Shown here piece after piece: positions 1 through 37,845 of a stretch of 37,845 nt of DNA; the stretch's first letter is position 1, and each line of letters begins with the position of its first letter. The position numbers were made by a program, and so were the translations under genes. The stretch is taken from the IMG/VR virus record IMGVR_UViG_2579779052_000009; one strand, given 5' to 3'. This stretch comes from a virus. Its lineage: Duplodnaviria > Heunggongvirae > Uroviricota > Caudoviricetes. Below the pieces are notes generated by a model, which saw nothing but the letters and a program-made list of their open reading frames with translations, did no database searches and was not told the origin of the DNA.

Positions 1-738
1 TCATTCACTCTCTTTCAAACCAGTTTTAACTGTTTGTGGTTTTGGGTAAGGCTGGACTTTGAATAGCTTTGTGTTAAGGCGTTTTCTGGCTCTCTTGTCC
101 AGAAACCGGATGTAACGAAACTGACGGAATTTATGAACACTGGCTCTGTCGATATTAGCCCGCAGATGTTCACCTCGCTGTCCTCCTCGTTTGATTGCAT
201 TCTTGCAAATCTCGTGATACCACTCGCCATCAAGTTCATAGAATGTTGTTTCATGACTGCCTACATAATCAAAATTGCTTGCCTGGTACACGACACCAAG
301 ACAGCCACAACGCTCATCTGCAAACGACTGAACCCACTGCACCTGCGGATAAAGTTGTCTGATTAGTTTGAGCGCGTAACTGATTGCCCTTGATTCGGAG
401 TTTCTCGGCATACAGTCATGCAGCCATAACCGGTTAAGCTCCATATATTCGCGGTTCTGCGTGCCAGTTACGACGCGTGCACCATTGTTTGGATTAAGGG
501 CATAACCCCATTGCATTACGCCAACCAGCTCCCGTTCTGAAAATATGCCCAGATGAAGGTAGGAATTATTTACGAAACGATGGCTGTAATGTTTATTGAC
601 GACGACCAGCCGGGCCAGCCAGCAACTTATTGTCTCAACCCGTAACTCACGGGAGCCATAACCGACGATATTGTCGTTATAGTGAATAAGTTCAGGCGTG
701 CTGATGATACGGGATGTAACTTGCTTTCTGTTCCCCAC
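1..738 (-). CDS. mom: DNA modification protein Mom-like (start uncertain)
   Basis: Last gene at the Mu right-end position, immediately downstream of and overlapping a Com-like zinc-finger ORF; track ORF 1..933 is an N-terminal over-extension through com; about 230 codons lie beyond the com stop, matching Mu Mom length. No in-frame ATG near the expected start, so 738 (GTG) is a guess. Confidence 0.55.
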
Positions 739-892
739 GACAGGATTTCCTTGTGTATGTGGGGTGCTCTGTGGCGCTCTGAGATGTGATTTGATTGAGG
801 GTTTTACAGCGCGGACATTTGACTTCCAGATAACTGAAGCTGGCTCGTGCCAGTAGCTTGTTACAATGTCGGCACCGTATGTTTCGATACAT
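692..892 (-). CDS. com: Com-like zinc-finger translational activator of mom
   Basis: Translation [14 protein letters not shown]...VKCPRCK...EHPT carries the CxxC...CxxC Com zinc-finger pattern recalled from Mu Com; overlaps the mom 5' end as in Mu. Start taken at the internal ATG (track ORF 692..937 starts at an upstream TTG). Confidence 0.65.
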
Positions 893-937
893 GGCCGCAT
901 AACCTCCTGCTTTGTTGTTGATATCTTTATCACTCAA

Positions 938-1148
938 TCGATCGACAAAAACGATCGATTTGATTTATTTAATTGATACAACAAATAACACGAAATGTCA
1001 TTAGCGAAAATTTATGAGTTTGATCACTAATTTTAAACGGTGCTGTAACGCATAAGTGCTGAATGATTGTACATTTGAATACCGCAAAGCAAACAAATCA
1101 ACTAATTTATAGAAGTCAATTGGTTAATTGCCAGCGTAAGAGGCTGCT
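938..1148. promoter_or_regulatory. Divergent AT-rich regulatory region upstream of com/mom with three GATC sites
   Basis: GATC at about 940, 953 and 1022, the first two inside near-palindromic TCGATCGA octamers; lies between com (-) and a divergent + ORF. Mu Pmom is known to be Dam/OxyR regulated through upstream GATC sites. Confidence 0.4.
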
Positions 1149-1442
1149 ATGGACAATCATGTAACGACGAGAAATCGAAAAATGATTGAAAATGCGGAAA
1201 TCTATAATGATTATTTTTCCGATTATTCAGATGCCTGCAAATACAGTTCGAGTGCGGGAGAGTTCATATGCTTCAACTTTTTTATTAAATCTTATGTTTT
1301 TCCTCCACAGCAAGAAGATGGAGGTGTGCCACCTCCTGAAATCACTTTGCACCGTATAGCCTCCGTCTCAATGATGGAGCAACAGGCTAATGAGCTGTAT
1401 AGCATTCTGGGAACGATTCTACAAAAGCGTGAATCGGACTAA
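1149..1442 (+). CDS. hypothetical protein (97 aa), divergent from com/mom
   Basis: ORF with AAGAGG Shine-Dalgarno about 5 nt upstream of ATG; AT-rich; no recognisable family. Confidence 0.4.
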   Translation: MDNHVTTRNRKMIENAEIYNDYFSDYSDACKYSSSAGEFICFNFFIKSYVFPPQQEDGGVPPPEITLHRIASVSMMEQQANELYSILGTILQKRESD

Positions 1443-1577
1443 TGATACCGGTTCATTTGCCTGCCCGGATGGGGAAGCAGGATTGACTGCTCCATAAGCA
1501 GCTATATTTCTGAATACGAAATACTATCCAGCGATTACATATGGCTGGATAGCGGCAAAGATGTTTTCATTAGTGTC

Positions 1578-1603
1578 AAACCGGCAGAGGACACCACCGG
1601 TTT
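1578..1603. terminator. weak hairpin between convergent genes
   Basis: AAACCGG / CCGGTTT 7-bp inverted repeat with 12-nt loop between the + 97-aa ORF and the - 84-aa ORF; U-tract poor. Confidence 0.25.
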
Positions 1604-1609
1604 GTATTG

Positions 1610-1864
1610 TTACATCATGGTACTGTCAGTTCCGGGCTGAGCCGGGTCTGGTTGCTCTGGCTGCGCGTCGGTTTTCGGCTCATTATCAGCATCACTGGCC
1701 GCAACTGCTGGCCCAATAAGTTTTGCCAGCACTTCATCAACGTAAGTGTCGATTTGTGCCTCAAAATCCTTGCGGACCTGCGCTTTCAGTAATTTATTTA
1801 CTTCACCGGAATACAGTGCCTGTTTTACCAGGACTTCAGTGACGGTGCCTTTAATCTCTGGCAT
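1610..1864 (-). CDS. hypothetical protein (84 aa) with acidic Pro-rich C-terminus
   Basis: Canonical AGGAGG Shine-Dalgarno 6 nt upstream of ATG at 1864; no family assignment. Confidence 0.55.
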   Translation of the reverse strand: MPEIKGTVTEVLVKQALYSGEVNKLLKAQVRKDFEAQIDTYVDEVLAKLIGPAVAASDADNEPKTDAQPEQPDPAQPGTDSTMM

Positions 1865-1899
1865 GTATATCCTCCTTATGTGGGAATACAGCCCTGCAA

Positions 1900-2082
1900 T
1901 CAGGGCTGGGTCGGGTCTTTTGGGAGCGGAGTTGCCTGCGCTGTTTTACTGAGCTTTTCAGCTGCTGCGTCATCAATTTTGCGGCGAACATAATTTCTGA
2001 TGGCCTTATAACCACCGCTCACCAGATATAACGCACTGACCACAGTGCAGAAATAAAGCAGCATCGTATGAACAAATGTCAT
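1900..2082 (-). CDS. small single-pass membrane protein (60 aa)
   Basis: N-terminal hydrophobic helix LLYFCTVVSALYLVSGGY followed by charged tail; AAGG Shine-Dalgarno upstream of ATG. Confidence 0.4.
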   Translation of the reverse strand: MTFVHTMLLYFCTVVSALYLVSGGYKAIRNYVRRKIDDAAAEKLSKTAQATPLPKDPTQP

Positions 2083-2197
2083 ATAACCTTACCTTTGATA
2101 TTGACTACAGAAACAGTTTTCAGCTAAAAAGTAACCGCGTACATAATGGTCTTCTTTGTCAGAGGTTGTAGCTTTCCTTAATGGGTTTGGAATATCA

Positions 2198-2240
2198 CCC
2201 GCCAGTCAACAAATGGCTCTTTGACCGGCGGGATTTTTTT
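2198..2240. terminator. GC-rich hairpin with T-tract just downstream of the esterase gene
   Basis: CCCGCCAGTCAA ... TTGACCGGCGGG (11/12 complementary) followed by ATTTTTTTAT on +; A-tract on the other side, so possibly bidirectional. Confidence 0.4.
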
Positions 2241-2247
2241 ATCCTGC

Positions 2248-4302
2248 TTACGCGTTATTCACTTCCACCACGATACTGTCAATCAGTACCGGGTAAGTCG
2301 CATTTTTAGTGATATCGGTCACGCGCAACTTGTCTGCCGTAAACGTGCCGACCGGAGACTGCGACAGCATGAATGGTGTCCCGTCCTTACCATCAATGAC
2401 CGGCGTCACCTCAATACTGTTGTTACCGGCAAAACGGAAGCCCAGCGTATGCCATTCGTTATTAAATGCGCCGAATGACCCCAGCTTCGTGTTCTGCGCC
2501 GTGTTTCCTTTGTGATACATCACGTTAAGGTCTGTGGCATCGCTCTGTACGTAGAACGATGCCAGCAGGTTATGACCGGCATTTCCTTCCAGAGTAACCC
2601 CTTGCGGCAGGGCAGAAACCGGCCAGTACAGCGCCAGTGCGTACTGATTAGCCGTAAGCGCGCCATCGAGTTTAAAACGACAACTGACAAGACCACCTTT
2701 ACCCAGCAGGTCCGCACCATTACCAGCATCATGCTCAAGGTACCAGGGGGCTCTTCCTGTTTCCTTGGTCAGTTTCATTGCCTTACCCCCGCTGGCTCCG
2801 GCATCATCCACGATTTGAGCCTTGCCACCTCCGGCAGCCCAACCCTGTGGTGTCAACCGTCCTTCAGACTCAGATGCCCGGTAAGCAAATAGCGTACTCA
2901 TCGTCGTGGTGTCTGCGGGTGGCGTGGACGGTTTTGATGGTGTATCAGGTGACGGCTTCTCATCCGGTGGTGTCACGGTCTGCCCGCGCATCAGTTCAGC
3001 CGTGCGCCCTGCATGGAGCATAATAGCTGAGGCCAGACGGTCTGAAATGACGCCCCTGCGTGCCCATGAGCTGAAATGGCTGTCACGCTGTGTCGAAACA
3101 AAACTGCCCTGGGTTCGGGATGCTGCACCGTAATACCCGACAGCCACAATATCCGGGTCTTCCGCCGGAGCATTCGTTGGCGTGCTCTGTCCATTCTCAT
3201 CCGTCAGGAACGGTACAAAGAAAATTTTCTGTGCTTCCTTGCCTTTGTAGCCACCGTATACTGCCTCATATTTATCGGTGCCAGCGTTTTTCCAGTAATA
3301 CGTGGTATCACCGCAAATCCACGGCACCGTGGTGGCATTTCCACTCACGCACTGCGCAGCAAGCGGAGCCAGGTCAGTTCTGAACTGCTGAACCATGGCC
3401 GTGAATAAACTATTATGCTGCTGGCTTCCTGAGGCAAGGTCTGCCTCTCCCTGCATCCAGACCACAGCCAGAAGTTTGTTTTTCGGGTTTTTCGCCAGCG
3501 CGACTTTGGTGCGGCTTACCAGGTCCTGATACAGAGGTTTACCGGCCCCCCAGCGTGAAGAATCAGCGGAAGCACCGCTGGCCTCACTGAATGAGCCGTC
3601 GGCTCCAGTGGTGAATGCTGACCCGCCACGACAACAGGGCACCAGAAGTATCCCCGCATTCTGTGGGATATAGGGAAGCAGTTTTTTGGCAATATGCAAC
3701 CCCTGACCGACAGTCCCGTACTGGCCTTTTGCCAGATCAGCTTTCGGGTGGTTTATCCCGCTCATATCCTGAACATCATGCAGGCAGTGGTCTGCCGGAA
3801 TGATGTCGTTGTATGTACACGACGTACCGTTGGGCGTTACCGTACTGCGGCGTGCCAGTTGCTTAATGCGTGGGTCCGGGCGGTCAAACGAATCCGGTAA
3901 CGGCAGCCCCTCGCCGTAGGCCATGCCATTTGACTGACCCGCGAGAATGACAACAAAGTAATATTCCGGCTCTGAACTGCTGCCATTCGTGCTACCGGAA
4001 GGCCCGGCGTTATCCGGTGCATTCCAGTCGGAGGGCGTGAGCGTTCCGGCCACGTCAGATGTGATTGGAATGATGCCAGTCACGCCTGAACTGGTGATTT
4101 CTGCACTGGGATTACCGGATACCGGCATTACCCATAATGGCTCTTTCGTGCTGAAGCGGATCACGCAGTCTGCGAAGGTGATCCCCCCTTTATTACCCGA
4201 AGGGCGGAAAGGGCTTTCAATAAATGCCACCGTGCCACCGGCAACCTTGACTGAAAACTCTCCGGGCATGGCGGAGAGCATTTTCCACTTGGAGTCTGAC
4301 AT
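2248..4302 (-). CDS. SASA/SGNH-type carbohydrate O-acetylesterase, multidomain (NanS-p-like)
   Basis: Central block YYFVVILAGQSNGMAYGEG resembles the GQSN catalytic-serine motif of sialate O-acetylesterase (SASA) domains; Ser/Gly- and Pro/Thr-rich linkers separate an N-terminal domain and a beta-rich C-terminal domain. Sits where the G segment and gin would be in Mu. Confidence 0.65.
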   Translation of the reverse strand: MSDSKWKMLSAMPGEFSVKVAGGTVAFIESPFRPSGNKGGITFADCVIRFSTKEPLWVMPVSGNPSAEITSSGVTGIIPITSDVAGTLTPSDWNAPDNAGPSGSTNGSSSEPEYYFVVILAGQSNGMAYGEGLPLPDSFDRPDPRIKQLARRSTVTPNGTSCTYNDIIPADHCLHDVQDMSGINHPKADLAKGQYGTVGQGLHIAKKLLPYIPQNAGILLVPCCRGGSAFTTGADGSFSEASGASADSSRWGAGKPLYQDLVSRTKVALAKNPKNKLLAVVWMQGEADLASGSQQHNSLFTAMVQQFRTDLAPLAAQCVSGNATTVPWICGDTTYYWKNAGTDKYEAVYGGYKGKEAQKIFFVPFLTDENGQSTPTNAPAEDPDIVAVGYYGAASRTQGSFVSTQRDSHFSSWARRGVISDRLASAIMLHAGRTAELMRGQTVTPPDEKPSPDTPSKPSTPPADTTTMSTLFAYRASESEGRLTPQGWAAGGGKAQIVDDAGASGGKAMKLTKETGRAPWYLEHDAGNGADLLGKGGLVSCRFKLDGALTANQYALALYWPVSALPQGVTLEGNAGHNLLASFYVQSDATDLNVMYHKGNTAQNTKLGSFGAFNNEWHTLGFRFAGNNSIEVTPVIDGKDGTPFMLSQSPVGTFTADKLRVTDITKNATYPVLIDSIVVEVNNA

Positions 4303-4606
4303 CGTCTTTTCTGCCTGTTTCTGAATTAAACAGAGTCAGAATAACAACCGCTGATAAATATGTGTTTTGCGGAAATTCAAAAAAAGCATCACGGTACTTT
4401 TTGTGACGGAGCCGGTTAGGCAGGAACATAACGACAAAGGATGGACAGGCCAATACGATAACCGCATATTACCGGCTTATAATTGATTTGACGATTCATG
4501 ACGCTGCGGTCAGCATCTGAAAATATGCGTTATTTCAGAAACCCCTTGCCTGTATATGGCGATATTATTATTCCTGTTTTTATCATTGATTTACATGGTG
4601 ATGTTT

Positions 4607-5128
4607 ATGCAACTGATTAATGTTAAACGATATTACCCGGAACAAAAACCCTTTGGTAATGATGTACAGTATTTTCAAAGTGAAGATGGTAAGGATTTCT
4701 ATGAGTCCCTGCCATTATTCACCAAAAAATATAAACTTTGCATAACCCCTGACAGCGGTGTTATCTGCTCAATATCACAGGATGCTTCGGCGCTGTATCC
4801 TGCGGGTTTTTCCGTTGTTGAGACAGACGAATTACCTGAAGGTACTGATATTTCAGGTAACTGGAAGTTTGATAATGGTGTCATCTCACAACTCCCGGTT
4901 AACTATACCAAAAAAGCGGAAGCACTGCGCCAGTCATATCTTAATCAGGCATATGAAAAGATTAATGACTGGAGAACTGAGTTACAGCTGGGCACGATTA
5001 GTGATGAAAACAGAGCTGCGCTTACACGATGGATGAAATACATCAGTCAGGTGAAAAAAATGGAACTACCAGCGATTAAAAACAAAGCTGAATTTGACGC
5101 CATTAAATGGCCGGAGAAGCCTGAATAA
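4607..5128 (+). CDS. tail fibre assembly chaperone (Tfa/U-like), opposite orientation to the tail fibre gene
   Basis: Tfa-like C-terminal region (RWMKYISQVKKMELP...WPEKPE); start moved to the internal ATG (MQLINVKRYYPEQ), because the track start adds a hydrophobic leader; convergent with the tail fibre gene. Confidence 0.55.
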   Translation: MQLINVKRYYPEQKPFGNDVQYFQSEDGKDFYESLPLFTKKYKLCITPDSGVICSISQDASALYPAGFSVVETDELPEGTDISGNWKFDNGVISQLPVNYTKKAEALRQSYLNQAYEKINDWRTELQLGTISDENRAALTRWMKYISQVKKMELPAIKNKAEFDAIKWPEKPE

Positions 5129-5131
5129 CAT

Positions 5132-5160
5132 AAAGGGTGCTTATCGCACCCTTTTCCTTT
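5132..5160. terminator. bidirectional intrinsic terminator between convergent tfa and tail fibre genes
   Basis: AAAGGGTGC ttatc GCACCCTTT perfect hairpin followed by TCCTTT; A-rich on the other side. Confidence 0.55.
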
Positions 5161-5162
5161 AA

Positions 5163-6074
5163 TCAGACGGATGAAACTGTGCGCCAGGCATTACCGATAT
5201 ATATCTGCACCGGACGGTAATAAACGCCTCCGATATTATCGGCTGAACTTTTCCCGGTATCCTGCACGTTAATGCCTGAAAGCATACAACCAGAAGGTGC
5301 ACCATAACTCCAGGACATTTCATTACCTCCGGGTGAATGGTAACTCTGGGCACCAAGCTGAACGTTGCTAACGTATTTGTTATCAGCAGTAGCTTCAGTC
5401 ATACCGGAGGTAATGTATATGTCCTGCGTCCCGTCAAAAGGAACGCCATTAATATTTCTTGGGGTGGAGAGTTTATTCGCGGCAACGGCGGTGCCGTCCG
5501 ATGGCAGAGCATTCGCCGCCTTATTCACCGTTTCCCGTAAACCGACGTTATCGATAAAAGCCCCTTTATCCGGAATGTCTGCGCCGTTCTGCTCCCTGCG
5601 CAGGTAACGGTTATCACCTTCGCTTTTGCTGTAAACATCCAGATTATTACGGGCGGTTCCCTTATTCTCCAGGTCGGCGAGATTCTGATCCTTCGCCAGG
5701 GCATTAACGTCACCGGGACCAAGACTGTTTTTTGTGGCAAGTGTCCCCAGACCAAGATAACCACGGGCCAGACGCTGGGCCTCCGCACCGGCATCAGCAA
5801 TTTCTTTCAGGTTATTTTTCCGGGAAAAGGCATTCGCAGCGATAATGGCTTTAATGGACAGCGTAAGCTGGTTTAACTGCGCCTTATCCGGCTGAATACT
5901 GGCTTCAGCCAGAATATTCAGCAGTTCGGCCTGGAGAATATTCAGCCAGTCCTGACCAATCCAGCTGATACCTTTTTGTCCGTCACCTTCGGTAAACCAG
6001 GTGGTGGTATTACTCTGCGCCGGTGCCAGCGCAGGCATATTCGCCACGCCGGAATTATTATCAACATGAAACAT
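5163..6074 (-). CDS. tail fibre protein (S-like)
   Basis: Position after the baseplate genes; Gly/Asn/Ala-rich sequence with a phage tail-fibre-like repeat region (DNRYLRREQNGADIPDKGAFIDNVGL). Confidence 0.6.
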   Translation of the reverse strand: MFHVDNNSGVANMPALAPAQSNTTTWFTEGDGQKGISWIGQDWLNILQAELLNILAEASIQPDKAQLNQLTLSIKAIIAANAFSRKNNLKEIADAGAEAQRLARGYLGLGTLATKNSLGPGDVNALAKDQNLADLENKGTARNNLDVYSKSEGDNRYLRREQNGADIPDKGAFIDNVGLRETVNKAANALPSDGTAVAANKLSTPRNINGVPFDGTQDIYITSGMTEATADNKYVSNVQLGAQSYHSPGGNEMSWSYGAPSGCMLSGINVQDTGKSSADNIGGVYYRPVQIYIGNAWRTVSSV

Positions 6075-6634
6075 TAAATAGTCTCCTCTTCATGGCTGTT
6101 TGCATAAACGTAAATAAACGTCTGCCATGCAGGCTTATAACGGTTCAGAATACATTCCAGCGCACCGCCTTCATAAATACGCAGCGGCGTGAGAATATCA
6201 TCCAGCACATTCATATTCCGGTAGCCGGTTTCACTGTTAATCGTGACAATACTGACCCACTGCGAATCCGGTGAGGGCTGAATGTCAATCTGATAACCAA
6301 ACTCCGCCGCAAACCGGATATAAAATTCACGGTTCAGCGAGGGCTTCATCCGGTATTTATTGCCGGCATAACGCTGTCGCTCCGTGAGGGTGGCTCCGGC
6401 CATATCACACTCGGGAAGCCCGAGATAACGCTCCCAGTCTTCCAGCAGCAGGCGCGACGTGTCAGGGAAACGCTCGGCAAGCAGCTGTTTACCCGTCCAG
6501 GATACACGCGCTGTCGAATGACTGAGGCCCAGACATAATGATGCCAGTACGGATGACGGACGCTTGTCCCATGCCAGCCCGTCAGGCAGTAACTGCAACA
6601 GGGCGCGCTGATGTGGGGTCAGGGTTACAGCCAT
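6074..6634 (-). CDS. tail/baseplate protein, Mu gp48-like
   Basis: Position between baseplate J and tail fibre; 186 aa; overlapping start/stop with neighbours. Confidence 0.55.
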   Translation of the reverse strand: MAVTLTPHQRALLQLLPDGLAWDKRPSSVLASLCLGLSHSTARVSWTGKQLLAERFPDTSRLLLEDWERYLGLPECDMAGATLTERQRYAGNKYRMKPSLNREFYIRFAAEFGYQIDIQPSPDSQWVSIVTINSETGYRNMNVLDDILTPLRIYEGGALECILNRYKPAWQTFIYVYANSHEEETI

Positions 6635-7707
6635 GTGATTTCTCCTACCGTCAGCAGCTCACTGTCTCCCGCCTGAACTGACGTCAGCGGACTGCGCACT
6701 TCAAAATCCTCCAGATTTTTCACCCCTGCCACCGCCCGCCAGAAAGACGACGGCAGAACCAGACCGCCGGGCCGGGATTCGTTGTATAACAGGTCGGTCA
6801 GCGCCTGTTTTACGGCCGCCTGATTCTCCGGTGTTTTCGGGATGATCCTGATGCTGAAGGGCACCGGCTTATTGGTCAGTTTAAACACGGTCACCGTCGG
6901 CCCCAGAGGCTGTCCGACAGGCTGGCCGGTCGCCGGATCATCATGACTGCGGATATAATCCGCCACCCGCTGAACATCACCGTCACCGGGGAAAATATCC
7001 GGGTTATTATCCTGAACAAACGTTACCCCCACGCTGCCCGCCTGCGGCCATTCCGGGCGGCACCATGCCCGCGTCACGCCCGGCACTTCACGCGCCCAGC
7101 GTTCAAAATCATACTGCGTGCCGCCGGACGGTGGATTCTGCACCCGGAAAACCAGACGGGAAAGCAGCTCCGGCACGGTTTCCACATCCGCACCACCGGT
7201 GATCCCCGTTCCGGTCACCGTGGCCGTCTGGTTGATCCCCGCCTGCGGTGTGATAAATGTCAGTTTTGTCCCTGCCGGGGCATTCCCCGCACGACCGGCA
7301 CTTTCGGCTTCCACACTGACATTCAGCGTACCGGCCTTACCGGTCAGTGAGGTGGTGATACGGTAAACCACGCCATCACTTCGCTGGAGAAGCACACCTT
7401 CCTTGATCCCCGCATCCGTGGTCAGCATCAGCTGAACCGGCCCGTCCCCCCGAGAGGCAGGCTTACGCATGACGCCCCAGAATGCACAGTGTTTCAGCAG
7501 TTCGGCTTCATCGGCTTCGGTCGGGATGATCTGACGCGCAATCCAGGCCAGATGCTCATGCTCCTGAGCAGATAACCCTGCCTGAGCGTAAGCAATGGCA
7601 TTCAGGGTGGTTTCATTCACACCCGGCTGCGAGCCGGGCAGGCGCTGGCTGATATCCTGCTGTGTCTGCGTGATTAACTGTGCCAGCGGTAAAGGCTGAT
7701 AAGGCAT
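6625..7707 (-). CDS. baseplate J-like protein (Mu gp47-like)
   Basis: 360 aa, position and length typical of baseplate J family in Mu-like tails. Confidence 0.7.
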   Translation of the reverse strand: MPYQPLPLAQLITQTQQDISQRLPGSQPGVNETTLNAIAYAQAGLSAQEHEHLAWIARQIIPTEADEAELLKHCAFWGVMRKPASRGDGPVQLMLTTDAGIKEGVLLQRSDGVVYRITTSLTGKAGTLNVSVEAESAGRAGNAPAGTKLTFITPQAGINQTATVTGTGITGGADVETVPELLSRLVFRVQNPPSGGTQYDFERWAREVPGVTRAWCRPEWPQAGSVGVTFVQDNNPDIFPGDGDVQRVADYIRSHDDPATGQPVGQPLGPTVTVFKLTNKPVPFSIRIIPKTPENQAAVKQALTDLLYNESRPGGLVLPSSFWRAVAGVKNLEDFEVRSPLTSVQAGDSELLTVGEITWL

Positions 7708-8144
7708 TACTCCCCCTTAAGATCAGCATAAAAAATCATGGGCCTCACTGAACCATCAGGCAGGGTTATGCGCACCGAAAGCGCCAGCCGCGCGTGCCCC
7801 ACACGTTCTGCATGACAGACCACGGATGACGCCACGCCATCCTGACTGAGCCAGCCCAGCGCCTCATCCGCATAGGCACGGGCACGGCTTATCACGGAGG
7901 CCAGCGTTTTTTCCCGGCGGAGAAGCCACAGACGGGAGCCAATGGGACGCGGGCGAAAACTGTCTCCCCACCATCCCCGGCGGTCACGCGTACCATCAGG
8001 GATTTCATCCGATGCCAGCGCCCGGCGGTCAGTAAACAGCGAAATCAGAACGGCCGTCAGCAGACTGTCATCCGTCAGCAGGTCGGCACCGTTCAGTTGC
8101 AGCGAACCGCACCCCTGATCCCATACAATTGCAATATCAGCCAT
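7707..8144 (-). CDS. baseplate protein, Mu gp46-like
   Basis: Start moved to internal ATG (MADIAIVWDQ) forming an ATGA-type overlap with the upstream gene stop; the track ORF extends 48 codons into the upstream gene. Confidence 0.5.
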   Translation of the reverse strand: MADIAIVWDQGCGSLQLNGADLLTDDSLLTAVLISLFTDRRALASDEIPDGTRDRRGWWGDSFRPRPIGSRLWLLRREKTLASVISRARAYADEALGWLSQDGVASSVVCHAERVGHARLALSVRITLPDGSVRPMIFYADLKGE

Positions 8145-8751
8145 TCTCCGGCGCTCCTGTCTTACTGCCTTTGCCGTTATCCTGATGCACATGGCCGGAA
8201 TAGGTGATCCCGGCAATAACGGCATCAGACATCGTGAACAGCCCGTCTGATTTACCTGTACCATCAAGCACGAAATTACCCTTAACATGCAGGTTTTTAT
8301 CCACCGTCACATTGCCCGTAAAGGTGGCCTCCGGCGTATCCACCCGCATCCCCTCATCGGCGTAAATCTCCAGCATTTTGCATGTCACAATAATGCGACC
8401 ATCCTTTGTTAACCGTATCCGGTGCCCCTCATGGTGATACACCCCCGTATCTCCGGCTGTGAGTCCGGTCGGGCGGCTGCGCCGGTCTTCCACCACAAGC
8501 ACCACAATCTGATCCCGCTGTCCGCCCAGACAGGCAAAAAAGGTTTCCGCACCCGGCAGGGGAACGCTGATCTGCCCGTACTGCTGGGGACGCTCCACAT
8601 CATCAAAGGTTTCGCCGTCCATGCCGGTGAGCTGCACATTCTGCATTTTCAGTTCGTCATGTGTGCCGGTCAGAACGCCCCGGCCAAACAACAGGCGAAT
8701 ACCGCGCGTTACCGGGGCAATCAGGCGGCTGAACACTTCATCATTCATCAA
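8137..8751 (-). CDS. baseplate assembly/spike protein (gpV / Mu gp45-like)
   Basis: 204 aa with the Gly-rich C-terminal region typical of baseplate spike proteins; conserved position. Confidence 0.6.
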   Translation of the reverse strand: MMNDEVFSRLIAPVTRGIRLLFGRGVLTGTHDELKMQNVQLTGMDGETFDDVERPQQYGQISVPLPGAETFFACLGGQRDQIVVLVVEDRRSRPTGLTAGDTGVYHHEGHRIRLTKDGRIIVTCKMLEIYADEGMRVDTPEATFTGNVTVDKNLHVKGNFVLDGTGKSDGLFTMSDAVIAGITYSGHVHQDNGKGSKTGAPENG

Positions 8752-9865
8752 AGCTGATCCCCTGTTTTTTCATCTGCTGGCGAATAAAGGCATCAACATC
8801 GTCACCGGAACCACCCCGGCCCTTACTGTCCGGCTCTGCCGGAACGATAAAGCCGTCACGCGGTGCCAGTACCAGCCGGGTGACTTCCCCGTTATGTTCA
8901 TCAAGTAAAAACTCCACCTGACAGACCAGCAGTTCAGTCTGTTCTATACCGAAACGCAGGGCTGAAACACCGGTCAGCAGATTGACATCCCATAACCGGC
9001 CATCATCCCGGAACCAGCCACGCACGGTGGCAGAAAACCGTTCTGAACGGGCAATCGCACGGCGCATTTCACGCAGGGCACGCTGCCGTGCACCGGTGGT
9101 GTCTGTCTGTTGATCGGCGAGGATGATTTTCGGCCGGTAGCGGCCGATCTGCTCATCACTGATGACGCCCACAGGTGCTGCCAGACGGGCGGCGGATTCG
9201 CTGTCTCCCCGTTTGCCACCACCGCGCCCGTGTCCCCGGACACGGTATTCGCTGTATCGTCCTCGCCAGTCCGTGTTGTAATCGGCATCAAGCAGGTTAT
9301 CTCCCAGCACCAGTCTGTCCGTCTGCTGGCTTCCTGCCTGGGTGAACACCAGATCGCCGTCAGCATTACTGGTCACCAGCACCCCGCGATGCCGGGCAGC
9401 ACGGGTCAGCGCATCCGCCACGGTTTCTGAGTTTTCCAGCGTAAAAGAGCTGAAGGGGCGTGCAGCCGTGTCGTCGTTAACCTGCCAGCGCACGGCTATC
9501 CCGAAGGGCGCACATAAATCTGCGGCAATCTGTGCCAGCGTCCGGTTGCGCCACTGGCTGCCGGGATGGATGGCGGCACAGTCCACCAGGTCGCCGGTTT
9601 TATCCCGACCGCTGATGCTGATCTGATGACGGGTTGCACTGATCCGCTGACTGACCTGATCCAGCCAGCCACTGATGACCGTCTGCCCGTTAATTCTGAG
9701 CGTCAGGGACTGACCGGTTCGCAGGGCTGAGGGGATGCGCTCACCGGGCAGCATCAGCCCCAGTTCAAACGACCCGGCCAGATGCTCCAGCGAGCGACGG
9801 ACGCTGACCGTCAGCCAGCCGGAAAAAATACTGCCACCGATATACAGTTCAATCCTGCTGCTCAC
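8741..9865 (-). CDS. tail protein P-like (Mu gp44)
   Basis: Position after N; start placed at a GTG preceded by GGAGGGGA, a few nt upstream of the N stop; the track ORF begins 51 codons earlier inside N. Confidence 0.55.
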   Translation of the reverse strand: MSSRIELYIGGSIFSGWLTVSVRRSLEHLAGSFELGLMLPGERIPSALRTGQSLTLRINGQTVISGWLDQVSQRISATRHQISISGRDKTGDLVDCAAIHPGSQWRNRTLAQIAADLCAPFGIAVRWQVNDDTAARPFSSFTLENSETVADALTRAARHRGVLVTSNADGDLVFTQAGSQQTDRLVLGDNLLDADYNTDWRGRYSEYRVRGHGRGGGKRGDSESAARLAAPVGVISDEQIGRYRPKIILADQQTDTTGARQRALREMRRAIARSERFSATVRGWFRDDGRLWDVNLLTGVSALRFGIEQTELLVCQVEFLLDEHNGEVTRLVLAPRDGFIVPAEPDSKGRGGSGDDVDAFIRQQMKKQGISFDE

Positions 9866-11207
9866 TGATCCCCTCCACGCTGCGGCCACCCGGAACAAAA
9901 ACCGGATCGGGGATATTGTTTCTGCGGACAAAATACTGCCAGCGACTGCTGTTGCCGGTGGCACGGTACAGCGTGACCAGTGCCGGTTCGGTGGTGCGAA
10001 CCATGACCTGAAAAGCACCGGGAAGATGCACGCTCCGTGTGGTTAAATCTTCTGTCAGCGCAAGCCCTGCATCACGTAATGCAAGGGCAGTCCCGGTATA
10101 GCCCTGTGCGGACAGATCCAGCACCTGTTGTTCCATGGCATCGCTCAAATCCCGGTTGATACGCTGCACATCAGCAGAACTTTCCAGCCAGGCCAGTCCG
10201 CCCGAACGGTCAGTATCCTGAACGTGCGTCGTATTCTGCCGGATGACCTGATCCAGCAGTTTTCCGAGCGTCTGTGCCTGCGACACCAGGGTTGCACTCT
10301 GCATCACGCTCCGCAGCAGACGGATATTTTTCTGTGCCGCAGGCGTCAGGCCAATCAGGCGCTGTGGATCATCCTGTTCGCTGAGGGTGTAACGCAGGGA
10401 GGAAAGTGTGCGGTACAGCTGCGGCATGGCCTGCTCTGCCATGCTGTCACGGTTTGTGGTCAGGCTGCCGGACGGCGTTCCGGCTTTTCCGGTCAGAGAC
10501 AGGGAAGGATCGCCGGGCAGCCCGGTCAGCACGGCAAACATTCCGGCCAGCGATTCAGCCATGCGACGGGGCGCATTAATCAGGGCGGCGGCATTGCCTT
10601 TCAGGGCAGTAAAACTGGCCGTAAAGGCACTGATATCCTGCACAATCCCCATCCCCGAAACGGCATTCTCCAGTGCATCAATCTTATCGCTGATGGTGTC
10701 GGTCATGGCCTGTACATCATGCAGACCGTCTGAAATCACCGTCCAGCCGTCTGAAAGCGTGTTAAACAGCTGATTCATTGCTGAGCCGCTTTTCTGCTCC
10801 AGCGCAGCTGCCGTATCTTCTGCCACCGCAGGGGCGGTATCGTCACTGGCGGGGATCACGTTGATCGTGAACTCAACCGTTCCCTGCTCGCTGGCGTTAT
10901 AACGGCTTTCAAAGCTGTTTATCAGCACGTTTAACGTGCCGTAATCCGGGTGCATCAGTTCACCGGCACCGGGTGCACGCAGCGCATCACGCAGGCGGCT
11001 TCGCTGTGTCTGAAGATCGTCTCCGGTAACCAGAACCGTGAATGTGAACTCCGGGAGTTTTGGCCCCAGATCATCCGCACCGCCGCTTTCACGCAGTGGG
11101 TATTCACGGCGCACAATGTTACGTCCGCCCCGTTCCCGCTGCTCCTGATAAACCAGGAACGGTACGCCACGAAAGGAGCCACGCCCCGGCGTGTCAGTAG
11201 AGGCCAT
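9849..11207 (-). CDS. DNA circularisation protein N-like (Mu gp43)
   Basis: 452 aa immediately downstream of the tape measure gene, as in Mu. Confidence 0.6.
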   Translation of the reverse strand: MASTDTPGRGSFRGVPFLVYQEQRERGGRNIVRREYPLRESGGADDLGPKLPEFTFTVLVTGDDLQTQRSRLRDALRAPGAGELMHPDYGTLNVLINSFESRYNASEQGTVEFTINVIPASDDTAPAVAEDTAAALEQKSGSAMNQLFNTLSDGWTVISDGLHDVQAMTDTISDKIDALENAVSGMGIVQDISAFTASFTALKGNAAALINAPRRMAESLAGMFAVLTGLPGDPSLSLTGKAGTPSGSLTTNRDSMAEQAMPQLYRTLSSLRYTLSEQDDPQRLIGLTPAAQKNIRLLRSVMQSATLVSQAQTLGKLLDQVIRQNTTHVQDTDRSGGLAWLESSADVQRINRDLSDAMEQQVLDLSAQGYTGTALALRDAGLALTEDLTTRSVHLPGAFQVMVRTTEPALVTLYRATGNSSRWQYFVRRNNIPDPVFVPGGRSVEGISEQQD

Positions 11208-13251
11208 AGTTCCCTCCGTTCCAGACGTTCACATCCAGGCCATGCTGTGCGGTATCATCCACATCAATACTGCGCGCCCGCCAGCCTTCAGGGGCCACAA
11301 GCTCCACCCGTGCGGCGGTTTTCGCGGTGGCCTGTCCGCCGTTTTCGTCACTGCCGCCACGCAGTTTCTGCCAGGCCTGCGTCAGCCAGCCCCCCAGATA
11401 ATCACCGAGATAGCTGCCCACCGTGGAACCAATGGCAACCCCGACCGGACCAGCAGCCGCCCCCAGCGCGCCACCGGCGATACTTCCGGCAAGGGAACCC
11501 ACGGCACCGGCTTTATCGGCTGCACTGGCGCTGCTGTCCAGCAGTACAGGAGCCGCCATGGCACCGGCCCACAGGGCACCACCACCCAGCCGACCGGCAC
11601 CACGGAACAGCCCGGCAAAACGCCCCAGCCCCATGCGGTTTCCGGCCGCCGTTAGCAGACCACCGGCACGGCTCATCATACGACCGAAGAAGCCCTGTTT
11701 ACCGGCACTCTCCGCCAGTTGCTCACCGGCAGTCACGATGGTCGTGACACCCCGTCCACGTCCGGGGCCGCGTTTTTTACGGCCGCGCACGATTTTGCCG
11801 TCACCGCTGACCACCACATCCCCGCCACCTGAGGCCAGGCCACCCGCAGGCCAGTTGGTGACCAGCACGGGCTGAACGGCAGCCGGATTTACCCCGGTAA
11901 GGAAATTCAGGAACCGGCCAGCGCGTCCGGGCTGCGTTCCCGGCACAGTGGTCTGCGGTTTGCGGAAGGGCGACGTCAGCACGGAGGTCATCGCCATGCC
12001 ATAGCGTAAGGGGGTTGCGCCGAGACGTAATGCCCCCGTCCCCGCAAACCTGAGCACCTTCAGCGCACGGGAGGCGAGATACATATACATCAGGTACTTT
12101 GCGGCGGTCTGCGCACCCTGACCAATGCGATCCAGCGCATCGCCATAACCGGCGTCGCGCAGTGCCTGAAGCGTTTCCCTGACTTTCTGAATGACCCGGT
12201 AAAAGCCGGTCGCAGCGTCTCTGGCATACTCAAATCCCTGATTCAGAGCTGAGGCCGTCTGTGTGGCCAGCTTATCCTGTAAGCCGCTTTTCTGTGCCGC
12301 ATCGGCATAATCCAGGAAGCCTTTCAGGCTCTTTTTCAGGCTGTCAAACGGTCCCTTTGCCATCACCTCGCGGGCAAATCCGTCCCAGACGTCGCCCATC
12401 ATGGACGTCATTCCCGTCCAGGAATTCATGGCGTTTTTCTGGGCACCTTTTGCCTGTTCGGCCATCACCTGAAATAACAGGCGAATGCTGTCCGGCCCCA
12501 GTTTTCCTTTTTCGCCTTTCTCACGGATGATCTTCTGGTTTACGCCCAGCTTATCGGCCAGTAACTGGTAAACGTTAATCCCGTATCCGGTCAGAATATT
12601 GGCGTCCGCTGCCTGGATACTCTGGCGGGCAAACATCTGTTTGAGTTGCAGGGACGCACCCTGTGCATCTGACAGTGACCAGCCGTGATAGCCGCCCTGA
12701 TCCTGAAGCATGGTAATAAAGCGACGGGCTTCCCTGTCACTCATGCCAAACCCGCGACTGGAGGCGTATTCCTGCATAACCCCCGCCAGCCCCCAGGTGG
12801 TGTCTTTGGCGTTCTGTACTGCCCAGGCTTTCACTGCTTCCGTTTTTGCCGTATCGCCATGATTAATGGCGTTGAGACGCAGAATATAGTTCTCCATCTC
12901 TGCGGCCGGGCGGATAAAGGCTTTATTAAAACCGTAGACCGCAGCCCCTCCCGCCAGCATCCCGTAAAGGTTGCTTATCCGCCCGATGGTGCCGGTAATG
13001 CTGCCCTGCAGGCGGTCAAAATCTGACGTTACCGTGCGGATGCTGCCACGAACACCGGCAAGCGTTCGCTGCATACGGGAGCCGACAAGTTCTGTTTCCT
13101 GACCGGCCCGGCGGGCTGCATTTCCAAGACCACCCAGGCCTGTCCTGCCGGAACGGGAGAACGCCCCCAGCTCCTGTGACCACTGGCGGGATTTGGCGGA
13201 AATATTGCCGAGTAAATCGACAATCAGGGAGGCTTTCAGGTTTTTTGCCAT
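11194..13251 (-). CDS. tail tape measure protein
   Basis: 685 aa, Ala/Gly-rich with a Gly-rich C-terminal region; follows the chaperone pair and precedes N. Confidence 0.8.
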   Translation of the reverse strand: MAKNLKASLIVDLLGNISAKSRQWSQELGAFSRSGRTGLGGLGNAARRAGQETELVGSRMQRTLAGVRGSIRTVTSDFDRLQGSITGTIGRISNLYGMLAGGAAVYGFNKAFIRPAAEMENYILRLNAINHGDTAKTEAVKAWAVQNAKDTTWGLAGVMQEYASSRGFGMSDREARRFITMLQDQGGYHGWSLSDAQGASLQLKQMFARQSIQAADANILTGYGINVYQLLADKLGVNQKIIREKGEKGKLGPDSIRLLFQVMAEQAKGAQKNAMNSWTGMTSMMGDVWDGFAREVMAKGPFDSLKKSLKGFLDYADAAQKSGLQDKLATQTASALNQGFEYARDAATGFYRVIQKVRETLQALRDAGYGDALDRIGQGAQTAAKYLMYMYLASRALKVLRFAGTGALRLGATPLRYGMAMTSVLTSPFRKPQTTVPGTQPGRAGRFLNFLTGVNPAAVQPVLVTNWPAGGLASGGGDVVVSGDGKIVRGRKKRGPGRGRGVTTIVTAGEQLAESAGKQGFFGRMMSRAGGLLTAAGNRMGLGRFAGLFRGAGRLGGGALWAGAMAAPVLLDSSASAADKAGAVGSLAGSIAGGALGAAAGPVGVAIGSTVGSYLGDYLGGWLTQAWQKLRGGSDENGGQATAKTAARVELVAPEGWRARSIDVDDTAQHGLDVNVWNGGNYGLY

Positions 13252-13254
13252 GGG

Positions 13255-13449
13255 TTACTGCTTCGTTCTGAGAATTTTTTCGGTCTGTCGGCAGTGCCGG
13301 TAAAGCTGCGATAAAGGGAGGTTAAGCGCCCACTCCGGGCCGCTTTTTGTCACCATCCCCAGCACAATTGCGGCTTCTTCAATCTGATCCCGGCACTGCA
13401 TCTGGTCGCCCCCGTTCAGCGACCAGCTTTCCTGCCATCGCGGAATCAA
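13255..13449 (-). other. overlapping out-of-frame ORF: candidate frameshift extension of the tail chaperone
   Basis: Open frame overlaps the last 23 codons of the chaperone and runs to 4 nt before the tape measure start; the conserved G/GT-type arrangement. Confidence 0.45.
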
Positions 13450-13858
13450 GCAGGCTTACCGCCGCCATCAGACGGGAGAGATCGCGCTCGCTGAGCTGTC
13501 CGATCTGACGCGGAGACAATGGCCCCTCAATCTGGCCAACAGCGGCAATCTGACGGCGCAGCAGTGCAATGCCGCGCAGTGCCGGCGAGGCTATCAGAAC
13601 CGGGCCGCCATTTCGGGTTTCCATAAGACGCTCGGCCTCGGTTTCCGCGTCAATGCTGTCTTTCGCCGTCAGTTCGCGGAAGGTGACGCGGTATTCACGG
13701 GATTCCCCGAACGGCAGACCGTCGAGCAGATCCACATAGCCGTTCGCCAGCTGTTCAGCCAGCCCGGCGGTGCGGGGATCGCCGTCTTCAAGTGCATCCC
13801 GGATAGCCTCCATCACGGCCTCGTCAGAAACCGCCGTTTTTTTCTTACGTGTGGTCAT
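13379..13858 (-). CDS. tail assembly chaperone (Mu gp41-like)
   Basis: 159-aa acidic protein between the tail tube and tape measure genes. Confidence 0.6.
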   Translation of the reverse strand: MTTRKKKTAVSDEAVMEAIRDALEDGDPRTAGLAEQLANGYVDLLDGLPFGESREYRVTFRELTAKDSIDAETEAERLMETRNGGPVLIASPALRGIALLRRQIAAVGQIEGPLSPRQIGQLSERDLSRLMAAVSLLDSAMAGKLVAERGRPDAVPGSD

Positions 13859-13872
13859 TGCATTTTTCCTGA

Positions 13873-14238
13873 TTACTGGACACGGGTACTGGTGGCGCTG
13901 GCGAACTTCGCGGAGATATCACCGCCACCGTCAAGCGAGGCCGGTTCACTGCTCCAGGCCTTCGTCATCATGTGGACTTCACCGGTATCGGCCACGAACT
14001 CAATCGTGACCGCAGTCCAGGTGTTGATTTCATCGGCAGCCGGTGAACCTTCTCCGCCTGCCGGAAATTTACAGTCCAGCGTCGCCTCACGGGGTTTCTC
14101 ACGATAGCCATAGACTTTCGCGCCTTTCACCACTTCACGCTCAAAGCCGGACGGGGAGAACGTGGCTCCCTCAAGGGTGGCGTACTCCTGTCCGTTCACA
14201 CGGATGGTGGCCGTGCCCTGATGCTGTTTTCCGCTCAT
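13873..14238 (-). CDS. tail tube protein (Mu M-like)
   Basis: 121 aa directly after the sheath gene. Confidence 0.65.
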   Translation of the reverse strand: MSGKQHQGTATIRVNGQEYATLEGATFSPSGFEREVVKGAKVYGYREKPREATLDCKFPAGGEGSPAADEINTWTAVTIEFVADTGEVHMMTKAWSSEPASLDGGGDISAKFASATSTRVQ

Positions 14239-14246
14239 GCCTTACC

Positions 14247-15749
14247 TCACAAAATGAAACGGATCTGCGCGGCCATGAAGCGGAACTGGTTAACCAGATC
14301 CGGTGTACACATCACATCCAGACGGTTACGGTCTTTTGTGTTGCGCTCCACGAGCAGATTCTTTTTAAAGGTGTCCAGATTTTCGACCAGCCCGAGTTCC
14401 ACCCATTCTTCCCCCAGTGCAATCAGCTGGAGCGTCATAATCTCCGGCGTCACGATATTCTGACCGGGCCGGACGGGAGTACCGTTATCGGCCAGTTTGT
14501 GGCGCGGGAAACGCTGCGTGATAAAGGTGCGCAGGGAATAACGCAGATATGACAGGGTGTAGATGGTTTCTACATCCAGATAGCTGGGATCGCTTTCGCC
14601 GTATGCATTCTGACGGTACATCGTCACCTGACGTTCAATCTGCACCACATCAGCGGCCGCAACGGTCACCGTGGACATGCCGGTATAAAGCAGGCTGTTT
14701 CGCTCTTCCCGCGTCAGACGATCCGGTGCTTCAGGTGCCATACGGGCAGGCAGCGCCAGTGTCTGTAATGGTCGGGCCGGATCCGTTGACAGGGAGGGCG
14801 CACAGACCGCACAAATGGAGGCAGCCCAGACATAATCCGGCTCTGGTGCTTTAGGAATAGAAGTGCAGGTAAACAGGAAGTCATTACGGGATTCACCAAA
14901 ACTGGTTGCCGTACCGAAGGTGCCGGTATGCGCCATCCAGACCATACCGTCCGACATTTTTACCGGTCCCCAGCGTTTCAGCAGTTCATCCGCCAGAATT
15001 TTGAGATTTGCCGCATCCTTATAGGGCATGACGATGTAGTTGTACTGACGATTCCCCATCCCTGAGACGCTACGGGTGATATCGGGGTTTGTTGCCTTCT
15101 GTGTTGGCGCGACGAGCTCCAGCGTAAGACCGGCCGGTGTAGTTTCACCGTCATAATAGTTCACCCGTAAATCATGAGCTGAGCATTCACCGATAAAGCG
15201 GGCGTTAACCCCCATGCTGCCTTTAAGTCCTTCAGCATTATCACCACTGACTTCAGCTGCGATAGCAGTGAATGGCGCATCAGTGTCAGCGTTAATGACC
15301 TTAGCCAGCTCTTCCACAAGCTCTTTACCTTTTTTCCCCTTACTGACGGGCAGGAGGTAACGGCGACCGCCGATGTAAACACTTAACACCCCGTCTGCCA
15401 ATGCTGTTCCAATGATATTCATCACGCATGCCCTGGACTGACCTGTTCCAGCCCCCTGTGCAATGGCATATAACTCTGTGTCAGGGTTAATGGCGATAAA
15501 TTCCTCTACCATCAGTGCAATCATGGAACCTCGCCCCCAGAGTTCTCTTGCTTGTGAAGCTCGGGTAATACGTACTGGTACATCAAGCTGACCGCGCCCC
15601 TGAATGGTGGTGTCTTTCATTGCAGCCTGACCAAACAACAGTACCGCCTGACGCTGTGGTGGAGTGCCGGTCACGGCCATTGAATTATTGATTTCAATCT
15701 GTACCAGCGGAATGCGATTGTTATCGCCGATATAATCAAAGTTAATCAT
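14247..15749 (-). CDS. contractile tail sheath protein (Mu L-like)
   Basis: 500 aa, position and length typical of myovirus sheath. Confidence 0.8.
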   Translation of the reverse strand: MINFDYIGDNNRIPLVQIEINNSMAVTGTPPQRQAVLLFGQAAMKDTTIQGRGQLDVPVRITRASQARELWGRGSMIALMVEEFIAINPDTELYAIAQGAGTGQSRACVMNIIGTALADGVLSVYIGGRRYLLPVSKGKKGKELVEELAKVINADTDAPFTAIAAEVSGDNAEGLKGSMGVNARFIGECSAHDLRVNYYDGETTPAGLTLELVAPTQKATNPDITRSVSGMGNRQYNYIVMPYKDAANLKILADELLKRWGPVKMSDGMVWMAHTGTFGTATSFGESRNDFLFTCTSIPKAPEPDYVWAASICAVCAPSLSTDPARPLQTLALPARMAPEAPDRLTREERNSLLYTGMSTVTVAAADVVQIERQVTMYRQNAYGESDPSYLDVETIYTLSYLRYSLRTFITQRFPRHKLADNGTPVRPGQNIVTPEIMTLQLIALGEEWVELGLVENLDTFKKNLLVERNTKDRNRLDVMCTPDLVNQFRFMAAQIRFIL

Positions 15750-16027
15750 CAGGACGTCCCCTTATCTGATGCTGCGGTTTTTTCAGCCACCGCCGCAGTT
15801 TTTTCTGCTGCCGCTCCCGCTGGTTTTGCCGCCGCGCCGGTATTACCTGTTGTGGCAGCCGGGGCAGGCTCCTCCGTTTTATCCACCACAATGACGTCAC
15901 CATCATTAAGACGGCGGCACCAGAACGGAGTGAAGGGTTTCTCTTCACCGTCCTGTGAGAGCGGAGTCATCGTGTCGGGATCGCGAATCAGGCATCCCGG
16001 CGCAGGTTTAATAAAAATGGTTGTCAT
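15749..16027 (-). CDS. small Ala-rich protein, Mu gp38-like
   Basis: 92 aa with low-complexity Ala/Thr/Lys C-terminus between gp37 and sheath. Confidence 0.45.
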   Translation of the reverse strand: MTTIFIKPAPGCLIRDPDTMTPLSQDGEEKPFTPFWCRRLNDGDVIVVDKTEEPAPAATTGNTGAAAKPAGAAAEKTAAVAEKTAASDKGTS

Positions 16028-16030
16028 CTG

Positions 16031-16594
16031 TTATTCCTCTGACGGTCCGGCGTTTTCACCGGCGGCAGTTGCACCAGGCAGACGGATGTGTGCCTTAAAC
16101 TCCGGCGTGCCTTCCGGTTCGGTAAAGGTTTCGTAATGGCGCAGGAAATCATCCAGCGAGCTGATATCCGTCAGCGGGTCGATCATTTCCTCGCATGAGA
16201 AATACAGGGCGTACATCACGGCACCGCTGCCTGCCTGCGTTTCGGTGTAACCGTTGACCGCCTTTTCAAAGTAAAGCGGTGAGGTTTTTTCTGCTCTGAA
16301 GCCGTCCAGCAAGGTAATCAGGCGGGCCACAATCTGATAAAGCCCGGGACGGCTGACCTCACGGCCATTGAGCATGTCGCCGATGACGTAGAACACCCAG
16401 TGACTGACCAGACGCCCACGGGTACGCCCTTCACCGGCACCCAGCCAGGCAACATAGATAGCCGGGGCGTTAATCAGCATGGTACGCAGTACGCTGTCGC
16501 TCCAGTCGCCGGGATGTGTGTCAACAGACACCAGTTCATTCCCGAAATACTCACGGATACGGGCGATGTACGCTTGCTCGGTTTCCGTAATCAT
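16031..16594 (-). CDS. Mu gp37-like head-tail joining protein
   Basis: 187 aa; conserved position in Mu-like late operon. Confidence 0.55.
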   Translation of the reverse strand: MITETEQAYIARIREYFGNELVSVDTHPGDWSDSVLRTMLINAPAIYVAWLGAGEGRTRGRLVSHWVFYVIGDMLNGREVSRPGLYQIVARLITLLDGFRAEKTSPLYFEKAVNGYTETQAGSGAVMYALYFSCEEMIDPLTDISSLDDFLRHYETFTEPEGTPEFKAHIRLPGATAAGENAGPSEE

Positions 16595-17010
16595 ATAAAG
16601 CCCTTCTGGTTGCGCCCGAACACCGCCGCATCAGACTGCACCTGCGGTAAATCCCCGGATTCAGGGGCCGCACCGTCTGTATCCACGCCGACCGGCACGT
16701 TACCGTTCATGACATCTTTCAGCCAGGCCAGCGCCTCACGGTAACGGTCACGCGCCTGATCGGATGCCCGCTGATCGCACAGGTAATAAAAGGCAATCGT
16801 GCAGCAATGCTGAACAAGGACCGCCGGAACCACCGCCAGCGGCAGCGTGTAACGGGCAGACAGGTAACTGTCGATAAGGGCAGACGCGTCCGTCAGTGCC
16901 CGGTTCAGCTTGCGTGTGTCCGGCTCATCCGAACGGGGCACGGCCAGTAATGGCCTGAGCAAATCCTCGCGGTAACGTGCCCGCATATCGGTTTCGGTGG
17001 CGTAATTCAT
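16591..17010 (-). CDS. Mu gp36-like protein
   Basis: 139 aa; overlapping stop/start with neighbours. Confidence 0.55.
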   Translation of the reverse strand: MNYATETDMRARYREDLLRPLLAVPRSDEPDTRKLNRALTDASALIDSYLSARYTLPLAVVPAVLVQHCCTIAFYYLCDQRASDQARDRYREALAWLKDVMNGNVPVGVDTDGAAPESGDLPQVQSDAAVFGRNQKGFI

Positions 17011-17360
17011 GCGCGAGCCTTTTTCGCCTGTCTGGCGTTATTGCCGGTCTTTTTCCGGGGAGCATCCTGTCCGGCTTCGGCTAAATCTGCACCGGTCTCT
17101 GCATGAACCACCCCCGCCACGGCTCCCGCATCATCACCAGGCGTCTGTAGTATTCGTACAGTGAGGCATGGCTCCGCTTCCAGTCGGGCAAGCTGCTCCG
17201 GGGTGACGTCAACCTGCTGGCGTCCCCGCATGAACAGGAACCCCGCACGACGAAACTGCGCACGACTGCAACGCACTTCTGCCAGTACCGTGACAGGACT
17301 GTCACCACTGACCTGAAGGCCTGAATCATCTGTTGCTGCCACAGTGTGATGTTCATTCAT
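17007..17360 (-). CDS. hypothetical protein after the major head gene (Mu gp35 position)
   Basis: 117 aa with basic C-terminus; chosen over the alternative-frame ORF 17081..17356, which is Trp/Arg-rich and unlikely. Confidence 0.4.
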   Translation of the reverse strand: MNEHHTVAATDDSGLQVSGDSPVTVLAEVRCSRAQFRRAGFLFMRGRQQVDVTPEQLARLEAEPCLTVRILQTPGDDAGAVAGVVHAETGADLAEAGQDAPRKKTGNNARQAKKARA

Positions 17361-17403
17361 ATTTGCCCTCCGCAGGGGCCGGGCCGTAAGCCCGGCTCAC
17401 CGT

Positions 17404-18351
17404 TTACAGATAATCCGCGACAACCAGCTCCAGCTTGCCCTTCATCTCGTTAGAGACGGTGGTGTTACCGTCCGCGAACAGCTCGCGCTCCAGCAGCTGC
17501 ACCGCCTGTTTTTCCAGCGAGGTGGGGACAACAATATGGGTGGGTTTGATGCCGAGTTTGCGGCCACCGTCAGCCTTAAAGTCACGCATGGCTGACCAGC
17601 CGTGCCACAGCGCATCCAGCGTCAGCGGTGACTGCATCATGTAGGCCATCTGCCAGAAGCCGTAGCCCACATTGCGACGGGCGGAAGCACCGAACACAAA
17701 CTCGTTATCAGTAAACGCACGGCCTTCATCGACTTTTGTCTGGGCAACCAGTTCGGCCTTGCGGCGATCCTGATAAATCAGCGGTTTTACCGCGCGGGAG
17801 CAGTCAAGCAGATACCAGGCCGGGCCGCTGTAATCCGCCTGTGCACCGACAGAGCCGGTTTTTGCCACAAACATATTGCTGACCATCTGTGCATCACCGG
17901 AGCCATCCACTTTGGGGTAAACAGGGTGTTCGGTATCAAAGAAGTTCTGGCCGTCATAGCAGGCCGCATTCAGACCATCACGCAGTGCAGCAAAGACCAG
18001 TTCATCCGGTTGTGCCGCCGCAGCGCGCCCCATCTCCTGGAACAACGGGGAGTAGATGCCAAGATTGTCGTCTTCAAAGTCATCGCGGCTAATGGCAACG
18101 GTGCCTTCAAAGGTTTTGTTCACGATGGCGTAGCCATAGGCTTTCATCTTCTCGATGACGCGGGAGCCGATCCACTCACGGAACTGCGGGAACTGCCCCA
18201 GCCAGCCGTAGGTGTTGGATTTCGACGTGGACGGTACGGTCATCGCAATTTTCTGGTACTGAGACGGAGCCATGGACATCCCGGCCTGAAAATCAGAACG
18301 GTAGCCCGTCATCAGGGCGGTGATCATCGCCGGTGTGATCGGGGTAGGCAT
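17404..18351 (-). CDS. major head subunit (Mu T-like)
   Basis: 315 aa directly downstream of the I-like protease/scaffold gene. Confidence 0.8.
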   Translation of the reverse strand: MPTPITPAMITALMTGYRSDFQAGMSMAPSQYQKIAMTVPSTSKSNTYGWLGQFPQFREWIGSRVIEKMKAYGYAIVNKTFEGTVAISRDDFEDDNLGIYSPLFQEMGRAAAAQPDELVFAALRDGLNAACYDGQNFFDTEHPVYPKVDGSGDAQMVSNMFVAKTGSVGAQADYSGPAWYLLDCSRAVKPLIYQDRRKAELVAQTKVDEGRAFTDNEFVFGASARRNVGYGFWQMAYMMQSPLTLDALWHGWSAMRDFKADGGRKLGIKPTHIVVPTSLEKQAVQLLERELFADGNTTVSNEMKGKLELVVADYL

Positions 18352-19475
18352 TATTGCATTTCCTCTTTCATTTTCAGGAACTCGGCTTCGGTTTTACCCA
18401 GCAGATGGGCGGCGGCGATATCTTCAGCCGACAGCGCAGCGGTGGCGGTCTTTTTATCCGGCACGGTTACGGTGTCGGTCTGAAGAGTGGTCAGAGCCGC
18501 AACCGGCTGGCGGGCGTCAAGCTGTGCAGAAAGTGCCGCAACACCAATCTGTTGTCCGAGTCCTTCCATGTATCCGCGTTCGCTTTTGAAAATGCGTCCT
18601 TCGGACTCGGCCTTATCCAGCAACTGCTCCAGCGTGGTGCTGCCGTGTTGTGCCGACAACGCGACATATTCGGTACGCAGGGCGTTATACGTCTCAACGG
18701 GCACGTATTTCGTCAGATCAATAGTGCCGCCAGTTGGTGTGCCTTTTGCGGTTTCCAGCTCTGCCGACAGGCTGGCAACCTGCGTTTTCAGGGTGTCGTG
18801 CGCATCCGCACGGGTTTTGATCCCGGTAAGGGCAGACAGCGCCGCCGTGCCCAGTTCCGGTGTAAATTCGTCACCGTCGGCCACGGTCAGACCGAGCGCC
18901 GTCAGCAACTGGCGTAATTGCTCATTCATGGAGGTGTCCTTTAAAGGAGGGTTTAAGGCGTTATAAAGGTCATCCGCCGACAGTGCGGCGACAGGATTCA
19001 TGCCAGTCAGACCGGGGTCACCGGTAATAGCCAGCATCCGAAGCTCAACAGGTTCACCGGTGATTTCGTCATAACCAATCACCGGGGAAAACCAGGGAAA
19101 TTCGTTATTGCGCAGGTGTTCAATGGCCGGAGGGTTCCAGTCCGGACGCACTTCAAAACCCCGCTCTTCACTGAAGCGGAAGTTTTCCGGTGAGGCCATG
19201 ACAAAACCGGCAGCCGGTGCCGGATGCCCCTTAATCAGGGTCTGGTGGTTGTAGTCAATTTTTACCGGCTGATTGAGCGCCACAACCCGGGATACCATGC
19301 GCTCAACGGCCGCATGGTTAATCAGCCAGCCTTCCGCCGGTTTTTCCGGGCGACCGTCACGGGCCTTTACCCGACCGGCTGGCATGATCTGACACCAGTC
19401 ACCGTCCCCGTCTGCGGACAGGCTGATGGCATTCAGAATGGCATAAGCAAGTTTGGGCGTGTTTTTCGTCTTCAT
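18351..19475 (-). CDS. head protease/scaffold protein (Mu I-like)
   Basis: 374 aa with an Ala/Leu-rich C-terminal half; conserved position. Confidence 0.7.
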   Translation of the reverse strand: MKTKNTPKLAYAILNAISLSADGDGDWCQIMPAGRVKARDGRPEKPAEGWLINHAAVERMVSRVVALNQPVKIDYNHQTLIKGHPAPAAGFVMASPENFRFSEERGFEVRPDWNPPAIEHLRNNEFPWFSPVIGYDEITGEPVELRMLAITGDPGLTGMNPVAALSADDLYNALNPPLKDTSMNEQLRQLLTALGLTVADGDEFTPELGTAALSALTGIKTRADAHDTLKTQVASLSAELETAKGTPTGGTIDLTKYVPVETYNALRTEYVALSAQHGSTTLEQLLDKAESEGRIFKSERGYMEGLGQQIGVAALSAQLDARQPVAALTTLQTDTVTVPDKKTATAALSAEDIAAAHLLGKTEAEFLKMKEEMQ

Positions 19476-19652
19476 TCCGGCAGCATAAGCCGGTGTTTTT
19501 CGGGGCCGGTTTTGCGGGACTTCAGAAAGTGCTGACAGGGGAAAAATGAGAAAGGCGCTTCACGCAGATTTTAAAGCCCGTTAAATACAGGTTAGAAAAT
19601 CACGACACGCGCCTGAAGAGGGTAAGGCAATGCGTTTGTATACCTTAAACCA
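19476..19652 (-). promoter_or_regulatory. ORF-free gap upstream of the I-like gene; candidate late promoter
   Basis: 177-bp gap between G and I; Mu has a C-activated late promoter in front of I. Confidence 0.3.
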
Positions 19653-20126
19653 TTACGGCGTTTCTGTGGCCTTTTTAAAGCGTTTTCTGATTTCGTCCAT
19701 GATCTCCTGTTCTGCCACCTGATCAAAGCCCATATACGGACGTGCGCCAATGGCCGCCGGTCCCGGTGGCATACCAGGCAGGCCACCCCACTGATGAATG
19801 GCCGCATAAGGTTCATTTGATCCAATCAGCGCCCAGGTATCGCCATAATCCGTGGTCAGGCGGCGGGCCAGATCGCCGTTCAGTGTCAGGATTTTTCCGG
19901 GCGTGTATCCCTTACGGGTACGCCACTTGCGGTAAGGATCTGACCAGTCATGCCAGCGTTCGCCGTCCGGCTCTTTTTCCTGTTCAAACGCCATTTCTGA
20001 CGATGACAGAAGACTCTCCGCCACACTGCGGGCCAGGTCTTTTCCGCCGCCCACAAACTGAAGCCGGGCAAACACCCGCTGGAGACGCGTAACGTCAACA
20101 ACGACAGCGGCATCAATGGATGACAT
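19653..20126 (-). CDS. virion morphogenesis protein (Mu G-like)
   Basis: 157 aa between the F-like and I-like genes. Confidence 0.7.
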   Translation of the reverse strand: MSSIDAAVVVDVTRLQRVFARLQFVGGGKDLARSVAESLLSSSEMAFEQEKEPDGERWHDWSDPYRKWRTRKGYTPGKILTLNGDLARRLTTDYGDTWALIGSNEPYAAIHQWGGLPGMPPGPAAIGARPYMGFDQVAEQEIMDEIRKRFKKATETP

Positions 20127-20162
20127 ATTGCCTCCGCATAAAGGATGAATATAAAATAAACA

Positions 20163-20249
20163 GGCGGTCAGTGTACGCTTAACTGGTAAAGTCGGTGCCT
20201 GCCTCCGGGTGGATCATGTATGCGGGTTCGACCCCCGCCACTGACCGTT
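20163..20249. other. structured element in the F-G intergenic gap
   Basis: GGTCAGTG at about 20166-20173 pairs with CACTGACC at about 20239-20246 and encloses a GCGGG-TTCGACC-CCCGC hairpin. Confidence 0.3.
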
Positions 20250-21579
20250 AATCAATTTGTCCTTCCAGCACCTCAAGCATTCCGCCCCGGATATCCGATT
20301 TCAGCTTATCCATATTGATAACCCGGTAAGCATTCACAATCACATCCAGTTTGTCGGGCTGACGTTTCAGACTGTACGGTGCATTAACGGCAATCTGCAC
20401 ACTGCCATCCTTATTTTCCACGATATACATCAGATTTTTGTGCCGTTTGTCCCACAGCACCGCTTTTGGCTTTGCCAGCATTGCCGGTAAGCGCCCGAAG
20501 TCCTCTGGCATCAGGGCGATGCCGTCATTCTGATGTTTCACACTGTCTGCATGGAGCACATTTTTACCGCTCATCGCCAGCAGGCGGGCCGGTGGCGTTC
20601 CCGTCCGGCTTTCCACTGCCTGCGCAATGCTTTCAGTCATAAAGCCCAGCGTGCGGATATCGTTACCACCTCGCCGGGTCTGCATGATGTTTTTTGCCCA
20701 GATGCGGAACGCCAGCTGCCGCTCCGGGCTGTTGTTCATCTCCTGAACCACCATTTCCCGTAACGCCGGGCTTTTCACCTCGATCAGTTTGCGGATCAGC
20801 GCCTGGTCTGTGCCGAACGCTGCCGAGCCGGGGTTATATGACCAGCCCACATCCGGTGTCATGGTTCTGGTGCCATCTGAATATGTGGTCACCGGCATTT
20901 CTCTGACTTCTCCGGTCTGTTTATCCACGCCAGCCTCAACATTGCGGGTGGAGAGATGATCCTCACCGGATGAAACGGATAACCCCATTGCATCCAGACG
21001 AGCCTGAGACAATGGCCGCACACGGCAGCGGCAGTTCCAGCCATTAGGTGGGTAGTGTGTTTTCCAGAACGGATCGTCATAGCGGAATACCAGACCGTTA
21101 AGGGCGGAATGCGACGGGCGGGTACGGCTGTCCATGACCGCCACATACTGCCAGAACGGATGCGTGTCCGTGTTGTTCATCATCTGCGTGTAACGCCCGG
21201 CATTGTAAGCCACCCGGGTGTTCACGTTGTAAATCAGCGCCAGACGACGGGGACTGCCCAGTTGCACTTCTTCCGCGTTACCGTCGCTGTCCACCACAAT
21301 CTGCTTTCCCCACCATCCCAGCTTTTGCAGGCGTGGCGTCAGCGTGCGGATAAATGCTTTCTGTGAAATTCCCTCATCAATGGCCCGCTGCACTTCGGCC
21401 TGTAACGTGGTCACCACATCCAGGCGTGCCGCTTTTGCTGCCGTGAATGAGCGGGCATGAACATCCGCGGCTGTTTCGAACCAGTTCCAGCTGATATGCG
21501 CCCCTTTGACACGGAAGTATGCTACCGCCTCTTTTGAGGGAAGCGTGGCGGCATAACCTAAATCAATCCCCTGTGTCAT
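20248..21579 (-). CDS. head morphogenesis protein (Mu F-like)
   Basis: 443 aa following the portal gene with a 17-nt overlap. Confidence 0.75.
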   Translation of the reverse strand: MTQGIDLGYAATLPSKEAVAYFRVKGAHISWNWFETAADVHARSFTAAKAARLDVVTTLQAEVQRAIDEGISQKAFIRTLTPRLQKLGWWGKQIVVDSDGNAEEVQLGSPRRLALIYNVNTRVAYNAGRYTQMMNNTDTHPFWQYVAVMDSRTRPSHSALNGLVFRYDDPFWKTHYPPNGWNCRCRVRPLSQARLDAMGLSVSSGEDHLSTRNVEAGVDKQTGEVREMPVTTYSDGTRTMTPDVGWSYNPGSAAFGTDQALIRKLIEVKSPALREMVVQEMNNSPERQLAFRIWAKNIMQTRRGGNDIRTLGFMTESIAQAVESRTGTPPARLLAMSGKNVLHADSVKHQNDGIALMPEDFGRLPAMLAKPKAVLWDKRHKNLMYIVENKDGSVQIAVNAPYSLKRQPDKLDVIVNAYRVINMDKLKSDIRGGMLEVLEGQID

Positions 21580-23152
21580 CCAGCATCCCCTTCATTTCCG
21601 CAGCAAACATGGCATCACTGAGCAGCGTCATCAGGCGGGAATCATCCATTTCACGATAAAGGGCAGGCAGGTCTGCCAGCGCATCCGCCAGCCCCCGCGT
21701 TCTGATGGCATCAATGACCGGCTCCAGTACCGGGTCGATGGCCTCCTGTAAGCGGCGGGCAGGCACCGCGTCCCCCATATCATCCAGTTCATCACGCGGC
21801 GTGCTTTTCGCTTCCGGCAGTCTGGCTGACAGCGCCGTCTGCTCTGTTTTTTCCTGTTTTTCCGGTGGTGTTTCCCTGTCGGTCTGAGCCGGTTCATTGC
21901 CACTCTGACGGACACGGAATATGGCTTCACCGGGCGTGGGCTGCGGAATACCGGTCTGCTCACGTATCCAGGGATCAGAAATATCCATCCCCGTACTGAG
22001 CTGCATCACCGCACTGGTGATTTTGGTGATATCACCTGGTTCTTTTGTCTGGAAGCAGATACGTGGCAGACGGCGGATATCAATAGTGTGCGTGGTGTTC
22101 AGGGCGTACAGCGGATACACCAGATCGCGGTTCAGGGTTGCAGCCAGCTGTCGTAAATCAGAATCCCTGATTTCCCGGCGCACCTCGTTATGTACCTCAC
22201 CCAGTGAGCGCGCGCCTTTGTCTCCGGCTTCCGTGGTCAGCGTGCCGCCGAGTATTGCTTTGGAGATGGAACGCTCCCCCCACGAAATCATGGTTTCAAA
22301 CGGATCGGCCTGACCGTTCGCTGCCGCCTGAAACTCCAGCGACATCCCGGCCGGGATGATCCCGCCTGTACGTCGCCCGATATCCATCCCCGCCCGCATC
22401 AGGGCACTTTTCTGCTCCGGTGTTGCCCCGGACGGGTATTTCCCGACCTTCATCGGCAGGCCGTACACCTCCAGAAATTCCGCCAGATCGCGCACGGAAT
22501 AGTTTTTGAAAATGAACGGCCAGATAAGCGTCCGGACAAGCCCGGTTGCACCACCGTAACCGGTGCGTGAACGCGACTGATGCACTATCCAGCCAAAGGG
22601 CTGAAACGCCACCCCGGAATGGCTGCCGTCACGCAGCCGCAGTTCGCTCAAATCATCCGGGTTAAGGCAGAAATGCCCGCTGTCACGCCAGCGGATGGCG
22701 CGGATGATGTGCATTTTACCGAGCATCCCGTGCTCAATTTCCATGCAGGAATAGCCCTTCAGGATGGCATCCGTGGCGTCAAACAGCATGGCATCAAACC
22801 AGTCTGCGGAATGCAGATATTCGTCGAGCATTTCCGCGTCCTTTTTCTCATTCGCGCTGGCGTTCGGTGGCGGCTCAATACTCCATGGCACCCCCTGAAT
22901 GGCAAGACGTCGCTTGCCCAGCTCCGCAAAAAGGTGGGTGTCCTTTTCTTCAATATCAGCGGCCAGATCGGACTGGGCAATCAGATCGCCACGTTCAGCC
23001 CCGCGAAGGCACTGCGCCGCCCGGTTCGGGGTGATACCCGAAGCCGGATGTTCAATATAACGGCTGGCAATCTGCGGAATATCCAGCGCGGCACTCTGCA
23101 TCTCCGGGTCAAAGGAGAAAGGTTTTCCGTCAGTATCAATGATGCGTCCCAC
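21563..23152 (-). CDS. portal protein (Mu gp29-like)
   Basis: 529 aa immediately after the large terminase with start/stop overlap. Confidence 0.8.
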   Translation of the reverse strand: MGRIIDTDGKPFSFDPEMQSAALDIPQIASRYIEHPASGITPNRAAQCLRGAERGDLIAQSDLAADIEEKDTHLFAELGKRRLAIQGVPWSIEPPPNASANEKKDAEMLDEYLHSADWFDAMLFDATDAILKGYSCMEIEHGMLGKMHIIRAIRWRDSGHFCLNPDDLSELRLRDGSHSGVAFQPFGWIVHQSRSRTGYGGATGLVRTLIWPFIFKNYSVRDLAEFLEVYGLPMKVGKYPSGATPEQKSALMRAGMDIGRRTGGIIPAGMSLEFQAAANGQADPFETMISWGERSISKAILGGTLTTEAGDKGARSLGEVHNEVRREIRDSDLRQLAATLNRDLVYPLYALNTTHTIDIRRLPRICFQTKEPGDITKITSAVMQLSTGMDISDPWIREQTGIPQPTPGEAIFRVRQSGNEPAQTDRETPPEKQEKTEQTALSARLPEAKSTPRDELDDMGDAVPARRLQEAIDPVLEPVIDAIRTRGLADALADLPALYREMDDSRLMTLLSDAMFAAEMKGMLDDTGD

Positions 23153-24816
23153 TACCAGCCCCCCCGATCAAATTCATGATATGCCTCATCGTCATCACGA
23201 TAACCGCCCTCCATTGCCCGCGACCGCTCCGGTAGCGCCTGACAGGCTGATTCATCCAGGATGAAGCCCTCCATGTATGACGCCCGGTTTGCCATACAGA
23301 GCGCCACGGCAAAATCACCATGGCGGCGGGCGTTCGCAGCCGTTGCGTTCTGGTCCTTCGTGCGCCCCTTGTCGATTTGCGGGATACCATTCACTACCTT
23401 CACATGGCGCAAATCATCAAGCGTGGTCTGATGGCGGGCGACGAGGATATTCTGATCTTCAAACTCGGCTTTCAGTTTTGGCATCCACTCGCCGTACCAC
23501 TTCGGCGACAACATCACGCAGTCGATGATGTCCGGGCCAAAGGCCAGCAGTGCGGCCTCTGCCAGATAGCCGCCGTTACCGGTGGCGTCGAACGCCGCAC
23601 CGACCAGCGCCGGAACGCGGGTCAGGATGTACATCATCACCTGTTCCTGCTGGGCATACGGCAGGTTGCGCAGCTCCACGCGAAACACCTCGCGCTTTGC
23701 CAGGGATTCGGTGATTTCCAGCAGCACAAAGCAGGACAGGTCACCGGTGCGGGCAAAGTCTTCCCCGAAGCTGAAGCGGGAACGGGGATTTAATTTCTCT
23801 AAAAGCGGTTTTAAATGTTCTTCACACCAGGTTAAAACTTCCGATTCACGCAGCCATGCGGCACGGCTGATGAAGTTGTCCGGGGCTTCAAACGTCAGAA
23901 TCGGGATGTCGCGGATCATCGCCATTTCAATAAGCGCGTGGGGGATATAGGCACCGCCGGATTTTTTCGGGATACAGCCGTATTCCTCGTCGGCATCCTC
24001 ACGGGTCGGGGCATTTTTGTAGAGATCATCACGCCATTTCTGCTCGCTTTCCGGTGACCATTCCTGATCGGTGACGTAACAGATACGACGGTACAGCCCG
24101 TCCGCAATGGCATCATCCAGGGTTATGCGGTGGACGCTGTAATCCTTGCGCCCCTCGCGGGCTTCCTGAATGTACTGATTAAACAGATTATCGACGCCGT
24201 TATGCGTGGAGATAATACGCACGCGCGCGCCCCACATAGTGAGCGCCATTGCCGCCTTGAGAAGTTCATCCAGCGACTCGTGGAACGCGGCTTCATCAAT
24301 CACCACATCCCCCTGAAGGCCGCGCAGGTTTGACGGACGGGAAGACAATGCCTGAATTTTGAATCCACTGTTCGGAAAGCGGATCATGTAGGTCAAAATT
24401 TCTTCTTTTTTATCCCGATCCCAGAATGTCTGCTCATACACATCAGCATCTGCCAGCTGGTTAAAGGCACGGGAGAACAGCGCGCAGGCAGAAATATATT
24501 CCAGCGCCATCTCCTGCTTTGATCCCACATAAAACACATTGCGGCCACCACGACGCTTCGGTTTTGCAGCAGTAATGACGTTACGCCCGGCTTCCGCCCA
24601 GGTAAGACCGGTGCGGCGGGATTTTTCCGCAATGCAGACCTGACTTTCATCCTCAAACCAGCGGGCCTGATAATCCAGAAACACCGGCATATCACCGGGC
24701 AAATCAAGTCTGTCCGGCACATCCACGCCCAGCAGGGCTTTTTCACCGGACAGATCAATTTTGCGGGGAGGCGTCATTTGTATCAGTGAAGGAGACGTTT
24801 CTTTGGCTTTGTTCAT
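23152..24816 (-). CDS. terminase large subunit (Mu gp28-like)
   Basis: 554 aa; position between the gp27-like and portal genes. Confidence 0.8.
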   Translation of the reverse strand: MNKAKETSPSLIQMTPPRKIDLSGEKALLGVDVPDRLDLPGDMPVFLDYQARWFEDESQVCIAEKSRRTGLTWAEAGRNVITAAKPKRRGGRNVFYVGSKQEMALEYISACALFSRAFNQLADADVYEQTFWDRDKKEEILTYMIRFPNSGFKIQALSSRPSNLRGLQGDVVIDEAAFHESLDELLKAAMALTMWGARVRIISTHNGVDNLFNQYIQEAREGRKDYSVHRITLDDAIADGLYRRICYVTDQEWSPESEQKWRDDLYKNAPTREDADEEYGCIPKKSGGAYIPHALIEMAMIRDIPILTFEAPDNFISRAAWLRESEVLTWCEEHLKPLLEKLNPRSRFSFGEDFARTGDLSCFVLLEITESLAKREVFRVELRNLPYAQQEQVMMYILTRVPALVGAAFDATGNGGYLAEAALLAFGPDIIDCVMLSPKWYGEWMPKLKAEFEDQNILVARHQTTLDDLRHVKVVNGIPQIDKGRTKDQNATAANARRHGDFAVALCMANRASYMEGFILDESACQALPERSRAMEGGYRDDDEAYHEFDRGGW

Positions 24817-25064
24817 CAGGCTTTACCTGTCAGAATGCTTTTGATTCGGAACTCAAGCTCTTCAGTCATCACGTCCACGCCACTCAACTCATCAGTGACA
24901 GCCTCTGCCAGCAGCGAATGCAGTTGTTCCAGGGATATTTCCCCGGCAATGCTGAGTTCAGTCAACTCACGACACGCTTTTATGGTTTCAGGAGGTAACT
25001 GTGTTGCAAGACTGAATGCCTTCTGATGAGCACTACTCATCAGTGAGCGGTTATCTGTTACCAC
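24816..25064 (-). CDS. small protein sharing the gp27 C-terminal segment
   Basis: C-terminus AVTDELSGVDVMTEELEFRIKSILTGKA is near-identical in pattern to the gp27 C-terminus; AGGAGG 6 nt upstream of a GTG start; its stop overlaps the terminase ATG (TGATG). Confidence 0.5.
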   Translation of the reverse strand: MVTDNRSLMSSAHQKAFSLATQLPPETIKACRELTELSIAGEISLEQLHSLLAEAVTDELSGVDVMTEELEFRIKSILTGKA

Positions 25065-25074
25065 GATTCACCTC

Positions 25075-25656
25075 CTACGCCTTACCAAGCAGCATCTGCC
25101 TGATACGGAATTCTATCTGCTCGCTCATGCCATCCACGCCGCGCAACTCGTCGGTGACGGCGTTCGCCATCTCTTCAGCAAATGCGGCCCGGATTTCTTT
25201 TTCACGCTTAATACTGCGCTCGGCGGCACTTTCTGCACGCTGTGCCGACAGGAGGATGTCCTTGATGAGGCGCATATCCACATCGCTGTCGCTGTTCAGG
25301 GATTCGGTGGCGGCACGCAGACGGCGGTACATCAGGGCACGGGACATCTCCAGAATCAGTGCCGTGGTTTCACCGGTCGGCTTATCCCCCAGTTCGGCCA
25401 TCATGGCTTTTGTCTGCTCGCGTAAATCACGCAGATTACGGGCAATCAGCTCATTACGGGAGGCTTCCCGGCTGATGGCCGCCGGTGAAAGCTGCTGCTC
25501 TTCCGGCAGGCCTGCCTCACGGATCAGACGGTTGATTTCCTCGCGGATCTGGACCTGCGTCAGGCGTTTTTCACGCAGCATTTCCAGCAGCGGCTTACGG
25601 ATGCTGTCGGGGAGCAAATCCACCTTGCGTACACGGCCACGCGTCGGCTTATCCAT
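25075..25656 (-). CDS. Mu gp27-like protein (putative terminase small subunit)
   Basis: 193 aa, Arg/Glu-rich helical protein immediately upstream of the large terminase. Confidence 0.65.
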   Translation of the reverse strand: MDKPTRGRVRKVDLLPDSIRKPLLEMLREKRLTQVQIREEINRLIREAGLPEEQQLSPAAISREASRNELIARNLRDLREQTKAMMAELGDKPTGETTALILEMSRALMYRRLRAATESLNSDSDVDMRLIKDILLSAQRAESAAERSIKREKEIRAAFAEEMANAVTDELRGVDGMSEQIEFRIRQMLLGKA

Positions 25657-25658
25657 CG

Positions 25659-25949
25659 TTACCCCCTTGCGCGTGGTTTCTTCACACCCGGAACAGTGGC
25701 ACGACCTTCCGCCACATCCTGACCCCGGCCGGTCAGTTCAGCGATGAAATAACCGTTAACAAGCGTGCGCTTACGCACCAGTCCCTGCTCAGCAAGCCAG
25801 GCAATGTGGGTGTGAACGGTGTCGCGGGACACGCGGTGGCCGTAATCATCCAGGCAGTCCTGAAGCACGGATTCGCCCAGTTCGCCGTTGTAATCCGCCA
25901 GCGACCGCAGAATGACAAGACGCTGATCTTCAGTAATGAAATCACTCAT
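25659..25949 (-). CDS. small winged-helix-like protein (Mu gp26 position)
   Basis: 96 aa; position upstream of gp27. Confidence 0.45.
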   Translation of the reverse strand: MSDFITEDQRLVILRSLADYNGELGESVLQDCLDDYGHRVSRDTVHTHIAWLAEQGLVRKRTLVNGYFIAELTGRGQDVAEGRATVPGVKKPRARG

Positions 25950-26253
25950 TGTGTTTTTTCCTTACAGCCTGCTCCAGCAGCAGTTCGTTCTGGTGGGAGA
26001 CGGATTTCAGGGTGGCATTGGTGGCCTTAAGCTCACCGCGCAGGGTGGTGATTTCGATATTGAGTCTGTTCACCTCCTGCTGCGTGGGCAGGCCGGAAAT
26101 CCGGCTCTCCACCCGCTCAACCCGGTCGGAGAGTTTTTCAAAGGCCTCGCGGGGGACAAAGGTTTTGCGCATCAGCGCCATAAAGATCCCCCCGGCCGTG
26201 GCTGTTGCCGACAGGATCGGCACGACATAATCTTTAACGATGCTGACCCACAT
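25942..26253 (-). CDS. membrane/coiled-coil protein (Mu gp25 position), candidate holin-like
   Basis: N-terminal hydrophobic segment VVPILSATATAGGIFMAL followed by a coiled-coil-like region. Confidence 0.45.
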   Translation of the reverse strand: MWVSIVKDYVVPILSATATAGGIFMALMRKTFVPREAFEKLSDRVERVESRISGLPTQQEVNRLNIEITTLRGELKATNATLKSVSHQNELLLEQAVRKKHNE

Positions 26254-26461
26254 GACCGGCCTCCATGATGCTCTGGCAGTTCACACAACGGATGGCATCC
26301 GGCACGGCAACCAGACGGGCGGCCGGAATGTCACCCCCGCAGTCTGCGCATACACGCCTGCCCGGAGTCTCCTCCACCCGGCACTTACGTGTCAGCCGGT
26401 CACAAAGGGCGCGTTCTGTTGCCCGCTCCACGACTGCCTGAGCACAATCTGAATCATCCAT
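26234..26461 (-). CDS. TraR/DksA-family C4 zinc-finger protein
   Basis: C-terminal CADCGGDIP...CVNCQ four-cysteine motif; start at internal ATG with AAGGA Shine-Dalgarno, giving a 75-aa product typical of TraR. Confidence 0.6.
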   Translation of the reverse strand: MDDSDCAQAVVERATERALCDRLTRKCRVEETPGRRVCADCGGDIPAARLVAVPDAIRCVNCQSIMEAGHVGQHR

Positions 26462-26471
26462 ACCTTTTTCC

Positions 26472-26843
26472 TTACTTCGTCTTTCCTGCCGGAACAGCAG
26501 TCGTTCCGGCCATATCAGTAAATTCATGCTGTCGCTGTACCTCCAGACGGCGGATGCTGGCCTTGTCCACGTTGCAGTTCTTAATCACCGCCAGCAGTTG
26601 CAGGTTGTAAGTGACCGATGCGCCAAACGTGAACGGCTGCGGCACAGGAGGAACCAGACAGTCAGCCAGCCATTCAGCGGGGATCGGCACCGGCTTCACC
26701 GGCACGTATTTCACAGACGGCCCGCCGCACCCGGTCAGCCACATCATCAGGCACAGGAACAGAGGCCGCAGGCACCGTTGCCAGCGACCGGCGGACAATG
26801 CTCTGCTGTTCCTCGCTGTGCTGCATGTTCTGCTGTTTTTCAT
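26472..26843 (-). CDS. outer-membrane spanin lipoprotein (Rz1-like), start uncertain
   Basis: Lipobox LTGC within a signal-like segment and Pro-rich mature part; embedded out of frame in the i-spanin. Confidence 0.45.
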   Translation of the reverse strand: MKNSRTCSTARNSRALSAGRWQRCLRPLFLCLMMWLTGCGGPSVKYVPVKPVPIPAEWLADCLVPPVPQPFTFGASVTYNLQLLAVIKNCNVDKASIRRLEVQRQHEFTDMAGTTAVPAGKTK

Positions 26844-27072
26844 TCGTGGCCGCCTTACTGATTTGTGAAATGAGTTGCAGGGTGCGTTGCTGGTTTGCCA
26901 GCACCAGACGGGCTTCGTCCCGTTCACGCACAAGCACATGATTATTGTCTTCAAGACGCTGTGTCTTCTGGTGCATTCCCCATACCACGGCAGCCAGCAC
27001 GCTCATCACCCCCAGCGCCGCCATACACCCTCCGGCAATCAGGGCCGGTAAGGGATTATTCACCGCAGCCAC
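26674..27072 (-). CDS. inner-membrane spanin (Rz-like), start uncertain
   Basis: Transmembrane segment ALIAGGCMAALGVMSVLAAVVW followed by a charged coiled-coil region; directly downstream of the endolysin. Confidence 0.45.
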   Translation of the reverse strand: MAAVNNPLPALIAGGCMAALGVMSVLAAVVWGMHQKTQRLEDNNHVLVRERDEARLVLANQQRTLQLISQISKAATNEKQQNMQHSEEQQSIVRRSLATVPAASVPVPDDVADRVRRAVCEIRAGEAGADPR

Positions 27073-27136
27073 AGCACACCCCGGAGCACCACAACGACAC
27101 ACAACAGCGCAATCATGAGTGGTCGCCAGAAGCGGT

Positions 27137-27637
27137 TCAGACTTTCGGCAAATCGTAGCGACACAACCATTCATCCGCCGAACGGCGGGCCTCAAGACCG
27201 GGGAGTTTTACCCCCTTTGAATAAATCCAGCGGATATACTGCTTACAGGACCCGGGCATCTGCCCGGCATTGATAAGGCGCAGGAGCGTGGAGTTGCGAA
27301 AGTTCGTTTCACCGGCCCAGAAAATCCAGGAGGCCAGCGCCACCGTCTGACCACGGGTAAGCGGCACCTGAACATGACGATCGATAGCCGCAAAGGCCCA
27401 TTTCATGTCCTTTTCCAGCAGCTCCAGACATTCTTCATCAGTTTTTGTCATCCCCGGTTTCACATCCGGGCCGGTATGGCCGTAACAGATGGTGGGGGTG
27501 CCGGTGGGATCAATGTACGTGGTGTTTTCTTTCCCTTCCCAGTAGCCGGTGTAGTGCGTGGCAATGGTGAACGTCCCGGCTCCGGCCAGAACAAGGGCAA
27601 TCAGCTTTTTACGCAGGGGTGCGGGGAGTTTTGGCAT
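27137..27637 (-). CDS. endolysin, lysozyme-like with SAR-type N-terminus
   Basis: Lysozyme-like Glu/Asp/Thr spacing (EGKENTTYIDPTGTPT) after a weakly hydrophobic Gly/Ala-rich N-terminal segment LIALVLAGAGTFTIAT. Confidence 0.75.
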   Translation of the reverse strand: MPKLPAPLRKKLIALVLAGAGTFTIATHYTGYWEGKENTTYIDPTGTPTICYGHTGPDVKPGMTKTDEECLELLEKDMKWAFAAIDRHVQVPLTRGQTVALASWIFWAGETNFRNSTLLRLINAGQMPGSCKQYIRWIYSKGVKLPGLEARRSADEWLCRYDLPKV

Positions 27638-27708
27638 TGTTACGCTGTCTCATGGTGTTCTCTGAGTCAGCGTAACCGTGGGAAAAAGTGGGCAGGATTT
27701 GCGGAATA

Positions 27709-28131
27709 TCAGAAAAGCCGTGGCTGCGTGCGTTCCTGATGCAGGCGACGCTGGTTGCGGATAACGGAGTAAATCTGCGTCTCTGACATCTGGTAGTGGC
27801 GGCGCAGGGTTTCAATTTTTTCGCCCTGGCTCCAGCGGGAAAAAATTTCATTATTGCGCAGTTCGGTGAAAAGGGATTCACCGACCGGGAGATAATAACC
27901 ACGCCCGCCCATGTACCCGGCCTGTGCGGCTGCAACCTTACGGGCAAGCATTCCCGCCTGAGCAGGTTCAATCCCCTGACGGTGCAGTTCAGCACTGATC
28001 ACATCAACCAGGTCCCGCAGCGTGCCGGGCCAGTTCTTTTTCAGCTCATCATCAGGAATATCATCCAGACGGTCAATCAGCGCGTGCAGCTGTTCGCTGT
28101 CACCAAACATGCTCATCTGTGTTTCAGCCAT
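27709..28131 (-). CDS. Mor/C-family late transcription activator
   Basis: 140 aa; C-terminal half (SRWSQGEKIETLRRHYQMSETQIYSVIRNQRR) resembles the Mor/C DNA-binding region as recalled; located between gemA and lys as in Mu. Confidence 0.65.
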   Translation of the reverse strand: MAETQMSMFGDSEQLHALIDRLDDIPDDELKKNWPGTLRDLVDVISAELHRQGIEPAQAGMLARKVAAAQAGYMGGRGYYLPVGESLFTELRNNEIFSRWSQGEKIETLRRHYQMSETQIYSVIRNQRRLHQERTQPRLF

Positions 28132-28164
28132 ACCCGCCTCCGGTCATCATTACACAGGGCAAGT

Positions 28165-28194
28165 TTAAAATAAAAATCCCGCGCTGTGGCGGGG
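28165..28194 (-). terminator. intrinsic terminator between gemA and the Mor/C gene
   Basis: On the - strand CCCCGCC-acagc-GCGGG followed by ATTTTTATTTT. Confidence 0.45.
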
Positions 28195-28201
28195 TTTGGG
28201 G

Positions 28202-28714
28202 TTAAAAGGGGGAGGATTCTTCATACAGCCTGCAAACGCGCTCATAACTCATCACTGTACGCGCTGACATCCCCAGCACATCCAGCATCTTGCGGCGGTG
28301 CCAGCGTTTGAGACGCTCCAGCACATCAGAGGCCAGCGCGGGGTGTTGTTCCAGCCACTGCCAGTTAGCCACACCTTCGCCGCCGTTCTGAGCGGCCGTC
28401 TGCGATTTCACCCAGCGGTTAAGGGCTGTTTCCCCGCCATCAGAGATAAAGCCCTGCCGGTGCATCACCTTCCAGATGGCGCGAATTTTGGCGGTCACCG
28501 TACCCGGTTTTAAGGCCCGGTTAACCGGCTTCTGACGCACTTTAAAACCGCGTTTTTTGAAAACATCCAGCACGCGGGATAACTCATCCGGTGACATATC
28601 CCGGCAACTGGGTTTGCCGGTGGCTGCCAGTAGTACGGATGTGTAGGTCTCATGGTCAAGCTGTAGATCGCGTTTTGCGACATGTATTAAGGTAATCAGG
28701 GAAGCGCGATTCAT
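28202..28714 (-). CDS. gemA: GemA/gp16-like regulatory protein
   Basis: 170 aa at the gemA position immediately upstream of the Mor/C gene. Confidence 0.6.
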   Translation of the reverse strand: MNRASLITLIHVAKRDLQLDHETYTSVLLAATGKPSCRDMSPDELSRVLDVFKKRGFKVRQKPVNRALKPGTVTAKIRAIWKVMHRQGFISDGGETALNRWVKSQTAAQNGGEGVANWQWLEQHPALASDVLERLKRWHRRKMLDVLGMSARTVMSYERVCRLYEESSPF

Positions 28715-28778
28715 TATCGTGTCTCCGTAACAACAGGCGGCATGGCAACGCCGCCCGGATAAAACTAAAGGTATCGAT

Positions 28779-29189
28779 ATGAAAATAGATTACGATGAAG
28801 TATTAAGTATTCTCACAACTTTTCAGGATGCTGAAACACCTTTCCTTACACTACAGGATCTGGGCATGGCTGAGGCAGAAGGAGAGGAAAAGGATAAAAA
28901 AGTTTTTCATCTTATGCTTCTCGCTGATAATGGCTCAATTGTTAATGGTGATATGCGGTCAGAAACACCAAAATATATTGGTTTCTTTTTTCATTCTCTG
29001 GGCGTTGGTTTCAGAAACACGCCCATTATGCTTACTCAGCAGGGGCATGATTTAGCTAACGCCCTGAGAAAAAAACCAATCCTTGAAAGAATCAAAAAGG
29101 AGTTTACAGACGCGCCATTTGATCTAATCAAAGAAGTTACCAAATCAATGTTAACCAGGTTCGTCAAAGAACGTATTGGGATTGACTAA
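28779..29189 (+). CDS. hypothetical protein (136 aa), AT-rich opposite-strand insertion in the early region
   Basis: Only + strand gene inside the - strand early operon; markedly AT-rich codon usage; AAGG Shine-Dalgarno before ATG; no family assignment. Confidence 0.5.
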   Translation: MKIDYDEVLSILTTFQDAETPFLTLQDLGMAEAEGEEKDKKVFHLMLLADNGSIVNGDMRSETPKYIGFFFHSLGVGFRNTPIMLTQQGHDLANALRKKPILERIKKEFTDAPFDLIKEVTKSMLTRFVKERIGID

Positions 29190-29459
29190 ACAACTTAATT
29201 CAGCCAGTAATCGCAGGGCGGCGACAGCCGCCTGCTTGTCACTTCTTTTAGCTATTTCCGCAAGGGTATGCACAATCCATAACGGACTTAACGCTACGGC
29301 TGAATCCAGAATCATGTCATCCATAATAATTTCTGGCATATCCCGCTTGTCACATTCTTTATCCATAAAAGAAACGAATTTTTCAGCATCTTCCGGTTTC
29401 ATCCCTCCGGCGATAAGGATTTTGCGATATTCATAAGACGATCTTAATTCAATACTCAT
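29151..29459 (-). CDS. hypothetical early protein (102 aa)
   Basis: AGGTGA Shine-Dalgarno 4 nt upstream of ATG; 3' end overlaps the 3' end of the + strand gene. Confidence 0.45.
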   Translation of the reverse strand: MSIELRSSYEYRKILIAGGMKPEDAEKFVSFMDKECDKRDMPEIIMDDMILDSAVALSPLWIVHTLAEIAKRSDKQAAVAALRLLAELSCLVNPNTFFDEPG

Positions 29460-29474
29460 TATTCACCTGCCTGC

Positions 29475-29825
29475 TTAATCTGTTTCCAGTGCTTTGCTAC
29501 GAGCTATAGCCTCACATTCAAAAAATACCGACTCCGGCACGCGCCCTTTTAATTCACGAACAAGGAAGTCATTAACGCGTTCATGACGTCTTATATTTCT
29601 TTCCTTTTCCTCCTGGCGCAATACAGCAAGGCGGTATTCAACAGCCCGGCGTTGTTTCTGAAAGACAGCCAGTGCTTTTCTGGCAGCATTACGCCATGCA
29701 TCATCGCCACATGGTGCGTATTCAAGCTGAAATTTAATCTCTTCAATAGTTTCTTTGATTTTTGCCAGCAAGCTAAGACAGTCGCTTATTGTCTCCAGCT
29801 TTTCATTATCAATATAACTTCTCAC
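29475..29825 (-). CDS. hypothetical early protein
   Basis: Start placed at GTG with GGAGGT Shine-Dalgarno and GTGA overlap with the upstream stop; the track ORF starts 14 codons earlier. Confidence 0.4.
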   Translation of the reverse strand: MRSYIDNEKLETISDCLSLLAKIKETIEEIKFQLEYAPCGDDAWRNAARKALAVFQKQRRAVEYRLAVLRQEEKERNIRRHERVNDFLVRELKGRVPESVFFECEAIARSKALETD

Positions 29826-30151
29826 GCATTCACCTCCCGTAATTCCGGTAAAGCCGAAATATGACACCAGTGCGTCACCTGTCCGTCTTCATCTTCAAGG
29901 CAGGCTCCGGTTTCTTCATCAACAAAAAAGCCTTCATACCCCATATGGCCGATGCGCAGCTCCTGACGGTGACCATACTGAACAATCAGCACGACAGCCT
30001 CCATATCAGGTGGGAAAGCATCATTCAGTGAATGCCAGGGATAACCGCGTAAATCCCCGAAATAAACACCGGTCAGCGTTCCGCCACAGAGCGGCATTCC
30101 GGCGGCACACACAAGAGGTTCATCTGATTCAACAAATAAGGTCGTTATCAT
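29822..30151 (-). CDS. hypothetical early protein (109 aa)
   Basis: ORF in operon context with coupled start/stop. Confidence 0.4.
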   Translation of the reverse strand: MITTLFVESDEPLVCAAGMPLCGGTLTGVYFGDLRGYPWHSLNDAFPPDMEAVVLIVQYGHRQELRIGHMGYEGFFVDEETGACLEDEDGQVTHWCHISALPELREVNA

Positions 30152-30699
30152 GGCGTTAACTCCCGTAATACAGCGTCCTCGGCAGTCCGGCGACGGTAAT
30201 AAACTGCGTGAGCAGAATGTTCAGATATTCCAAACTTTTCGCCAATTTCCCGGAATGACAGACGGCGTGGGTAATCGGAATCACGCAGCGCACGTATAAG
30301 ACGTACATCATCATCAGATATGCGCGTGCCGGGGCGTAACTCTCCGCACTTTGTTAATCCAGCACCAATCATTCCTGCCCGACATCTGACAGAATCTTTA
30401 TTACGTCCGAGATATTCTCCCATTTGCTGGCAGGTCATTGTTCTGGCATTGTTTCGAATAAACTTATCTTCATCAGGTGTAAATCTTGGGTGTTTATATT
30501 TCAGTAACTCCGGGTATGAACTGCGCAATACACCAGTCCGGTTATATACAGCCCAGACAGTTCTTTTTATTCTGGCAGCAATATCCTTAACCGGGGTGGA
30601 TGAATAAAGCGCAATCAGCAGCGCATCTTCTTCAGGTGTCCACGGACGGACATGAGCGGGGGCGCGACCTTTTCGCCCCATGGGTTGTAAAATCATCAT
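30148..30699 (-). CDS. putative DNA-binding protein with repeated HTH-like segments
   Basis: Two related segments (WTPEEDALLIALY... and FTPDEDKFIRNN...) and a C-terminal SFREIGEKFGISEHSA HTH-like stretch. Confidence 0.4.
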   Translation of the reverse strand: MMILQPMGRKGRAPAHVRPWTPEEDALLIALYSSTPVKDIAARIKRTVWAVYNRTGVLRSSYPELLKYKHPRFTPDEDKFIRNNARTMTCQQMGEYLGRNKDSVRCRAGMIGAGLTKCGELRPGTRISDDDVRLIRALRDSDYPRRLSFREIGEKFGISEHSAHAVYYRRRTAEDAVLRELTP

Positions 30700-30702
30700 A
30701 CA

Positions 30703-31218
30703 TCACCCCCTGACTCGCTTTTCAGCAGCATAAAACTCATCAGACAGTATTTCGGTCATTTTCTGTTTTGCGGGTTTTACGCCGCACTGAAGGTAAATCA
30801 CATCGTCAACGCAGAACCACTTCACAGGGCCAAACAGGATTGCCGAGAAATCAATACCCAGCCAGAACAACAGCGCATCGGTTCTGGCATACGTGACGGG
30901 CGAATATTCACGCCACAGACTGTTCAGTTCATCAGAGGCAACACGCAGGGTTTTAGGGATACGTGATGTGCGCGGTGTGCAGCTCCAGCCATTCGACGCA
31001 GTCGGTTTTCGCCATAAGTCGCGATGAAAAGGATATTTGTCCTCCGTAAAACGCAGTCCCTTAAAGCAAAATCCACTGATACCGGATACAAATACCGACC
31101 GGCACGCAACATTCAGCACGGCCTCAAGGCGTTTTGCCTCATCCTTAACTTTCTGGCAGTCCTGCTGGTATTTTTGCCACGCAGCCAGCGCGGAAGGGTT
31201 TGATGTTTTAAAGAACAT
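30703..31218 (-). CDS. hypothetical early protein (171 aa)
   Basis: ORF in operon context. Confidence 0.4.
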   Translation of the reverse strand: MFFKTSNPSALAAWQKYQQDCQKVKDEAKRLEAVLNVACRSVFVSGISGFCFKGLRFTEDKYPFHRDLWRKPTASNGWSCTPRTSRIPKTLRVASDELNSLWREYSPVTYARTDALLFWLGIDFSAILFGPVKWFCVDDVIYLQCGVKPAKQKMTEILSDEFYAAEKRVRG

Positions 31219-31751
31219 TACGCCACCTCCGCAGATATCCCGGCAGGCGCTGCTGTCCGGTCAACAATCAGGTAGCGCAGAACATGTTCAGTGATATTCC
31301 AGCCGCTTAAACCGCAGATAATGACGCCCAGGCGTATGTCGATATACGCCATCACAAACTGGGGCACGCCTTCTTTCATGGCCTGCTCATCAACTTCAGC
31401 CACCACATAAACGGTTTCACAGGTCAGAACGCCCTGAGCAAATTCCCACGCCATCGACGGAATATCATGCCCCTCAATCCATGGCAGGGATTTTCTGAAG
31501 CCGCACCACTGAACATCATCAGCCGCAGATTCCTGGCTGCATTTGCGACGAACCGGCTGCACCGGGCGGGGGCGCGGAATATCATAAAAACCGTTACATT
31601 CCGTCAGCACGCCTGCATCAACCGCATCACGCAGAAAATAAACCATGGAGGATGGCGGCATATTCATTTTTTCAGCCAGTACACCGCAGGTCAGGCGGCC
31701 ATAAATACACAGCCAGTTTTTAACCCCTTCAAGCACTTTTGCATCAATCAT
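31218..31751 (-). CDS. hypothetical early protein (177 aa)
   Basis: ORF in operon context; preceded by a 145-bp AT-rich gap. Confidence 0.4.
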   Translation of the reverse strand: MIDAKVLEGVKNWLCIYGRLTCGVLAEKMNMPPSSMVYFLRDAVDAGVLTECNGFYDIPRPRPVQPVRRKCSQESAADDVQWCGFRKSLPWIEGHDIPSMAWEFAQGVLTCETVYVVAEVDEQAMKEGVPQFVMAYIDIRLGVIICGLSGWNITEHVLRYLIVDRTAAPAGISAEVA

Positions 31752-31896
31752 GATTTATTTCCCCACCACATTATTAATGACGATATAAACGTATTTCATA
31801 TTTCTTAACCCTTATTTTCTGTTTTCAGGCGCAAGCAGTCCCCTGACGCGAGCGCCATAATTAAAATGAAGTGATATTTAATTGATTAATGCGGTG

Positions 31897-32427
31897 TTAT
31901 TTATTCAGTCCGGCGTCCTGTTCAAAAGGCTCGACATAAAAACTTTCAGCGCCTTTATTCACCTTGATACCGGCAATGCCTTTCACAGCATCCGGCTCCG
32001 CCAGGACGGCTTCCTTGTTCACTTCCTCTTTCGTGCGGATGAAACGCTCAAGCCCCATACGGCGCAGCATTTCAATCACACCTTCCACATCACGGCTGAC
32101 GCTGCATGATGGCGTTCCCAGCCGCCATGACACCGTTCCGGTGGTCAGATTGGCTGTTTTGGTTTTGCCGCCGTTCGTCAGCTCATCACGGTTGGTTTTG
32201 CACCAGTCCTGAATCCCTTTAAAAAGCACTTTGATTTGCTTTTTAAGATTTTCAATCTGCGGCGTATAACGGGCGGTGATTTCTGCCACTTCGTCATTCA
32301 TCGCCGTTTCCAGGCGCAGCGCCTCTCGCTGAATATCTCCCAGGGTGCGGATATCACGGCTGACTTCTTCCCGGGTCTGCGGTGCCGCCTCGGCTGCGGC
32401 CTTTAATTTTGTAACGCGTTTAGCCAT
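31897..32427 (-). CDS. gam: host-nuclease inhibitor Gam
   Basis: Translation (LETAMNDEVAEIT..., NRDELTNGGKTKTANLTTGTVSWR, RFIRTKEEVNKEA, PFEQDAGL) closely tracks Mu Gam as recalled; 176 aa. Confidence 0.8.
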   Translation of the reverse strand: MAKRVTKLKAAAEAAPQTREEVSRDIRTLGDIQREALRLETAMNDEVAEITARYTPQIENLKKQIKVLFKGIQDWCKTNRDELTNGGKTKTANLTTGTVSWRLGTPSCSVSRDVEGVIEMLRRMGLERFIRTKEEVNKEAVLAEPDAVKGIAGIKVNKGAESFYVEPFEQDAGLNK

Positions 32428-32438
32428 TTTGTTTTTCC

Positions 32439-32732
32439 TTATTGCAGTGTGCCTGATGCTTTATGCACGCGGTGGCGTTTAATGATGGCATCCGCTCCAA
32501 AAGACTGTGCAGATGCCTGAAATTCCGCTGAGAGAAACTGAATAATTGCAGGACTGTGATACTGGAGAATACTTGCATAAACGTCACAGAGTGACGTCGG
32601 CCTGTTATCCGTATCACGTTCTGTTTTCACATCCACTCCAATCTTTTCATGCACTTCAACACAGTCATTGCCTGCCAACTTTTCGTCATGCGAAACATGA
32701 TTAAATTCAAAAATAACGCGTACTTTGCTCAT
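32439..32732 (-). CDS. small early protein, tandem paralog A
   Basis: Start moved to internal ATG (MSKVRVIFEFNH) with AGGGG Shine-Dalgarno; N-terminus matches the upstream neighbour. Confidence 0.45.
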   Translation of the reverse strand: MSKVRVIFEFNHVSHDEKLAGNDCVEVHEKIGVDVKTERDTDNRPTSLCDVYASILQYHSPAIIQFLSAEFQASAQSFGADAIIKRHRVHKASGTLQ

Positions 32733-32736
32733 GGAA

Positions 32737-33009
32737 TTACCCCTGTTGATTAAATTCATTACCGTTAATAACCCCGGAAGCCATGCCTCTGTCTTTCATG
32801 AATGCACTGGCTTTCATTGCCACAAACTCTGCGAAGTTTCTGCTTTCTGCCAGCATAACCACCCCAAAAATCATGGCGGGTCCATTATCTTTCTTCTTTA
32901 TTCCGGTTGAACGTATATCCAGACTTACCCCTCTGTGCGTGCTGCCATCAGAGTTTTTGCAGATAACATCTTCCTTGTATTCGAAAATAATGCGTACGAC
33001 TTTACTCAT
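32737..33009 (-). CDS. small early protein, tandem paralog B
   Basis: MSKVVRIIFEYKED N-terminus parallels paralog A; 90 aa. Confidence 0.45.
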   Translation of the reverse strand: MSKVVRIIFEYKEDVICKNSDGSTHRGVSLDIRSTGIKKKDNGPAMIFGVVMLAESRNFAEFVAMKASAFMKDRGMASGVINGNEFNQQG

Positions 33010-33287
33010 CCTCTGGTCCTCGTTCTGTTTGGATAACTGACCCGGCGTCTAACCTCACGGCAGAACCGAATCATGGCATTAAAGGCTTCTTCCTCCGTCA
33101 CCGCTTCCGGTATCCCCGGAACCAGTAACTGCTCCTGTTCATCACGTCCATGACGCGCCATAACCTCAATCACATGCCGTACCGTGGCAGGCTTTCCGGC
33201 AACTATCGGCAATGCACCTTCCGGCAGGACGTAACCAAACTCAATAAGACCACTCGACCACGCCCATGCAATGAGATTTTTTTTCAC
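33006..33287 (-). CDS. hypothetical early protein (93 aa)
   Basis: ORF with coupled start/stop. Confidence 0.4.
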   Translation of the reverse strand: MKKNLIAWAWSSGLIEFGYVLPEGALPIVAGKPATVRHVIEVMARHGRDEQEQLLVPGIPEAVTEEEAFNAMIRFCREVRRRVSYPNRTRTRG

Positions 33288-33288
33288 C

Positions 33289-33555
33289 TCACACCTCCCA
33301 GTAAACCGTGCAGCCGCTGATGCGGGTGGCCTTCACACGGCGGCGCAGGCCGTTGGTCTGTATGGTGATTTCAATTTCACCGGTTCCCTGCACGTTGCCT
33401 ACCGGCGGCGTGGTTTTCAGTGCAAAACGTTGCGGATAGCGCTTACTGCGTTCCAGTACCGCACCGGCAAGTTCGGTCAGACGGCGCGCGCTGTTCAGGG
33501 AGTCGAATAAATTCATTTTGTTACCGCAGGATTGCATATTCATATAACACCTCAT
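33289..33555 (-). CDS. hypothetical early protein (start uncertain)
   Basis: ORF directly following the kil-position gene. Confidence 0.35.
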   Translation of the reverse strand: MRCYMNMQSCGNKMNLFDSLNSARRLTELAGAVLERSKRYPQRFALKTTPPVGNVQGTGEIEITIQTNGLRRRVKATRISGCTVYWEV

Positions 33556-33783
33556 TTAGCTGACTTGTTTCGCACCAACAGAACGGCATATTCCGCTGTA
33601 AACTTCTGTCGCACCTTCGCGATCAAGTCCGGCAGATATCACCATTCGTGTGCGGTCATTAAATTCAAAAAGTAAATCGCCACATTCTTTATTTTCGGCC
33701 AGTGAAATCACCTTCACGTTATCGAAATTAACCAGGTAAAAGCGTCCGTAAATATCAGGAATATTAAATACCGCCATAATCAC
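33556..33783 (-). CDS. small protein at the Mu kil position
   Basis: 75 aa immediately downstream of B, overlapping its stop; assignment is positional only. Confidence 0.4.
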   Translation of the reverse strand: MIMAVFNIPDIYGRFYLVNFDNVKVISLAENKECGDLLFEFNDRTRMVISAGLDREGATEVYSGICRSVGAKQVS

Positions 33784-34721
33784 ACCTGTGAGAGTAATTC
33801 AGGGTTGGTATAAACCTCTTTAAAGGCCGCATTAATATGTTTTTCTGTCAGCGCCGCGCCTTCACCGCTGGCGGTGAGCCACGCCTGGTTAAGCGTATGT
33901 GTCAGAACGCGTAACGCTCCCGGCTTTTCAGCGATAGCCTGCATGACGGCCAGCTCAGCCTCACCACTGATCCCCCACGCCATGGCAATGGCCAGCACAT
34001 CCGCCTTTTTGGCCTTGCGAAGTTGTTTTGTACGGGCAAGACGGCTGAACAGGCGCGATAAATCATCAAAGGCGCGGCGTCCACCTTTAAACAATCCGCG
34101 CGGGTTACCAATAAGCACCATCCCGATCCCCGAGGCGTCCTGAATTGCCCGGAGTTGCTCCAGACCGTCAATACCAAGATGATCCGCCTCATCCACAATC
34201 ACCAGTCCACGCGTTCCCATCAGGCGACGGCGGATGGCGCGGGATAATGCCCCTTTGTTCGCGCGGGTGTAATCAATCCCCAGCGCATCGGCCAGCTCCA
34301 GCAGACACTCCGTGACGCTGGAGTGCGCGGGTGACAGGGTGATCATCCAGGTGTTTGGTTGCTCCTGGCAGTAATTACGGGCAGTGGCCGTTTTACCCAC
34401 ACCCGGTACGCCCACAATAACGTTAATACAGCCCATCAGGCGAACCGCCTGAAACAGTGCGCGCAGCTCCTGGACTGTCTGAGTTTCCACAAACTGCGGC
34501 GGTTCCGGCAGTGCGCTTTGTTTATTCCAGTTCTCATACCAGGAGCGCAGGGAAGCAGCCACAGCAGCGTTATCGCCTTTATATTTTCCCTTACGGAAAG
34601 CCGATAATGTGCCGTCGGAAATTCCCGCCTCTCTGGCGATGGCATACTGCGTCAGTACGCCGCCATCAATAAGTTCATCAATGGTCTTGATTACATCGTT
34701 AATATCGGTCATATTATTCAC
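33780..34721 (-). CDS. B: transposition ATPase B (AAA+)
   Basis: Walker A GVPGVGKT and Walker B-like LVIVDEAD; N-terminal HTH-like segment; directly downstream of the transposase. Confidence 0.8.
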   Translation of the reverse strand: MNNMTDINDVIKTIDELIDGGVLTQYAIAREAGISDGTLSAFRKGKYKGDNAAVAASLRSWYENWNKQSALPEPPQFVETQTVQELRALFQAVRLMGCINVIVGVPGVGKTATARNYCQEQPNTWMITLSPAHSSVTECLLELADALGIDYTRANKGALSRAIRRRLMGTRGLVIVDEADHLGIDGLEQLRAIQDASGIGMVLIGNPRGLFKGGRRAFDDLSRLFSRLARTKQLRKAKKADVLAIAMAWGISGEAELAVMQAIAEKPGALRVLTHTLNQAWLTASGEGAALTEKHINAAFKEVYTNPELLSQV

Positions 34722-34794
34722 CTCGCTTGAGACAGCATTCTCCGAGACTGAAACCTCAAATAACCTGAGTCACCCCTCGGGTTATTTTTTTATT

Positions 34795-36882
34795 TCAGGC
34801 CAGCGGATCACTTTCTTTTAATTTCGCTTCGAGCAGTTGCAATCCCCGCTGGAAATTACGCTCGTATTCTTCATCAGGTTCATCGTCAGCGACCGGTTGC
34901 TGAACGGTCACCGTATTACCCACAGGGCGGTATATGTTTTCCAGCCAGGGCTCCTGCGGCTTGTGCTCCAGCACGTTGACAACCTCATCCTCGGCATCAC
35001 GGATTTTTTCCTCTGCGCGTTTACGCATGCCTTTAAGGCGCTGCTGCTGTTTGTAGTATTCCGCGCTGACAGGGAAGGCTTCGCGTTTATTGCCGTCCCA
35101 TACCGCCTCGCAAATCACGCTGCCATCCGGGCGGCGCACGGTAATTCGTTCGGCATCATGAATGTCATAGCTGATAAGTACCTTACGGCCATGCTCGTCA
35201 CGCAGCTCGGGCGCGTAGTAAATATTATTCAGCCAGCGTATTTCACAGCGTCTTACAGGGCGCTCCACCATCGGCCGGAACATATCCCGCAGTTCAACAT
35301 CGGACAGCCATTCAATTTCCGTGTCCTCTTCCGCCAGGCGTTTTTTTCTGAACTCCGCCGGGCTGTAATGTTTACCGTTCGGCTTCATGGGTAATTCATC
35401 GTGCGGCCGGTTGTTGTACCACTCAACACCGTCACGAATGGCATCAATCAGTTCAGACCAGGACGGTAAATCACGCATCGCTGACTGCTGCCGGGCGTTC
35501 AGCCGTTTGCCCTGTTGCAGGGCACTGAATGCCGAGCGTAAATCGCGGTTGGTTTTACGTAACGTCTCGCGATCTGCTCCTTTCCCGAAATAGGTGCGGT
35601 ATTTACGGGCTATGCGCATCGGTAATGTGCGGTTAAGCCGTTCGATAATGCCCCGTCCCTGCGGATTACCGGCAATCCCTGTCGGGTGATTAATCCCCAG
35701 TCGTGGCAGTATCCCCACAATCTCCTTATCCAGGACGTCGGCGGTTTCCCCGGAGCCATTATCCGAGTAATACAGAAACGGTTTGCCATGATGGCGAATA
35801 CCGTGCTGTATGGCACCGGCTACGGCGAAAACATTTTCAGCCAGGTCAAGGCTCCAGCCCACCACAAAGCGCGTGCCACCGTCGATAACAAAGGTCACTT
35901 CCGGTGCGAATGGCCGCCCGTGAACCGGGTGCGCGCATTTCAGCTTCATGCCGTGACCGTCACCAATCCAGACATAATTCACCGGCATTCTGGACCAGTC
36001 GCGGCGCGTGAATCCCTCAAGCTGACGGTATTCACTGCCAGTTACCCGGCCTTTTTGTTTCACCACTTCCGGCAGTTTCTTCATTGCGCGGCGAATGGTG
36101 TCATAAGAGGGCATGATATCGAGCATATAAGGCTCATCAGCGTGCCGGTGCTGCCATTCAGCAACAAAATCCTCGTAAGCCTCGGTCATTGGTCGGCCGT
36201 TTGACTGGCGATGCTGCGCCAGAAATTCGGGCAGCCAGTTAATATCTTCGGCTTTTATTTCCTGGCGTTTACCCGGTGCCAGTAAAAGCAGGCGTTCAGC
36301 GGCGTTCTGTGCCTTGTTAAAGGCCGCAATCCAGCGTTTCAGCGTGATTTCACTCAACGCACGGCTGTTTCCCTTTTTGGCGTTCGCCGTCTCAACCATT
36401 GCCACAATGCGCTCGTCCAGTTGCGAACGTGCCAGGTTGTCAACGATAAACCGGATAGCCTTCGCACAGCTGAAACCAGGTTGTTGCGCGACTTTCAGAA
36501 CTTCGCTGACGATCGCGATTCGTGCATCAGCCACCTGGCGCTGGTTTTCAGTCAGGGCATTGAGGCGTTCGACCATCAGTTGTGGTGATCCGCGATATGC
36601 CTCCACCGCATCAACCACGGCAGACGAGCGTCTGGCCTTTGTCACCACCGGAGCCGGTGATTCATCGGCTTTTTGCGTCATCAGTTGCAGGGCATAACGT
36701 TCGCGTAATGCCTGCTGTGTCACTTCAGGTAAACAGTCAATGCTGTATTCAAAACCTTTAGCGCCTTTCTTGCGGCGTCTGCTGGTTTCGCTGGTTGCAT
36801 ACTTCCTGATTGAATAGCGAACGCCTTGCTCCGTTCCCGGCATCCCCGGTAATCCAACCAGTTCTTTGACTGAAGCAAACAT
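34795..36882 (-). CDS. A: Mu-type DDE transposase A
   Basis: 695 aa, downstream of ner and upstream of B. Confidence 0.8.
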   Translation of the reverse strand: MFASVKELVGLPGMPGTEQGVRYSIRKYATSETSRRRKKGAKGFEYSIDCLPEVTQQALRERYALQLMTQKADESPAPVVTKARRSSAVVDAVEAYRGSPQLMVERLNALTENQRQVADARIAIVSEVLKVAQQPGFSCAKAIRFIVDNLARSQLDERIVAMVETANAKKGNSRALSEITLKRWIAAFNKAQNAAERLLLLAPGKRQEIKAEDINWLPEFLAQHRQSNGRPMTEAYEDFVAEWQHRHADEPYMLDIMPSYDTIRRAMKKLPEVVKQKGRVTGSEYRQLEGFTRRDWSRMPVNYVWIGDGHGMKLKCAHPVHGRPFAPEVTFVIDGGTRFVVGWSLDLAENVFAVAGAIQHGIRHHGKPFLYYSDNGSGETADVLDKEIVGILPRLGINHPTGIAGNPQGRGIIERLNRTLPMRIARKYRTYFGKGADRETLRKTNRDLRSAFSALQQGKRLNARQQSAMRDLPSWSELIDAIRDGVEWYNNRPHDELPMKPNGKHYSPAEFRKKRLAEEDTEIEWLSDVELRDMFRPMVERPVRRCEIRWLNNIYYAPELRDEHGRKVLISYDIHDAERITVRRPDGSVICEAVWDGNKREAFPVSAEYYKQQQRLKGMRKRAEEKIRDAEDEVVNVLEHKPQEPWLENIYRPVGNTVTVQQPVADDEPDEEYERNFQRGLQLLEAKLKESDPLA

Positions 36883-36884
36883 AA

Positions 36885-37115
36885 TTACGCGACCTTACGA
36901 ATGTAGCGGCTGGGCCAAATCTCCTCGGGCGGCACCCCCAGGCATTCCGCGATAATCCCCTCATACTTGGGAACATGGCGGTATACCGCGTTGTACAGAT
37001 TGTTCTGACCCACGCCAGCTTTACGGGCCAGCGCCCTCATGCTTCCTTCTCTGGCTCTGACTTCCCCCAAAATTCTTTGAGGATGCCAATCAGGCTTAAC
37101 TTCATTTCTCGCCAT
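36885..37115 (-). CDS. ner: Ner-like DNA-binding regulator
   Basis: 76-aa protein with an HTH-like segment (ALARKAGVGQNNLYNAV), first gene of the early operon, divergent from the repressor. Confidence 0.7.
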   Translation of the reverse strand: MARNEVKPDWHPQRILGEVRAREGSMRALARKAGVGQNNLYNAVYRHVPKYEGIIAECLGVPPEEIWPSRYIRKVA

Positions 37116-37299
37116 GATTCATCTATCCTAAAAAGTTACGAAATTTGATAACTAAACTTAGTTATCAAGTTTGATATAAGTATTGATCCACTTCTGCTTC
37201 ATGTAAAGCAAAAAAACATCTTTCTTTTGTCTATTGTGGATCAATGGTTGCTAACAACACTAAAAGTTAATAATTTCAAATTGATAGGAAGAAAAGAAA
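37116..37299. promoter_or_regulatory. divergent early/repressor promoter-operator region
   Basis: 24-bp near-perfect palindrome TTGATAACTAA-nn-TTAGTTATCAA at about 37145-37168, a 10-bp inverted repeat ATTGATCCAC / GTGGATCAAT about 44 bp apart, and repeated TTGATA motifs; AT-rich. Confidence 0.5.
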
Positions 37300-37845
37300 A
37301 TGAACAAGCAAACAACAACATCTCTTTCTTTTCCTGGTGGTAGAAAAGAAAGCATTGCTGAGCGTCTGAAAAGGCTGATTGGCTCCCGCAGCGTCAGAGC
37401 TGCAGCAAGAGATTGGGGGCTTTCATTTTCAACACTAAACAATTATCTGTCTCGTGGCACTGAGCCATCCTTAAGTGTCGCCCTTCAGATTGCGTCTATC
37501 GAAGGAGTAAGTGTTGAGTGGCTATGTGGATTCAGTGATGCATCACAAGTGAATCGGTGTGAGATCAAGGAAAATCAAGATGAAAGCAAGAAGATAATTA
37601 TGACGATTATCAGCGCACTTGATGAAAAAGACTTAGAGCAGCTATCGAAAAATTTGGTTCTGAATGGAGCCAAGTACTTAGCTCGGTTGTTAGAGCCTGA
37701 AAATCAAGATCTAATCCGCTTAGAAGGAAGGAAAAGAATAGCTGCATTACAGCTTGAAGGTATGTCTGACGAACGCGTCAGAGAGATTTTGGAAGAAACT
37801 GAGAGAAGTCGCAAATCTAACGCGGTAGAACCAAAAGCGGGTTAA
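37300..37845 (+). CDS. prophage repressor, CI-type HTH
   Basis: N-terminal HTH-like segment (RAAARDWGLSFSTLNNYLSRGTEPSLSVALQIASIEGVSVEWL); transcribed divergently from ner-A-B; AT-rich. Confidence 0.65.
   Translation: MNKQTTTSLSFPGGRKESIAERLKRLIGSRSVRAAARDWGLSFSTLNNYLSRGTEPSLSVALQIASIEGVSVEWLCGFSDASQVNRCEIKENQDESKKIIMTIISALDEKDLEQLSKNLVLNGAKYLARLLEPENQDLIRLEGRKRIAALQLEGMSDERVREILEETERSRKSNAVEPKAG

Follow-up and report, generated by a model that had tools for sequence, protein, structure and literature searches.

A predicted Dam-methylation-sensitive OxyR operator upstream of com-mom in a Mu-like E. coli prophage

The DNA analyzed here over its full length of 37,845 nt, hereafter the window, comprises an entire Mu-like prophage, which is in reverse orientation. 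E. coli chromosomes carry DNA identical to the window, with 100% identity to strain JE86-ST05, and E. coli possesses both Dam and OxyR. The window begins, on the minus strand, with two overlapping genes, com and mom. The com gene (692-892, ATG at 892) encodes a 66 aa zinc ribbon protein (Pfam PF10122, E 7.5e-13) that aligns with Mu Com, and mom (1-738; PF25680) encodes a protein with 78% identity to Mu Mom. The GTG start codon of mom, at 738, is located inside the 3′-end of com, 47 nt ahead of the end of the com stop codon (692), as is also the case in Mu. This arrangement, in which a Com zinc ribbon gene precedes and overlaps a Mom gene whose non-ATG start is within com, is that of a com-mom operon, and the com product is predicted to be the translational activator of mom. 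The Mom enzyme modifies DNA, is toxic and allows evasion of restriction, and its control circuit in Mu is a textbook example of methylation-dependent regulation. A Shine-Dalgarno sequence, AGGAGG, precedes com (903-908, minus strand). Two nt past this AGGAGG there is also an ATG (898-900, minus strand) that is in the mom frame, with the com ATG following 8 nt later, and the mom frame is open across all of com, resulting in 300 codons from the ATG at 900 to the stop at position 1 (region 1-933).

The phage encodes a Mor/C-family late activator (27709-28131, minus strand; PF08765, E 6.7e-31; phrog_532) with identities of 40% to Mu C and 28% to Mor. Among the ORFs scanned between gemA and lys (27709-28714), a single Mor/C-family gene is apparent. 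Mu has Mor, a middle operon and C, and this difference suggests that the regulatory cascade of the phage is shortened relative to that of Mu. Genes encoding an endolysin, a transposase and other Mu-type functions are located further along the window. The position occupied in Mu by gin and the G segment, from com to the tail genes, is taken up in this phage by cargo, namely a plus-strand orphan gene encoding 97 aa, DUF826 and DUF1378 genes and an esterase gene.

Three GATC sites are present upstream of com, at 940-943, 953-956 and 1022-1025, starting 51, 64 and 133 nt, respectively, before the com ATG, and there are no others in positions 1-3734. Both this number and the location of two of the sites within palindromes had been noted in the original prediction, and both are confirmed, the site at 940 being within TCGATCGA and that at 953 within ACGATCGAT. 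Based on composition, 0.21 GATC is expected in the 90 bp, AT-rich (28% GC) segment from 936 to 1025 in which the three are found. Over the window as a whole, GATC is depleted, with 111 present versus 143 in shuffled sequences, and the sites lie between two GATC deserts: 1-939, containing mom and com, with none versus 3.6 expected, and 1026-3734, the cargo region with the 97-aa gene, DUF826, DUF1378 and the 3′-part of the esterase gene, with none versus 10.5 expected. The sites at 940 and 953 form the only GATC pair with a separation of 13 bp in the window, and also the only ATCG-N7-CGAT. The third site by itself is not significant, as ~0.8 GATC is expected across the 256-bp intergenic region, and there are other three-GATC clusters in the window, for example at 9620-9661. 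A functionless cluster that arose by chance is plausible for the third site; as an explanation for the pair it is scarcely credible, given three sites versus 0.21 expected and, as described below, a palindrome that is perfect, does not vary among haplotypes and is conserved in distant com lineages.

The promoter-proximal Dam site (940-943) and the second Dam site (953-956), 13 bp from the first, are both contained in a perfect 25-bp inverted repeat, AATCGATCG-N7-CGATCGATT (936-960), one of six perfect inverted repeats with 9-bp arms that are present at five loci in the window. On the com strand, the repeat reads ATCG-N7-CGAT, which is the layout of one OxyR dimer site. The predicted OxyR dimer half-site, ATCGTTTTTGTCGAT (941-955, minus strand), conforms to the consensus ATAGnTnnnAnCTAT at 7/10 positions and, in the same register, the validated agn43 and gtr A/C half-sites have 8/10 and Mu 7/10. 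A putative second half-site, ATCAATTAAATAAAT (963-977, minus strand), is GATC-free, conforms at 6/10 positions and is positioned at N7 spacing, so that two ATAGnTnnnAnCTAT half-sites with suitable spacing are recognizable, as a moderate match in an AT-rich context. The 37-mer from 941 to 977 has 13/20 matches to the OxyR consensus, the joint top score of ~37,800 window positions in a region whose AT-richness inflates scores, and several 12/20 matches cluster near the operator. The same-register 37-mers score 14/20 for agn43 and 13/20 for Mu, with validated sites at 13-14. As in agn43, Mu and gtr A/C, a GATC-N9-GATC pair is positioned inside one dimer half-site. The core of the site has homology to defined operators, with 21/23 positions identical to the agn43 (flu) core of E. 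coli K-12 (ATCGATCGTTTATATCGATCGAT versus ATCGATCGTTTTTGTCGATCGAT in the window), 17/23 identical to the Mu core and flanking sequences that are also common with Mu. The agn43 identity, the GATC-N9-GATC geometry of Mu and gtr and the retention of the 13-bp pair across enterobacterial com genes argue that this is very likely an OxyR operator, and we estimate a probability of roughly 0.75 that the sequence from 941 to 977 is a Dam-methylation-sensitive OxyR operator that guards com-mom of this Mu-like E. coli prophage.

An unbiased sample of 401 Enterobacteriaceae genomes was searched by Com similarity, rather than for GATC, and five com homologues were identified. The 13-bp GATC pair is present upstream of com in all five, including those with only 37-56% Com identity. 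It is also present in Mu, D108 and Chuche (a P2-like phage) and in prophages of Citrobacter and Salmonella that were identified by Com similarity in GTDB genomes. Every enterobacterial com homologue retrieved, down to 37% Com identity, has the pair, with the exception of one deletion variant. In this variant (L010, 1440-1500), a Chuche-type operator retains a single GATC, apparently following recombination between GATCGAT repeats; the record is labelled Vagococcus, and the sequence looks enterobacterial. Most of these loci have a third GATC, 18-19 bp further upstream, that is absent from the window type and the Citrobacter type. Of the 127 matches to CGATCG-N8-GATCGATT in IMG/VR, 41 have a com zinc-ribbon ORF downstream. 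No GATC cluster is present at the com genes of Pasteurellaceae and non-enteric bacteria; Pasteurellaceae hosts too have Dam and OxyR, and the operator is therefore not universal to com.

The 9 bp that separate the two GATCs are asymmetric, and this spacer is inverted between some of these lineages, being gtttttatc in Citrobacter (L008, 1430-1455) and gataaaaac in Chuche (L004, 1440-1465), and similarly ggtaataca in an IMG/VR contig (L091, 2993-3014) versus tgtattacc in Mu (L001, 2177-2198), with the flanking repeat arms unmoved. This pattern suggests inversion or template switching within the palindrome, and spacer inversion between sister lineages is as expected for a symmetric site bound by a dimeric protein. 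The operator-com cassette precedes three unrelated DNA-modification genes. These encode Mom in the window and in Mu, a C5-cytosine methyltransferase that has PCQ and ENV motifs in a Mu-like phage borne by an Stx phage (L002, minus strand, downstream of com) and in Citrobacter (L008, 1517-2700), and a methyltransferase with a DPPY motif that follows com in Chuche and Salmonella (L004, 1643-2434, and L009).

As a perfect palindrome can bind any dimeric protein, and the matches to the OxyR consensus are just 7/10 and 6/10, the inverted repeat could be read by a different protein, such as the phage activator, another phage protein or SeqA, or could form a DNA or RNA hairpin, with the GATCs as a by-product. 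A consensus scan does flag 936-960 together with TGATTTATTT as resembling a plus-strand terminator, but there is no upstream plus-strand gene to terminate and the stem has only 4 G-C pairs. Across com loci with 37-100% Com identity, the constant features are the GATCs and their 13-bp spacing and not the sequence of the stem. At agn43 and gtr, sites of this sequence class have been proven by experiment to be OxyR sites, and the class is also found upstream of com in P2-like phages that do not have a Mor/C activator. A reader other than OxyR, or a hairpin, is consequently quite improbable.

Within the window type, there are 11 distinct haplotypes, among which the operator and ~45 bp upstream are nearly invariant, the inverted repeat being invariant and the putative upstream half-site (963-977) nearly so. 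Adjoining the operator on the com side is a patch of 13 nt (924-936, minus strand) that is hypervariable, with 2-4 alleles per column in the 11 haplotypes, and constant in length. The ~200 bp downstream of this patch, com included, are almost invariant, and divergence within the patch exceeds that at the synonymous sites of com. The patch is possibly a promoter spacer.

Based on the distance from the start of the proximal GATC to the com ATG, the com control regions fall into two architectural classes. In the long class, this distance is 76-80 nt (Mu, D108, L164 and L165) or ~88 nt (L166) and, with L166 left out of the comparison, a C box of the ATAACC type is present between the operator and promoter in Mu and L165 and there is only a loose look-alike in L164. 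In the short class, comprised of the window, Citrobacter and Chuche types, the distance is 51-52 nt, which leaves no room downstream of the operator for both a C box and a core promoter. No Mu C box (TTAT-N6-ATAACC) was found between the operator and com in the window. The phage does appear to have a late-promoter box of its own, (T)TCCGCAAA(A/T)C(C/A), located 19-20 nt before TA(C/T)NCT upstream of lys, the esterase gene and the I-like gene. These three candidates, read from the sequence on the minus strand at 27695-27706, 4363-4374 and 19508-19519, are TTCCGCAAATCC (lys), TTCCGCAAAACA (esterase gene) and TCCCGCAAAACC (I-like gene), and have in common the core CCGCAAA(A/T)C. The lys copy is kept in a sister phage (L162) with an activator that is 84% identical. 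No conserved copy of CCGCAAA(A/T)C is present upstream of com. The sequence at 998-1009 was considered as a C-activator site and rejected, being a weak 8/12 look-alike that is absent from haplotypes of the L002 type. Mu's own C sites are loosely conserved.

These observations bear on whether the same OxyR/Dam operator is wired exactly as in Mu, as a remote upstream repressor site ahead of a weak late promoter that needs a C-type activator. The phage does encode a Mor/C-family activator, all candidate com promoters are weak, which suggests activator dependence, and mom is a late and toxic function in Mu (PMC3378877). We consider this wiring doubtful, as the 47 nt between the proximal GATC and the com ATG, compared with 74 nt in Mu and ~74-84 nt for the Mu-type arrangement, are too few to accommodate a C site, a core promoter and a leader, there is no Mu C box, and the phage's own late box has no conserved counterpart before com. 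The original prediction that the C activator controls this operon as in Mu is not borne out by the same features and, with Mu's third GATC also missing, the Mu architecture is not conserved.

The preferred reading, an OxyR operator that overlaps the core promoter, depends on where com transcription is initiated. A strict consensus promoter scan identified nothing on the com strand, and a PWM scan returned many weak candidates in the AT-rich spacer, none of them decisive. One candidate, identified by hand by analogy to P22 gtr, has TCGATC (945-940) as the -35 element, a 16-bp spacer and TATCAA (923-918, minus strand) as the -10 element, so that the GATCs would be near -33 and -46 and the -35 element would be covered by the OxyR site. 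This candidate is outside the top candidates of the PWM scan, and its -10 sequence is TATCAT or CATCAA in sister haplotypes, CATCAA in most. The hypervariable, length-constant 13 nt fall between its two hexamers, as would a spacer. The alternative candidate, further upstream (973-1001, minus strand; PWM score 8.5), has ATGACA (996-1001) and TATCAA (973-978), separated by 17 bp, as the -35 and -10 elements, and both hexamers are kept in the L002-type haplotypes. Neither candidate has a good -10 element. The operator 37-mer ends 48 nt ahead of the com ATG and would be at -66 to -30 relative to the first candidate and at about -11 to +26, just downstream of the promoter as at agn43, relative to the second. 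By analogy with gtr and agn43, the operator probably overlaps the core promoter; it is most probably not a remote element before a C-activated promoter, and OxyR would then act by direct occlusion.

The third GATC (1022-1025) was originally considered part of the same conserved element. It is located outside the conserved com control module, in the variable, cargo-specific part of the intergenic region, and the sequence that would correspond to Mu's real third site is absent: there is no GATC 18-19 bp upstream of the 940/953 pair, the nearest look-alike being a TATC 22 bp upstream. The com module is present in 233 E. coli genomes, among 5426 complete genomes. The megablast similarity common to these 233 genomes ends at ~987, with weaker similarity extending to ~1001, and beyond this boundary other haplotypes carry unrelated cargo. 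As GATC 1022 is conserved only in near-identical copies, its conservation is uninformative, and the site is probably incidental and compatible with chance.

The divergent ORF that had been noted does exist (1149-1442, plus strand). It encodes 97 aa, or 86 aa from the RefSeq start at 1182, and the protein has no match in Pfam, PHROG, NCBIfam or PADLOC. Its homologues are near-identical, only in E. coli and Shigella and always in the same context. The operator, and perhaps also GATC 1022, which is alone in a GATC desert, could constitute a bidirectional switch that also controls this gene. In Mu, a divergent promoter, momP2, overlaps Pmom (PMC3378877). In the window, the best plus-strand promoter-like site, TTGATA (973-978) and TGTCAT (996-1001) separated by 17 bp, overlaps the upstream half-site, and a second, TCGACA (942-947) followed after 16 bp by TTTATT, is within the operator. 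Such hexamers are, however, common in this spacer of 34% GC, a distance of 172 bp separates the operator from the ATG at 1149, and the gene falls outside the conserved module and is carried by only 18 of the 233 genomes that have the module. Bidirectional control is therefore unlikely, and the shared control suggested in the original prediction is unsupported; both the divergent gene and the third GATC are probably bystanders.

The mechanism we propose for the 940/953 operator is as follows. When both GATCs are unmethylated, or perhaps hemimethylated, an OxyR tetramer would bind and transcription of com-mom would be shut off. Full methylation by the host Dam would prevent OxyR binding and so make the promoter available, and Mom synthesis would then further require Com to open the GTG start at 738. 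The original prediction was to be given up if the GATCs were always methylated with no effect of dam or oxyR. This is too strict, as methylation of the Mu sites is the normal state in dam+ cells, and it is in dam- cells or with hemimethylated DNA that an effect of OxyR is visible. Literature searches found no methylome or expression data for the com operators of Mu-like prophages. With the operator on an activator-independent core promoter, com-mom in a lysogen might be a heritable Dam/OxyR ON/OFF switch, as are agn43 and gtr, with a Mom-expressing subpopulation, phase-variable modification and an ON level tuned by the 13-nt patch, although we regard this extended scheme as rather improbable. 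If it were correct, Mom would be expressed in a small fraction of the cells that carry the prophage, with modified adenines in host and phage DNA, this phase-variable modification could alter sensitivity to restriction and defence systems, and the hypervariable patch would be a tuning knob. The locus does provide an opportunity to test whether prophage DNA-modification genes are bistable in expression. More generally, the Dam/OxyR operator plus com appears to be a portable control cassette, found in both Mu-like and P2-like prophages, that drives three unrelated DNA-modifying enzymes. The E. coli prophage family represented by the window is common and has a stripped-down, two-site form of this operator, probably set against the promoter, a natural test of the number and geometry of Dam sites that OxyR requires.

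Mu, which has the same host and a homologous operon, is among the closest known systems. Binding of OxyR/MomR to unmethylated Mu mom GATC sites was reportedly described by Bolker and Kahmann in 1989 and by Hattman and Sun in 1997. PMC3378877 describes a mom region I with three GATC sites that are bound by OxyR/MomR if unmethylated. Alignment with the Mu Pmom region, the comparison that had been proposed, identifies 953 and 940 as the counterparts of Mu GATC sites 2 and 3, respectively, with the same 13-bp spacing. When anchored on com, common flanks are also seen, ATCAATTAAAT...CGATCG-N8-GATCGATT. Searches of 50,697 phage records with this region by blastn and megablast matched only two Stx phages with an inserted Mu-like phage, and not Mu itself, so that homology to Mu is visible solely through the com anchor. 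Mu has a third GATC that precedes its pair by 18 bp (spacings of 18 and 13), and the Mu operator is at about -88 to -54, followed by the C box and a promoter with a 19-bp spacer, whereas the operator in the window is 27 bp nearer com. Of the proposal that this is a Dam/OxyR switch as in Mu, what stands is the correspondence of sites 940 and 953 to Mu sites 2 and 3 and to validated operators; the third GATC, the C control and the shared divergent control are without such support.

At agn43, the sites at 940 and 953 have GATC-III and GATC-II, respectively, as counterparts, the identity spans ATCGATCGTTT.T.TCGATCGAT, and the two-half-site N7 register is the same. There are three GATCs at agn43, with spacings of 19 and 13, and two in the window. 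agn43 encodes an adhesin of the host, and its heritable ON/OFF switching is proven. The agn43 operator is just downstream of the transcription start, and the same would be true in the window if the upstream candidate promoter is real. The Mu sequence immediately upstream of GATC site 1 (ATAGAAAACGACGATC; L001, 2145-2165) resembles the -10/+1 region of agn43 (ATAGAATAAAACGATC; L155, 403-421), and agn43 is located in a cryptic prophage, CP4-44. The sequences hint at a common ancestry for the Mu mom and agn43 control regions.

The P22 gtr promoter has two GATC pairs, GATCggtaacaacGATC and GATCgcttgtatcGATC, with a GATC-N9-GATC layout identical to that in the window, and GATC4 and GATC3 are the counterparts of 940 and 953. 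Each gtr pair is within one OxyR dimer half-site, Dam methylation of one pair abolishes OxyR binding, and the core promoter has GATC3 at -46 and GATC4 at -33 (Broadbent et al. 2010, PMC2909390), the geometry predicted here if the -10 element is at 918-923. There are three half-sites at gtr, with N17 spacing, that provide alternative activating and repressing positions for OxyR, and in the window one two-half-site (N7) position is evident. Among com loci, the Chuche P2-like prophage and the Mu-like cassettes of Citrobacter and of Stx phages share with the window the operator core and the short architecture, in which 51-52 nt lead from the proximal GATC to the com ATG. The Chuche type has three GATCs and a strong extended -10 element, TGcTATCAT, 7 bp past the operator, and the Citrobacter type has TATACT as a likewise strong -10 element, also 7 bp past the operator, so that in both of these types the operator, as read from these elements, would clearly overlap the core promoter. 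The locus upstream of com in the window is best described as an expected homologue, with no new mechanism, and as a two-site, promoter-proximal natural variant of a known switch.

Follow-up and report, generated by a model that had tools for sequence, protein, structure and literature searches.

A NanS-p-type O-acetylesterase with a distinct N-terminal module in the gin-com interval of Mu-like Escherichia coli prophages

We analysed a 37,845-nucleotide stretch of DNA (the window) from a complete Mu-like prophage, in which Mu transposase A/B, Mor/C, the Mu portal, MuF, gpI, gpT and the sheath were all recognized. A gene on the minus strand at 2248..4302 very probably encodes a three-module NanS-p-type esterase that is carried in a conserved cassette in the gin-com interval of Sp18-family prophages, is transcribed late, and acts on O-acetyl sialic acids at lysis.

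The open reading frame begins with an ATG at 4302, continues without interruption to a stop at 2248 and encodes 684 amino acids. Pfam matched SASA at residues 117-312 (E 1.5e-13) and DUF6645 at residues 533-650 (E 7e-68), while PHROG 143 matched residues 71-684 (E 1.7e-296). RefSeq labels the protein a 'DUF6645 domain-containing protein' (WP_001284083.1), and homologues were found in 349 phage records, mostly of Stx phages. Taken together, these matches indicate that the ORF is real and encodes a NanS-p-family sialate O-acetylesterase, here in a Mu-type variant. The original prediction had described a 684-residue multidomain protein with a GQSN core, low-complexity linkers and a beta-rich C-terminus, akin to NanS-p, and had proposed a profile search for SASA/SGNH families. 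The ORF, both domains and the linkers were borne out, as was the kinship, with 58% identity to NanS, 69% to the NanS-p C-terminal domain and up to ∼90% to some lambdoid alleles, and the profile search returned SASA as well as the NanS structure. No signal peptide or transmembrane segment was found in the protein.

The SGNH type II/SASA catalytic domain (residues 112-430; 3013..3969, minus strand) is 57.8% identical over 315 residues to chromosomal NanS (YjhS; PDB 3PT5, E 1.8e-117). The GQSN motif occupies residues 122-125 and holds the nucleophile S124; H409 lies in an RDSH motif. Ser 19 and His 301 of NanS align with S124 and H409, respectively. NanS works with this pair and has no catalytic Asp (PMC9063846), and in the esterase the pair is likewise retained, probably with no canonical catalytic Asp either. 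Because NanS itself lacks the residue, absence of a full Ser/His/Asp triad is not a valid argument against an esterase of this kind. Of the classical SGNH triad, Ser and His are thus present in the protein, and the full-length AlphaFold model (mean pLDDT 43.9, built on a 16-sequence alignment) is too poor for inspection of the active-site geometry. NanS differs in being a single-domain protein of ∼326 residues belonging to the nan regulon, and lacks the N-terminal module, the two linkers and the lectin part.

The C-terminal lectin-like jelly-roll domain (DUF6645; residues 469-684; 2251..2898, minus strand) is 68.8% identical over 215 residues to the jelly-roll domain of NanS-p (PDB 6YP6, E 7e-98). 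Four aromatic residues of vb_24B_21, namely Y510, Y515, Y540 and F611, have been proposed to bind sugar (PMC10462455), and all four are conserved in the esterase, as Y554, Y559, Y584 and F654. The modules are joined by two linkers on the same strand: linker 1 (residues 82-111; 3970..4059) is of low complexity and predicted to be disordered, with pLDDT <50 at residues 82-110, and linker 2 (residues 431-468; 2899..3012) is rich in Pro, Ser and Thr, and is the most variable segment in an alignment of alleles, with insertions and deletions. Over the structured modules, dN/dS lies between 0.015 and 0.13. NanS-p enzymes remove O-acetyl groups from Neu5,9Ac2 and from mucin glycans and help lysogens to grow, and nanS-p increases on induction (PMC8065619, PMC10462455). 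Identities of 58-90% to characterized enzymes suggest that the protein described here is also active on Neu5,9Ac2 and O-acetylated mucin glycans.

The gene lies beyond the tail-fibre genes of the prophage. These comprise gene S (5163..6074, minus strand; 303 residues; PHROG 1833, E 1e-161) and a U'-like tail-fibre assembly gene (4556..5128, plus strand; Pfam Caudo_TAP, PHROG 136), which belongs to the former invertible segment and runs antisense to the late operon. Next to them is a 3' remnant of gin, about its last 61-67 nt (4388..4455, minus strand). A comparison with the related locus L010 of STEC299 showed that window positions 4303-4455 correspond to 5000-4855 of L010 and positions 4455-4620 to 3984-3813, so that 870 bp (3985-4854 of L010) are absent from the window. 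This indicates that a deletion of ∼870 bp, with its junction at ∼4455, took most of gin and part of S'v. No other gin was found in the window by tblastn, and no inverted repeats remain there. The deletion would have locked the tail-fibre segment in one orientation; the segment has the opposite orientation in UTME-3. On the far side lie com and mom (1..937, minus strand; Pfam Mom, E 1.6e-77), which the RefSeq annotation of an identical locus places at 692-892 and 1-738, respectively. On the gene map of phage Mu, com and mom directly follow gin with no gene between, whereas intact relatives have the esterase on the strand of gin and 85-100 nt beyond its downstream end. The original prediction had the esterase sitting where Mu carries gin and the G segment. 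It does follow the tail-fibre genes, but a remnant of the G segment is still present and intact relatives carry the esterase downstream of gin; it seems to replace gin because the deletion removed most of that gene.

All nine E. coli loci compared have the order S, U', S'v, gin, esterase, DUF1378, DUF826, com and mom, or are deletion derivatives of it, and in one Salmonella locus the esterase is likewise downstream of gin. Among 5,426 complete E. coli genomes, DNA of the N-terminal module was present in 205 as the Sp18 type and in 28 as the window type, together close to the 229 that carry this Mu-like baseplate. Some 4% of complete E. coli genomes contain the Sp18 group, and it is present in the O157:H7 strain PA20. 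A blastn survey with the window-type module (318 nt) returned 32 genomes, a count that overlooks most of the Sp18-type copies, which are ∼69% identical to the query; a reading of the arrangement as rare was rejected in view of the 205 genomes with the Sp18-type module. These distributions indicate that esterase, DUF1378 and DUF826 form a standard cassette of the gin-com interval in common Mu-like (Sp18-family) prophages of E. coli, and the suggestion that a Mu-like location would be unusual was not upheld. One close counterpart is the orthologue (WP_010917876.1 type) in Sp18 itself, a Mu-like prophage carried by E. coli O157:H7 Sakai, which shares the three-module architecture, the cassette, its position between gin and com and the kind of upstream element. 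The two differ in sequence, their N-terminal modules being about 60% identical and their cores 69%, and Sp18 keeps gin and the whole invertible segment, while the copy in the window has lost most of gin.

The upstream element resembles a late promoter. It consists of TTTTTGAATTTCCGCAAAA, a spacer of 21 nt and TTATTCTG (4337..4383, minus strand), and ends 35 nt upstream of the esterase ATG. The pattern CGCAAA-N17-24-TAYKCTG occurs three times in the window against 0.08 expected, and none of 100 shuffled sequences reached three. The two further copies are found upstream of lys (27668-27703) and of the head gene I (19481-19516), on the same strand, and the Plys and PI regions of Mu have a related CCCGCA core. 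In phage Mu the late operons (Plys, PI, PP and Pmom) depend on the activator C, and a gene for a C-type activator is present at 27709-28131. The esterase appears to have its own copy of a two-block promoter element, which looks to be a new feature, and sharing the element with lys and I would imply late expression in the lytic cycle. The gin-com interval of Mu holds no gene, and the esterase would be an additional late transcription unit. In the window copy, just ∼70 nt separate the element from the upstream gin deletion, which could influence it.

A classical moron, expressed from the repressed prophage and opening O-acetylated sialic acids to the intact lysogen without lysis, is an unlikely description of the gene. 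It would fit the fact that gin is expressed in Mu lysogens, the short distance on the same strand between gin and the esterase in intact relatives, and a terminator scan that found no strong terminator between the two. NanS-p alleles also allow nanS-deficient lysogens to grow on Neu5,9Ac2 (PMC8065619). However, the protein has no signal peptide, and an intact cell would therefore first have to import the substrate. Nor did sigma-70 consensus and terminator scans around the esterase reveal anything convincing, including a sigma-70-type promoter upstream of it; the conserved upstream element is of the late type, and in the window copy the promoter region of gin has been deleted.

The loss of gin in the window, together with a relative (HCP4S3_I4) in which the esterase is frameshifted beside an IS1-mediated deletion, could be taken to mean that the gene is decaying, non-functional cargo left from recombination with a lambdoid prophage. 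This is scarcely credible and was already disfavoured, as an unbroken ORF is present here and in more than 200 genomes, the structured modules show low dN/dS, the catalytic and binding residues are conserved, and so is the promoter element upstream.

The best-studied counterparts of the esterase are the lambdoid NanS-p proteins, such as L0105/z1466 of 933W and vb_24B_21 (gp84) of phi24B. They share the SASA/SGNH and DUF6645 domains, two Pro/Ser/Thr linkers, DUF1378 and DUF826 genes downstream and late expression, which for the esterase in the window is the probable mode. The 933W protein is about 65% identical to the esterase, and other lambdoid alleles reach ∼90% over residues ∼95-684, some of them falling at 89-91%. 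The settings are different. Lambdoid nanS-p is borne by a lambdoid phage, is served by the Q-antiterminated pR' and lies between stx/Q and the holin gene, whereas the esterase described here is borne by a transposable Mu-like myovirus, follows a putative Mu-type late promoter and lies between gin (here a remnant) and com.

Downstream of the esterase, and on the same strand, are the DUF1378 gene (1900..2082; 60 residues with an N-terminal hydrophobic helix; Pfam E 5e-35) and the DUF826 gene (1610..1864; 84 residues, acidic; Pfam E 1.2e-14). The order esterase-DUF1378-DUF826 is common to Mu-like and lambdoid loci, the latter reading Q ... nanS-p - DUF1378 - DUF826 - holin. That DUF1378 and DUF826 move with the esterase, and not with the lysis genes, points to a functional link among the three. 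PADLOC and NCBIfam searches of the cassette gave nothing relevant. An identity of 88% in DNA to lambdoid alleles is confined to window positions 3970-2225, which are ∼70% identical to the Sp18 type, and the two downstream genes show the reverse pattern: the DUF1378 protein matches lambdoid copies at 65% identity and the Sp18 type at 88%, and for the DUF826 protein the values are 47-51% and 76%, respectively. This mosaic indicates that the core and C-terminal domain of the window copy derive from a different, lambdoid-like allele. In STEC299, the N-terminal module was kept while the core and C-terminal domain were swapped. The catalytic and C-terminal parts may thus be exchanged repeatedly with lambdoid nanS-p alleles by recombination, with the N-terminal module staying in the Mu lineage.

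Such exchange bears on the idea that the enzyme modifies the receptor for adsorption, baring the receptor of the tail fibre by de-O-acetylating O-antigen, K1 polysialic acid or some other glycan of the cell surface, as the original prediction had suggested for a virion-associated enzyme in this position. The same catalytic and C-terminal domains pass freely to and from lambdoid phages with different tails and receptors, which makes such a role hard to sustain. It has been raised for NanS-p (PMC8065619), and the esterase does adjoin the tail-fibre/G-segment region. That adjacency, however, is due to the gin-com insertion slot and owes nothing to the tail operon; a promoter-like element of its own precedes the gene, which lies beyond gin, and Pfam, PHROG and fold searches detected no tail-fibre or baseplate attachment domain in the protein. 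We consider this reading very improbable.

The N-terminal module (residues 1-81; 4060..4302, minus strand) sets the Mu-type protein apart from the lambdoid ones. It is predicted to be an all-beta, cupin-like small barrel of ∼80 residues and six strands. Lambdoid NanS-p instead begins with the capsid-binding domain DUF1737, which has one helix and three strands (bioRxiv 10.64898/2026.04.10.717836) and to which the module is unrelated. No profile match to DUF1737 was obtained in the esterase; protein homology to DUF1737 alleles fades before residues ∼95-110, and at the DNA level similarity to lambdoid nanS-p sets in at ∼3970, where the catalytic domain starts. The module was seen in Mu-like prophages alone, where four diverged lineages from E. 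coli/Shigella and Salmonella carry it, with identities of 30-60% across lineages and low dN/dS; it is under strong purifying selection. Fold searches with the module gave no specific match. A word-index search with the N-terminal 110 residues returned fragments only, its candidates being apparently restricted to proteins of similar length, and a profile search under the same restriction nevertheless recovered the Sp18 and Salmonella types. Because its back-translated patterns stemmed from the catalytic motif, a contig scan with the N-terminal alignment yielded just a chromosomal NanS of Proteus and a locus in a Bacillota MAG, neither of them relevant. Capture by fusion of the 5' end of a resident Mu gene was considered as the origin of the module and rejected, given that the gin-com interval of Mu is empty, that no other protein contains the module, and that 30-60% identity is kept with low dN/dS. 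The ∼80-residue β-barrel in place of DUF1737 appears to be previously undescribed. A simple model of release at lysis leaves its role unexplained.

One possible role, to which we give tentative weight, is that the barrel plays the part of DUF1737 and anchors the esterase on the Mu-type particle, by way of capsid hexons or some other structural protein that is exposed. The NanS-p homologue of phi24B, gp84, is a virion protein that sits on the capsid through DUF1737, which forms hexamers on the hexons (bioRxiv 10.64898/2026.04.10.717836). It is exactly DUF1737 that is replaced here, the junction lying where the catalytic domain starts, and the restriction of the module to Mu-like prophages, its retention in STEC299 and the selection on it all point the same way, as does the putative co-regulation of the esterase with head and lysis genes through a late-type promoter. 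A virion anchor is compatible with late expression and action at lysis, and would extend that explanation, the phage then bearing a mucin-binding, de-O-acetylating decoration. The original prediction had offered a host-fitness gene and a virion-associated enzyme as alternatives, and the putative late promoter and the lineage-specific module are compatible with both.

In our preferred explanation, a three-module esterase made late and acting at lysis, the gene would be transcribed late in lytic growth under the C-type activator, alongside the lysis and virion genes, and the cytoplasmic enzyme would meet its substrates when the cell lyses. As has been demonstrated by experiment for lambdoid NanS-p, it would remove 7-, 8- and 9-O-acetyl groups from free and mucin-bound sialic acids, and sialidases and lysogenic kin that survive could then make use of these sugars.

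NanS-p has so far been viewed as a fitness factor that is lambdoid and associated with Stx phages. The same enzyme is carried by a second phage family unrelated to the first, the Mu-like Sp18 group, where a conserved and apparently late gene encodes it with an N-terminal module that is different and specific to the lineage. Only the undescribed N-terminal domain and the putative Mu-type late promoter of its own look new in the Mu-type esterase. The module swap, together with the preprint on the DUF1737 capsid anchor, leads to a testable idea, namely that the N-terminal module decides which virion the esterase joins. More generally, NanS-p esterases could perhaps be modular virion decorations whose N-terminal domain is a lineage-specific anchor, DUF1737 for phi24B-type lambdoid capsids and the β-barrel for Sp18-type particles, a proposal that we regard as speculative. 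If it is wrong, the protein is an ordinary accessory enzyme of a known prophage family. If it is right, recombination would pass catalytic and lectin modules around among unrelated families of phages, each of which retains an adaptor of its own, and the esterase would serve the phage particle, in adherence to or penetration of mucus, as much as it serves the lysogen.

The open reading frame running on the minus strand from an ATG at 4302 to a stop codon at 2248 encodes 684 residues, with start, stop and length exactly as claimed. Plus-strand ORFs overlapping the gene had no homologues and were dismissed as shadow frames. Pfam placed a SASA domain at residues 117-312 and a DUF6645 domain at residues 533-650, and PHROG 143 matched residues 71-684 (E = 1.7e-296). 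In searches of solved structures, residues 110-428 matched NanS/YjhS (PDB 3PT5; E = 1.8e-117) and residues 469-683 matched the crystallised C-terminal domain of NanS-p (PDB 6YP6; E = 7e-98), with aligned identities of 57.8% over 315 aa and 68.8% over 215 aa, respectively. NanS uses Ser19 and His301 in catalysis, without the usual catalytic Asp (PMC9063846), and both align to identical residues in the esterase, S124 (GQSN) and H409 (RDSH), a mapping taken as supported because the two residues share one numbering offset. [quoted passage not shown] Neither a signal peptide nor a membrane segment was found in the protein. By tblastn, 349 phage records contained homologues with ~65% identity over residues 94-683, most of these records being Stx-converting phages, and some DUF1737-containing lambdoid alleles in a large protein collection were 89-91% identical over residues ~95-684. 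The original prediction of a multidomain SASA/SGNH O-acetylesterase is thus confirmed by the Pfam SASA and DUF6645 domains and the 3PT5 and 6YP6 matches, and by sequence comparison the protein is rightly assigned to the NanS-p family.

Apart from this gene, the window carries a complete Mu-like prophage, with Mu transposase A and B, a Mor/C-family activator, Mu portal and MuF, structural genes for gpI, gpT, sheath, baseplate, gp48 and tail fibre, and com and mom; an identical element is inserted in citF of E. coli JE86-ST02. In phage Mu, gin is followed directly by com and mom. Relatives in HH35, STEC299, 2012EL-2448, PA20 (O157:H7) and UTME-3, on plasmid p8479-1 and in a Mu-like element inside the Stx2c phage LC727881 share the order S, tail-fibre assembly gene with S'v (the invertible segment), gin, esterase, DUF1378, DUF826, a small variable ORF, com, mom or another methyltransferase, and prophage end. 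This gene order places the esterase cassette in the gin-com interval. The slot of gin and the G segment, where the gene had been thought to lie, is therefore not its location, since gin is upstream of the esterase in the relatives and deleted in the window. Window positions 4303-4455 correspond to STEC299 5000-4855 and positions 4455-4620 to STEC299 3984-3813, indicating that 870 bp are absent from the window through a clean deletion. Through this ~870-bp deletion, gin has lost its first ~506 nt and S'v is incomplete; neither a second gin nor any G-type inverted repeat was found in the window. The impression that the esterase replaces gin is a deletion artefact of this copy.

Loss of most of gin and part of S'v leaves the invertible tail-fibre segment fixed in one orientation. 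As fixed here, the sole tail-fibre assembly gene lies on the plus strand (4556-5128), antisense to the minus-strand fibre gene S (5163-6074); UTME-3 carries the segment the other way round, with S and the assembly gene pointing in the same direction. One chaperone gene seems to be matched to only one of the two fibre tips in this Mu-like family. HCP4S3_I4 carries a deletion derivative of the same gene order, in which (positions 1-9500) an IS1-mediated deletion fuses the early genes (repressor, A and B) to a frameshifted esterase gene followed by DUF1378, DUF826, com and mom, with every morphogenesis gene lost. The Mu-like prophage on a Salmonella enterica contig (ABQUQB010000040.1, 8792-10461) has gin and the esterase separated by two small ORFs, one of 58 aa with a terminator-like hairpin after it, and then one of 87 aa with a weak Xre-like HTH match.

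We surveyed complete E. coli genomes for this arrangement. DNA encoding the window-type N-terminal module alone was present in 32 of 5,426, an underestimate, and baseplate genes of the prophage family in 229. The O157:H7 prophage of the family, where PA20 is equated with Sp18 by family resemblance, has the same esterase with an N-terminal module 60% identical, and DNA of this Sp18-type module occurred at 246 places in 205 genomes. From the 229 and 205 genomes, the arrangement is standard in a widespread prophage family, rather than unusual for a Mu-like prophage as had been supposed. Sp18 of strain Sakai is reported to be a Mu-like prophage that is apparently intact and whose host-specificity region can invert (PMC2669165). 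None of the papers covered by our literature search linked NanS-p to Mu-like prophages. Up to 3-4 copies of the prophage were seen per genome, with at least one on the 167-kb plasmid p8479-1, which is consistent with active transposition. Many esterase entries in protein databases end early at contig ends, probably because several nanS-p paralogues break short-read assemblies.

Downstream of the esterase lie the DUF1378 gene (1900-2082; 60 aa with a hydrophobic N-terminal helix) and the DUF826 gene (1610-1864). Lambdoid prophages have the order Q, methylase, nanS-p, DUF1378, DUF826, holin, endolysin, and Pascal et al. noted DUF826 and DUF1378 ORFs between nanS-p and S (PMC10462455). The trio is therefore shared by two unrelated phage backbones. 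As the lysis genes of the Mu-like backbone are ~23 kb away (lys, 27137-27637), DUF1378 and DUF826 remain linked to the esterase rather than to the lysis cassette. Between DUF826 and com, an orphan plus-strand ORF (1149-1442; 97 aa, or 86 aa in RefSeq, WP_000571916.1), opposite in strand to the cassette, had no match in Pfam, PHROG, NCBIfam or PADLOC. Sp18-type prophages have a different, often frameshifted ~154-aa ORF in this slot and STEC299 an extra 66-aa ORF; the slot is a small variable region adjoining the cassette. In LC727881 (9420-10472), a 350-aa DNA cytosine methyltransferase-like ORF follows com in place of mom, and the DNA-modification gene at this position appears exchangeable.

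The cassette has a mosaic history. The core and C-terminal domain of the esterase show 88% DNA identity to lambdoid alleles versus ~70% to the Sp18 type, whereas DUF1378 (65% versus 88% aa identity) and DUF826 (~50% versus 76%) are closer to the Sp18 type. The 88% identity is limited to window 3970-2225, from codon ~111 to just beyond the stop, and protein homology to lambdoid NanS-p ends at about residues 95-110. On these identities, the simplest reading would be that the cassette in its entirety has long belonged to the Mu-like lineage and that recombination with a lambdoid allele afterwards replaced the core and C-terminal domain of its esterase. Strain M3 has one Mu-type copy plus a ~90%-identical lambdoid allele, showing that donors and recipients co-reside. 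In the 710-aa esterase of STEC299 (5001-7133), the N-terminal module is 99% identical to that of the window, but the C-terminal domain, again a DUF6645, shares only 35% identity; domains have thus been shuffled within the Mu-type esterase.

A scan of the sequence flanking the esterase gene gave no convincing sigma-70 promoter or terminator. The spacer between gin and the esterase has blocks that are conserved in the window and Sp18 types alike, and we set it against the upstream regions of lys, I and com in the same prophage. This revealed a common element of ~20 nt, TTTYTGAWNTYCCGCAAAW, with exact copies on the late-gene strand at 4365-4383, 19510-19528 and 27697-27715; pairwise alignment scores for esterase/lys, esterase/I and lys/I were above all 100 shuffles. 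A -10-like block, TTAYKCTG, is common to the esterase, lys and I regions 21-22 nt downstream of the element. The pattern CGCAAA-N17-24-TAYKCTG occurs exactly 3 times in 37.8 kb against 0.08 expected, a number reached in 0 of 100 shuffles. The lys copy lies directly after the Mor/C-family gene (27709-28131), as Plys does after C in Mu, and the Mu Plys and PI regions have a related CCCGCAC core. Margolin, Rao and Howe reportedly found in 1989 that the late promoters of Mu depend on C and have a conserved sequence in common. We infer that the esterase gene has its own C-type late promoter and that its product would be made in lytic growth; constitutive expression in the lysogen is less likely. 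Expression of lambdoid nanS-p is likewise late and induction-dependent (PMC10462455, PMC8065619).

The presumed late promoters upstream of I and lys (19481-19528 and 27668-27715, minus strand) share a longer sequence, TTTCTGAnnTnCCGCAAAnCCnGCCC. A fourth, imperfect copy of the upstream block, TTTCTGAAATAACGCATAT, with 1 mismatch, lies at 4523-4541 (minus strand) within the G-segment remnant, ~140 nt further upstream than the esterase promoter element and without a matching -10 block. With the patterns used, the regions preceding the tail genes and com yielded no equivalent of the late promoters of I and lys, and the E. coli motif was not seen upstream of the Salmonella esterase.

NanS-p proteins are documented to de-O-acetylate free and mucin-bound sialic acids (PMC8065619, PMC8319020). 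The best-supported scenario is that a late-expressed cytoplasmic esterase would be set free by phage lysis and, by analogy, would act on the same substrates, with receptor modification by the esterase less likely.

The N-terminal module (residues 1-81) stands in place of the lambdoid DUF1737. The first ~81 residues of the protein had no Pfam match even at E <= 10. When 1.84 billion representatives were searched exhaustively with HMMER, the only match other than fragments of the module itself was a single protein at 30% identity, which is the truncated N-terminal end of a SASA esterase from a Salmonella enterica Mu-like prophage, also downstream of gin. A profile search of the module resolved four lineages, namely the window type, the Sp18 type and two Salmonella types, with conserved positions W6, G14, GG22-23, F27, P34, LW56-57, V61, G63, P65, G73 and I78. 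AlphaFold, with a six-sequence alignment, predicted a six-stranded all-beta module at residues 7-79 (block pLDDT 72-87) followed by a disordered linker, and a low-quality full-length model has the same module strands. Over 81 codons, comparison with STEC299 gave dN 0.005, dS 0.35 and dN/dS 0.015 (against the Sp18 type, dN was 0.28 and dS saturated), values that indicate strong purifying selection on the module. That the esterase is a decaying gene is less likely.

According to a 2026 preprint, gp84 of phi24B, a NanS-p, is a virion protein on the capsid hexons attached through DUF1737, which makes the replacement of exactly this domain in the Mu lineage noteworthy. On circumstantial evidence, the module may be a Mu-specific virion anchor: it is lineage-specific, has been kept through domain shuffling, is under purifying selection and would be co-expressed with the late genes, but no structural similarity supports this role, and we consider it less likely than not. 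What remains of interest is a distinct Mu-type NanS-p variant whose N-terminal module is undescribed and whose predicted late promoter is of the Mu type, and this variant yields a testable hypothesis of modular virion anchoring.

Follow-up and report, generated by a model that had tools for sequence, protein, structure and literature searches.

The locus lies in a Mu-like transposable prophage of Escherichia coli, carried on a viral sequence of 37,845 nucleotides (IMGVR_UViG_2579779052_000009); this whole stretch is referred to here as the window. A tail fiber gene of the Mu S type and a gene for a tail fiber assembly chaperone, tfa, converge on a hairpin (Table 1). The chaperone matches Pfam Caudo_TAP (PF02413) at 74.1 bits (E 1.5e-20; cut-off 22.1), which places it above the curated threshold of the family that includes Mu U and lambda Tfa. 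It also matches phrog_136 'tail fiber assembly protein' (E 1.2e-54) and Mu U (PDB 5yvq_B, E 4e-16). These matches bear out the original prediction of a Tfa-like gene on the + strand, convergent with the fiber gene, and its coordinates are unchanged. Caudo_TAP genes are expected directly 3' of the fiber gene and cotranscribed with it; the window tfa instead faces its fiber gene, and tfa is co-directional with the fiber gene only in the opposite orientation found among relatives.

Over residues 1-198 the fiber is homologous to Mu S 1-191 (domain E 1.1e-43), and a weak match (domain E 0.0027) pairs its last 75 residues (228-302) with Mu S 434-503. The central ~200 residues of Mu S are without a counterpart. 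Fibers of the Mu S type resemble Mu S both in the N-terminal part near the baseplate and in the C-terminal tip, and both similarities were found. The hairpin between the two genes folds at -15.5 and -17 kcal/mol on the two strands (z -4.3 and -3.7). It had been foreseen as a terminator separating tfa from the fiber gene; its stem and tails agree with this, and a bidirectional intrinsic terminator is plausible. An Rfam scan of the window gave no family at gathering score and a chance-level sraA match near the hairpin.

Table 1. Features of the tfa-fiber region and adjoining tail genes (window coordinates; a period marks features given without a strand).
Feature	Position	Strand	Remarks
Invertase 3' end relic	4388..4455	-	68 nt, ~20 codons; internal stop; ...GYRIGLSILCRYVPA*PAPSQKVP*
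Promoter-like hexamers facing tfa	4442..4483	+	Candidate; 9/12 match
Deletion junction	4455..4456	.	~870 bp of relatives missing
S'v 3' end relic	4456..4520	+	65 nt; TITAYYR, then out of frame
S'v-tfa spacer	4521..4606	+	Conserved with L001; weak Shine-Dalgarno GGTGA before tfa ATG
tfa, tail fiber assembly chaperone	4607..5128	+	173 aa; Mu U homolog; longer ORF starts at 4556
Hairpin between two convergent stop codons	5132..5154	.	9-bp stem; U-rich tails on both strands
Tail fiber gene	5163..6074	-	303 aa; Mu-S-like; phrog_1833, E 1e-161
Sv, fixed variable C-terminal fiber part	5163..5544	-	Residues ~178-303; tip homologous to Mu S C-terminal domain; boundary is the crossover center
Fiber gene stretch equal to one arm of relatives' long inverted repeat	5399..5562	.	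Partner arm deleted here
gix-like crossover site, single survivor	5532..5557	+	TTCCCGTAAACC GA CGTTATCGATAA; inside fiber gene, overlaps codons ...NVGLRETV...
Sc, constant N-terminal fiber part	5545..6074	-	Residues 1-~177; homologous to Mu S residues 1-191
Mu Gp48	6074..6634	-	Profile search
Baseplate J	6625..7707	-	Profile search

The remainder of the window is in keeping with a Mu-like phage. It has Pfam matches to Mom, Com, Gp48, and baseplate J, and over 36.7 kb it shares 99.7% identity with a prophage of E. coli JE86-ST02 that is inserted in citF and whose annotation has a complete Mu-type gene set including Mu transposase, a Mor-family activator, and Gam. No recombinase is listed in the RefSeq annotation of that prophage. 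The annotation does list a 'tRNA-OTHER' (L008 22267..22346, window ~20167..20246, +) whose T-arm is tRNA-like and whose long stem resembles an acceptor stem; neither ARAGORN nor Rfam detects anything in the window. To the left of the 304-bp gap that precedes tfa (4303..4606) are a 684-aa esterase with SASA and DUF6645 domains, DUF1378, DUF826, a + strand ORF, and com-mom. The first ~110 residues of the esterase match no family. The esterase/DUF1378/DUF826 cassette (1610..4302, -) lies between the former position of the invertase gene and com-mom, and the same trio is typical of the NanS-p region of Stx and lambdoid prophages. NanS-p diversity is presented as the topic of PMC10462455. The 97-aa ORF (1149..1442, +), on the opposite strand between DUF826 and com, has no Pfam or PHROG match; relatives have it annotated with 86 aa, and in some of them it carries a frameshift or is cut short. 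Just upstream of com, a palindrome that has several GATC sites, AATCGATCGACAAAAACGATCGATT (936..960), is reminiscent of the Dam/OxyR-controlled mom promoter region of Mu.

The arrangement around tfa becomes intelligible when relatives are considered. A megablast search with 4200..6700 against 5,426 complete E. coli genomes returned 234 records, in many of which the match is broken by ~810-870 extra bases annotated as 'recombinase family protein' and 'phage tail protein'. The gene order in strains STEC299 (L001) and HH35 (L002) is esterase (-), recombinase (-), S'v (+), tfa (+), fiber (-), where S'v is a C-terminal fragment of a fiber and has no start codon. Resolvase and HTH_7 domains are present in the recombinase, which can be aligned with Mu Gin over residues 1-184 (E 2.5e-88; roughly 75% identity by hand count of the alignment); its gene is intact in L001, L002, L011, and L012. 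Inverted repeats of 86-172 nt in L001 and L002 connect the start of S'v with the middle of the fiber gene. Two 26-bp gix-like sites with the same central dinucleotide are located at the outer ends of the repeats: TTCCCGTAAACC GA GGTTTTCAGGAA (read on the strand that has the shared half-site first) and TTCCCGTAAACC GA CGTTATCGATAA. Both closely resemble gix of Mu, TTCCTGTAAACC GA GGTTTTGGATAA, and the bix sites in Table 3 of PMC3241671. An in silico inversion of L002 at the central dinucleotides yields an Sc-S'v fiber of 300 aa in frame, with a co-directional tfa behind it. The segment in these intact relatives is ~1.3 kb long (L002 5827..7169; L011 and L012 12678..14020) and carries one tfa for two homologous tips, both of which end ...YRPxQ...G.W.T...

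Complete genomes provide evidence that this segment does invert. When they were searched with both orientations, that of the window was found in 18 records at 98.6% identity or more, and the opposite one in four records at 99.8% or more, with one further record at 95% and one with 81% coverage. NCCP 13983 and FORC_029 share a prophage, its chromosomal insertion site, and an intact invertase gene, but have the segment in opposite orientations. Over 12 kb of flanking sequence the two are collinear at 99.87%, so that the difference is confined to the inverted 1.35 kb between the two sites; near-identical prophages that differ in this way at one site indicate inversion in the relatives. Frameshifted invertase genes are annotated in other relatives, in both orientations (89-3156 and DLI.5a). 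A contig labelled Vagococcus sp. (L018, NZ_JBQPOM010000054.1) also has an enterobacterial-type Gin/Pin-like invertase gene (69% identity), Tfa homologs, and a pix-like site; phage-type genes of this kind on a contig labelled as the Gram-positive Vagococcus may be assembly contamination.

Alignment with the intact loci shows what the window has lost. In blastn comparisons, window 4200..4455 aligns to L001 5001..5249 and L002 5001..5255, and window 4455..6700 to L001 6120..8370; the 870 bp of L001 5250..6119 are absent. The lost DNA comprised the bulk of the invertase gene together with the second gix-like site and the 5' portion of S'v. The 304-bp gap accordingly consists of the esterase-invertase spacer, a stump of the invertase gene, a stump of S'v, and the S'v-tfa spacer. 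The aligned parts of L001 and L002 include the last ~61-67 nt of their annotated recombinase genes, and the invertase stump (which reads ...IGLSILCRYVPA*) is interrupted by a stop. When the invertase of a relative was compared with the 37.8-kb window by tblastn, a 29-residue relic at 4392..4478 was the sole match (E 1.8e-4, 58.6% identity). The original prediction that the window has no serine recombinase ORF therefore stands, while the statement that it has no invertase needs the qualification that a decayed 3' stump of the gene is present. The S'v relic aligns to L001 6120..6191 with gaps of 4 and 2 nt; the intact L001 sequence ends ...TVTAYYRPIQYLINGSWRTAGST*. The Fis-dependent recombinational enhancer of Mu is located within the 5' portion of gin; the matching portion of the invertase gene, where such an enhancer would be expected, is deleted here.

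The ends joined at the junction share at most 1 nt, which indicates an illegitimate deletion. A site-specific deletion mediated by Gin was considered as the cause and rejected, because the end points have no gix-like sequence and no more than 1 nt of microhomology.

A switch of the Din/Gin type has a serine invertase gene (Resolvase and HTH_7 domains) beside the segment, two alternative C-terminal parts for a constant fiber N-terminus, and two inverted 26-bp sites with identical central dinucleotides. The window has no such invertase gene, an intact Sc-Sv and only a 65-nt frameshifted relic of S'v, and one site. A search for gix- and cix-like inverted repeats had been proposed; it recovered the gix-like site in the fiber gene. 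No second crossover site was found in the window with degenerate 26-bp and 14-bp patterns at up to three mismatches, and scans of 1..7000 and of the whole window gave no partner inverted repeat. The fiber gene stretch that forms one repeat arm in the relatives matches the opposite strand of L001 5979..5817 and L002 5986..5823 at 86-90%. All 14 loci that have the junction are in one orientation.

Two other accounts of the orientation of tfa were weighed against this evidence. Inversion could be carried out in trans, as the original prediction suggested, by a Gin/Pin-family invertase of another Mu-like or cryptic prophage of the host. Such cross-action is documented, since PinQ of Qin inverts the P segment of e14 (PMC12529663), and the proposed search of hosts for Gin/Pin/Cin invertases had a positive outcome: JE86-ST05 (NZ_AP022815.1) and CI5 (NZ_CP011018.1) each carry, besides a locked prophage, an invertase-positive Mu-like relative elsewhere on the chromosome. 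That invertase would have no second site to use here. Inversion in trans needs two inverted crossover sites in cis, whereas the window has exactly one and no partner repeat, the partner site having lain in the deleted 870 bp, and every locus with the junction has the same orientation. A locus with a single gix-like site and no partner in cis cannot invert, whatever invertase the host supplies. The trans-inversion account is thus very improbable; it is excluded for this locus and stands refuted on sequence grounds. Equally improbable is that tfa never belonged to an invertible segment, having always been a separate gene that faces the fiber gene and has a promoter of its own. The intact ORF, the terminator hairpin toward the fiber gene, and the upstream promoter-like hexamers would fit such a gene, but immediately upstream of tfa are remnants of both the invertase gene and an alternative tip, the gix-like site is still inside the fiber gene, and close relatives have a complete switch with tfa at the same place. 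The relics already refute this account.

We conclude, with a probability of about 0.93, that the orientation of tfa is a remnant of a Mu-type invertible host-range switch that was locked by a deletion of ~870 bp. This is the frozen remnant that the original prediction listed among its possibilities, and the relics on both sides of 4455/4456, together with the complete switch in relatives, support it. The ancestors had a 'mini-G' segment of ~1.3 kb in which Sc was fused across a gix-like site to Sv. Sv was followed by the hairpin, by tfa and S'v on the opposite strand, and by the second gix-like site, with the Gin-like invertase gene outside the segment. Inversion alternated between Sc-Sv, with tfa antisense, and Sc-S'v with tfa behind it in the same direction. 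A single illegitimate deletion of ~870 bp, directly visible in the alignments, then took away the second site along with the 5' portion of S'v and the bulk of the invertase gene; it fixed the Sc-Sv orientation, so that the locus is now locked, and left tfa facing the fiber gene. From this state the phage would make one fixed fiber, Sc-Sv, from the late tail operon, with transcription ending at the hairpin, and it would probably still be infectious. The chaperone gene is antisense to the late tail operon, both when locked and in the orientation that prevails among the intact relatives. Any use of tfa would therefore need + strand transcription of its own from 4303..4606, where the promoter-like hexamers at the junction are the sole candidates.

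The locked form is not confined to the window. The identical junction, with the same small gaps in the S'v relic, was found in 7 of the 5,426 complete E. coli genomes (JE86-ST02, JE86-ST05, S1-CAM-01-A, M1, M3, M18, and CI5), and it is also present in L003, L004, L005, and eight IMG/VR contigs. The gap sequence as query matches 72 genomes; most of these match only its left half, from the esterase to the 3' end of the invertase gene, as intact loci do, and about a tenth carry the deletion. Truncated matches in two more genomes reach beyond the junction position. In one of these, strain 600029 (L009 5227..5979; L021), the locus has decayed further and is cut by an IS1 insertion at window ~4525, ~70 nt right of the junction. 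Lambdoid lysis genes replace tfa and the tail genes in this strain.

Locked prophages occupy four or more different insertion sites, among them citF, bcsA, flgL, and a xanthine dehydrogenase gene, and their hosts came from humans and mice. For a phage that transposes, different insertion sites are most simply read as lysogenization after the deletion, which implies that the Sc-Sv fiber works. The locked phage most likely still spreads and has lysogenized new hosts since the deletion, although allele exchange between resident prophages, instead of infection, could also have placed the shared junction at different sites. JE86-ST05 has more than one locked copy. In principle, the lone gix-like site could recombine with sites in another prophage copy and thereby give large rearrangements.

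Whether tfa is expressed in the locked state was approached through its upstream region. The deletion gave rise to one promoter-like element across the junction, TGGACA-17-CATATT (4442..4470). In the mutated S'v relic, 8 nt further on, there is a perfect TATAAT (4478..4483), although its -35 is weak (ACGATA, 4455..4460). Every locked locus retains both elements; the intact relatives lack them, and sigma-70 scans of these relatives gave no + strand promoter-like site upstream of tfa. The number of sites of this quality in the gap is not above that expected by chance in comparison with shuffled sequences, and no alignment above shuffles was obtained between the tfa upstream region and eight candidate late or middle promoter regions of the phage. 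Among the 12 locked loci that include the gene itself, 11 have it as an intact ORF; the twelfth belongs to an assembly in which frameshifts are numerous. Its dN/dS between locked lineages is 0.10-0.15. This was rejected as evidence of function in the locked state, because dS between the same lineages is 0.2-0.4, compared with ~4-5% divergence of the adjacent relic; the tfa alleles were probably imported by recombination, and the signal of purifying selection is not creditable to the locked state. A cross-species survey of genome contigs, with the Tfa protein and then an alignment as query, returned two distant loci and nothing usable.

Mu U binds the tip of S and is needed for its folding. The two were crystallized together (PDB 5yvq), and it is plausible that the fiber here, whose tip is by homology of the Mu S type, needs a chaperone. 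Expression of tfa from its own + strand transcription in the 4303..4606 gap has a little under an even chance. That tfa is a silent passenger, the fiber folding without Tfa or with Tfa from another prophage, is a substantial possibility; the odds between expressed and silent tfa are roughly even. With respect to function only, the locked phage might instead be a dead end in which the fiber cannot fold without cotranscribed Tfa, adsorption is defective, and tfa is becoming a pseudogene. The homology of the fiber tip to the Mu S C-terminal domain and of Tfa to Mu U (PDB 5yvq) would fit this, as would the lack of a convincing tfa promoter. The same junction at four or more insertion sites, in human and mouse hosts and eight viral contigs, speaks against it, as do the intact tfa in 11 of 12 loci and the fact that the tfa-antisense orientation is also the commoner one in invertase-positive relatives (18 versus 4-6 records). 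A dead end is accordingly quite unlikely. A bolder proposal, itself rather doubtful, is that the deletion created + strand promoter elements by joining the invertase and S'v stumps, giving tfa its own transcription so that the fixed fiber keeps its chaperone; more broadly, the mini-G family, with one Tfa for two tips, would have orientation-independent tfa expression. If the junction did make a promoter, a two-state host-range switch would have become a fixed fiber that retains its chaperone.

Locking by deletion accounts for the odd gene orientation without anything new, as an ordinary kind of prophage decay. It illustrates a route from a host-range switch to a fixed receptor specificity, by deletion here and by frameshifted invertase genes in 89-3156 and DLI.5a. 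For annotation, the fiber and chaperone genes of this locus should not be read as an active phase-variable locus. The mildly unusual aspects are the ancestral 'mini-G' design with one chaperone gene and the assembly of a Mu-S-type fiber with the only chaperone gene antisense.

The locus can be compared with several known inversion systems. It shares with the G segment of Mu (Gin; S, U, U', S') a fiber N-terminus like that of S and a chaperone like U. Its crossover site is at the same place in the fiber gene as gix and equals it at 21 of 26 positions, including the central GA. The invertase of the relatives is close to Gin and is encoded just outside the segment, with com and mom further on, as in Mu. 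The differences are in size and content. The Mu G segment is 3 kb with two chaperone genes, whereas the ancestral segment here was ~1.3 kb with one tfa, and the S fiber has 504 aa compared with ~300 aa. Mu lacks the esterase/DUF1378/DUF826 cassette between the position of the invertase gene and com-mom. The G segment of Mu inverts; in the window, without an invertase, a second site, or S'v, nothing inverts. The e14 P/Pin, P1 C/Cin, p15B Min, and Shigella B/PinB systems follow the same logic, in which a serine invertase and 26-bp sites swap fiber C-termini, and bixL resembles the right half-site of the crossover site in the window (PMC3241671). Cross-acting invertases are known among these Din-family switches (PMC12529663). 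The e14 and other Din switches are on different phage backbones, and the window is a single-site deletion derivative. Shigella phage SfMu is also Mu-like with a possibly locked G segment; its authors suggested that inversion of the segment may be lowered or abolished by a 1-bp difference in one of the inverted repeats (PMC4406740). In their classical descriptions, the segments of Mu and SfMu have two chaperone genes (PMC4406740). SfMu keeps gin, both repeats, and all four S/U/U'/S' genes, whereas the locking described here is a physical deletion.

What the first reader, a model, noticed from the sequence alone, without database searches (positions are those of the whole stretch)
24816..25064. 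Short paralog of the gp27 C-terminus, translationally coupled to the large terminase
An 82-aa ORF between gp27 and the large terminase repeats the last 30 or so residues of gp27 almost motif for motif. It has an AGGAGG ribosome-binding site and its stop overlaps the terminase start codon. I do not recall such a gene in Mu. It may be an alternative or decoy terminase-interaction module, or an internal duplication fixed as a separate gene.
Basis: seen in the sequence. Interest (0 to 1): 0.5.

Follow-up and report, generated by a model that had tools for sequence, protein, structure and literature searches.

The report
Chimeric small gene at terminase junction
The 82-codon gene between the two DNA-packaging (terminase) genes of this Mu-like E. 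coli prophage looks like a recombination product: the front of a small phage gene joined to a spare copy of the small-terminase tail. It is weakly conserved and missing from most relatives, so it is an ordinary by-product of phage gene shuffling.

Summary
ORF82 (24816-25064, minus strand) has an AGGAGG site 6 nt before its GTG. Its stop overlaps the large-terminase (TerL) ATG. Its last 31 residues match the gp27 tail (20/31 identical, E=1e-12).

It is not a simple internal duplication. Residues 1-55 belong to an unnamed 65-aa gene family that sits between gp27 and TerL in Salmonella and Citrobacter Mu-like prophages. That family has no gp27-like tail and is under purifying selection (omega 0.14-0.32). 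The ORF82 tail is closer to the gp27 tail of a different E. coli lineage, where gp27 abuts TerL directly, than to its own neighbour (71-78% against 60-67% nt identity). The two parts meet at an Ala-x-Ala microhomology. I read ORF82 as an in-frame chimera made at a mosaic joint.

It evolves about ten times less constrained than its neighbours (omega 0.4-0.9 against 0-0.09). It has lost tail residues conserved from Mu to E. coli. Only 25 of 231 related E. coli records carry it, and one relative has it cut down to nine codons.

My inference is that its main retained role is relaying ribosomes to TerL. A docking or decoy role on TerL is not excluded but is not supported. Interest is low to moderate.

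The parts
25075..25656 (-). gp27, the putative small terminase subunit (193 aa) of the Mu-like prophage
   Evidence: Pfam PF11985 E=3e-33; PHROG 426 'terminase small subunit' E=9e-55; 57% identical to Mu gp27.
25078..25170 (-). gp27 tail (residues 163-193, MANAVTDELRGVDGMSEQIEFRIRQMLLGKA). This is the 'B/C/D-type' tail. Its last ~16 codons are strongly diverged at DNA level from the A-type tail.
   Evidence: The AF2 model (low confidence, pLDDT 55) places it as the end of a long helix, a loop at 172-178, and a terminal helix at 179-189.
25071..25076 (-). AGGAGG Shine-Dalgarno site for ORF82. It overlaps the gp27 TAG stop and lies 6 nt upstream of the GTG.
   Evidence: Read. The homologous GAGGTG/GGGGTT element with an ATG or GTG start is kept in all form B, C and D loci and in Salmonella.
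24816..25064 (-). ORF82 (82 aa), the chimeric small gene. It is a full-length match to PHROG 30922 (unknown function).
   Evidence: It is annotated as an intact CDS in the four E. coli complete genomes examined.
24900..25064 (-). ORF82 residues 1-55. This domain is homologous to the 65-aa small-gene family found between gp27 and TerL in Salmonella and Citrobacter, and to the 67-aa E. coli-type variant P0012.
   Evidence: BLASTP against Citrobacter orf65: E=2e-7, 35% identity over 43 aa. The profile search finds 15 Salmonella clusters. Alignment A6. phmmer places P0012 on residues 1-55.
24900..24911 (-). Inferred recombination joint: codons 52-55 (L-A-E-A). This is an Ala-x-Ala microhomology shared by the small-gene parent (VAHA) and gp27 (MANA).
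   Evidence: Alignments. Similarity to P0012 ends here and similarity to gp27 begins here. The joint is inferred, not observed.
24819..24911 (-). ORF82 tail (residues 52-82, LAEAVTDELSGVDVMTEELEFRIKSILTGKA), a diverged copy of an A-type gp27 tail.
   Evidence: 20/31 identical to its own gp27 tail. 71-78% nt identity to the A-type tail against 60-67% to its own gp27 tail. The invariant R and G of ELRGxDG are replaced by S and V.
24825..24828 (-). Weak AGGT Shine-Dalgarno-like element, 8 nt upstream of the TerL ATG, inside the last codons of ORF82.
   Evidence: Read. The same GGTAAAGCCTGATG context closes A-type gp27. Its function is inferred.
24814..24818 (-). TGATG stop/start overlap between ORF82 and TerL, a translational-coupling arrangement.
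   Evidence: An overlap of -1 or -4 between the gene upstream of TerL and TerL is found in 17 of the 22 surveyed Mu-like prophages with both genes called and in Salmonella.
23152..24816 (-). Large terminase (TerL, 554 aa). Its first ~10-20 codons (24770-24816) are a variable patch among relatives.
   Evidence: PHROG 2. N-terminal comparison of forms A-D, Citrobacter and Mu. L010 rejoins the window only at 24786.

Best explanation
ORF82 is an in-frame chimera born at a mosaic joint between two arrangements of the terminase genes.

One parent carried gp27, a strong ribosome-binding site, and a ~65-aa small gene upstream of TerL. This arrangement is seen in the Salmonella and Citrobacter loci examined and in rare E. 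coli-type contigs. The other parent was the common E. coli 'form A', in which the gp27 stop codon directly overlaps the TerL start.

An illegitimate crossover at a short Ala-x-Ala microhomology joined codon ~55 of the small gene to codon ~163 of the form-A gp27. The recombinant therefore kept a complete gp27, the first 55 codons of the small gene, a second gp27 tail, and the TerL that came attached to that tail.

Because the fusion is in frame, ribosomes loading at AGGAGG terminate exactly at the TerL ATG (TGATG). The ribosome relay that feeds TerL in almost all relatives is thus preserved. I infer that this relay, more than the peptide's sequence, is what selection now retains.

The protein is probably made, but it is only weakly constrained and dispensable. 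Its tail copy appears to be decaying, and any binding to TerL is likely residual.

Shown: the chimeric composition, the provenance of each half, the polymorphic presence, and the relaxed constraint. Inferred: the direction and mechanism of the recombination, the translation of ORF82, and the coupling to TerL.
For: 1. Composition. Tail homology to gp27 is E=1e-12. Residues 1-55 are homologous to the 65-aa family. That family is unrelated to gp27 and lacks the tail.

2. Four junction forms exist among close relatives.
- Form A: gp27 directly abuts TerL (L003; about 206 of 231 E. coli records).
- Form B: ORF82 is present (25 records).
- Form C: gp27, then orf67, then a 120-nt spacer, then TerL559 (L010).
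- Form D: gp27, then the ribosome-binding site, then a nine-codon stub fused next to TerL559 (L019).

3. blastn arms. The left arm of form A ends at window 25079. Its right arm begins at 24923, so the form-A gp27 tail matches both the gp27 tail and the ORF82 tail.

4. Tail provenance. All seven ORF82 tail alleles are closest to the A-type gp27 tail: 0.71-0.78 nt identity, against 0.60-0.67 to their own gp27 tail. The GGTAAAGCCTGATGAA junction is shared with form A. The window's gp27 tail plus ribosome-binding site is 96% identical to form C.

5. Weak constraint.
- Variable sites by codon position are 14/16/20 in ORF82, against 4/3/57 in gp27 and 6/7/54 in TerL.
- omega is 0.39-0.93 for ORF82, against 0-0.05 for gp27 and 0.04-0.09 for TerL.
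- The gp27 protein is the identical accession WP_000360580.1 in four genomes where the ORF82 protein differs each time.
- Salmonella orf65 has omega 0.14-0.32.

6. Tail decay. The motif ELRGxDG(M/I)SE is conserved from Mu through Salmonella to E. coli. All ORF82 alleles have ELS(G/S)VDVMTE instead.

7. Coupling as the conserved feature. The gene upstream of TerL overlaps the TerL start in 17 of 22 surveyed loci and in Salmonella. Even the form-D stub ends overlapping the TerL start.
Against: - Some purifying selection remains. Two allele pairs give omega about 0.4 with P(omega>=1)<0.01, and the tail alone gives omega about 0.2-0.3 in several pairs. The peptide may therefore still matter.
- The ORF is intact in all seven distinct alleles with no indels. 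However, shuffling the positions of the observed substitutions leaves all alleles intact in 7.6% of trials, so openness alone is not significant.
- In form C the small ORF ends 120 nt before TerL, so coupling is not obligatory for every TerL variant.
- TerL has its own weak AGGT element. The TerL start region shows no unusual RNA structure that would enforce coupling (z=0.1).
- The direction of events is not proven. Form A could instead have arisen from form B by deletion between the two tails, which predicts a similar similarity pattern.
- No expression data were available.
Confidence: 0.6

Rival explanations
1. ORF82 is a functional terminase accessory. The grafted small-terminase tail docks the 55-aa small-gene domain onto TerL, where it acts as an adaptor, a regulator of nuclease or ATPase activity, or a competitor (decoy) of gp27.
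For: In lambda and P22 the C-terminal region of the small terminase is the part that binds the TerL N-terminus (PMC9611059). The tail travels together with the TerL N-terminal module it was attached to in form A. The ORF, its ribosome-binding site and its start codon are intact in all alleles. omega is below 1 in some comparisons, and tail omega is 0.2-0.3 in several pairs. The parent 65-aa family is under purifying selection, so the N-terminal domain once had a function next to the terminase genes.
Against: omega is about ten-fold higher than in the neighbours, and variation is flat across codon positions. The R and G residues that are invariant in the gp27 tails examined are replaced in every ORF82 allele. 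About 90% of related E. coli prophage records lack the gene, and another has reduced it to nine codons. The structure model is low confidence and gives no fold match.
Confidence: 0.22
2. ORF82 arose as a tandem internal duplication of the gp27 3' end within one genome, followed by divergence, with the N-terminal part formed de novo from duplicated or spacer sequence.
For: Two copies of the tail lie 259 nt apart in direct orientation. A deletion between them would regenerate form A.
Against: Residues 1-55 are homologous to a pre-existing gene family in the same slot in other genera. They show no similarity to gp27 or TerL. The tail is nearer to the A-type gp27 tail than to the adjacent one in all seven alleles. 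The adjacent gp27 tail plus ribosome-binding site is shared with forms C and D and resembles the Salmonella arrangement.
Confidence: 0.05
3. ORF82 is a non-expressed relic. The reading frame is open by chance, and TerL initiates independently from its own weak Shine-Dalgarno element.
For: Codon-position variation is near neutral. Openness of the ORF is not statistically remarkable (7.6% of shuffles). TerL has an AGGT 8 nt upstream of its ATG. In form C, TerL starts without an overlapping upstream ORF.
Against: A consensus AGGAGG at ideal spacing and a start codon (GTG or ATG) are kept in every allele, and there are no indels in seven alleles despite 20% variable sites. Two comparisons give omega significantly below 1. 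Homologs are conserved as ORFs across genera.
Confidence: 0.12

Closest known systems
Phage Mu gp27 / Pfam PF11985 (Phage_Mu_Gp27, DUF3486), the putative small terminase subunit
   Same: The last 31 residues of ORF82 are a diverged copy of the gp27 C-terminal tail (end of a helix, a loop, and a terminal helix). The gene lies in the terminase operon directly upstream of TerL, and its stop overlaps the TerL start exactly as A-type gp27 does.
   Different: ORF82 gives no Pfam match at E<=0.1. It lacks the N-terminal helix-turn-helix-like region and the long central helices. The conserved R and G of the tail motif are replaced. It sits alongside a complete gp27 rather than replacing it.
Unnamed 65-aa small-gene family between gp27 and TerL in Salmonella enterica and Citrobacter braakii Mu-like prophages (P0135-P0150; annotated 'hypothetical protein')
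   Same: Same genomic slot, the same ribosome-binding-site architecture after the gp27 stop, and a stop that overlaps the TerL start. Residues 1-55 are homologous (pairwise E=2e-7), with shared A-x-x-x-x-A-F, C-R and I-A positions.
   Different: The 65-aa proteins end in ...LEDKVKKV and have no gp27-like tail. They are under clearer purifying selection (omega 0.14-0.32, against 0.4-0.9 for ORF82). The function of the family is unknown.
PHROG 30922 (unknown function)
   Same: ORF82 matches the whole 82-position profile (E=1e-55), so the E. coli form is already catalogued as a phage protein family.
   Different: The catalogue gives no function and does not record the chimeric make-up. gp27 hits only positions 51-82 of that profile.
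Mosaic joints and 'novel joints' in temperate phage genomes: illegitimate recombination at or near gene boundaries (Hendrix/Hatfull model). This comparison rests on my own knowledge.
   Same: Closely related genomes differ by a block whose ends fall near gene boundaries. A short microhomology lies at the joint. A partial gene copy is left behind. Alternative forms (A-D) co-circulate in one host species.
   Different: Here the joint fell inside two genes and happened to be in frame. It created a translatable fusion that keeps the upstream-gene/TerL stop-start overlap.
Terminase-targeting small proteins of phage satellites (SaPI Ppi, PICI Rpp). This comparison rests on my own knowledge.
   Same: A small protein that could in principle bind a terminase subunit and alter packaging.
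   Different: Those proteins are encoded by satellites, bind the helper phage's small terminase, and are not copies of a terminase tail. ORF82 lies in the phage's own late operon, and no binding has been shown.

Membership tests
Phage_Mu_Gp27 (PF11985) small terminase | Significant match to the Pfam model across the protein | tested here: not met
   hmmscan found no family at E<=0.1 for ORF82. gp27 itself scores 116 bits.
Phage_Mu_Gp27 (PF11985) small terminase | N-terminal DNA-binding region and long central helices (oligomerisation core) | tested here: not met
   BLASTP similarity is confined to the last 31 residues. The ORF82 model has four short helices, whereas gp27 has helices 58-88, 95-120 and 128-171 (both models are low confidence).
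Phage_Mu_Gp27 (PF11985) small terminase | Conserved C-terminal tail motif AVTDELRGxDG(M/I)SExLExRIxxxLLGKA | tested here: inconclusive
   20-22 of 31 positions are kept, but the invariant R and G (and S) are replaced in all seven alleles.
65-aa small-gene family between gp27 and TerL (Salmonella/Citrobacter) | Sequence homology over the helical N-terminal ~55 residues | tested here: met
   BLASTP E=2e-7. A profile search retrieves both groups. Alignment A6.
65-aa small-gene family between gp27 and TerL (Salmonella/Citrobacter) | Position: immediately after the gp27 stop with its own SD, and a stop overlapping the TerL ATG | tested here: met
   Window, Salmonella loci L050-L053 and Citrobacter L020.
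65-aa small-gene family between gp27 and TerL (Salmonella/Citrobacter) | Native C-terminus (...LEDKVKKV) and a length of ~65 aa | tested here: not met
   ORF82 is 82 aa, and its residues after ~55 are gp27-like.
PHROG 30922 | Full-length profile match | tested here: met
   E=1.1e-55, residues 1-82 on profile positions 1-82.
Translationally coupled gene pair | Stop codon of the upstream ORF overlaps or abuts the start codon of the downstream gene | tested here: met
   TGATG at 24818-24814. The arrangement is conserved in relatives.
Translationally coupled gene pair | Downstream translation depends on upstream translation | not testable with these tools
   This needs reporter fusions or ribosome profiling. 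The RNA fold around the TerL start is unremarkable (z=0.1), and a weak AGGT is present.
Terminase decoy or inhibitor (Ppi/Rpp-like) | Physical binding to a terminase subunit that changes packaging | not testable with these tools
   No complex-modelling tool or experiment was available. Only single-chain models were obtained.

The most novel reading that the evidence does not exclude
The ~65-aa gene wedged between the small and large terminase genes of enterobacterial Mu-like phages could be a third, so far unrecognised, packaging factor. In the E. coli form it would have captured a small-terminase tail that tethers it directly to the TerL N-terminus, making ORF82 a working adaptor or regulator of the Mu-type packaging motor rather than a scar. 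The relaxed evolution would then reflect adaptation after the fusion.
Probability: 0.12. Interest if true: 0.55.

Novelty: new member of a known kind. Interest (0 to 1): 0.25.

Why it matters
This is a clean, well-resolved example of how phage mosaicism makes new reading frames. Four alternative gp27/TerL junctions co-circulate in one host species, and one of them is an in-frame fusion that keeps the ribosome relay into the large terminase.

It also flags two things for annotation and for packaging studies. First, there is a conserved but unnamed 65-aa gene between the terminase subunits in Salmonella and Citrobacter Mu-like prophages. Second, there is a variable block made of the gp27 tail plus the TerL N-terminus, which by analogy with lambda and P22 is the likely contact between the two subunits.

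It does not change current understanding of Mu packaging unless the peptide proves to bind TerL.

Tried and rejected
- ORF82 N-terminus as a copy of the TerL N-terminus. By eye, 'SLATQLPPETI' resembles 'SLIQMTPPRKI'. BLASTP finds no alignment at E<=100, so I rejected it.
- The 65-aa family as an ancient gp27 fragment. hhalign gives probability 0.3%, so I rejected it.
- An exhaustive phmmer search of ORF82 against 1.84 billion representatives gave only 6 hits. Two of them (P0013, P0014) are repetitive proteins. It gave no wider family, but it did yield P0012, which led to form C.
- Pfam and NCBIfam scans of ORF82 and of the 65-aa proteins found nothing. The PDB sequence search with gp27 found nothing meaningful.
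- The AF2 model of ORF82 (pLDDT 65) searched against viral structures with Foldseek gave no hit below E=0.7. The gp27 model (pLDDT 55) is too poor for fold comparison.
- RNA structure sequestering the TerL start: z-score 0.1, not supported.
- ORF openness as evidence of selection: 7.6% of shuffles keep all alleles open, so the test is not decisive.
- Look-ups of the 49-aa truncated variants P0008 and P0009 returned no contigs.
- The literature search for Mu gp27/gp28 terminase work found nothing relevant in the held library.
Full report
**1. What is at the coordinates**

The window carries a complete Mu-like prophage whose late genes read on the minus strand. The local gene order is:
- lysozyme (27137-27637);
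- spanin-like ORFs;
- a TraR/DksA-type zinc-finger gene;
- a DUF2730 gene (25942-26253);
- a gp26-like gene (25659-25949);
- gp27 (25075-25656);
- ORF82 (24816-25064);
- TerL (23152-24816);
- portal (21563-23152).

gp27 matches Pfam PF11985 (E=3e-33) and PHROG 426 'terminase small subunit'. TerL matches PHROG 2 'terminase large subunit'.

The sequence shows the arrangement around ORF82. The gp27 TAG is embedded in TAGGAGG. Six bases later comes the ORF82 GTG. The ORF82 TGA shares one base with the TerL ATG (TGATG).

BLASTP aligns ORF82 residues 52-82 with gp27 residues 163-193 (20/31 identical, E=1e-12), and nothing else in ORF82 matches gp27. Mu itself has only a 7-nt gap between gp27 and gp28.

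**2. Distribution: four junction forms**

A megablast of the 1.3-kb junction against 5,426 complete E. coli genomes hits 231 records. Twenty-five carry the full stretch. The rest lack 259 bp, which is exactly ORF82 plus its spacer.

- Form A, the short form (for example O157:H7, locus L003). The gp27 stop overlaps the TerL start directly.
- Form B, the window's form, with ORF82.
- Form C. An exhaustive phmmer search found almost nothing beyond the E. coli family, but it did find a 67-aa protein (P0012) sharing residues 1-55. Its locus (L010) has gp27, then orf67, then a 120-nt spacer, then a TerL with a different first ~15 codons.
- Form D, a second prophage in E. coli CI5 (L019). It keeps the gp27 tail, the ribosome-binding site and ATGGCAACAGA, fused 10 nt upstream of that same alternative TerL start. 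This leaves a nine-codon stub that overlaps the TerL ATG.

**3. The N-terminal half belongs to another gene family**

I surveyed 30 gp27-encoding loci, one genome per species. In 17 of the 22 loci with both genes called, the gp27 stop overlaps the TerL start by 1 or 4 nt. These include Photorhabdus, Xenorhabdus, Aeromonas, Yersinia, Shewanella and Gilliamella.

Citrobacter braakii is an exception. It has a 65-aa ORF in the gap, with its own GAGGTG site and a stop overlapping the TerL ATG. This ORF is homologous to ORF82 residues 4-46 (35% identity, E=2e-7).

A profile search then retrieved 15 Salmonella enterica clusters of 65-67-aa 'hypothetical proteins' (and one 51-aa fragment). In all four Salmonella loci examined, the order is gp27, a 7-nt gap, orf65, and a 4-nt overlap with TerL.

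None of these proteins has a gp27-like tail; they end ...LEDKVKKV. A profile-profile comparison of the 65-aa family with the gp27 family finds no homology.

ORF82 is therefore two things joined together. Residues 1-55 come from the small-gene family, and residues ~52-82 come from gp27. The overlap falls on L-A-E-A, which corresponds to V-A-H-A in orf67 and M-A-N-A in gp27.

**4. Where the tail came from**

All seven distinct ORF82 tail alleles are closest at nucleotide level to the form-A gp27 tail (one search gives 78.7% over 94 nt):

| Compared with | nt identity |
|---|---|
| Form-A gp27 tail | 0.71-0.78 |
| Their own neighbouring gp27 tail | 0.60-0.67 |
| Salmonella, Citrobacter or Mu tails | 0.58-0.70 |

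The last bases of ORF82 and of form-A gp27 are the same (GGTAAAGCCTGATGAA), whereas the window's gp27 ends GGTAAGGCGTAGGAGGTG.

The window's gp27 tail plus ribosome-binding site is 96% identical to form C. It is architecturally like Salmonella (GGTAAGGCGTGAGGTGGCTATG).

blastn arms tell the same story. Form A aligns to the window up to 25079 on the left (89%) and from 24923 on the right (94%), so its single tail matches both tails of the window.

The simplest history is a crossover between a small-gene-bearing phage (form C or Salmonella-like) and a form-A phage. It would have joined small-gene codon ~55 to gp27 codon ~163. The reverse history, form A arising from form B by deletion between the two tails, predicts a similar pattern and cannot be excluded. 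Either way, the chimeric nature of ORF82 stands.

**5. How constrained is it?**

Variable sites by codon position among eight form-B loci:

| Gene | Position 1 | Position 2 | Position 3 |
|---|---|---|---|
| ORF82 | 14 | 16 | 20 |
| gp26-like | 3 | 3 | 31 |
| gp27 | 4 | 3 | 57 |
| TerL (first 250 codons) | 6 | 7 | 54 |

Twenty percent of ORF82 sites vary, against 9-13% in the neighbours.

Nei-Gojobori omega values:

| Gene | omega |
|---|---|
| ORF82 | 0.39-0.93 |
| gp27 | 0-0.05 |
| TerL | 0.04-0.09 |
| Salmonella orf65 | 0.14-0.32 |

For ORF82, the bootstrap intervals mostly reach 1, but two pairs give P(omega>=1)<0.01. For Salmonella orf65, all intervals lie below 1.

In four complete genomes the gp27 protein is the identical accession (WP_000360580.1), while ORF82 is a different protein each time.

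The tail motif ELRGxDG(M/I)SE is conserved from Mu through Salmonella to E. coli gp27. In every ORF82 allele it reads ELS(G/S)VDVMTE.

The frame, the start codon and the ribosome-binding site are intact in all alleles, and there are no indels. However, random repositioning of the 50 observed substitutions leaves all alleles open in 7.6% of trials, so openness alone is not significant.

Overall, constraint on the peptide is weak but probably not zero.

**6. Mechanism**

What is conserved across nearly all relatives is that the gene upstream of TerL ends on the TerL start codon. Even the nine-codon stub of form D does so. TerL has only a weak AGGT 8 nt upstream of its ATG.

I therefore infer that the in-frame fusion survived because it kept ribosome delivery to TerL, and that this relay is the main thing selection still sees.

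In lambda and P22 the small-terminase C-terminal region binds the N-terminus of TerL (PMC9611059). By analogy, the gp27 tail is the likely TerL contact, and the first 10-20 codons of TerL form a variable patch that travels with the upstream module. A residual or modified TerL-docking activity of ORF82 is therefore conceivable.

Against such a role stand the loss of invariant tail residues, the high omega, the absence from ~90% of E. coli relatives, and the deletion in form D. It cannot be ruled out computationally here, because only single-chain models could be made and both were low confidence (pLDDT 65 and 55). The RNA around the TerL start shows no special structure.

**7. Comparison with what is known, and novelty**

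ORF82 is not a member of the gp27 family: it gives no Pfam match and lacks the DNA-binding and oligomerisation regions. It is a full-length member of PHROG 30922 (unknown function). It is a partial, tail-swapped member of the unnamed 65-aa family.

As a phenomenon it is a textbook product of phage mosaicism, an illegitimate joint leaving a partial gene copy. The one uncommon feature is that the joint fell in frame and preserved the stop-start overlap.

I rate it a new member of a known kind, with low-to-moderate interest (0.25). The most novel reading not excluded is that the small gene is a third packaging factor which, in E. coli, acquired a TerL-docking tail. I give that about 12%.

Noticed in passing
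window 24770-24816 (TerL codons 1-~16); L003, L010, L019, L020, L018: The first 10-20 residues of TerL differ sharply among otherwise 94-97% identical relatives: MNKAKETSPSLIQMTPP (window), MNNAEELSPLLTNTVST (form A), MSKRTGEEKIKPDTGLIKLSPP (forms C and D), MSDEQKRLVALTPP (Citrobacter). All converge at ...RKIDL. The patch co-segregates with whatever lies upstream. By analogy with P22, it may be the small-terminase contact.
   Followed up: partly
L019:2478-2517 (E. coli CI5, NZ_CP011018.1): Form D keeps the ORF82-type ribosome-binding site and the first 11 nt of the small gene, fused next to the TerL559 start. This gives a nine-codon ORF (MATDWFSYE) that overlaps the TerL ATG by 8 nt. It looks like a deletion derivative of form C.
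   Followed up: partly
L043:3582-3788 and L044:3582-3788 (Vibrio paucivorans, Enterovibrio nigricans): An unrelated 68-aa ORF (MGIKKPTPPKILQYF...) occupies the same slot between gp27 and TerL and overlaps both neighbours. The gp27/TerL boundary may be a recurrent insertion point for small genes.
   Followed up: no
window 25078-25170 and the same region in L005 and L007: The gp27 tail shows very high synonymous divergence between form-B alleles (dS up to ~1.2 over 31 codons) while the protein is nearly invariant. This points to repeated recombination with strong purifying selection exactly at this boundary.
   Followed up: partly
Salmonella orf65 proteins P0139 and P0135: There is a weak hit to PHROG 220 'minor head protein and DNA pilot' (E=1.4e-5, profile positions 916-974 of 1338). 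ORF82 itself does not hit it. This is possibly a lead to the function of the 65-aa family, or an artefact of a heterogeneous profile.
   Followed up: no
L002 (E. coli JE86-ST05, NZ_AP022815.1) 1652-3317 and 5639-6138: In this form-B prophage, TerL and the lysozyme gene are annotated as frameshifted pseudogenes while ORF82 is intact. Some carriers are therefore decaying prophages.
   Followed up: no
L018 (phage Mu NC_000929.1) 12899-14554: In the RefSeq record Mup28 is labelled 'putative portal protein' and Mup29 'portal protein'. In this window the gene occupying the Mup28 position (immediately after gp27) matches the large-terminase PHROG, so the Mup28 label looks outdated. Mup28 itself was not scanned against any family library.
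   Followed up: no
P0016 (291 aa, Logan contig): This is a 291-aa protein covering all of gp27 at 97% identity. Its length fits an in-frame gp26-gp27 fusion (96+193 aa, genes 2 nt apart in the window). It could be a sequencing error or a real fusion. I did not check it.
   Followed up: no

Follow-up and report, generated by a model that had tools for sequence, protein, structure and literature searches.

Phage morons and lysogeny-expressed exclusion genes are familiar from lambda (rexAB, sieB, and bor) and from P22, where sieA lies beside mnt. In lambda, rexAB is the effector of the lysogen and ren is the lytic-phase gene that frees the phage from its own system. The Pseudomonas Mu-like phage Fc02 has small genes in its early/immunity region, olg1 and gene 10, that overlap on opposite strands, and the gene on the repressor strand yields a transcript in the lysogen, as established by strand-specific RNA-seq, and excludes other phages (PMC9936078); with this phage, exclusion genes on the repressor strand have a Mu-like precedent. 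Some of the cassettes of Vibrio chromosomal integrons encode phage defense (bioRxiv 10.1101/2024.07.02.601719; 10.64898/2026.03.17.712381), and the texts and supplements of these two reports that were searched contain no mention of DUF2513, the family to which the gene described here is assigned.

The locus that we compare with these systems lies in a stretch of 37,845 nucleotides (the window), the whole of which is a Mu-like prophage read in reverse. The Mu transposase (34795-36882), MuB (33780-34721), Gam (31897-32427), a Gp11-like gene, gemA (gp16; 28202-28714; PF06252, E 2.8e-28), Mor (27709-28131), and a lysozyme gene are all encoded on the - strand. The c-repressor position is taken by a 181-aa gene on the + strand (37300-37845) whose match to HTH_3 is weak; its equivalent in a near-identical E. 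coli prophage, as annotated in RefSeq, diverges from a ner-like HTH gene. At the far end of the prophage, past the tail-fiber genes, a 684-aa protein (2248-4302, - strand) with a sialate O-acetylesterase-type SASA domain and DUF6645 is NanS-p-like, resembling the esterases of Stx prophages. A tail-fiber assembly gene (Caudo_TAP; 4556-5128, + strand) is encoded on the other strand from the tail genes, an arrangement like that left by a Mu G-type inversion; an invertible segment at that position was rejected because no inverted repeats were found in positions 1-7000.

The gene under study, hereafter the DUF2513-like gene, occupies 28779-29189 on the + strand and encodes 136 aa from an ATG start to a TAA stop. 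A Shine-Dalgarno-like AAAGG, read from the sequence, is located 7 nt 5' of the ATG (28767-28771, + strand), and the N-terminus, MKIDYDE, fits the family consensus MKIDxxY, which supports the start codon as correct. The divergent left neighbor of the gene is gemA, and on its right it converges with o102 (29151-29459, - strand), which encodes a 102-aa phrog_1988 protein (E 8e-38) and is co-oriented with the early (lytic) operon. The sequence-only reading of this DNA had described 28779-29189 as the sole + strand gene of the early region, as more AT-rich than its neighbors, and as overlapping a - strand gene convergently at its 3' end. A survey of ORFs bears out the first description, since all other + strand ORFs of at least 90 aa between 27.1 and 37.2 kb are nested in longer - strand genes and 28779-29189 is therefore the only free-standing + strand ORF there. 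The overlap is likewise present and amounts to 39 nt (29151-29189, by ORF coordinates) in which the 3' ends of both genes are coded on the two strands, so that a terminator could not fit between the genes. The description of base composition is accurate on the left, where gemA has a GC content of 55.4% compared with 38.4% for the ORF (window, 53.8%), but not on the right, where o102 (41.7%) and o130 (43.5%) are AT-rich too. The reading frame is conserved as well, with no interruption in any of the six complete genomes or the seven viral contigs that carry it. Values of dN/dS were 0.05 to 0.2 for pairs with measurable dS, including 0.05 for the window ORF against locus L002. With 251 family representatives, a structural model at a pLDDT of 97, and this dN/dS range, 28779-29189 is confirmed as a real gene and not a chance ORF.

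No family had been recognized in the sequence-only reading, which proved wrong. The ORF matches phrog_585 (E 1e-17) and, over residues 2 to 111 and profile positions 1 to 96 of 100, Pfam PF10711 (DUF2513; E 8.5e-5), and the protein at the same locus is named a DUF2513 domain-containing protein in RefSeq. The PF10711 score of the window protein, 23.3 bits, does not reach the gathering cutoff of 29.6 bits; 77 of the 102 aligned relatives match PF10711, with a best E of 9e-15, and precomputed PF10711 matches exist on many relatives. On the basis of these profile matches, the window protein is a member of the DUF2513 family through intermediate sequences, and phrog_585 is a DUF2513 subfamily. An exhaustive profile search yielded the 251 family representatives at 50% clustering, nearly all of 125 to 150 aa, and no extra domains were found in the longer members. 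PF10711, the related YjcQ family (PF09639), and phrog_585 share the length class and the winged-helix core of the window protein, and the phrog_585 subfamily is distinguished from PF10711 by three additional C-terminal helices. Membership in DUF2513 says nothing about mechanism, because the family is without known function; the literature searched yielded nothing on the function of DUF2513 and nothing useful on YjcQ. Sequence searches of solved structures with profiles of the DUF2513-like and o102 families gave nothing significant, NCBIfam gave no match for the ORF or o102, and no model of PADLOC-DB 2.0 matched the ORF, o102, or o130 at E values up to 1.

An AlphaFold model generated from the 102-sequence alignment had a pLDDT of 97.2 and replaced a four-sequence model with a pLDDT of 64. 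According to this high-confidence model, the protein is a winged helix, with an acidic domain at residues 1 to 86 and three C-terminal helices. The model places helices at residues 5 to 17 and 35 to 50 and has a four-stranded wing that ends in the family motif P-x-R-L-T-x-x-G-H-D-F and leads into the three helices. The structure-based homology search proposed along with the sequence-only reading was negative at the threshold applied, in that Foldseek comparison of the ORF model with PDB and BFVD returned no match at E ≤0.001. The closest folds are MarR, PadR, TubR, and HxlR, all DNA-binding regulators, at identities of 13 to 19%, and neither the ORF nor its relatives have a Pfam MarR or PadR match. 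The winged-helix fold is thus common to the window protein and these regulators, but the family differs from them in its acidic recognition helix and in a wing that is long, variable, and rich in indels. The mean net charge of the family is -4, that of the "recognition" helix (residues 35-50) is -2.45, and positions 37 to 39 are more than 60% Asp/Glu; such an acidic helix argues against classical operator binding. The best-conserved polar residues of the family are His44, Arg84, His90, and Asp91. At residue 84 (codon 29028-29030) the window protein has Met, the sole Met among the 102 sequences, in place of the Arg of 98 of the 102 relatives, and Met84 is found throughout the E. coli/Shigella cluster (P0001, with 91 member sequences), so this lineage possibly functions differently or not at all.

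The distribution of the gene is patchy. Among 5,426 complete E. coli genomes, the segment was present in 6 (98.4-98.7% identity), and approximately 220 had the flanking Mu-like genes without it. A GemA-anchored sample of 76 loci contained the DUF2513-like gene in 14 and o102 in 28, with carriers and non-carriers intermixed inside each GemA clade. In the O157 Sp18-type Mu-like prophages (alignment A2; annotations of L003 and L004), the segment 28715-29210 (end approximate) has no homolog, its place being taken by unrelated DNA in which there are two small ORFs on the - strand, and the o102 homolog differs in its C-terminal tail. Relatives in the GenBank phage collection were limited to two Klebsiella phages (29-31% identity), and a scan of the genome collection gave a single locus, from Edwardsiella. 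Truncated or frameshifted copies also occur (P0004, 89 aa; L014). In 29 of 29 loci, the GC content of the gene was below that of both its left and its right 3-kb flank, by a mean of 8 points. We conclude that the gene is accessory cargo, with the patchy presence and deviant base composition of a moron.

The site next to gemA has a history of its own. Approximately 30 Mu-like viral contigs have a relative of 45 to 54% identity beside gemA in the same divergent position, and in these contigs GemA is 46 to 67%, Mor 26 to 69%, and MuB 48 to 76% identical. The gene is therefore old at the gemA site, its 45 to 54% relatives adjoining GemA proteins of 46 to 67% identity. A recent lone insertion was considered and rejected, because synteny with gemA extends to phages with neighbors only 26 to 76% identical and because the gene is part of a two-gene cassette. 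In L039 and L046, the DUF2513-like gene is positioned between mor and gemA. Some non-carriers have in its stead an AT-rich 79-aa gene, phrog_32893, 70 nt upstream of gemA and on the opposite strand (- relative to gemA; L053, 2191-2430; L058, 1138-1377; L076, 2193-2432; also L060 and L062). Since phrog_32893 occupies the same spot, the site, which is anchored by gemA, is a hotspot at which the cargo faces backward. The further long ORFs on the opposite strand upstream of gemA in phages lacking the DUF2513-like gene belong to no family and have the look of shadow ORFs, and only phrog_32893 was accepted as alternative cargo.

Searches with an iterated o102 profile revealed a convergent o102-like gene directly after the DUF2513-like gene in nearly all loci, with weak members in L005 and L046. 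The two genes overlap by 30 to 39 nt in the Mu-like loci and are separated by a 3-nt gap in the baseplate loci. The pair is also found in L042, where the region is immI-like, and in L040 and L043-45, where it lies within the baseplate operon of a myovirus; in that operon, the V-like and W-like genes overlap by 4 nt in 19 relatives, and a 787-nt insert with both genes is present only in L138 and L139. The same orientation rule applies in two unrelated operons, Mu early and baseplate: o102 runs with the lytic genes and the DUF2513-like gene runs against them. These loci show that the DUF2513-like gene and o102 form a mobile convergent two-gene cassette. Either gene is also found alone, the O157 Sp18-type prophages keeping only o102, and a strict effector-antidote dependence is therefore not required. 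No Pfam, NCBIfam, PADLOC, or PDB relative of o102 was found; its N-terminal part weakly resembles RuvA domain III (E 0.06), which is the best solved-structure match and a lead only. Alignment A5 shows two conserved motifs in o102/phrog_1988, L-I-A-G-G-[MY] toward the N-terminus and A-A-V-A-A-L toward the C-terminus. As a separate observation on the myovirus that carries the pair, a second backward-facing ORF of 132 aa without a family lies between the baseplate hub and V-like genes (L044, 7138-7536, + strand, equivalent to L138, 1053-1451, - strand) and is absent from the 19 related phages.

The settings of single copies and distant relatives are more varied. In L029, a relative of 47% identity begins 76 nt past the gene for a CI-type repressor (HTH_3 plus Peptidase_S24) and shares its strand, and in L028 and L042 the relative follows, in the same orientation, an Arc/Mnt-like repressor gene from which an antirepressor gene (Bro-N/Ant) diverges. 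A lambdoid Klebsiella phage has its relative between the lysis genes and the terminase. Canonical intrinsic terminators are located just past the stop codon in L006, L028, and L029, and L006 has an extended -10. The loci L028, L029, and L030, which represent three different phage contexts, have in common an upstream region of approximately 75 nt (~5925-6000) that opens with a GGCGC-n5-GCGCC hairpin and bounds the single-gene cassette form on its left. Distant relatives (21-29% identical) are found in small chromosomal islets. Relatives of 27 to 29% identity in Vibrio harveyi and V. parahaemolyticus are single-gene cassettes of chromosomal integron arrays with attC-like repeats: the L135 gene (5001-5423) is flanked by repeats at 4848-4998 and 5419-5569, and L136 (5001-5435) is arranged in the same way. 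The two arrays contain 12 to 16 repeat copies, and the neighbors are YafO, Phd/ParE, and acetyltransferase cassettes. The Vibrio relatives are integron cassettes in the accepted sense, with one ORF between attC sites in a co-oriented array; no attC-like repeats were found at the window copy. The presence of the gene as lone cargo in such different carriers makes a regulator of one phage's operators unlikely.

We also inspected the sequences that might govern transcription of the pair. No convincing sigma-70-like promoter was found upstream of the gene on the + strand, either by scanning or by eye in several lineages. Several Mu-like relatives have only approximately 30 nt between the start codons of the two divergent genes, and any promoter must therefore lie, unrecognized, inside gemA. 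In the window the start codons of gemA and the DUF2513-like gene are 64 nt apart, and between them a GC-rich hairpin (GGCGGC-n8-GCCGCC; 28736-28755; - strand fold -20.4 kcal/mol, z -2.0) is followed on the - strand by UGUUGUU and then by the gemA ribosome-binding site. A hairpin occupies the same position in L005, L016 (5932-6000), L017, and L023; that of L016 has a U6 tail, and the U-rich tract after it reads UCUUUUUU in L016, L017, and L023. Some lineages with approximately 30 nt between the start codons have no hairpin before gemA. With its U-rich tract, the pre-gemA hairpin looks like a putative terminator or attenuator that would separate the early genes from gemA-mor. A second hairpin with a GGCGGC-GACA-GCCGCC core (29214-29235, + strand) lies inside o102, 25 nt past the stop codon of the DUF2513-like gene, with a T-rich stretch after it. 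This candidate + strand terminator is weak (fold -17.7 kcal/mol, z -1.5) and is conserved in the Mu-like loci, and the evidence for it is ambiguous because the hairpin also encodes the conserved AAVAAL motif of o102. Between lineages the arms differ by synonymous changes that are paired, reading G/C in the window, A/T in the O157 type, and G/T in L037, with L016 showing a mismatch; these changes may reflect either a selected RNA structure or a by-product of the Ala codons. Rfam identified no RNA family anywhere in the window.

The placement of the gene suggests a self-contained job that is done in the dormant phage. We assign a probability of roughly 40% to a reading in which it is a cargo gene expressed in the lysogen, against the lytic direction, with o102 as its lytic-phase partner; the timing, the silencing, the target, and the role of o102 are what we infer in this scheme. 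The DUF2513-like gene would be transcribed independently, against the lytic operon and in the direction of the repressor, so that its protein would be present in the lysogen. The protein would serve the cell in a self-contained manner, most plausibly by interfering with incoming phages or other invading DNA, protection being the most plausible function because of the slots that the gene occupies, and it would bind a protein or nucleic acid target and not a specific operator. Upon induction, early transcription would run through o102 and then antisense over the entire DUF2513-like gene to reach gemA and mor. This passage would silence the gene by convergent transcription and RNA pairing, and the same transcription would make o102 as a lytic-phase partner or antidote. 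Weighing against this scheme are the lack of a recognizable promoter and of a PADLOC match, the silence of the literature searched on DUF2513, the Met84 of this lineage, and the nearest folds, which all belong to DNA-binding regulators. The sequence-only reading had already seen in the gene a lysogeny-expressed moron, possibly for defense. The moron part agrees with its accessory nature, its AT-richness, its anti-lytic orientation, and its relatives behind repressors, but the remainder is not supported, no PADLOC match and no sigma-70-like promoter having been found. Because no PADLOC model matches, a role in exclusion, abortive infection, or defense is still a guess. A sharper version, in which the protein would be an unrecognized single-protein effector against phages or DNA with prophages and integron cassettes as its carriers, o102 the antidote made by the phage for its lytic phase, and the overlap a toggle between lysogeny and lysis, is in our estimation rather unlikely.

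An alternative use of the same position is regulation of the phage itself, in which either the protein or the convergent transcription would damp early read-through into gemA-mor, giving less leaky middle/late expression in the lysogen or setting the timing of the early-to-middle switch. The matching folds belong to the DNA-binding MarR, PadR, TubR, and HxlR proteins, the position before gemA-mor is conserved across Mu-like phages, a terminator-like - strand hairpin directly precedes the gemA ribosome-binding site, and the gene occurs in immunity regions beside CI and Arc/Mnt genes. Such a regulator would, however, be absent from 62 of the 76 GemA-bearing phages and would have to be reconciled with an acidic recognition helix, with the lack of any inverted-repeat operator that we noticed, and with cargo in settings as unrelated as a baseplate operon, Vibrio integron cassettes, and the gap that separates lysis genes from the terminase. 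We consider this explanation quite unlikely. We hold the same opinion of expression in the lytic phase, for example from a promoter that depends on a Mor- or C-type activator, which would make the product a host-takeover or counter-defense protein. The anti-operon orientation in two independent settings would bring such expression into head-on collision with strong transcription, relatives are co-oriented with lysogeny repressors, and integron cassettes benefit the cell and not the phage. In favor of lytic-phase expression are the lack of a constitutive-looking promoter, the proximity to mor, the small acidic nature of the protein, which is shared by many phage inhibitors of host proteins, and the fact that accessory hotspots of phages hold counter-defense as well as defense genes.

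The tight convergent pairing, with its 39-nt overlap and its movement as a unit, and the location of the integron relatives among toxin-antitoxin cassettes could also be explained by an addiction-type or toxin-antidote pair that stabilizes the prophage and is cross-regulated via the overlapping 3' ends. Neither protein matches a toxin or antitoxin family in Pfam, NCBIfam, or PADLOC, however, both genes are solitary in many genomes, and classic protein toxin-antitoxin pairs are co-directional operons, whereas this pair is convergent; we regard the proposal as very unlikely. Finally, the copy in the E. coli/Shigella lineage could be a decaying passenger with no present function. Met84 in place of a near-invariant Arg, the truncated or frameshifted copies (P0004, 89 aa; L014), and the rarity of the gene in E. 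coli speak for such decay, but the frame is intact in six complete genomes and seven viral contigs and dN/dS is 0.05 against L002, which makes this the least credible proposal, with hardly any probability.

Whichever of these readings holds, enterobacterial Mu-like phages have a hotspot for cargo upstream of gemA. The DUF2513 family is widespread, has no known function and no study in the literature searched, and its context is now testable: it is portable cargo in the slots that temperate phages use for lysogen-expressed genes and is also found in integron cassettes. If the pair does consist of an effector and an antidote made by the phage, it would be a new small defense/counter-defense pair with the convergent overlap as a switch between lysogeny and lysis, and Mu-like prophages with o102 only, such as those of the O157 Sp18 type, would carry an orphan countermeasure. 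If the gene instead regulates the gemA-mor junction, it would bear on the timing of middle transcription in Mu-like phages.

Compared with morons of the rexAB, sieB, sieA, and bor type, the DUF2513-like gene has the same patchy presence, deviant composition, and orientation against or independent of the lytic operon, and its relatives extend the likeness through their slot directly behind repressors and, in single copies, their own terminators. The window protein has no sequence or fold relation to those morons and is soluble-looking and cytoplasmic, unlike the membrane proteins SieA, SieB, and RexB. The olg1 and gene 10 pair of Fc02 differs from the window pair in lying beside the repressor and not gemA and in encoding different proteins of 7.9 kDa without homology to it, and the window copy differs from the Vibrio integron cassettes in being prophage-borne and paired with o102. 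The proposed logic resembles that of rexAB and ren, with which the DUF2513/o102 pair would share expression in opposite phases, as implied by its orientation rule; the two systems have no homology, and the genes of the present pair, unlike rexAB and ren, are joined, convergent, overlapping, and co-mobile. What is new here is that the gene is paired convergently with phrog_1988 and moves with it, the orientation of the two following a fixed rule; otherwise the gene is prophage cargo as known.
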